A stretch of DNA of 46,462 bases, counting the filler, from Catajapyx aquilonaris (lineage: Eukaryota): assembly GCA_000934665.2 (NCBI GenBank). It is 2 parts of 2 records of this genome, joined end to end, with 100 filler letters (N's around TTAATTAATTAA, not from the genome) between each part and the next. Parts side by side here need not be neighbours in the genome. Positions count along the whole stretch, not along the records: positions 1 to 23,198 come from JYFJ02005727.1; 1 more part is not named here. One strand, written 5' to 3'. The translations under genes were made by a program, and so were the position numbers. Within the stretch, counting starts at the first letter, position 1. Every line of letters begins with the position of its first letter. The notes beneath the pieces were generated by a model. The model was not told where the DNA came from. It ran no database searches and saw only the letters and a list, made by a program, of their open reading frames with translations. This document shows positions 1 through 46,462 of the stretch, piece after piece.

Positions 1-308
1 TCCCTCTCCCGCCAGGAGGCAACGAGTATGCTCAATTCCATCGCGTCAAAAGGATGGTCACACAAGTCAGTCACTCTGAATTATTTACTCTTGATATCGG
101 GAGGTTTTATGAAAACTTCTCTCACATCCGATTCAGTACGTGTAAAGTATGTCCATTGAGTCAATGCCACTCAATTTCTCAACCCAGTCTTACGACCAGC
201 TATGCTCTATTTCTTAGTTGTCACTCCGCGAGCCCTCTCATTCAATTTTTTCATTACCATTGTCTTCCTCATTGCAGGTTATGCCAAATTTTGGCTACGG
301 GTGCGCTA

Positions 309-309
<1 letters not shown>

Positions 310-365
<56 letters not shown>

Positions 366-620
366 CTTGGGTAGTGCCTGGCCCTATATAGGGTATGCGC
401 CACGGACCTTTATTATACTTGAAGTACAATGCAGTACAATCCTGGAACCTTGAGCGAAACTCCCGGGCCCACGAGCAGGATGACAGGAGGGGATGTGCAA
501 AGTGCAGTGCAATGTCTTAAACATGGCCATTTTTAGTGAACTCCCCGGGGTGGTTTAGTCCATTGGAGATACCACCCGAGCCGAAGCCAGAGGTGGCCCT
601 GAACTCTGCACGAACTGACA
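310..620 (-). mobile_element. 3' end of a non-LTR retroelement with (ATT)n tail
   Basis: Minus-strand AATAAA (409-414) shortly before the (AAT)n run at 310-364. Shares GGACCTTTATTAT, GGAACCTT and GCAGGATG blocks with 46221-46360. Confidence 0.5.
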
Positions 621-1239
621 CAGTGACATTGTAGAAGTTGAGAGCTACCTTGCGGTGTAACATATGTCTAGAATACACCTCAGATAGTGTGTGCTCTTCG
701 CTTTACCATATTGTTCTCTGTCTGCAAGTACGAGGTCATGTCACTTAATATTTACTATTATTATTACTCATGTGTGCTATATTTACTGACATAAGTCTCA
801 GTGATGATATTCTTGTCATGGTAATTTTTATGATACTAATAATACTTAATGTGAGGACTTTAATTTGCTTTTGCTCATTAACTGGAATTCTTACCCCTTT
901 GGAGCGCTGCGACTTGGCCCAGAGATGGCATTGCTGTTTGCATGGGGTCTTGTGGACGTAGCTGGCTTTCATTTTTTCTCAGTTGCAAATGAACCAAAAA
1001 TAACCAAAATTATGCTGTTAGATAGCCAGGAACAAATACTTCATGGTTCTTCCCTTCGCGTTGGCCATACGCTTTGGTATAAGTATGTAATTAATGTGAG
1101 AAAATTATTCACTTGAGCCATGCCACAAGTGCACTGGGAATAAGAAAAACGAGGGCCCTCTCAGCAGGGGTCAGCCCACTCCACCCCAACCCTCCTCACT
1201 GGGGTGTAGGGTCCCAGCCATCAGTGCAAGGGGGAGGAG

Positions 1240-1628
1240 GGGAGCAGATAAGTAAGGCCAGTCTTATCTATCATCCTGGGGTTTATAGCAGGTGTATTGG
1301 ACCTTCTAAAATAATCCGGAAACTTTTTAATGTCTCTTTTTGCATTTTTGACAGCACATACGAATTCTAAGATGTCAAAAGCATATATTTTCATACTTGA
1401 TTCATACCAGGCATGTCACAAACAGGCCCACGGTAACCCATGTGTATGCCTTGTATGAATCGAGTATGAAAATATAGGTTTTCAACACCTTAGAATTCAT
1501 ATTTGCTGTCAAAAATGCAAAAATGGACATCCTTAAAAATTTACCAGGTTATTTTAGAAAGTCCAATACACCACCTGCTATAAGCCCGAGGTGGGTAGAT
1601 AAGGAATGGTCTTGCTTATCTCCCTCCC
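1240..1628. mobile_element. Foldback/MITE-like element with ~190 bp imperfect arms
   Basis: AGATAAGTAAG...TTATAGCAGGTG...TTTTCATACTTGATTCATAC is mirrored by GTATGAATCGAGTATGAAAA...CACCTGCTATAA...CTTGCTTATCT. Confidence 0.8.
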
Positions 1629-2251
1629 ACTGTGGCCTAGTCAAACCCTTTCACTGCTGCAATTTACAGCTTTGCTACATTTTTATGGGTTCATCTTATT
1701 CCGATTTCTACTATGCAGTGTTATGGCATAGGTGTATACAGCTGTGATTATTTTGAGCAAAATTCGAGATGGCCAAGGGACATTTCGGCCCACTTGATTC
1801 GGAATGACCCCTATATTTCAAGGAATTTGGTTTTTTGACTGCCCTGAGGTTAAAAACAAATTTCAGACAAAATGAATGATGAGTTTATATGAATGACCTA
1901 AGGAACATGGAAATAACGCTGAATTCCCATGGACAAAATTCGTGTTGGGTAGTGTAAGTACAATACAACTGGCTATCAATCTGATTATTCTGCATACACA
2001 TTACATGGTAAAAGTAATTGGTCGCAATCAGAAATCACAATTTTAAAAATAAATCCTGAAGCACTTTTACTGCAATGGAGGTGGATTCCAGGGAAAAGAT
2101 GGTGACACAAGCAGTAGAGACAGGGACATCCAGAATTGCTGATTAGTTTTTCCGTTTTTGAACATGCTATTATTAGAGCATAGCCTACATTGCAGAAAAT
2201 GAAAATTACCATGTTATGTGATAGCTTTTATCACATTATTTACTCAGTATA

Positions 2252-2687
2252 CAGGGTGAAGGGAAACTCGTGGACAATCGCCAAGTAGAGTGATAGCACT
2301 CGCAAAATTAATATAGGGATATATGCAATTAGTTTTGGGCGGGGTAGCATAGTTAATGCTCCGTCAAAGTTTCGTGACGTCACGTCTGTTCCGCTAGCTT
2401 CAAGAAAGCAAAAGTCAGCTTGAGGGCCTCCAAACAATCCAGCCTTGGGCCCGTAACACATCATCCATGTGCAAAAGATGATCAAATCCCGTCAGAGTAA
2501 GAATCTGGGTACAACACCCGTGCACTTGTAGTTTTTGCCTAATTTTTACCATCCAGCCCTCTACACTTTAAAGGCGCTGTACGCATTAACTATGCAACGA
2601 AGCCAAAAACTATTGCATATCCCTATATTAGTTTTATGAGTACTATCAGTCTACCTGGCAATATTCCGCGAGTTTCCCTTCACCCTG
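2252..2687. mobile_element. Tc1/mariner-type MITE
   Basis: TA|CAGGGTGAAGGGAAACTCG...CGAGTTTCCCTTCACCCTG|TA, ~100 bp imperfect TIRs. Confidence 0.9.
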
Positions 2688-3933
2688 TATATTTGGAAAA
2701 TAAATGTTATGCAAAGCACCAACTTGCCAAAATTTGGCAAAAAATTAGGCGAAAGTGGAGAGGGAGAGAGAGCCGTGTACCGGGCAGCAGCATCGAAGCG
2801 ACATCCGATGGTGAAGTGCGGAAGTAAGCGAGTAGCGACCAGGCCATGGTCGCGACCAAGCAGGTGGCGCCCAGAACAGTGGAATTGGAAATTCTGAGGA
2901 GATGCCAGAATCTGCGTTTTTGGTTTTTTTTTGTGTGTTTCACAAAGTTCCTGGTCACTTCTTCCAGAAAGTAAAAGTTTATTGCACATGTAGAAAACAT
3001 GAGCAAAATTCAGAGACCACTCCCAATGCTGTAGGCCCTACTGTATAGATGGAGTTTCCATGACAGTCGGGTATTAATAATATAGATATGCGGAATTTGT
3101 TTAAATTATCTGGGCCTTTGGGAAAACACCGATTTCAAAAGAGGGGTTCCTCCCCACCCCCACCACCCCACCCCACCCTGTCCTTCACTGACACTAGCCA
3201 CGGACAGACTTGTGAGCCATCATGACTGAGGAGGTGAGGAAGAGGGCGTCGAAGAGTTCCAGCCAGATGAGGAGGGTCTGGGTGGTGTGGAGGTGTGGAG
3301 GAGGCTGAGGACTCGGTTTTTCTCATACCCAGTGCACTTGTGACATGACTCACATGAATAATTTTCTCGCATTAATTACACCCTTATACCAAGGTGTATG
3401 GCCAACACGAAGGGAAGAACCATGTAGTATTTGTTTCCGGCTATCTAACAGCATAATTTGGGTTATTTTTGGTGCATTTGCAACTGAGAAAAAATGAAAC
3501 CCAGATATGTCCATAAGACCCCATGCAAACATCTCTGGGCCAAGGGGTAAGAATTCCCGTTAACTAAGCGCAGTGAGTAAGTCGGACTTGTTGTTTCTTA
3601 GGTTGGGTTGCGTAAAATGGCAACCCTGATTATGTCATTAATCCTATATGAATAACATGGGATCAACCATGTTATCTGGTTATACCTTGTTTATGCAACC
3701 AGCACTTAGTGTGTAATTACCTACAATTCCTATAGGTAAGAACCAGGTAGTAAATGTTGGTTGCAGCTGTTTGAATAGGTTGATTACCGTGTGGTTGTCT
3801 GGCAGGGTTGGAAGAGTAATTTACAACAAAGGAACCCACAAGAGTGAAAGTTTAAATATTGTTATTATATAGTTGAGTTTAATTTTTTGAGCTCTTCTGA
3901 ATAGTTTTTAATTGCATTTTCTTTGCCTTGCAG

Positions 3934-9555
<5,622 letters not shown>

Positions 9556-12500
9556 ACAACATGGTGTCAAACCCAACATTGCTGTAAATGAACTGTACAA
9601 ACGGTGGAACAGCCCACGTGTGGATGTGCAGTGGCAGGTGATCCTGTGCAATGTGTGCTTGCGAGTACTTGATGGAGTTGTGTGCCAGACTAGCGACGGC
9701 ACAAACAAGTGGACCGCGGGTGAGCGGGCCACAAAAAGAAAGTTAAGGACAAAGAAGCGTCATGGTAAAGTGGACCATTGATGCTGCACAAGCAGAGCAG
9801 GTGTGTGCGGCATTCCTTTGGATCGCAGCGGACACATGGAATCCAGCTGCGGAACAAGGCATCTCTCCTGCGCTTGGCCATCAATCAAGTCGGCACACCA
9901 AAGTTGGGAAGCAAAGCAAAGCCTCTCTGCTGCACTCGACTTCCAGTAGGATTTTAGAAGATTTTTTTTTTTGTCAGCACTTTTTTTCCCTCCCATGGCC
10001 CACCTGCGTTTTACATGGCCCCTCGAGTTGCTTGTATAATTGTTTTTTGTAACCGCAACAGTTGCTTATCAAACCATATGCCCTGCCTCCTTATCAGTGA
10101 TGAAATAGTAGTTCCTGGTACTAGGTGACAGCTTTTTAAAAAAATTATTGTAATAATTATTTTTATTATTATTATTTGGAGACTGAACCCCCAACTCAGA
10201 ACAAATCTGAATTCTTTCTATCAGTGTAGATTCTAAACAAAACTGAGCGGTAGAGTGCCAGTAGTGACGTGTTTGTTTTGACCCGAGTAGATGAGAGCCA
10301 GCTTGCTTTCACACCTTGTGCCAGATGTCCTAGGATGCCATACAGAAACTTTCCCCTTTTTAAAAGTCTGTTTTCTCTTTTTCAAACAACAAAACTGAAA
10401 TGCTGGAATGGAGTGGCGGTGTTGTAACTGCGAACCAGTAATCGAAAGAACCAGGGGCCCTAGAAGATGACAGAATTTTCACTCATGGCCCTGAGATGGA
10501 ATGGCCAAAATTCCTGGCAGGGTCAAACAAGCAAAAGGGGTGGGTGGGTTGGGGGGCGATAAGCTGGCAAATTTTTTCCCTTCTCTCTTGAAATGAATGT
10601 AGTTAGCAGTGAAGAACGTGACAACTGGCCACGTTGAAAACGTTGCCACAGCTAGTCATCAAACTGTTGGNGAGTGAATGTTTAGGGCCTACACGTATCG
10701 ACCGGGAGAACAGGATATTTCTGTTTCCTCAGGGGACAGTACCTTGTGAACATGTCGTTCGACTAGGCTTGTCGAGGCTGTGCTCAGTGTGCGATTCTTC
10801 ACCTAGGGTTGCAGATGGTGTAATGGGGGACATGGGGTGGGGGGAAGGGGGGGACCTATCATGTATCAATTCCATTTCAAGGGGCTCCAAATATGCCCAC
10901 CCAGGTGAGCAATTTGTTTTGTTACGGACACGAGTTTTAAGTTTGAAAACCACAGTTCAAAATTAGACTTGGAAGGAAGTTTTAAAAATAACTTCACAAA
11001 TATGAGAGGGCGGTTAGTGACCAGCCTGATTGGAATAATTAGTTTGGTTTTGGTAACTTTCAGTTACTGATTGCTGCCAGTTGTGGCAGGCACAGCTGCT
11101 GTGTGTGGAGGGGCAGGGACAAGTGTGTTGATTATACGGTGCTTCAGATCCTTGTTGTCTCCTCTGCATCAAGAGCTCGTTGCTTGTCGGATGGCAGCCA
11201 TGATGGCCAGGTGGTTACTTATAATAATCGTGTCTCGAGGCCCTCGAGCATGCCATGAAAAAGGTGCCACTGATTTTGGCCTTTTCATAATGCCAACTTC
11301 TTTTGTACATAACCAAGTTGAGAATGGGCGGGTCCAAAGGCAAAATATAAAAAAAATATATATAAAAATACAGAAGCACTGTTGCATCATGTTTCACTAT
11401 TAGAGTTGTGTGAAGATGACCACAACTATCTGTGCAGTGATTTTTACTGTATAATTTCAATGGATTTTATAATGAGTGGCTGCAACTTGGTATAAATGGG
11501 TAGAATGGGGGCTGGGGGTAGGGAAAGGGAGGGGGGGAGGGGGGAACTACACGCCTTCTTTTACAAGTTGACTGTTTGTAATCCACTTTACAGCGAGCTC
11601 CCAATTGCAAACATTAAACTGCAATTCCTTTGTAACTGTGACAGCAGTGTACCTATTTAGCTGCAAGTAAAATTGTTTAGGAAATTGAAGAGAATGGATG
11701 ACTTTTCATTTCTTCCATATTCATTCATATTTCTTGAATGCCATGAGGAGGCTCTCTTGTGCCAAGGAATAGTTTCAAAAAGTGGCAGTACAGCGGGAAA
11801 TGGCAATGGTTTAACCAGCTGTGCCTTTGGATCCAAATTGGCAAAATGCAATGGAAAGATCAGGTGACTGAAGCACACCCTAAAACCTGCTGTTCAGTTC
11901 AAGGGTTTCTAATGCATAGAGCAGTTAGTTATCAGTTGCATTGTTGTTCAGAAATTATGCTTGATGAACCACCAAGCGGTAGTTTCATTTCTTGCTGTTC
12001 TATACTCTGGTGCAATTTTTCTTCTTCTGAAATTAGCTTTGCAGCCAACTTAGAAGCAATTTGGGAAAATCACACGGCAACTGCTTGTACAGTGGGTTTT
12101 AGGCAGCTTGTCACTTAACATGTGATAGTGGGCACATCTGGCTCGTTAAAATTTTGACCTGGACCCCGGTGTAGATATGCAACTTGTGATTGCATATATA
12201 TAATTTTATGTTGGAGATGCTATGTTTTCTGTTGTGCATTTTTCCAAGGCAGTTGGACAGGGAGGGTGCTTGTGCTACATAGGTTGGAGGGTTGATATGA
12301 TTTTGTTGAGACAGTCTTCTTTCAGGAACTATTCTGTAAAGAAACTTGTCATTCCATAACCTAAATAATAATGGTGTGTAAGAGGTGACATGACATTCAC
12401 CATGAGCATAATCTTTTGAATATGGCAGAACCAGTGCATAAATTTACTGATATGAGAGTGCTGGAAATCGTATGCTGAAAACTCCCACCAGGAGCCATGA

Positions 12501-14920
12501 AATGCCTGCCTCCCGGCGGTAACATTCTGGCAGCAGTGTCTGTAGTTGGGAACAGGTCAGATATTTGGATATAAAATGTGGGTGATATTATGGGATGATG
12601 GCAAGACGTAATGATTTAGAAAAAGTGAAAAAAAAGGGAAACAAGGGGGAAAAAGACATTTGTAACCATGGAAGTGGTCAGTTTGCTCAAATTTGTGGTG
12701 ACAATACATGAATGCGCCCTATTATACCCAGTTTAAATGTGTACAAGTCACACACATCAGTTCTGCTTGTGAGAATCCAGGCAATTTGATTGGGAAACAA
12801 TTTATTTTCTTTGATTTTCAACTAAGGGGTTTTAGAAGTGTTATCCCCCGGACCAAGTGTTAATTTTTTGAAATTATCAGTGCTGTTATCTTCTTTGTAT
12901 GGCTAAATGGTGTAAACAGGAAGAGAGAGAAACTTTTGAATGATCATGTGAGAAACTGGCATGCTTTGAATCCAGGACCATTGTAAATAACGGTTTTGTC
13001 AAAATGTAGGCTGGTGTGTTCTGCTTGTGCTAGAAGAAATGAAACCGCAAACTGGACTCTTTTTTGCGAAAAAAAATAATTCCGATTGTGTAAAAGAAAA
13101 TTGTATCGAAGGTCAACATGGTTGCCACAAGTGAGAAGTCTAAGCCACTTCCTCAGAAAGAAAGAGCATGCAGTACAACTCGGTTATGTCGACAAGTATA
13201 TGCAGGTGAATGTGTTGTTAATGTGGCTTTCATTCTGGGACCAAACTCCCCCTACTTGCTGCGGCAAATGCCGCATCAGAGGTTGATATAATCGAGTTGT
13301 ATCGACCCTGAAAGAGTGTCATTGCTCTGACTCGTCTTCCTTATAACACTAAATCTTTTTGATTTTTTTAAAACCCCCTTCCCCTCACGCGGCACCCAAC
13401 TCTACAAGAAGCAAATCAAATGTTGACGATCTGGGTTGCATGCAATAGGCCCAAGGCACTAAGTTGCATGATTGGCATGACCAGACCAAAGGTGCATTGG
13501 GACCTTATTGAGACATGAAAAGGAGCGACCAAAAAATGCAAATTGAAATGTGGTGCTGCGTGCAAGCACGTGGAGTGGTACTTTTTGTCGTACCGGAAGC
13601 ACGTGCGTGCGCACGGATTACGAGAGGGTGCTCACGATTTTTCTTGGGAGAAACGCAAAACTGTGTTTGCAGTGACAATACAGATGTAACCTTGTGAACG
13701 TACAATTAATTGCTTTTACCATTCCCCCTCGGTCTTGCACAATTTCCCTTCTTGCATTAAGTGTTTGCCACGACAAAAAGTACTTTATCCTCTAACACTT
13801 GATCCAGGCGTTTGTATGTAGGTACAAGTCCTGCTTTTAGTACCAATTATGCGTGTGAATAATGTCAATGTTTTCAAACGATTATGAACGCATGTGTAAA
13901 AGAATGTTACTGCGACTTTTACAAAGTTTTACTAAATCCATGTGTTGACACGGGTATGATTGCCTTGACATGTGTGCACAAGCAGTAGCAGTGCTACCGC
14001 TCGGTTTTCATGGGAAGACCCTCCTTTTTCTGCCAGCTCCAAACCATTCAGCTTCATGAAAAGCTGGATGGTGTCAATGTGAATGGGTGTAATATTTTGC
14101 AATTGTAGAGTGAGAGCAAGAAACTGCCAAACATGAGTTTATTATACCAAATAATTCCCCATAGTTCCAACTCTAGGGATAGTATTCATGACTTAATGAC
14201 AACAGCATGATAATCTCGATTGTGGCCAGAGCTTCTCATCTTTTCATGGAATGTGTTTTTTTTCCAGCATTTTTTGAAGTCAACTTTTTGGACATGTATA
14301 AAATATACTGTATTATACTGGTATGTGCTTTTCCTTTTGTGGTTGTCATTTGTTAATTTGTAGCAAGTGAGGGAGGGAGTAGTTCCCAATATGATTACTT
14401 TTGTACAATGCTGTATGCCCACTACACACACGTGCAAGTGAGCCTGCATTGGTTTTCCGGATCTTGAATGATACTCATTTCAGGTCATCAGCTGATTATT
14501 CCAGGTGCAGTATGTTAGATATTCAACACGTACTGTATAGTCTATCTACTTAATCTTGCAACTCCATACCATATACTTGCCAGTAAACGTTGTGGTTGAT
14601 GTAGTACATCTTGTACCACGTTGCATGTCAACATAACTTAATGGAATACTAGCAGTTGTAAGATGGATATGAGACAATAGTAAATGGTGGCTATAAAATA
14701 CATGGTTGGAAAGACGTTACTCAGCCCTGTTGAGCTGTCTCATTATAGTTTCATGTAATTAAATGCCGATGTTTAAAATCGTTACATCATTTGACCTTTG
14801 ACCTCTTTTTTATTCTAAAACTTATTTTCAATGTGCATAAAAATATGCACCCAGAAAGCTGACAACTTGGTTTTTATTTTGAGGCACTAATAAAGTATGG
14901 ATGTCCTCCTATGCATTGCT
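9556..14920 (+). other. Probable long 3'UTR of Galphaq
   Basis: No recognisable MITEs or spliced ORFs for ~5.3 kb after the stop, unlike the flanking introns. First canonical AATAAA I found is at 14889-14894 (ATTAAA variants near 11613 and 14758). Confidence 0.5.
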
Positions 14921-16413
14921 GAGAAAATAATACAGTTGGGTAAGTTAATACAAAATCACTCACAACATATCCTTTGACCTGCAGCATTCTTAAATTTCAG
15001 TGGGATTTTGCACAGAATATGACATGGATGTGTAAGGATTTTACCAAAATAATATTACTGCTGTCAGTACATGCCGGCATGAGGTCACTGAAGACTTGGG
15101 ACTCATTTTGTTCAGGTAAAATATTCAGTGACCTCATCCTGTGCCTGAGGCTGGCTGTTATTTATTATTATTACATATTTATATATTATATATTATTATT
15201 AGTAATACTGTACTTGGTACTCTGTGCAAAATTACTTTGAAATCTGAGGATGTAGAACAGTTAAAGGGTTGGTTAAAGGTTAAAGGGTTGTAAGGGATTT
15301 TGCATGAACTGGATTATTTTTCCAGCAATGCATGCTAGGATCAGCCATAATTTATTAGTAGCTCAAAATCATAGCCAAGATGTTGGCTTTCTGCAGGCAT
15401 ATGTTATGAATGACATCAAAGGACGTAATAAATTTCAACATTGGTATTTAATTACATCAAACTACAACGAGGTAGCACAGGGTTGATTAGGTCCTTTTAG
15501 TTATTGCATATTTGGCCTGAATTTTTATTTTTGTGAAACTTTTTATGCCCTGATCCAGGTGCTCAATATTCTCAGGTGGGGCACTTGGATCGGGGAGCAA
15601 AACTCTAGTAGACTCAAATGACAACTTCCGGTCGTTTGCCATAACTAAATATGATAGATCCAGATTGGAACACACTGTGTATCATCAGTATGCAAGCATA
15701 ACACACTAATTAATTATTAGTGGTACTCAAAACCGTCAAAATAGTAGCCTACTTAAGGTGCTCATTAGAAAAAAGTGCAGCTTCTACTTACAATTTAGTC
15801 CAGAAATCCCATAGGTAAGATGGCTCTGCCCAAATAGCATGATCTTATCACGATTTGGGTATTTTCAAAGGCTGGAAGGCTGGCTTTCCACTCAGGTAGT
15901 GATTAATGAAGTTATTTGGTGGGTTCTCCCATGTGAGACTGCCATCTTGCATTGCTTGGCGAGATGTGCTACTGTTTTGCCTTTGTGTCAGAGGAACTGC
16001 ATGCTTAGGTGGCAAACACCGTTTTGTCAACATGTTGACATGGTGGTGGAATTTGTATGCTATCTTTATGGCAGTTTGTAAGGAAAGGGTGGTTATGAGG
16101 AAAAAATATCTTAGGCATGACACGAGATAACTGAAACATTTCGAGGCTGGCATATTTTCATGGCCATGTGAGTGGGCTAGAATAATGCTCTTAGATGATT
16201 TTATCAGGTGAATTGGAAAGTTTTAATGGAATACATTACATTGAAATGAATACTGTTGGTCTGGTGGTAAACTGCTTAGATGTTAATGCTGAATGTCAAA
16301 TTATTATTACATAAAGAAGGCCCTTCAGAGGAGATTTTGCTTGATCACAAGTATTGTCAATTTGAAGGTAGGAAATTAATGAGTGGATTAAAAAATCAAG
16401 ACCTCCTTCGACC

Positions 16414-16578
16414 AATCAAAGTTCTGACACAACAAAATGCACAATATTGCCGTAAGGGACCTGCATAATATTTACAAGTATATTTTTTGTCAAGCTGGAA
16501 AAAATATACCGTACTTGTAAATATTATGCAGGTCCCTTACGGCAATATTGTGCATTTTGTTGTGTCAGAACTTTGATT
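16414..16578. repeat. Perfect 67-bp inverted repeat (probably MITE-derived)
   Basis: 16414-16480 is the exact reverse complement of 16512-16578; followed by TCTACTG|TA, resembling a Tc1/pogo terminus. Confidence 0.9.
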
Positions 16579-16603
16579 TCTACTGTATTTGCCATATGCT
16601 AAG

Positions 16604-18448
16604 GGCTAATTCCATGCAAAAGTATACATCAGGGTCAGATTTTAAAATAAATAATTTCTATGATATTAAGATATTTTCTGAAAGCTGAGATTGTGTATTT
16701 TTTATTTTTCAACAGATATTAGAGAATTTTCGCATACATTCAAGTTAACAACACTGTTTATTTCAAATATGGCGGGTGTGCAAATTTTTTTGTTCTAAGT
16801 CTCCATAAAAATCTTCATAATTCAACAAGTAAGCTAGTGTTTTTCATGCAGTAAACTGTGATTTCTATATCATAAGAACTGGATACTATATATTTATCTT
16901 TCCATTAGCATCTTTTCCATTAGCAAGTTTAAATACCATCTTTGCGTGTCGTGTAAGTGACAGTTTTTAGACCTTTTTTAAATTTTTAGCTATAGTACCA
17001 AAATCTAAAAGTGGATATTAATTACCTTCTCACTACACAGTAGGACCCTTGAAATAATAGTAATAATTTTGAGGTAATTTTTGCCTGAACATTATTATGG
17101 CCATTTAATTCTTGTCGTGTAAGTCACACTTCGGCTTGGATGCCACTGTCACTATTGTTTCCCGGCTGTTAAAATGCCACTTACAGTAGTGGAATGGAAG
17201 AAAAAGCAAATGTCATAGTTACAGCAAGAAGAGAAGTAATAAAGAGCTGTCCTAGATAAGTGCATTGGAAAGGCAAAAATACAGGTGTAATTTTTAAAAA
17301 AATTGTGACTTTTAGTGAGAGAGACGCTTTGAAGATCAAATGTAGAGTTTGAGAAGCCATCAATGCCAGACAGTTTGATCCAAAAGCAGCTGGAGAATTT
17401 GCAGAAGTTGCCCATAGAGTTTATCCAAATATTAATATTATATTCATGGAATCAAAGGACATTGAATGAAGAATAGCTACGCTTGATGAAATGTGAACTC
17501 CTACTGTAAAATGTGTAATTTATTATCCTGACTAAGAAAATCTCATTATTTCAGTACACTTGGACCATTTCCAATGCTTCCATTCTTGCATTTTATATTG
17601 TTTATTTTTTCCTGACTTGACTGCAAATGTAATGGACAGAACTCACTACATGCTTTGTTGGGCAAGTTATACCAATTTATAGACCATTTTATACACACAT
17701 ATAGACTACATACATTGTAGTAACCTATACACATTCCGCCTGCACGGCATTATATCCCATGACAGGGTGGCCAGCGATGACCATCAGGTATCACACCTGG
17801 CCATCTCACATGGCCATACAATGAATCCACTGCTATAGCTCAGGTACACACATTATACATGTTCAAATGTTAATTATAAGAATTGTTGCCCTGCACATTC
17901 TCATCTAGGCCTATCATTTAAATGTTTTAATAAAATAATATGTAATAAGAGAGATTACTTTGTTTCCGTCCTAAAAATCTAAAATTATTCTCATAAATCT
18001 CATTAGAAAGCAATGAGGACAAAAGTGTCGTGTAAGTCACGTTTCGAGTGTCGTGTAAGTCACAAAAGAAAAAATTTATTTCTTGTAAAATTAATAACAT
18101 AACACCCAGTTCACATAATAATATTTTAATTTGGGTCTTTGAAAATATCTTCCCTACAATAACACTAACATTTAAGTCATAACTGTGAAGAATTTTACAT
18201 TCATATCTGAAGCCTCCGTTACCAGTGGCTTTCTTGTCGTGTAAGTCACTCATTCCTTTATAATTATATTTATATAACTCAAATGAAATGTGCAACTGTT
18301 AAAATCAAGACATTAATTAACACTTAGATACAAAGTGCATATTTAGGTTTAAACACCCTTTCCTTAAATGCTACGTTTGTGGTTTAAAAATTTAAAAGTT
18401 AGGCATAAACTGAGTGTCATGTCATGTAAGTCACGCGTGGAATTAGCC
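16604..18448. mobile_element. Non-autonomous DNA transposon, 14-bp TIRs, TAAG (or TAA) target duplication
   Basis: TAAG|GGCTAATTCCATGC...GCGTGGAATTAGCC|TAAG; six internal TGTCGTGTAAGTCAC-like motifs. Confidence 0.78.
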
Positions 18449-18634
18449 TAAGGCAATATAAAATAAGTACAGCTGCATGTTGACAATGCAGTGTCAAAGA
18501 AATTCTTGTCTATGAGGCACCGACTCAATGAAGCCCAGTGTTTGGTCTTCTAAAAAGATGTGACCAAAAAAATAAATTCTCGTCGGAAGAGTCAGTGCAG
18601 CTGCAATAGACCTCATAGTGATGTCAGATCACAA

Positions 18635-18811
18635 TCACTTGTCATCAGTGACATTTCTTGCACGAATGTCAGGAGACTCATCATCAGATGTAGTAGGGCC
18701 ATTTAGTTCTGCCTTCTTATTAGCACTCTTCTCTTCTGACTTTCCAAATACGACCTTCCAATCATCCAATCTTCCTGGAACTTCACCTTTCTTTTCCCTT
18801 CCTAAAATGGG
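18635..18811 (-). CDS. Probable terminal exon of ARID gene (PILGREKKGEVPGRLDDWKVVFGK...DDK*)
   Basis: minus strand cattgcag|CCC acceptor in phase with AAG|gcatgt donor; charged protein-like sequence. Confidence 0.55.
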   Translation of the reverse strand, partial: PILGREKKGEVPGRLDDWKVVFGKSEEKSANKKAELNGPTTSDDESPDIRARNVTDDK

Positions 18812-20573
18812 CTGCAATGGAGACAACACTTGACAAGTTATCAAATGCTCAGAAGTTTGACTCTGATTCTGTTACGCTCCACCTGTTCTGATATTGAACT
18901 GCAAATACCACCCCTTTTTTCCTGACTCATGGTTGTACTTGTCGTTTATTCAAATTGGCTCAGAACACTGCAATGTTAGATCAGGTGGAACATGCCATAA
19001 CATTAACCTATGTGGTAGAAGTGCTAGGTGCACATGCCTTGTTTTTCGGGCGACGTCCTGATTCCCTCTCTCCACCACCACCACACTGATGGCGAAAGTC
19101 CTCGTAACTCAGTAAATACCTGTAATACCAAAATATATTGTCAATTCAAATATTCTGACCCGCCATCCATCAAATTTCCAGGAAACAGAAAACATCACCT
19201 TTTATAAGCCAACTTGACCTGATTTGCAACGGAGATTGATGGTTGGCTAATATCCATTTCATCGGCTACCTGTACCCACTGAGTGTGGCTGGTGACCTTG
19301 TTGTAGCCACCGAGCTTTTTGACTACCTGAAATGGTAGATCACTGAAGTTACTTGGACACACTGACATTTGGAAATTGCCCTCACCTTAAAGAGCTTGTA
19401 GAGCTCAATATCATTACCACTTATAGTCGGAAGTTTCTTGATAGGTGTCTCCCTACTTTCCAAGAATTCCTCAAGTTGCTTGTCAAATTGATCCTTCTCT
19501 GCCTGCGCCTTAAGAACGATTATAAAATATTACACACTTCTTAAAAGCTTGTAAATATGAACAGCTTTGCTGAACACCTCAGTTTTTCTGAATAGCAAAG
19601 AAGAAGTGCATCTCAAATGAACTCAATTTCAAATAAATGGGTAAATTTTATTAAATCCCTGTAGACAAGTCTCTTCTGCAGATTATTACACCAGAAAGTA
19701 ATACCATGTCTGCCACAAGAGACCATATTTGTGTAATACAGGTTGTGGTGCAAACTGAACCCCTTTGTCTCTTCCCTTCCATTTAATGCTGTCTCCATGA
19801 ATATTGCCCATATTTTTTGGGGCCCTTTCCGGATGTGCCTGTATTCCACTGGTTACACTTGATTAGGCATATTCTTAGCCAATCAATGCAGAAACACACA
19901 CACAGGTTGAGTTTTTCTAGGTGGATTACCTAGAAAAAGTCAACCTTACTGCTCTGTGCAGATGCATCATTTATCGAAAGTGTGGCAGCTTATAAGGTCC
20001 CAGCGAGAAATCAATTTGCTGTTGTGTACCATTCTCTTGTTTTGGTATGTTATGACACTGACCAAGGTGGAGAAGAATCAGTATGCTGCAAGTTTCTCAC
20101 AAGGAGAAATTACATAATGCATTTTGAATATTGTCAGCCTATTTCTAGAAGGGGGAGAAAATTTTCTCTTGCATTTTTCATTACATAAAACATTAATTAT
20201 ACCATGAAGTGATGGGATGTGTGAGTGTAACAGAGCCAAGGCACACACAGCTGAGCTATGGAAAGTGAGTCTTATGCTGCTTCATAACATCAAGGGATAA
20301 ATTTAGCTCCTTCCATTGCTTATTCCCTGCTGGAAGTGTACACTGGAGTCGGGGGCGAAGTGATTACCCCCTAAAGTTTTGGCCACTTTATCCTGGTCTT
20401 GAAGCAACCCTTCTCACAAGCCCCACGTTGAGCAGGTGTGTGTGTGTGTGAAGGGTTGCTTCAAGACTAGGATAAAGTGGCCAAAACAATTTGAGACCCA
20501 TAGTACCTAACACAAATACTACAAATGTCAAATTTATTGTGCTACAGGCCAACTGGAATAACTTTGTGGTGTA

Positions 20574-20635
<62 letters not shown>

Positions 20636-21583
20636 CCACCAAACCTTGCATCAGAGAATTATTTACTACGTATTACTCAGTGAAATTTTTTGGCATTCCC
20701 ACCCTTCCACTAATTTTATTTAAATGACTTATGATAAAATTCATTATTATAAAATAGTTCCATGTCATGTGAGGATTATGAACCTAGCTGGGCAATTTAA
20801 TTGTAGGGAACACCATGATCCTGATTGTTGTTTTCCACAGGGTATGCCAGATATTATGTTGAAAGGTTTTGCTGCAATGTGATAGGCTTGATGGTGTGCA
20901 TGCATGTATGGGTGGAAGTTTGTGGTGCAGCTGAACCATGCACTGCCAATCAGTTACCAGATGGATTGATCCAGCAATTTCTAGGTTCCAAATTCTCGCA
21001 AAATCCATCATGAAAGTTCCAGCCAAATCCATCGGTTACTATAGTATGATAGTTGTAGCAAAACACGTCAATTTCTAGGTTCCAAATCTTATTACAATCT
21101 CTCATTCTAGACATGATGGCCTGACAGATCCACCATGGTATGGTGCCAGAAACCATCAAGCTTGTTTCAAAACCATTGGAGGTGGGATCTATCATGTTAC
21201 CCATATAAATAAGTAACGAATGCAAGGCAGTCTGGTGCAAGAGGATTTTGCAAAGCCATATGGGTCTTGTTATTCTCACACCAGAGACGCACAACTGCCC
21301 ATACTTATAATTCTATGAAACAATCACAGGGGTAATCACTTCGGTACTCCGGTGTACACCTGGGAGTGGTACTCCCTGGTACTCCTCAGGCACCTCACTC
21401 TTTATTACTCCGTAGTACTCCTTGAATTTGGTACTCCAGTGTACACTTTTCAGTCGAGTGATTACCCCCTTGACCTAGGCCTGGCATTTCCCCACCCCCA
21501 ATTCGTTCCAGAAGTGTGCCAAGTCCGAACGACTGAGTGTACCAACTGTATGTGTTCAGTTCTTGCGAATATTTCCTTACCAT
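18635..21583 (-). CDS. Small ARID-domain protein (ARID4/hat-trick-like domain only); exons 21581-21583 (ATG), 19386-19508, 19199-19326, 19038-19119, 18635-18811 (alternative stop at 19008 if the GC donor is not used)
   Basis: Spliced translation M-AQAEKDQFDKQLEEFLESRETPIKKLPTISGNDIELYKLFK-VVKKLGGYNKVTSHTQWVQVADEMDISQPSISVANQVKLAYKR-YLLSYEDFRHQCG... carries the ARID signature (F..L..F...R.TPI...P......LY.LF..V...GGY..VT....W..V...M..........K.AY..YL..YE). The central introns are GT-AG, 59 and 79 nt. First and last exon assignments are less certain. Confidence 0.85.
19008..19119 (-). CDS. ARID gene exon (YLLSYEDF); ends at GC donor 19038 or stop at 19008
   Basis: minus strand ttacag|GTATTTA; phase 2 matches the previous exon. 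Confidence 0.85.
19199..19326 (-). CDS. ARID gene exon (LGGY...W core)
   Basis: minus strand tttcag|GTAGTC...AAAAG|gtgatg. Confidence 0.9.
19386..19508 (-). CDS. ARID gene exon (N-terminal helices of ARID)
   Basis: minus strand cttaag|GCGCAG...TTTAAG|gtgagg; an in-frame alternative CAG acceptor lies 6 nt inside. Confidence 0.88.
20376..20487. repeat. Hairpin, 38 bp arms with 1 mismatch, in ARID gene intron 1
   Basis: GTTTTGGCCACTTTATCCTGGTCTTGAAGCAACCCTTC / GAAGGGTTGCTTCAAGACTAGGATAAAGTGGCCAAAAC. Confidence 0.85.
20574..20633. repeat. (ATT)n microsatellite
   Basis: direct reading. Confidence 0.95.
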
Positions 21584-21659
21584 CGCTCCTGCAGAAAAGA
21601 CGAACCAATGGAGACTGGACCGACGCTAGGTTATCTCAATAAGGATCAAGAGCAACCAT

Positions 21660-22080
21660 GCCACAGCCCCACAAGCCCCAATGGCGGTTATGGCTGACGT
21701 CACTTCCTAATATAAGCAACTAATACGTTTTGTAACGGCTAAAAGCATGGCTAAAAGTAACCATGCGAGTTGATTCTATGACTCTTCCACCACGCTCTCA
21801 TGGCGCTACCTGCGATTATTATTATTATGGTTGTTGTTGTTATTATTATTAATAACTCCGCCCCCCCCACACCCCCCCGTGGGGCTGCGCCCCACGTGCG
21901 CGCCTTCGGCGCGGTGCCCGTGTCCCGCCTAATCCATCCGGTTACAGAAATCCATCCGTTTACAGAACCCGTGACGTCACGGTCCACAAAGGTATGACGG
22001 TATGAGAATGCGCCCTAGCTGACGTATATGCTGAAAAAAGGAAAAGTGGGGTGGGGGCCAGGGGGAGGAGGTGTAACCAT
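21660..22080. promoter_or_regulatory. Putative bidirectional CpG/GC-rich promoter between the ARID gene and SPEF2
   Basis: Local CpG enrichment; palindromic CRE TGACGTCA at 21695-21702 (followed by CTTCC, an ETS-CRE-like composite) and 21972-21979; GC-box and CACGTG near 21856-21898; lies between two divergent genes. Confidence 0.6.
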
Positions 22081-22371
22081 ATGTGAGCTGAGAGGTCTCC
22101 GGAGATGAGGGTGAATGGGCCATTGTTCTTTCCCGGCTTAACGACAAACAGATGTTCCTTGTGGAGTGGGCAAAAGTCGACTTTTTGCCATCTCGAAAAC
22201 GGCTGGGAATTTTGGCAATTTGAGGACTTTTGGACAATGTATATCGACCGCAAGGAATCCTACGGAATTTCGACCACAGCTCTACGACCTCGGGAAGTGC
22301 GAAATCTTTTCCATCCTATATCCTATATCCTATATCCTCCACGTTTAGGGGCTTTATATATACTTGATATC

Positions 22372-22372
<1 letters not shown>

Positions 22373-22448
<76 letters not shown>
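22373..22448. repeat. (ATT)n microsatellite
   Basis: direct reading. Confidence 0.95.
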
Positions 22449-22449
<1 letters not shown>

Positions 22450-22582
22450 GTGTAGTAGTTAATGTTAAAAGCTTCTACACCAGATTTTGTAATTAACTGG
22501 TTAATCACTTTCTGGAGCACACCATTGTTTTCAGTGACCGATCAGCAGATATTTTATTGATTTAATAATCAATTAATTACTA

Positions 22583-22766
22583 AAGTTGAAACAGGATATA
22601 ACAGTCTTCAAGGGACCATGGAAATCAGTCTGTTATAACCCATGTCTGTTATAGCCGAATAAAAAATCCATATATGGAAGTTTGCCGGGACCGGACTTTC
22701 GAGTCTGTCATAAGCGAAACTGCGAAAGTCTGTTATAGCCGAGGCTGTTGTATCCGGATTCAACTG
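22583..22766. mobile_element. Tc1/pogo-type MITE
   Basis: TA|AAGTTGAAACAGGATATAACAG...CTGTTGTATCCGGATTCAACTG|TA with internal TCTGTTATA repeats. Confidence 0.7.
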
Positions 22767-22997
22767 TAGTTAGTTAATTTCTGGTGCCTTTTGCTTGGTG
22801 ACCAGTATCTCCATCTCAGTTCATCATTTTCACTAGTGACTAACACCTTATTAACCCTGGAACCGTGATGTGCCTGAAAGTTACTTTAAACGTGCCACGG
22901 GGTCTTTTAGGACCCCATGCGATATTTTAATTTTTATTCAAGCAAGATTCCTTCTTCTGCCGCTTCGGAAAATGTCGCTGGCGGTTGACTCGATATA

Positions 22998-23198
22998 CGA
23001 GGGGGAATCAAATGAAAACGATAATTATTTTTTTTACAATTGTTCTACTATAATAATGATTGTGACAACTACACTATTTTTCCACATAGTCCCCTTGGCG
23101 TTCAATGCAAGTGCGCCACGTGGTAGGACGCACCTCAATACCGCGGGAAAAAAATTCTTTCGATTGAGCTCGTAGCCAGTTGTGCACCGCCACTTCCA
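22998..23198 (-). mobile_element. Mariner element 3' end with transposase C-terminal remnant, truncated by an assembly gap
   Basis: TA|CGAGGGG terminus; minus strand 23198-23074 reads EVAVHNWLRAQSKEFFSRGIEVRPTTWRTCIERQGDYVEK*, a typical mariner C-terminus. Confidence 0.88.
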
Positions 23199-23970
23199 NN
23201 NNNNNNNNNNNNNNNNNNNNNNNNNNNNNNNNNNNNNNNNNNTTAATTAATTAANNNNNNNNNNNNNNNNNNNNNNNNNNNNNNNNNNNNNNNNNNNNGT
23301 TCATCTCCACTACATCTTAATTGTGTCACACTTTTGTTCATGTGTGTAGGAGTAGTGGCAGGATAAGTGACCATTTGACATGTCCGTATTCTTAAATAAT
23401 CACAATATATTAATGTGGATCATTATCCCTATACCATGATGATGATGATGATTATCCCTAATGATGGATTTACCCTGCCTGCTACACACCCAATTTGCCT
23501 AGCTCTTGGCAGTGGTGAAAGTTCCTGTAGAGATACTGCCTAAGAGTCTAAGTCCAGTTGCTAACTATAAAACTCATACATTATTCTGCATAAAATTTCA
23601 TTTATATTTAATAACAGTTGTTTAATACTTTTTAAAATCTTGCCTTTGCACCTGACGTTTGAGAGAAACTCAATATATGCAGGTAGTACCAGTACTGTAC
23701 ACTTTCAGTTAGATGTTCATCTACTGACGAGCCTTTGAAAAAGGCATAAATGCACATTCATGGGCATTGTGTCAGGCCAAGTTGCCAGTAGGTCACAACG
23801 TTATTGCTAAAAGTTTTTTCTACTACCAGGCTAATTGTAAAATGCACTAATTCTTCTTTAAGGTTAGACCCATCCTTACAAAAAAATAACTTTGGGATTT
23901 TGTACATGTTGACTTTCCTTGTGGTAGGGACCAGAGGATGAAGGAATGAATATAATATGTCGTTTCTCAG

Positions 23971-24131
23971 GATAAGCGAGTCAAGAAAGATTTAGGTGGT
24001 CTCAACATACCTCCAGATCATATGAAGATGTACAATAAGTCCATGGCATGGTATGGCAACATGTTGAACATGATGAATGCAAAAAAGGCCCAACTGCATA
24101 AGAAGTATGGAGAGATTCTACTTGAGCATGG
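23971..24131 (+). CDS. SPEF2: SPEF2 exon
   Basis: ctcag|GATAAG...CATGG|gtgagt. Confidence 0.75.
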
Positions 24132-27100
24132 GTGAGTATCATCTGCAAAACATTAATGCTTGGCCAAATACATTATAAGAATTGTTGGTATTGCCAGAAC
24201 GGCAGAGCCAAGGATCAGGGCCAGCGATATACCTCTGGGGCACAGGATTTCACAGCCATCCCATTTTAAAGAGAATGAGGCTGAGGAGACAGCAGAACTC
24301 ATTGAGCAATTTGACAATAGCTGCAGAGAAAGGGATCGATTGGGAAATCTGGATGAGGTTTGTTTATATTCACATATTCTGGGTATCACGAAGTCAGCTC
24401 ACATCTCCACTTGTGCCGATGCCATGGACACTTATGAGCTGGCTACTCCCAGCTGTGAGCTGGTGTGAAGTTTGTTAACTTGTGGAAGCTCCTTGGGAAG
24501 CTCTGTAGTGGTTAGGTGTTCATGTTGCCATTCCGGAGAGCCTGTATTTGTTTCCTGGTATTGACCATTTCAACCTGGATTTTTTCTGATTTTCTGTAGT
24601 TGCTTCTAGAACAATTCTAGGATGGTCTCCAGATTCTGTTCCAGAATTGCCACATCCACTTTCTTTCTCCCTTCTCCTTTTTCCTTGAATTTGTATCATA
24701 CAGAATCATTGGCCATCGAAGACTTGTTTGAAATATAAAAGGCACTTCTGGGTGGCTGATGACCTGATCCACCTTAAAGGTAACCAACTATTTTCTGGAA
24801 ATTGGGTGGTTTAGTGCCGACAGAACACATGGAATTCAAAACTCATGTGAACATCTGTACACTCTTCAGGTCATGATAATTTGTGACAAGTGTGCAGGGA
24901 TATTTATTTCCCTAAAGGTGAAGGCAGTTTTTTTATGTGGAGGTAGGAACTAGCATCAAGTGGTATTGTAGTGGTTTGTTGTGATTTATGTGAATAACAT
25001 TTATTTCCATCAAACATTCTTCGATTGATAACTTGACCTTGCACTGTACATGACCATTTCCAATATTTATAGCAAGAGCCTGTAGTATGAGGTCATATCA
25101 GAGTGTGTAGGAGCCTATGTCCTTTTACCATTTTTGTATGAAAGGTCTCATTTCAATACCTTCTTTATCCAGGGGTTACTGAAGACATTGCCAAGGGACG
25201 CACGTGAGAAAGTGCAGTTTTCTCATTTTGCCAACATTCTAAGGTCTCGCATGGAAGAGGATGCTGCATCTCAGCGAGAGAGGAGTCAGATCAGAAAGCA
25301 GGTCATTGGTGAATCAATTTCAGTGAAGCGGACAATTCAGAATGATCGGATGGAGAATGACATTATAGAAAACTTATTGAGGCAGTCTTCTTTTGAGAAG
25401 AGGATAGTAGGGAAGCTCATGCAGGTTCGCAGAGAAAAGCAAATTATTATTGAGAATAGGCTTGAGAGGGAGCGGCAGTTTGCCCGCCTCAGGGAAGAGG
25501 AATTCCATGCTGCAATGGACAGGGAAAGAGTAAGTAGAATTACCACACCTATAATATTATATTGGCGCAAGCAGTCAATGTGCTTTTGCTACATGTGAGT
25601 GCAATACATAACTTTTTGTACATTTTTGTTTTTCTGTAACAGACCATGATTGAGAGTGAACTTGCTGATGAAAATAGTGACTTGCGGCGCCAAGAGGAAC
25701 TCCATAAGAGATTGCTTGAAGAGAGGCGGTTAAGAAAGTCTGAATATAACTATGTCATGTGTAGGAAAATCATGGATGACGTGGTGGACATGAGTGTGCG
25801 GATTGCAGAGATTGAGATTGTCCTTGGACGGTTAGTCAATGCGTAAAAGTTAAAGAGTTCATGCATAATTCACTTTTTGCTTAGCCATTTAAAATTCAGT
25901 AAAACTTCTATAAGTCGAATGTCCATGGGACAGGAAAAAAACTTCGAGTTTTAGAAGATTCGAGTTAGAGAAGTTTGGATTTTTTAAAGCGCAGAACTTG
26001 ATAAGGAAGCCTACCTTTATATCCAGTGACTAAAGGTGTTCAAACCTTAAAAATAACTGTCACTGTCACACTTACAATGTTCCTCGTTGTTTTGTTGTAA
26101 AAAAAATGTCCATTATGGACGTTAGCCTACTCTTAGATTCAAGGATCCAGTTGTTCAATCGAGTCAAACACTTCTTTCGGTCTGGTAGACAGAGATCAGG
26201 AAATTGAGCCTTTCTGAACATGTGGTACTCTAGACCCTTCAGCTGGGAAATGAGAAAATTTTTCGTACTCGCCAACATGAACTTCGACTTAGGGAGACTG
26301 AAAATCCCATTGTAAGGCCCTGCTTGCACTTCGAGTTATGGAGAACTTCGAGTTTTAGAAATTCGAGTTAGGGAAGTTTATTTCCTATTATTTTACATTG
26401 TGACCAACCAACCTCACAATTTTCTTCAACTTATAGAGAACTTCGACTTAGGGAAGTTCGACTTATAGAAGTTTTATTGTGTTTGTAACATCTCTTTAAA
26501 AGAAATAAATGCTTTCCCATTATGATGGTATTGTGGGAGAACTTTATTCATTGCTTACTCTTTTTGTGGAACCAAAACAGTAAGATTACAGACTTTATCA
26601 TTGCTCAGGACTTAAATTTGTCCTAGTTCAAAGTTTTGTGGTATATGAACAAGGCTGTTGATTATTTGAATTGAACTAAAATGAGAAGTGTAGATGGTTA
26701 ATGACATTTCTTGACTGTGCAACTAAATTCTAATTCTCTTGCGTATGAATCACATGGTGCAAAAGAATTACCTCTGAAGTTATATTGCCTAAAAGACTTT
26801 CACTCTGCATATCAGACTTTGTTATTTACAAATCACCCGCCATATTTTCTTGTGGGGTACAGACCAGCTCCTAGACGCCTTCTGGATGAATGGTTGGAAC
26901 TCTTCCTGAAGGAGCTACCACTTTTTGAGCAGGTGGAGGATCTGAGTGAAATAGTGACTCAGCAGAAGAGCAAGGAAGAAATAGAATTGGAACGTCAGAG
27001 GCAGGAGGTCCTTAACAATCAAGAATTACTTTGGTACATGGTAAGATTGAACATATTTGTGTGCATATGTAGCCAAACCTACCAAAAGGATGATAGAACC

Positions 27101-30100
27101 TGCATATGATTAAGTAAAACCATTTCCCCAACCCAGAGGGTAGGGATTTCAGTGCTTCTCAGGTTTCCTGTAACAATATAGATATAATACACAGTAAAAG
27201 TCATTTAGAGACTTGATAATGAAATATAATTCTAAATTGGTCAGCTAGGGTATGCAGTCGACAGAGATTATTCCATACAGGAATGCCACTTTTGGAAACA
27301 TATGGGGAAACTTGCCATAGTCATGGCAGAGGGGACTGTTTTCAGGGTGTTTTTTGTTATCAAGGTATGCTCAGGGCGGCTCAGGGTTGGTAGTGCAAAG
27401 ATTGCCCAGCTGGCAGATCACTCTGGGTAATAACCACGTTTATCAGTCTATTTGGGCTTGTCTATGAGTCACGAGTTATACAGGTAGTCCATTGCTCTGT
27501 TTGTACCAAAAAATTGAATTGAATGCAGTATAATTTATTGTCTTTGAGGAATTTTACTATGCAAAAATTGTGACTAAAAGTGAACTTCTGTGGTGTTTGT
27601 TGGGAAAGAATTAATTCTGAATACTCTGCAAGAACCTCTTCTGAGTTCCTCTGCCTCATGAATGCAGATGTGGATTGTGAGAAACTGAATTCCCTTGCCG
27701 AGCAAGAAGGGCCTGACTTTAATTTTAGCAATTATTATGTTGTGCTTGTGGAGCTGTCCAAAACAAAACCACTGTACATGAACTTCAGGGTAGGATGTGA
27801 CAATGAAAACATTAAAAAATATATGCCTTATGTAGAAGTGTTGTTAGAGAACGTTTACTCAGATGTGAGTCAGTTATGCACTCACCTTATTCTATTTTTG
27901 TCATCTGTGAGCCAGTGTCAAAGTTTGCTGAAGACAGAATAATTACAGAATTGTAAAATTCTTCCAAGTGCTACTTATCAATTAAAGATACAAACCTTTA
28001 AAGGAGTACCACCTGACCCTATGCCATTATCATCTAATCGTCATGTTTTCAAGTCGTATAATAATAATAATGGATACAAGCAGGTTACAAGACACCTTGT
28101 TGTTGAGTAATGGATGACAATAGTGATAAATAGCTGCTGGTGAAGGAATTGCAGAAAGTTCTTGAAAATTATACCTCGACTCAATCCAATCTTCTTCTTT
28201 TTTCATATTCTTTCCAATCCCACTTCATCCTGCAATCTACCTAAGGTGGACCCTATTCGATGGTACAACAATGGTGACATCAATGTCATCCACCCTGAAG
28301 ACCTGGAGAATGTTCCATATCCTAACAAGGCCCTGGGCCATGCCATCAACCGCATCCTCAAGCTGAAGTACCCACCTCCTCCTTCTGATGCCCCCATCCA
28401 GATCCCAGAATTTCCAATGAGAGTGCTCATAGCTGGGTTGAATGAGGATAAGCTCTTATTACAGCTTAAGGAATGCCTGAGCGGTAACTTGTAGAAATGA
28501 CAAAGAGGGGGGAATAATATTTTCATTTAAATCCACACCTCAGACATTGTGTTAGTACAATTATTGTTGCATATCTCTTGTAAATAAGACTATGCAGTTG
28601 GGGTGTTGAACTTGATAAGAGGAATTGTACAGGGGGACAGGGCTGGATCGAGGGGAGGGGGGGTATCTGCCCTGGGCGGCGAGAAGGTGGGGGCAGCATG
28701 TCTTGTCCCTGGAAATGAACACGTGCACATTGCACTGTTCTATGTGTTATTTTCCATTTTGCGGTTGCAACCCCAAATTTGGGGTCGCGTGGAAGGGTAA
28801 CTAGTTATTTGTGCAAATTGATTATATCTCTCTGGAAAATTTGCCCGTAAACGAGATGTGTTAATTTAGCGAGTATTGTAGTTAACTACCACCAAGGGGG
28901 TAGGGTTGAATTGGAAGTGGTGGTCGCGAATTTTAGGCATCTATTTTCTGGGGTTGCCAACGAAAAAGATTAGGAAGCATGGCTCTAGTCTAGAATGATC
29001 AAAAACCCGCAAATGTTGACAACACTGTGGAATTGTTTGTGAAGACAAAAGTATACAGCCACCTAAGCAGAACTCCTTTCAAGTGCAATATGCAGATCTG
29101 AAATAGTTATTAACCTTTTTGTCATGCAGAAAGCTTTCATGCTAACCCTTCTGTTGTGTATTGTCCGGAACAATGACAAGACGTGTGTTCATTACGAAAA
29201 TATCTGCAAATAGTGTACTATTTGGACTGGTATCGTAGTCAAAACTGTAGTGCATCTTAGGGACTCTTTCCAAGAGATGCAAAACAACGCTGAAGATGAT
29301 ATTTCTTTCTGGCAGAAAAAAATCTTCAGCTTGTGTGACCTAGAACACACGCAAAAATTTTGCCTGTTGCGGACTTCCTCACCAGCCAACCCCCCCCCCC
29401 CCCCANNNNNNNNNNNNNNNNNNNNNNNNNNNNNNNNNNNNNNNNNNNNNNNNNNNNNNNNNNNNNNNNNNNNNNNNNNNNNNNNNNNNNNNNNNNNNNN
29501 NNNNNNNNNNNNNNNNNNNNNNNNNNNNNNNNNNNNNNNNNNNNNNNNNNNNNNNNNCCCCCCCCCCCATTTCGTAGATCCGGCACTGCAGGGGGATGGG
29601 TACTGTTAAAATGTATATAACATTTATGTAATAGTAGGGTAACAAATTGACATTTAAAATAGAACAGCGGAATTTTAAAATATGCACTCAATTTTTATGG
29701 CAAGAGTTCATGCAGCATTCTACTTAATTTCTTTCAATACTTGAGCAACATTAACATTCATGCTGATAGTCCTAGTTATGAAAGAAGGAATTGGACTTTA
29801 CATTCAAAATTTCCACTACTCCTGTTATTTTTCTGGCTCTTCATCTTAGACTTTGGTGAAATTCATTTCCTGAGTGTGCAGTCCTTGGTGGCAAGTGCTC
29901 TGGAGGCATACAAGGAAGAGCAGCATTTACTGACTCCTGGACAGCTGTCTGTGATAGAAGTGGAGTCCAACATAGAGGAAGAGGAAGAGGTAGAGGCAGA
30001 TGCAGAGGCAGAGGCAGAAGAAGAAAATATTGAAGAGAATGCAGAAGTGATAGCCAATGAAGCTGTAGAGCCTTCTGAGGAAGTGCCCCCTGAAGTAAAA

Positions 30101-33100
30101 TTGGAGGAAGAAGAGGCTGAGGAAGTGCTTCCACAGTTGCCAGCTGACACTGATGGAGATACCAGGATGGTTGAACGTACCAAGGCACAGCATGCCAAGG
30201 GTAAATGTATTGTACTGTACTGTCAAGCATTATTTGAAATAGGAAGATGGCATGTAGTAGTGGTCAGAATATTGGAGACATCCAGGTTTTTCCTGCTGCA
30301 CCCAACACACCCAAAGCTCTAATCTCACCCACTTCAAATTAGCACCCTTTATGAACCTTCCTGACCAAGCTTATACCAAATCCACCCTCACTAGCTCATT
30401 CACACTATGGATTTGCCTAGTTTTGGCCCATCTGTATAAATGAAATGTCAAGAAAAATATCCAATTTTATCATTATCATATCCATAATGTGTAATCAGAG
30501 GTAATCACTGCCTTAATTTAATATGACTGGGCCTTAGTGACAAATTATGCATTTCCATTGCTGGCCACAGTTTACATTCCTGACTTATGACATATGGTTG
30601 GTGGTAAGAGCCTTAAAGGTAATACTAGGAGAGTAAATGGTGGCATCTGCTTCAAAAGCAGGGCGAAGGGTCAGTTATTCTGACAAAACTGTAACAAGTT
30701 CACTATGATTAACCCAATATTTGACTGGATTTACCTAGATGCCACCTCTTAAACACACAAAATTCACCCATCTGTCCAACCACTCGGCCAGAGATATAGC
30801 TCATCTATTTTGTTTGAAAGAAACATGTTCGTTAAGTTATTAATAATCAAATGCACGTAATTTTGATTACATTCAGTAACCCTCCCTTTTCCAGAGGTAT
30901 CAGAGGAGGTTTCATCTGACATTGTCCTCGAGATAGAACATGTCCCAGGGCGTTGTTACTGCCTGGACTGTGTCTGCATGGGGAGGAAGTCTGAGGAGCT
31001 GATGAAGAAACACACACTGTCCCCAATGGCCTACCTTGGCAAGAAATGCAAGGACTCACTTACCATGGGTGGGAGTGTGGATGACGATGTCTTAGCTGAA
31101 CTTGTGCAGTATGAGCTGTGGTCAGTCATTTATATGAACAAACTGAGATATTATTAATATGCACTGATTTTTTAGAGCCTCACTAACCATATCACTGTTG
31201 GTGGGAATGATACAAGGATGTGTTTTAAAATTCTTTCCTGTCAAGTAGATACAAGTCTTATTAAGCTACCTTCAGAAAGAGAAACAATGCTTTATCAACT
31301 CAGCTTGGTAAGGTTTTGAAATATCTACAAAAAATATTTTGATAGTACTTCTATTACAGGCCCCTGTCTCTTCCAGCCTAGCCCTGAGTTGACGGTACTA
31401 GTTTAATATAAAAGTCTCTGCCATGAGGGGAATTTGGCACTGGCACTTCCCCACAGAAATCTACTGGGGGCTTGGTTCGGGTTGGCTGCCTTTGGAACCA
31501 ACGCAAACCATCCTTTCCTCGGAGGGTGTTTGCAGACTAGGATTTGGGTGGCTGGCAGTGGTAGATTCCTGTGGGGGCGCACCAGCACCAAATTCCAGGT
31601 CTGGGGGAGACTTTTATATTAAACTACCATATCGTAGGAGTGACATGGGGCTGGTATATTGCATACGTCCATGTAAATATAATTATAAAAGTGTGCCTGT
31701 TTGGCTTGCTATGAGGGGTGTCCGGAAAGTAAAGTAAACATTTTTTTATCTTGGATGATTTTAATGCCAGAAGCACACAACTTACACATATTGAAGATAT
31801 GGTGAATGCCTCCATGAGTTTCTTCACAGAAGATCTGGTCTTGACATTTTTTGGCTGGAGAGTGGAAGGATTCTTCCAAACCATAAAAACCATCTTGGTG
31901 TCTAGTGTGACATTGTGCTCCCAAAGAATGGTGCTTTGATGCAGGTGAGAACACCTTGGGCTACTCTCACTTCTTCCTTTTAGGCCTCCTGAAACGTCAC
32001 CTGACAAGAAGACGATTTGCTATTGACGAGGAGATGAAGTTAGAGGTTATTGTCTGGATACCTTAGCTTGATCCAAAATTTTAGGTGGGGGGTATAGAAC
32101 ACTTGGGGTAATGGTCGGACAAGGGCTTTAACTGACTCAGGGATTATACCTAGTAATGACATTCATCATAATTATCTTCAATATGTGTAAGTTGTGTGAT
32201 TCTGTCATTAAAACGTTCTAAGATAAAAAATGTTTTACCTTACTTTCTGGACACCCCTCATATGAAGTAGGGTAAGCTGTTTCAGAATAAATAGGAAAGA
32301 GCTATCATTGTTTCTTAAAAAAATAGCTGATCAAATATGTCGTACACCTACATCACACATAATGATTACATTGGAACCCCGATTGGATTATCCCCGATTG
32401 GATTATCCGACCCCTTGGTTTATCCGACCGTCCCACTCCAGCAATAAATCTATGTTTTCTCGTCAAATACTGTAATGTATGCCTTCTAAGCATTTTGTTT
32501 TGTATTGCATTAGTTAAACTTCAAACAGTAGAGTGTTTATGTATGTATGTCTTAGAAAACCATTATATTGTGCATTATTTCATGCTTTTAATGTTTTTTG
32601 TTGTGGTTCATAAAAGTTTTTTTTGCTCCACGGATGATTAATATTATCAGACCTTACTTTCTTGTTATCCAACCATCCCCCGTCCTACGGGTGACGGATA
32701 ATCGGGGTTCTACTGTTCTGTCAGTAAGTGAAAGTTGAGCTGGTCTGTTTAGTAGATCGAAAGGTGGAACCCTGTTTTTATGCTATATACGTAGTGCCAA
32801 TTTTTCAGAGCATCAATGAATAATACTCTCTCCATTTTCTCTTTTTACCAGCAACGTTCCGGAAACCTGCACAGTGGTGATGGGTGATTTCCCGTTGACC
32901 TTGCGACAAGTTGTAAACCTGGAGCAAACTTTGACTCATCACACTCCTGAAGTGGAAGACTTTGCTGATAGTATTGACATAGTATTGAGTGCTGTTAATG
33001 TGGAAGAAGAAAAAAAGTATCTAGTTGACAGAGTCAGGCCCACTGACTGCACTGCAGATGATGGTCAGTCTTACAAGCTCGTCTAGAAAGATTTTTAAAT

Positions 33101-36100
33101 GGAATATCCAACTCCTGGTTTCCCATGTGCTCATTAACTCTGCACCTAGTGATAAGTACATACCTCCACTGAAAGTGAGAGGAGCTTTCTCATTTGTGAC
33201 ACTTCATTCAGAAAGATCTGAGAGTCTGTTAATCCATATCCACCTTTTACTGTACCTGTAAGCTGTGTAAATTTTGAAATGACTGTAAAGTGTAACTCAA
33301 CTAAATTTGACACTGTTGTAGATAAAGTCCGTTAAACCAAAGAACAATCTGGAATCATGCTCAGCCCCGCCTCCACCTGGCTCTTCTCTCCTGTCATGTT
33401 CTCGAATCGCTCTGCAAGCATACTACTGGGCATGCTCAGAAAACACAACTGGTATGATGTCAAATCGTTCTTTGGCTTAACGGACTGTATTTCATTGGCA
33501 CACAAAAATCTAGATATGTGTTGCTCTTCTGATCTCCAGTGTCCAGGTACTCAGTTGTATTGCACTTTTACTGCAGTGCATGGGAACAGTGGGTGATATG
33601 TTACATCCCGCTGCAGAGTTCAAGCTGTGGCCTTGACATAACTAAACATTTTGCTATCACTTGTACTATTTTTAGTTATAAGTCAAGGCCACAGACTTGA
33701 ACTCTGTAGTGGGGTTTAACATATCACCCACTCTTCCCATGCACTGCAGTAAAATCAGCCTTATTTTCAGATGATGAAAAGCAATTGACAGTTTTTCTCC
33801 ACTGCAGATCCAGATGAATACAAACTCCCAACATCTGTCCTGGCACCCAATTATGATTTGGAACCACCTACTCCACCCTTTGCAAGTTTTTTCACTCATG
33901 TCATACGTGTTGCTCTGGATGATGTGAAAGTAAAGGCTAAGGAAACCCGCAAGCCATCAAAAAAGGGGAAGGGGGTAAGTGAATTTAAAAGACAATTACC
34001 AACATAAGTAGTGGCATACTCTGCATTTAAGTACAGTAAAACTTCCCTAAGTCGAAGTTCTCTATAAGTCGAAGAAAATTATGAGGTTGGTTGGTCACAA
34101 TGTAAAATAATAGGAAATAAACTTCCCTAACCCAAATTTCTATAACTCGAAGTGCAGGCAGGGCCTTATGGTGGGATATCAATGCATTTTTAGTCTCCCT
34201 AAGTCGAAGTTCATGTTGGCGAGTACGAAAAATTATCTCTTTTCCCAGCCGAAGGGTTGAGAGTAGGCCACATGTACAGAAAGGCTCAATTTCCTAATCT
34301 CCGTCTACCAGATGTACCGAAAGAAGTGTTTAACTCGATTGTGACAATTGAATCATTGAATCTAATAATATAATTATGTCCACAACGGAGATTTTTTTAA
34401 CAACACAACAACGAGGAACATTGTAAGTGTGATAGTGACAGTTATTTTAAAGTTTTGAACACCTTTCGTCGCTGGATATAAAGGTATGCTTCCTTATACA
34501 GGGTGTATCAAAACTCTACCATAAGCCATGTACCAATGGCATAAGGGGCACCAGAGCATCATTATATGTAGAGGGGTCATCATCTCTAGGCCGCCTCATT
34601 ACGGAGATAATTGCCTTCAAACACGTAGTACAAAGTATCCTGGGAGGTATGGAAACCTTCAGCCCCGACATCGCATCACTCGTGAAAATAGCAGCTTTTC
34701 CATTTATCTACTAGCATGTCGCATGTGTACTGCATGTCGCATGTGATCTGTGACCATTTGTGACAATCTGTGACAATCTGTGACAATCACTCTTAGGCCC
34801 AATTGCTAAAACGCAAATGATCAATTATCTCAGTAATGAGGCTGCCCAGACATAATGACTCCTCTACATTAATTGATCCCCTGGTGCCCATTAAGCCATT
34901 GGCATATGGCTTATGGTGGAGTTTTGATACACCCTGTAGAGTTCTGTGCTTTAAAAAATCCAAACTTCTCTAACTCGAATCTTCTATAACTCAAATTTTT
35001 TTTCCGGTCCCATGGAGATTCGACTTATAGAAGTTTTACTACATTTTAACTGAATGTCTTTATAATGACAATATTATTGTAATGAAAGAAGTTCAATCAA
35101 CATCAGAATAGTGTTGAAATGATATCACTGGAATATACCTTATTTTCCATTCTGTAACTATCGCGTTCCATTCGAAAGTAATATTTCAAAATGGTATACC
35201 TACTTTTGGAAAGCCCTGTACTTTCATTTGAAAAATTTAATACTGGGTACCTATGGGATTCATGTCTTCAGTCCAGAGCTTATTGACACTTGCCACATAC
35301 ATTATAATTATATTCAGAAAAGCAAGACACCTGCTGAGCCAGCCCCAAGTGACATGACAGTAACACCAGATACCCTTACACCAGAAGAACTGGAAAAAAA
35401 GCTGGAAACACTTACCTTCCCTTCATCCCCTGTCCTGGATTTCTACAAGAGCATGGGCCTGATGAAAGACACCTATGTTCTCAAGGGTCCACATTCTGCC
35501 CTAAAAGCTGAAAAGTTAGGATGGTAGGTATTTGCTTTGTTGATACATGCCATCATAACCAATGTTATGCCTGTGATAGGATCTTTTTGCCCTGCTGGCT
35601 CTTTCATAGTAACGTTTCACCTATTGGTTATTTAATTTAATTTTCTTCTTTGCCCGCAAAGTGATCCTCACTGCTCATTTGTTTGGCATCAATAGTAATT
35701 ACAGTTGCCCTCTAATTAAATTCTATGATTCTGTAATATTACTTGCGAGAACCATTATGAGTATAGTGGATGTTTAATGAACTGATTTTAGTAAAGAAAT
35801 AATTTTGAAAGGTTCTGCCTGTTGATGCCCATGCTGGTTGCCAATGCCAATGTCCCAGAGAAAGTTGATCAGGAGCCACCAAAGGAGGAACATCCTCAGG
35901 TGTCCTTGAAGGGAGTAGATCGGAGGTCTGGAATTCTTGTTTTATGATCATTTGAGATATGCCACTCGAAAATTCTTTACTGCCAACATCCTGCACTTGT
36001 TCCTTAATATCTCCAATTACCAGAGCAGGGTCATGTCGAGTTGGCATTAGGCCAAGTGAACCTGTTATGGAAAGTTATTTCAACAACTGCAAATAATTTT

Positions 36101-39100
36101 AAAGAAGCATATCGGATAGACCTAACATCCATATTACTAGCATGCAATTGGAGAAACAGATGGAAAAAATTTATTTATGTTGAAGTCAGACAATTTTAAG
36201 TGATGTTCTGTGATTTCTGTATTCTTACTTATGATCCAAAATTAATATGACAGACCAGCTAGCATGAAGAAGGTATCATCACACAAGAATGTGAGCGTGG
36301 AAGAGCAAGCGTTTACAGAGGCTCCACAACCTGGGGATCCAGGCTTCATCTATGTAGACAAGAACCTTACTGAAGATGTAGTTCAGGTTTGTATCACCAT
36401 ATTCTTGAACTTGTATGTTATCTTGCACATAACCTTTCATATCCGCTCTAAGGAAATTGTGCAAATACCATTCTGCCACCTGTCAAATACTCTAACAGAG
36501 AATGATATAACATCATTCTCATTTGTTTTTAAATCAATTGCTTGATTTGATAGAAAAAGAAAAGTTTCTGAAATATCACTGAACTCTTCTGGTAAAAATC
36601 AGTGCTGAGTTCCTCTTCTTAAACCCAATGTTTTAGGATAGTTTAATTTAATTATTGATTTGATAATTTTCTAGCTCATGTCCAGTTCCTGGGAGAATTT
36701 GGAGCGAAACTACATGCGTGCCATGAAAGGCCTGTTTTTCTCCTTGCGTGTGCATGTGGATAGCGTGGCCAAATATCTTTACACCACTCGTCAGAAGTAT
36801 ATGGCATACCTAAGGGCTCCTGACAAGAAACAGGACTTGTTGAACACTTTTCAGGAAGAGTTTGCAAACATCCCAGCAGATATGAGAGGTGACTCAGAAG
36901 TGAAGGCAGAATGGCACATGAGAATTAAGACACTAGTGGATAACCTCTGCAGTGAGATAGAGCAAGGAAAGGGTGATGCTGAGAAAGAGAGAAGTGGCAT
37001 TATGGAGCATGGATGGTTCATAGATGAATTTGGCATAATAACCAATATCTTCCTGACCATGCTGCAGGTTACTATTCCTATTTTTTAAAACAAATTTTTA
37101 AATATATGCGATGAGCACTCTAAGTACAATCTGTGAGTTGTTCCCTGAAGTGCATTGCCTTACCGTGTGAGGTTACTTGCAGTCCTCGCTATGTTTCATG
37201 TTCTGTATGTTATAAATATATCTACCGTTTATTGGGGTTGCGTTCAAGTACGGATTTCTTTCCTGTTTTTTGTCAAGTATATAGCATTATGATGAATTAC
37301 TACCACATCATACAGTAACATGTAGTATTATGGTATTACATTGCATGAGAAAATGTTCATAATGAAATGCATTGATAAATTATGTTAAGGAGGATGGCAT
37401 TTGAAGTCATAAATTTTTAAACGCCACAATGTGTTTGCTATTTTAATGATGTCCAGAATTGATGGGACAGTAACAGAATCACAATGGTGACCGGAAGATA
37501 TAACATAGTGTTGATGACAATGACTTTTCTTCTGGGTTTTTCAGGTGGAGAGTGATCGCTACTATGACACCATCCAGATCCTTCACGATTACTTCAGTTC
37601 TAGCATTGAACTTGAGCCTGGGTTAGTTCGTACTGAACCAGCCACAATTAATCAATTGGATAAGATGATTCGGGGTCATGCCCGTACATCCACTGGATCC
37701 AGTCCCTCCAGTGGAAATCGGAAGTCATCCCAACAGGAAGGGCGGTCAGGGCCCCACAGGCATTCCAGAGGTGGATCAGTGTCAGTAGTGGGTCCAGAAT
37801 ACACTGTTATGACTTCCCAGTTCAAAGAGGCTATCCATGAAGCTACAGAGCAGTCATTTCGCTGTCAGAGGACACTGGTGGTTGAAGAGGTTGAAATTTT
37901 AAAGAAGCTTGTGCCCTTCAGTCTTGTAGAAAAACGAAGTAAGGAGGAGGCTTTAAAGGGTGGAGAGAAGGGTGCCAAGGGTGGGCCTGGATCAACTGGA
38001 GCAGGGGGTGCTAGAAGGGGATCCACAAAGGGAAAGAATGGTTCAATCGATGACACTACAGAAGCAGGAAAGGAGAGGATCAACCTCGGAATTCAATGGG
38101 ATTCTGCCATTAATTTTGAAAGTATGTATTTGTGAGTGTTTACATTCTCTTGTACATGTTAAGGTGTGTCTTAAATGAAGAATGAGGTGAGGAGTTAGAA
38201 AAGTACTGAATTATGATTTTATTTGAAGGCTATGTAGACTTGTCATCTCACTCTGGGTAGTTTAACCACTTGTCTGGGGTCTGAGATTTCCTTTCCATCA
38301 TGGGAAGTTTCACTTCATGTTCACCTGAAGATAATTATGTGAATATAAAAGTGAGTTACATTGCTGTATTAAACTGTTTCAATTATTTCAGCTGACCGAT
38401 TTGTGTATATGCTGAACCTGATTAGGCATAAAGCATACTTGGAAATGGACAAAATACAGAAAGACATGTCAGCGATGTTCATGGACATGTATGAGGAGCT
38501 GGGAGGAAGATACAAGAGAGACATGAATTGGTGAGGAAATGTTTTGTAACAGGATCTTGTGGAGCTTAGACTACTAACTGTAGTCTCAGTTACTTTCTAT
38601 TTCTTGCACACTCTTCATGTTGGAATGGCATTCCAAAATTCATGTCTATATTTCTATGCTCTTTCACCCTGTTCCATTTTTCTCAACAGTGTTGAGCGCT
38701 TGACACACTTATTCCAGTACGCCACTGAGAAAGAAGTTTGCCTGCAGGGATGGGTAGTCCTAGAGCGCGGTGACTTCTACTTAACCCCTGGAGATGATTT
38801 GGCTTCATGTGGTCCTGTTGACTTCAGTGTTGATGACCGTCATCCAGTTCATGATGACATGTTCTCAGTCAAGCAGTTAGCTATTCTGACCAGCAAGTTT
38901 CTGCAAGCAGCACCACATGGGCTAGTCCCCCTGACAGCATTTGTGTATATGATGCAGGACCTGTCATTATTGGCCAAGATGATGGATGAAGAGTACCATG
39001 AGGTGGCCCTCCTTCCAACATCATGGCTTGGGATGCTTCCTGATATAATGGAGCAGTTTATTCTCCGAGCTCTGGGAAATCCACACTTAGTCAACTGGAG

Positions 39101-42100
39101 GGAATTCATCATTGGTTTGTTGGAAATTTTCTATTCCGCTGATTTTTTTTTTCTTTCATCTTAGTTTTTGTGGAGAACTGTCACTGTCAAGAGTAGTAAA
39201 CTTTCAGGGAACTGCTGCTGTTGTAATCATGCAAGAGGCCCAAAAGTTGCAAAGAATGTCAGACCATACTAAACTTGACAAATCTTAAAGTTTTCAAGTT
39301 TACAATATTGCTTTATTTTGTTAATGCAAAGGTACCAAATAAGTGTCAATAATCAATAACTTATCTAGTCAACCTCTTGGGTCCCAGTTGCCTGGCACAT
39401 GGGAGAAAAGAGCCCTGGAGCCACTGTAATGGGGAAGTAGCCTTGGTCTGGGATTTTGGATTTTTGTTCATAACTAGCTAGCCCATGCCTGTAAACATAC
39501 ATTCCACCACTCTGTTGCATCAAAATGACATTACAGGATAAATTACGGCACATTTAAAAGTGCCTTCAAAATTGGCGGGAAAAACGCCGCAGCCAATCGA
39601 AAGGGTACACTGAAATGCCTGGTTGACTGCGAGATATGAGGAATTTGACTTTGAATTAACCGCGGACACGACGGAAAGCATTCGCCAGGCGGCTGTAGGC
39701 CATCGAGGTGGAGAAAAGGGGCCTTCATGTGCCGAATTCGAGTGACAGATAATTCCTACCAGTTGGCACCACTGTCAGCACAGGAGCGGCTTGAGCGACC
39801 TGGAATAAATACGCGCCCCGGCCGCTATCTTGCTCACGGAATGGGACGGTTGCTAACAGCAGCGAAGCATTTTACAACAATGACGGGGCGCGTTCTATAA
39901 CACCATTTTTGCGTTCATTTCACTTCGCGTGACGTCAACATTTTCTAGGGAAACAGTGACGTCACCATTTCCCTACATAAAAACCCCAATTACTCCGGAA
40001 CGGAAACTGATATCTTAAAATGGAATATGCCAAAAAAATCCAAAAAATATGGGCGAATTTATTATGTAGTTTCCAAAATGAAGGCTACTTCCCCATTCTG
40101 CTTCCTAATTTATAGTTGTGAGGAGCAAGTAGAAATCTCAAATTGCTTAATCTATGCCTTATGCTCTTTCCTGTCCACCTATTCAGCCAACATGGACATC
40201 CCGTACCCATCCCAAATAGATCTTTTGCGTCTGGCTCTACAGATGAATGACTCTGCAGAGACTCCGGACTCCCGCCTTGTGACGAAGGATAATTACGACC
40301 TTATTAACTTGTGGTTTCCACATCATGATCTCTGCCATCCAGACCACATCCGTCTATCCCAGATCAAAGAACTAATCTTTTACATGTTTGAAACTGTTGA
40401 TAACAAGGTGGACTATGAGACCATGCTGTTGCATTTCTGCAAGGATTATGATGCTGTGGATGGTGTTGGTAAAGCTCTGGCCCTCTTGTCTGGACTCTAC
40501 CTGTATGCAGGTAAATGTGAACCTCATTCTGCTGTGCTGAAAATTACTTTCATCATTTTGCCAATGGGAAGATCAAGTTATTAACCTCCACTCTCAGAAT
40601 ATTGCCTGAAGAACTTGCACACCAAAACTAGTACACGTGATCAGAGTGGTATGGTACAATTAAATGGTAGAATTTTCAGTACAACTGAGGCTTGGCATTG
40701 ACATACATTTATGATACTGCTGTGTGTTTTCAAAATGTTTACATTTATTTGTGCGTAATATTTTACCTTTGTTATAATAATTTCATGTTCAAGTTTTATG
40801 ATTTCATAACTATTTGGAGGAATGCATCTTTTTTATGTTGAAATTAAGTGGCTTTAACTTGGAGTTTGTGAAGCCTTGTTGTTAAGGATACATACTTGCT
40901 TCATGAGCAGGAGTGCCTGAAGTAATGTCAGCTGGCACAGAGGCTACTGCAGAAGAAAAGGAGGAGGAAGAACTTATGAGGCTGCAGTTAGAGAAGGAAG
41001 GAGAAGTTAATCAAGAGGAGGATGCGAACGTGGAAGAGAAGCTCTCCATCCATTCTCTTTCTGGGAGTGATGATAGTTCTCGTATTGACACAAGGAAATC
41101 TTCAAAGCTTTCTAAGCAACCTTCCCGTGCTCTTAGCAAAAGAGTCTCATCAATGGCGACTGTTGATCTTGTCACTGTTAAGCCTAACGAAGGAGGGAAA
41201 ACCCCATTCAACACACCTGCAAGTAGGGTAAGCCATGCCAATATTTTTATTCACATGCACTTTTAGGATTGGAGTGGTGCAGAATGTCATGGTGCAGGTC
41301 TGCAGGTGGCACAACATGGATGAATGGACTGTTTGGGCAAGGTGTTGCCACTGCATCACTCTGCCTCCTTCATATACTAACATAGTCATGGGTATGAAGG
41401 AAAGGGACAACAGTCTGAAATCATCATGTTGGCCATGGGATCTCTCCATATCCTGGTGGTTTTTTGCCCCTTCTACTTAAGAGGGATTGCACACCACTGT
41501 AGTCGCTGATAGATGTGCGAAGTATGTAGATAAATTGCATGTCAGGCTTAAGAGGGATTCTGTTGCCTGTGCTGCATTTCATTAATCTATCCAATATATT
41601 GCATAATTATGTGATGAGTAATTGACCAAATTTGATCCAGGCCACTAGCTCTTTGATGTCACTTCTCTTCTGTGTAGACAAATCATCTTAACTATAATAC
41701 ATATACAATACAGTGTATACTTTTTAAATACCACATGTTGTTTCTTACAACCGTCCTCTACTGATAATGACCAACGTTGAGGATATGTGATGATTGCATG
41801 GAATTTGTTCAGGGCAATTTAATGTGCTGTTGTCAGGGGCCTTTCAGAAGTGTTGTGGTAATGGATTTATGTAATAGAGGCACTTTAGGTTCATTATTAG
41901 TAGTTACCTAACTTGTTGACCACTGACAAATAGGCAATGGAATCTTTTCAGGATTCACATTACATATACCCATCACTGAGAGTGAGTGAACTTTTGAGGA
42001 GGTTGGAAACTGCCTGCAGGTCAGTAATCCTGGTTCATGTCCTCTGTAATTTTTTCCAATTTTTTATTGGTGTTAATATTGTATTAACATTTTATAATCA

Positions 42101-42286
42101 GGTGTTATGAGCCAGAAAAGGGCGACCTTGAGGAACTGATTCCTCAACAGCTGTACTCAGTGGCCTTTGACGTAATCCTGTATTTGCTGACCTTCAATCG
42201 TGACTGGAACAGAGCAAATGCGAATCTCCAAGATGATCAAGAAAATCTGCCGGAAGAGCTGGGCAAGATCAAGGTTCTCATTACAC

Positions 42287-42366
<80 letters not shown>

Positions 42367-43867
42367 TATTCTTGGTAAGAGTAATTGGGCTCCTTCCCAT
42401 TCAAACCCAGCAATTAAGACGCAAAAAACCTTTTGCTTGAATTTTGGTCACCATAAAGGAAGGAATTCAAGTCATCTCTGGAAAGGTGCCATTAGATTCC
42501 ATTAAATTATTAACAGGTGTTATTTCTAAAGATTACTTTAAAAACCAGAGTTTCCATGCATTGTGATGGTGTTTTAAAAGCAACTAGAAAGTGAGGCTGG
42601 AAGGAATGTGATGGTACCAATAAAGCTTAAAATTTAAGTGTTCATGCAAATGAATTTAAAGTTTTATTCTGCCCAAAACACTTTGTTTTTTGAACCAGAA
42701 TGTTTAATTGACGCTAGTTCTGAATCACACATTTTAATTAGATGCATTTAGATAAAATCAAAATGAAGCAATTTTACCAGATGTGCATCATACAGTAAGT
42801 ACAACTTGTTAGCTTAATAATATCTCATTATTCTACAAATTTCCTAGGTTGGACTTACAGAAGTGTACAAGCGCCATGGCGAAGGCTACTTCTTGGACCC
42901 CATCCCCTTCAACCAACTGGTGCGAATTCCTTTCGTAAGAAACTTAGTGACACAGGACAACCGATTTGTCATAATGGTGAGTCTGGCGATGGTCACAGCT
43001 GATAATATTCAGAAATGTGGATTTGCAAAGGTCTGAAATATTTGGTGTGACTAACAAGCTGGGTTTAAAAGAAGTTTATTCAGTGGTGGCACAGGCTAGT
43101 GCAGTGGTTTCCAACCTGGGGGTCACGGTCAGGGTCGCAGGGGGTTGCGAGCCTTTGTTCAACTTTTTTTTCCCCAATTTCTGTATAAAATTGGACAATT
43201 TTTGCGGCTGTACAGAGTGTATATTTTATGGAAATGGGTCAGTAGTAGAAGGGGCTGGGGGGGGGGGGGNGGGGGGGGGGGTGTCGCACATTTATGAAAA
43301 CATGTTTAGGGGGGTAAAAGGTTGGAAACCACTGTGGAGAACTTCGAGTTAGGGAAGTTTATTTCCTATTATTTTACATTGTGACCAACCAAGCTCTTAA
43401 TTTTCTTCGCCTTATAGAGAACTTCGACTTAGGGAAGTTCGACTTATAGAGTTTCACTGTATTTTGATTAACTGCATCAAAATGGGTGCATTTGTTAATT
43501 TTTCTCCCCCCATATTGTGAATCTGCAAGGTGTCCAGAGAGCTTATCCCTGTGCTGTGTTTCTTTCAAATAGCGCATGTTTCATAATTTTGATCACAAGC
43601 CATTAGATTTTTGTATACTGGTACAGTACATGAGAAGCTGCCTCAAGTGTCTTTCTGAATGCTAATTTAGGCCTACCGCCTCTAGTCCACCCTGTTCCTG
43701 CTTTAGTACAAGACTAGTGCTGACCAGGCTTTGTGCAGGGATTAACCAATATTTATGAATGACACTGACAAAGTATGCAACCTAAGTGACACTTTTTTTT
43801 TTCCTTCAAAAATTAGGACTGGAAGACTGCTCTACAGGAACTACGAAATGGGTGTCCTCCAGTATGA
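23971..43867 (+). CDS. SPEF2: Sperm flagellar protein 2 homolog, 23 phase-consistent exons (~1760 aa); 5' end/CH domain unresolved
   Basis: Motifs matching remembered SPEF2 sequence: EKRIVGKLMQVRREKQIIIENRLERERQFARLREEEFHAAMDRE; EWLELF; GDFPLTLRQVVNLEQTLT (adenylate-kinase-like); PQPGDPGFIYVD; LRAPDKKQDLLNTFQEEFANIPADMRGDSEVKAEWHMRI; VNWREFII; VDYETMLLHFC. All introns GT-AG and in phase, total 5286 nt. Confidence 0.92.
24198..24357 (+). CDS. SPEF2: SPEF2 exon
   Basis: gccag|AACG...GATGAG|gtttgt. Confidence 0.75.
24502..24790 (+). mobile_element. Degenerate tRNA-derived SINE
   Basis: A-box-like TAGTGGTTAGG, decayed B-box, LINE-like tail GCTGATGACC...AACCAAC. Confidence 0.5.
25173..25529 (+). 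CDS. SPEF2: SPEF2 exon (coiled coil)
   Basis: atccag|GGG...GAAAGA|gtaagt. Confidence 0.92.
25643..25830 (+). CDS. SPEF2: SPEF2 exon
   Basis: aacag|ACCATG...GGACG|gttagt. Confidence 0.9.
25897..26479 (+). mobile_element. Tc1/pogo-type MITE family A, copy 1
   Basis: CAGTAAAACTTCTATAAGTCGAA...TTCGACTTATAGAAGTTTTATTG; internal TTCGAGTTA repeats; sibling copies at 34034 and 43336. Confidence 0.88.
26863..27040 (+). CDS. SPEF2: SPEF2 exon
   Basis: tacag|ACCAGCT...TACATG|gtaaga. Confidence 0.9.
28246..28483 (+). CDS. SPEF2: SPEF2 exon (start of adenylate-kinase-like region)
   Basis: cctaag|GTGGAC...AGCG|gtaact. Confidence 0.85.
29850..30200 (+). CDS. SPEF2: SPEF2 exon (Glu-rich insert)
   Basis: cttag|ACTTT...AAGG|gtaaat. 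Confidence 0.88.
30895..31120 (+). CDS. SPEF2: SPEF2 exon
   Basis: ttccag|AGGTA...CTGTG|gtcagt; LSPMAYLGKKCKDSLTMGGSVDDDVLAELV. Confidence 0.85.
31399..31626. mobile_element. Foldback MITE
   Basis: Perfect 20-bp TIR TAGTTTAATATAAAAGTCTC plus imperfect inner arms. Confidence 0.8.
31712..32260 (-). mobile_element. Internally deleted mariner element with transposase remnant
   Basis: TA|TGAGGGGTGTCC...GGACACCCCTCA|TA, ~90 bp TIRs; minus strand TKMVFMVWKNPSTLQPKNVKTRSSVKKLM resembles the mariner catalytic-domain segment. Confidence 0.85.
32369..32715. mobile_element. Tigger/pogo-type MITE
   Basis: CATTGGAACCCCGATT...AATCGGGGTTCTACTG with TTATCCG repeats. Confidence 0.75.
32852..33063 (+). CDS. 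SPEF2: SPEF2 exon (DFPLT)
   Basis: taccag|CAAC...GATG|gtcagt. Confidence 0.85.
33566..33754. repeat. Foldback hairpin, ~82 bp arms
   Basis: TTTTACTGCAGTGCATGGGAA...TGTGGCCTTGAC / GTCAAGGCCACA...TTCCCATGCACTGCAGTAAAA. Confidence 0.85.
33808..33974 (+). CDS. SPEF2: SPEF2 exon
   Basis: ctgcag|ATCCA...AAGGGG|gtaagt. Confidence 0.85.
34034..35041 (-). mobile_element. MITE family A, copy 2 (inverted), interrupted by a nested MITE
   Basis: Reverse complement of 25897-26479 on either side of 34499-34936. Confidence 0.88.
34499..34936. mobile_element. Nested Tc1/mariner-type MITE
   Basis: TA|CAGGGTGTATCAAAACTC...GAGTTTTGATACACCCTG|TA, ~115 bp imperfect TIRs. Confidence 0.9.
35318..35523 (+). CDS. 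SPEF2: SPEF2 exon
   Basis: ttcag|AAAAGC...GGATG|gtaggt. Confidence 0.8.
35812..35925 (+). CDS. SPEF2: SPEF2 exon
   Basis: ttgaaag|GTTC...CGGAG|gtctgg; needed to avoid a TG|A stop on direct splicing to 36254. Confidence 0.7.
36254..36386 (+). CDS. SPEF2: SPEF2 exon
   Basis: gacag|ACCA...GTTCAG|gtttgt. Confidence 0.85.
36675..37067 (+). CDS. SPEF2: SPEF2 exon
   Basis: ttctag|CTCATG...CTGCAG|gttact. Confidence 0.93.
37545..38121 (+). CDS. SPEF2: SPEF2 exon
   Basis: tttcag|GTGGAG...GAAA|gtatgt. Confidence 0.9.
38392..38530 (+). CDS. SPEF2: SPEF2 exon
   Basis: tttcag|CTGAC...AATTG|gtgagg. Confidence 0.88.
38690..39114 (+). CDS. SPEF2: SPEF2 exon
   Basis: caacag|TGTT...ATTG|gtttgt. Confidence 0.9.
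39428..40097. mobile_element. CpG-rich TIR element in a SPEF2 intron
   Basis: Perfect 17-bp inverted termini AATGGGGAAGTAGCCTT / AAGGCTACTTCCCCATT; CpG-rich interior; no clear TSD. Confidence 0.65.
40187..40510 (+). CDS. SPEF2: SPEF2 exon (C-terminal EF-hand-like region)
   Basis: attcag|CCAAC...GCAG|gtaaat. Confidence 0.9.
40911..41227 (+). CDS. SPEF2: SPEF2 exon
   Basis: gagcag|GAGTG...AGTAGG|gtaagc. Confidence 0.82.
41952..42019 (+). CDS. SPEF2: SPEF2 exon
   Basis: tttcag|GATTCA...TGCAG|gtcagt. Confidence 0.75.
42102..42273 (+). CDS. SPEF2: SPEF2 exon
   Basis: aatcag|GTGT...ATCAAG|gttctc. Confidence 0.78.
42288..42365. repeat. (ATT)n microsatellite
   Basis: direct reading; begins ~15 nt after a donor site. 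Confidence 0.95.
42848..42976 (+). CDS. SPEF2: SPEF2 exon
   Basis: tcctag|GTTGGA...ATAATG|gtgagt. Confidence 0.82.
43102..43334. mobile_element. hAT-type MITE
   Basis: CAGTGGTTTCCAACCT...AGGTTGGAAACCACTG perfect TIR; TSD not preserved. Confidence 0.8.
43336..43459 (+). mobile_element. MITE family A, truncated copy 3
   Basis: Matches the right end of 25897-26479, ends CACTG|TA. Confidence 0.8.
43817..43867 (+). CDS. SPEF2: SPEF2 last coding exon (DWKTALQELRNGCPPV*)
   Basis: aattag|GACTGG...TGA; AATAAA at 43926-43931. Confidence 0.75.
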   Translation, partial: DWKTALQELRNGCPPV

Positions 43868-43925
43868 TAGGAACTGCATGCTGTCCTCCTCTGGTGCTTA
43901 AAAATTATGGTCTGCATAAAAACTT

Positions 43926-43931
43926 AATAAA
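43926..43931 (+). terminator. Poly(A) signal of SPEF2
   Basis: AATAAA about 60 nt after the stop. Confidence 0.6.
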
Positions 43932-43976
43932 AAAGTAATTATTTTGCTCTGCCACATAAATAATGCACGAACAGTT

Positions 43977-45100
43977 TCACAGTTCAGTTGTTGGTATATC
44001 GCCTGTTCCATTGTCTCTCTTTGCAAACAGGTCTTCATAATTAATGTTGTCATCTTCATGCCACTGCTTCATCTCTCCTGGAGTAATGTTACTTGGCTGG
44101 GTTGGGCTCTCTTGCTTCACATGTGGCTCCTTCCGCCACACATAAGGTTTCCATAACCGGCGGAATTTGTAGGCCATGAATCCGGAACCACTTACCACCA
44201 CAATGACGAGGACGGCTATTACAGCATAAAACCATGGTTGCTTTGTCACAGCTGTTGCACTGGATTTTGTAGTTGTGGCAGGACTACCTGGAATATATTT
44301 GGAGCGAACTGTTATTGTGGTGAATAAATTGTAAAATGGCAGTGAAACCTGTCTCTAGCAGAGTTGTTGAGTTTCACACAAAAAAAAAGTACTGAACAAA
44401 GCAATGGAAATGCGTGAAACTTCTGAACATGCAAAAGTTTCAAAACAAGTTTCTGTTTAATACGAGGTCCATGCTAGGCAGATTTCACTTTATTTTTAAA
44501 AATGGTGGGTTAGTGTTGCCTGACAAATGCATTGATGTGTTTGATGCAGGGATGGAAAAAGAACCGAAGAAGCGGTTCTTTTTCCATCCCTGGTTTGATG
44601 GTATAATTTTGCTTGGAGGCGAAGGTTTTTTTAAAAAGGCTTCACTTTATGGGTGTCATGTAGGGGTGACAAAATCATAGAGCTGGTGTATCTTACGGCT
44701 TGTCGGGCTAGATGAAGTAACTGCACTGGTTTGATGACTTCCTGTGGTTGGACTTGCATGATGCTGTGTGGTTACATGGGAGGTTATTAGTGGCGAACTT
44801 CTTCGTGTGTTAGGATATGTGGATGACACAGTGGATGATGAAGCAGACAACTGAAAACACAACTAGGTGAGGAGTGTTCCACTGATATAATATGCAAACA
44901 TTTCATTATGTATAGCCAATGATATAGCCAATGGTACTTCTAAACCCTTTCAGATTCACCTTGATACTGCCACTTCCAATCTCAGTTTTGAACAGCTTCT
45001 CATTTTTGAAACAATTTCTGATGCATCTAGTGTCACAACCACAAATTGCAGAGCACAGGACACCAAGGAGTACAAGGATGTTAAATTTCCTCTTATCCAT
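43977..45100 (-). CDS. Uncharacterised type I membrane protein, mucin/sialomucin-like (exons 44960-45100, 44697-44850, 43977-44287; 201 aa)
   Basis: MDKRKFNILVLLGVLCSAICG signal peptide; S/T-rich exon LSASSSTVSSTYPNT...; TM WFYAVIAVLVIVVVSGSGFMAY then KFRR; tail ...NINYEDLF...PTTEL*. Two GT-AG introns in phase (0 and 1). Confidence 0.85.
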
Positions 45101-45837
45101 TTCCACGTGATGGGGAGGTGAACGGTGCCAAGTAGTTGAACTTCATGTTAGAATAGTAGTCTTACCATAACTGGCCCTAATCAATGCCACTCATTTATCT
45201 TTGGCAACCTGAGATAAAAAGCAGATAACACGTTTGCATGACACCTTGTTTACAGAACTTGCAGCTGATTTCACCTGCACGTGATTGCAGGAGTTCCACA
45301 TATTAATTCCCAATATTAGCACGATCATAATCAGGAAGTAACTAATATCACTAATAACCTGTTCAGATTTTGAGAAATTATCACACTTTTTGGTGACAAT
45401 CAACAATATTTAGTATAGACCACGGTTGACATCTCCACTGATCATTGGATATGTGTTGGATGTAACCATTTTCAATTGCAAGCCTCAAAATAATATTACA
45501 GTTAAAAATACAGTACAGTGGAATGAGGATGTGTCAAAGTTTTTTAGGTGTTAGTATCAAATTATTCGTCATTTGCATCCTTTATCTGTGGGCATGATAA
45601 TGATTCATTGCCAGATCGTTATTGTAAAAGACCTGACACCATTGTGTGTGCCAGAAATTTTACCAGCGACTCCTTATGTTAGCATTGACCTAATTCACAT
45701 AGGGTGGTCAGTAACTCCCGGTAACTCCCTTTGCTGACTTACCCTTTAAGTTTATAGGGAAAATGTTGGGATGAATGGTGACAATGCAGTACCGTATAGT
45801 ATGAGTAACCATAATTATATATGGGATCATACAGTTT

Positions 45838-46109
45838 CCCCCCGATGGTATCTCCACCTTATCGTGGTGGTGGGGTTTGTGTTTCTCCCATGACCCCAAG
45901 AGCTATGCCGGTGGCAGCTTCGTCTACTGGTAGGGCCACCCAAGCCTGACAGGCCTTTGGGATACGAGACAGACTAAGAGGGATACCAGTCTTTCCTCTC
46001 TTCTTTTTCCTCTTCATTTCCCTCTCCATCTGTCCCACCTTTGCATTTTCTATAGCCAGATAGCCACAGTTGCTTTGGCTTCTTCCTAATAAACCAAACC
46101 AAACCAACC
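45838..46109 (+). mobile_element. RTE-derived short non-autonomous retroposon
   Basis: CCACCTTATCGTGGTGG...ATGACCCCAAGAGCTATGCCGG...GGTAGGGCCACCCAAGCC...GACAGG resembles remembered RTE-clade (BovB/Rex3-like) 5' ends; AATAAA(CCAAA)n tail. Confidence 0.7.
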
Positions 46110-46220
46110 CACATGTGCTTCAGAAAAGGTCTGTATTGAGTACAAGGTGCTCTCCCTAGTTTTTTGCTGTGTGGCATAAGTACAAGTTGCAATTACAATT
46201 AATATTAGATTATATGATAT

Positions 46221-46360
46221 TAATAATAATCTGGGTTGGGCTTGACCTCCCTACGAGGCACGTAGCTGGACCTTTATTATTACTTGTACATACATCAATA
46301 CGAGTATACCATATATTGGAACCTTCTTACAAAAGGTCCGGGTCCACAGGCAGGATGCAT
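46221..46360 (-). mobile_element. Diverged non-LTR retroelement 3' end related to 310-620
   Basis: Shared GGACCTTTATTAT, GGAACCTT, CCGGG and GCAGGATG blocks with a short (AAT)n. Confidence 0.45.
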
Positions 46361-46462
46361 TAGATTAATAGCCCAGGCATATTAGGTGAAAATGAAGGCG
46401 AACCCTAAAAAAAATAATGTAAAGCTGAAAATTTGCACAGACGTTCTATGGTATGTGGTGAA

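Follow-up and report, generated by a model that had tools for sequence, protein, structure and literature searches.

A complete ARID domain of the ARID4 type is encoded by three short minus-strand exons within the window, by which we mean the whole 46,462-nt stretch of Catajapyx aquilonaris DNA analyzed here, joined from two records. From its sequence, the locus could well be a small independent ARID-only gene encoding 119-121 aa, possibly 170 aa, and derived from an ARID4 gene by partial duplication at the DNA level, a reading that we favor tentatively. The ORF itself most likely represents a fast-evolving partial gene duplicate.

Three minus-strand exons encode an ARID domain

The spliced model joins an ATG exon to exons 2, 3 and 4 in a minus-strand ORF of 121 codons (Table 1). 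The original prediction held that three minus-strand exons splice in phase into an intact ARID domain, and this was confirmed for 19508-19386, 19326-19199 and 19119-19008, with the two introns between them (19385-19327 and 19198-19120) at exactly the coordinates first given. Their donors read aag/GTGAGG and aag/GTGATG and their acceptors tttcag and attacag; all three donors and three acceptors of the gene model are intact.

HMMER comparison with Pfam ARID (PF01388, gathering cut-off 24.1 bits), proposed as a check on the prediction, was passed by both the exon-2 piece (35.5 bits, E 1.3e-8, profile 1-38) and the exon-3 piece (32.7 bits, E 1e-7, profile 40-82). Since each lies above the cut-off and the two are collinear in the profile, the match is far beyond chance, and the last profile positions are supplied by exon 4, which completes the domain. 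The joined protein aligns to ARID4 proteins over both junctions with an unbroken frame (~105 aligned residues), the sole length change relative to some ARID4 rows being one residue in a loop, and it retains the core pattern of the fold (GG, W, AYKRYL motif). In the ESM Atlas, the exon-3 piece retrieved generic ARID clusters only (0.84-0.87).

Canonical ARID4 genes seem to have introns at the same two internal positions, as judged from protein fragments: P0005, P0006 and P0008 leave the family sequence just after the residue matching the position of intron 2, and P0011 stops at the residue matching that of intron 3. The two GT-AG introns that interrupt the domain rule out a processed (retro) pseudogene, in line with the original prediction. 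Transposon capture was dropped, with no inverted or direct repeats flanking the ARID exons.

Table 1. Features of the ARID locus, in window positions
Feature	Position	Strand	Details
CpG-rich island, candidate promoter	21501..23000	.	Directly upstream of the ATG exon; CpG observed/expected 0.90-1.07
Proposed start codon, last 3 bases of exon 1 (model)	21581..21583	-	Context ggagcgATG/GTAAGG
Intron 1, 2072 nt, repeat-rich	19509..21580	-	Hairpin repeat 20376-20487; (ATT)n ~20575-20632
Exon 2, 41 codons	19386..19508	-	First 38 positions of the ARID profile; Pfam ARID 35.5 bits
Intron 2, 59 nt, phase 0, GT-AG	19327..19385	-	Joined model
Exon 3, 128 nt	19199..19326	-	ARID profile positions 40-82; Pfam ARID 32.7 bits
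Intron 3, 79 nt, phase 2, GT-AG	19120..19198	-	Joined model
Exon 4	19008..19119	-	ARID end, ARID4-type extension (YLLSYEDF...G), tail and stop; joined model, alignment
AATAAA poly(A) signal	18945..18950	-	58 nt past the TAG stop
Optional exon 5, 58-codon open frame 0	18635..18811	-	Acceptor ttgcag; TGA 18637-18635

The domain belongs to the ARID4 type

Among solved structures, the best match to exon 2 is ARID4A (27.7 bits), followed by Dead ringer (18.5). Exon 2 is 54-62% identical to ARID4 proteins in tblastn, identity to ARID4-type proteins across the domain is 42-50%, and an ARID4-type motif past the end of the Pfam domain is retained in the joined product. Our own ARID4 profile scored 44.9 bits on exon 2, 38.9 on exon 3 and 5.5 on exon 4 (profile 207-222). 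The one dissent from an ARID4-type sequence comes from the exon-3 piece alone, for which ARID5B ranked first (19.1 bits) and ARID4A was missing among the matches listed.

An exhaustive search of 1.84 billion representatives yielded 13 matches. Six of them carry RBB1NT together with ARID, four of these six also a Tudor-knot, and 4 of the 13 are short ARID4-like fragments. Structure and exhaustive searches thus agree with the prediction that the nearest relatives are ARID4/hat-trick proteins with RBB1NT and Tudor-knot/chromobarrel domains. The ARID phylogeny that had been called for was carried through in part: in a tree of ARID4-type rows with ARID3-like rows as the only outgroup, the joined product grouped with ARID4, apart from the outgroup, at 100/100 support.

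Homologue, exhaustive and metagenome searches returned no orthologue or close relative of the locus. The homologue search found two candidates, none of which scored, for the exon-2 piece among longer proteins and no candidate for the exon-3 ORF among near relatives, and scanning metagenomes with the stop-to-stop ORF of 68 aa that spans exon 2 gave 249 pattern matches, none confirmed.

Candidate gene ends and an optional fifth exon

Exon 2 contains no ATG and must splice to something upstream. Only three ATG-to-phase-0-donor candidates that match 5 or more of the 7 consensus positions occur on the minus strand in 19509-24500. They include the ATG at 21583-21581, which has a donor immediately 3' of it (atg/GTAAGG) and, after splicing, G at both -3 and +4. 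First coding exons of a single codon are uncommon, and we counted this against the small-gene reading. The acceptor of exon 2, a weak, disfavored AAG, counted against it too; because an in-frame CAG lies 6 nt further in (exon start 19502), the product may have 119 instead of 121 aa. The calculated pI of the 119-121-aa product is 8.9.

Of all CpG-rich stretches in the window, the island adjoining the ATG exon is the longest, and it has the joint-highest CpG count; CpG observed/expected is 0.40 for the window as a whole, with a median of 0.33 over 178 segments of 500 nt. CRE and CCAAT motifs are present in the island, with TGACGTCA at 21702 and 21979 and inverted CCAAT (ATTGG) at 21682 and 21609. 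Beyond the island lie two N runs (23199-23242 and 23255-23298) that we read as assembly gaps; these runs at 23.2-23.3 kb could hide exons, which we also counted against the small-gene reading.

At the other end, the tail of exon 4 that follows the ARID4-type extension is Gly-rich and basic and closes with a TAG at 19010-19008. Sites of the AATAAA/ATTAAA type number seven in 2.1 kb. We infer that a small gene with these ends would be transcribed, would start at the proposed codon and would be under selection for some function.

The prediction had given a range of 121-170 aa, and a 170-aa frame is indeed open through exon 5 alongside the 121-codon ORF. This long form requires a rare GC donor (AAG/GCATGT, 19037-19036, a position counted back by hand from the TAG) and is a weaker model than the form of 119-121 aa. 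Against our own RBB1NT-to-ARID profile, exon 5 scored 8.8 bits (E 0.13, profile 91-133), ranking third among 2419 ORFs, and 0 of 2000 shuffles reached this score; the Pfam scan and the ESM Atlas gave no usable match for exon 5. Exon 5 may preserve a remnant of the RBB1NT end and the acidic linker that precede ARID in ARID4; if so, the order is disturbed here, with the remnant 3' of the ARID domain.

Divergence and the possibility of a dead duplicate

The joined product has the longest terminal branch in the tree, about three times the median (1.12 versus 0.33). Of 30 residues that never vary among seven ARID4-type domains, it keeps 21, and the nine lost include the Gly of the RGTP motif. Canonical members, left out one at a time, keep 31/34 to 31/31. 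Such losses fit either a new function or decay, and are the pattern that relaxed constraint would give.

Both measures speak for a dead partial duplicate, an alternative that we consider rather unlikely: an unprocessed ARID4 pseudogene fragment, its exons copied together with their introns, from which nothing functional is made and in which the open frame, the ATG/GT and the AATAAA have merely survived or arisen by chance. It would also account for exon 2's best relative in our searches being no closer than 62% identity, and for a possible RBB1NT-end vestige 3' of the ARID, which resembles duplication debris. The gene-like ends were chosen post hoc and each is common, as the count of poly(A) sites illustrates. 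In a substitution-only simulation of neutral drift, 24% of frames were still stop-free at 0.1 substitutions/site, 8.6% at 0.2 and 3.8% at 0.3; we counted these shares for a maintained frame under the small-gene reading, and the first of them also for a dead duplicate. If the parent gene was itself divergent and the duplication recent, an intact frame would carry little meaning. Against decay, however, all six splice sites are intact, neither a stop nor a frame-breaking indel occurs among the aligned residues although the branch measures 1.12 changes per column, the fold core is kept, and the proposed 5' end coincides exactly with the window's longest CpG-rich stretch. As a relic, the locus would be an unremarkable leftover of duplication in an animal genome that is large and rich in repeats.

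No other ARID4 domain found in the window

Searched by tblastn with all 13 proteins, among which P0007, P0010, P0012 and P0013 were full-length queries, both strands of the window matched at the ARID exons only (E 1.7e-17 to 1e-8); the best non-ARID match was a Lys/Ser-rich linker at 8039-7830 (E 0.006). Tudor, RBB1NT and chromobarrel/Tudor-knot exons were found nowhere in the 46 kb by tblastn, profile or Pfam scan, and the two minus-strand ORFs that passed the Pfam cut-off, out of 133 at 11.9-25.1 kb, were both ARID. The window thus lacks the RBB1NT/PWWP domain N-terminal to ARID, the N-terminal Tudor and the C-terminal chromobarrel (Tudor-knot) expected of the ARID4 subfamily, in keeping with the prediction of an ARID without the rest of the protein. 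For the Sin3/HDAC-recruiting R2 region, tblastn with the full-length proteins likewise matched nothing in the window besides the ARID exons.

These absences weigh against a further alternative, that the exons belong to a longer gene, either a divergent ARID4 of the organism itself or a chimera, whose remaining coding exons lie outside the window or in assembly gaps, or are too lineage-specific to recognise. Exon 2 does need an upstream splice partner, the N gaps at 23199-23298 are nearby, and exon 5 is open over 58 codons. In addition, the plus-strand neighbor SPEF2 (25.1 to ~42 kb) has a similar deficit: its first ~230 residues were not located. Its 5' exons, sought to tell a nested from a head-to-head arrangement, turned up neither among plus-strand ORFs (20 aa or longer at 12.5-25.1 kb, 30 aa or longer at 10.4-25.1 kb) nor via two PDB look-ups, and a homologue search with a SPEF2 exon among longer proteins gave 467 candidates, none scored. 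Unrecognised or missing exons therefore do occur in this stretch. A longer gene would nevertheless have to span the plus-strand genes that bracket the locus, SPEF2 on one side and G-alpha (exon 5091-5339) on the other; an in-frame stop lies 8 codons 5' of exon 2, exon 4 is closed by TAG and then AATAAA, and neither strand gives a Tudor, RBB1NT or Tudor-knot signal. We regard a longer gene as improbable.

A possible origin and role

Under the small-gene reading, part of an ARID4-type gene (RBBP1/hat-trick family) would have been duplicated at the DNA level. The duplicate would have retained just the three exons that encode ARID and a short ARID4-specific C-terminal extension. It would have gained a first coding exon of one codon where a CpG island ends, as well as a stop with a poly(A) signal behind it. 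Such a gene would yield a nuclear ARID module able to bind DNA, or else the targets of the ARID4 ARID/R1 region, without the Tudor, PWWP/RBB1NT and chromobarrel readers and without the Sin3/HDAC-recruiting R2. Lacking these, the module could be either a competitor of full-length ARID4 or a minimal repressor that works independently of HDAC. A dominant-negative "microprotein" role is speculation, and the germ-line function suggested in the prediction likewise found no support.

We also considered, with little confidence, a lineage-specific new gene in which the ARID4 ARID/R1 module, freed by partial duplication, has its own CpG-island promoter, maybe shared head-to-head with SPEF2. Because SPEF2 is a sperm-flagellum gene, expression from such a promoter would be testis-biased, and the product would be a fast-evolving free chromatin protein that competes with Sin3-bound ARID4 or represses without HDAC. 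ARID4 would then have a natural separation-of-function allele.

If the small gene is expressed and conserved, it would offer a natural experiment isolating the ARID4 ARID/R1 from the histone readers and the Sin3/HDAC arm, and an example of gene birth via partial duplication of a chromatin regulator. The findings bear on no long-standing open question.

Comparison with known ARID proteins and microProteins

The locus shares its ARID sequence type and the extension (YL.S.EDF...G) with ARID4A/ARID4B (RBBP1, RBBP1L1) and Drosophila hat-trick, represented in our comparison by P0007, P0010 and P0013 (1100-2592 aa) and by PDB 6l87 and 7v8n. It differs from them in lacking the Tudor, RBB1NT/PWWP and chromobarrel/Tudor-knot regions and apparently also the C-terminal R2, and in size, with ~121 aa here and >1000 aa there. 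Repression by R1 is reportedly SUMO-dependent, as Binda et al. are said to have found in 2006. A passage of one article describes the ARID of ARID4A/B as a domain with HDAC-independent repression activity (PMC8038949), and a passage of another says that R1 overlaps the ARID (PMC12190956).

The 662-aa protein P0001, in which RBB1NT is followed by two ARID domains, shows that the ARID4-type ARID unit can undergo duplication. There, too, the additional copy (P0001a) has diverged more than the other (44-54% identity, 31/40 invariant residues kept). That copy, however, stays within the parent protein, whereas here the ARID stands alone at another locus.

MicroProteins are small single-domain derivatives of larger regulators, such as the Id proteins and plant LITTLE ZIPPER. 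A literature search for ARID (ARID4) microproteins found no report of an ARID-only microprotein. The ARID product, if its gene is real, would likewise be small and descended from a multidomain regulator. Classical microProteins retain a protein-protein interaction domain and poison dimers, whereas the module kept here is the DNA-binding/R1 one, and interference would amount to competition for DNA or for ARID partners.

Three exons join into an ARID4-type domain

Translated separately, exons 2 and 3 of the minus-strand locus scored 35.5 and 32.7 bits against the Pfam ARID/BRIGHT profile (gathering score 24.1 bits), covering consecutive stretches of its 89 positions, and the script-joined product aligned with ARID4-type proteins straight across both junctions, with exon 4 completing the domain and adding the extension that follows. 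These collinear matches and this continuous alignment put the observation far beyond chance and confirm that three exons, with GT-AG introns of 59 and 79 nt between them at the very positions given by the original prediction, join in phase into an ARID domain.

The nearest relatives are ARID4-type, as had been proposed. Human ARID4A was the best solved structure for the exon-2 piece (27.7 bits; next Dead ringer, 18.5); against this affinity, ARID5B was best for exon 3 alone (19.1 bits) and ARID4A was not listed. Searched exhaustively by HMMER with exon 2, a set of 1.84 billion cluster representatives yielded 13 matches (E up to 0.001): six carry RBB1NT and ARID by Pfam (four of them also Tudor-knot), four are 78-125-aa fragments with an ARID4-type acidic lead-in, one carries three ARID3-like domains and two are low-complexity repeats lacking an ARID domain. 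Our own ARID4 profile, built from seven of the matched proteins, scored 44.9 bits on exon 2 and 38.9 bits on exon 3. In a small tree of ARID4-type and ARID3-like rows, the window ARID fell on the ARID4 side with 100/100 support, but at no settled position within it. Two matched library proteins carry repeats: P0004 has three near-identical ARID3-like domains, and in the ARID4-type P0001 one RBB1NT is followed by two ARID domains. These repeats reflect either natural tandem duplication of the ARID or errors of assembly or gene calling.

Features of the ARID locus and its surroundings
Feature	Position	Strand	Remarks
Candidate start ATG (exon 1)	21583-21581	minus	GTAAGG immediately after
Exon 2	19508-19386	minus	ARID profile positions 1-38
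Exon 3	19326-19199	minus	ARID profile positions 40-82
Exon 4	19119-19008	minus	ARID domain end and ARID4-type extension
Stop TAG	19010-19008	minus	Closes exon-4 frame
CpG-rich islands	13251-14000, 21501-23000, 39501-40250
G-alpha exon (G-protein alpha subunit)	5091-5339	plus	Pfam G-alpha 84.2 bits, profile 182-244 of 333
SPEF2 (sperm flagellar protein 2), multi-exon	25086-42400 (to ~42 kb)	plus	D5 and C-terminal domains
SPEF2 D5 domain	25086-25598	plus
SPEF2_C domain	38550-40584	plus
N runs (called assembly gaps)	23199-23242, 23255-23298, 29406-29557

A short gene model

Exon 2 contains no ATG and an in-frame stop lies 8 codons upstream of its acceptor, so the start must come from an exon further upstream. 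The candidate ATG, one of three ATG-to-phase-0-donor candidates within 19.5-24.5 kb, has G at -3 and, once spliced, G at +4. With this start the ORF has 121 codons (13.7 kDa; calculated pI 8.9); exon 2 has a weak AAG as its acceptor, and an in-frame CAG 6 nt further in would give 119 aa. An AATAAA lies 58 nt past the stop. At the upper end of the predicted range of 121-170 aa, the 170-aa form exists as an open frame (exon 5, 18811-18635), requires a GC donor at 19037-19036 (counted back from the stop) and is the less likely product.

Intron 1 carries short inverted-repeat elements resembling MITEs (21320-21475, 20330-20370, 20376-20487), one with the ends GGGGTAATCAC and another forming a hairpin with 43-nt arms, 95% complementary. 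Long microsatellites of the (ATT)n/(AAT)n type are scattered over the whole window, at 20575-20632, 22372-22450, 42290-42370 and 307-365.

A divergent domain in an intact frame

Judged from its sequence, the locus may be a real small ARID-only gene, a reading that we hold at slightly less than an even chance; that it is a dead partial duplicate of an ARID4-type gene we regard as rather unlikely. The unbroken frame and splice sites, all intact, speak for a working gene, as does the window's longest CpG-rich stretch (21501-23000; observed/expected 0.90-1.07), which adjoins the ATG exon and holds TGACGTCA and inverted CCAAT motifs. The domain is 42-50% identical to ARID4-type domains, compared with 44-88% among those domains themselves (53-88% without P0001a, the extra ARID copy of P0001), and its terminal branch is 1.12 changes per column long (median 0.33). 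Under simulated neutral drift with substitutions only, 24%, 8.6% and 3.8% of runs at 0.1, 0.2 and 0.3 substitutions per site kept a frame free of stops, fractions that indels and splice-site loss would reduce further. Against a working gene, of 30 residues that never vary among seven ARID4-type domains, this one keeps only 21, whereas canonical members keep 31/34 to 31/31; the losses include the RGTP-motif Gly and three post-ARID-motif residues. The intact frame would also say little if the genome's own ARID4 were divergent and the duplication recent. Sequence searches, including HMMER over 1.84 billion representatives, found no orthologue or closer relative. The ARID-only interpretation is partly supported.

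Across the window, CpG is strongly depleted (observed/expected 0.40, median 0.33; GpC 1.02), apart from a few islands. The pattern suggests heavy methylation of the genome, with promoter-like islands left unmethylated, which would be notable in an arthropod. The short introns are in keeping with an invertebrate.

Neighbouring sequence

The ARID exons could also be part of a longer, unrecognised gene, but we consider this improbable. When 13 proteins, full-length ARID4s included, were compared by tblastn with both strands of the 46 kb, only the ARID exons matched (E 1.7e-17 to 1e-8), in line with the predicted absence of other ARID4 domains; the next match (E 0.006) was the Lys/Ser-rich linker of library protein P0012 on 8039-7830. 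Among 133 minus-strand ORFs at 11.9-25.1 kb, only the two ARID ORFs passed the Pfam cut-off.

The first visible SPEF2 exon aligns to residues 234-333 of solved SPEF2. The first ~230 residues of the protein (CH domain) were not found upstream in plus-strand ORFs (30 aa or longer at 10.4-25.1 kb, 20 aa or longer at 12.5-25.1 kb) or by PDB look-ups, so SPEF2 could lie head-to-head with the ARID locus or harbour it in an intron. The N runs between the two, which fall at the filler joining two records that need not be genomic neighbours, may hide sequence relevant to both. At 43977-44354 (minus), a 125-codon open frame has a single hydrophobic, transmembrane-like stretch and no Pfam match.

Possible function and origin

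One source describes ARID4A/B as five-domain proteins whose ARID has HDAC-independent and R2 HDAC-dependent repression activity (PMC8038949), and another says that R1 overlaps the ARID (PMC12190956). On this basis a stand-alone ARID module would still contact DNA and might retain R1-type repression, without histone readers or Sin3 recruitment. An ARID-only product could then act as a competitor of full-length ARID4 or as a minimal repressor.

Library fragments P0005, P0006 and P0008 lose their match to the family just past the residue ending exon 2, and P0011 terminates at the residue ending exon 3. If these ends are read as gene calls running into introns, both intron positions would also occur in canonical ARID4 genes, which points to DNA-level partial duplication and disfavours retroposition; the two introns do speak against a processed pseudogene, as predicted. 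The exon-5 ORF ranked third of 2419 window ORFs against our RBB1NT-to-ARID profile (8.8 bits, E 0.13), a score reached by 0 of 2000 shuffles, and aligned to the RBB1NT end and acidic linker; Pfam and the ESM Atlas gave no signal for it. As a weak lead, exon 5 may be a vestige of that region, in which case a piece normally preceding the ARID sits after it here, like tandem-duplication debris. P0001, unless it is an artefact, shows that the ARID unit can be duplicated in ARID4-type genes.
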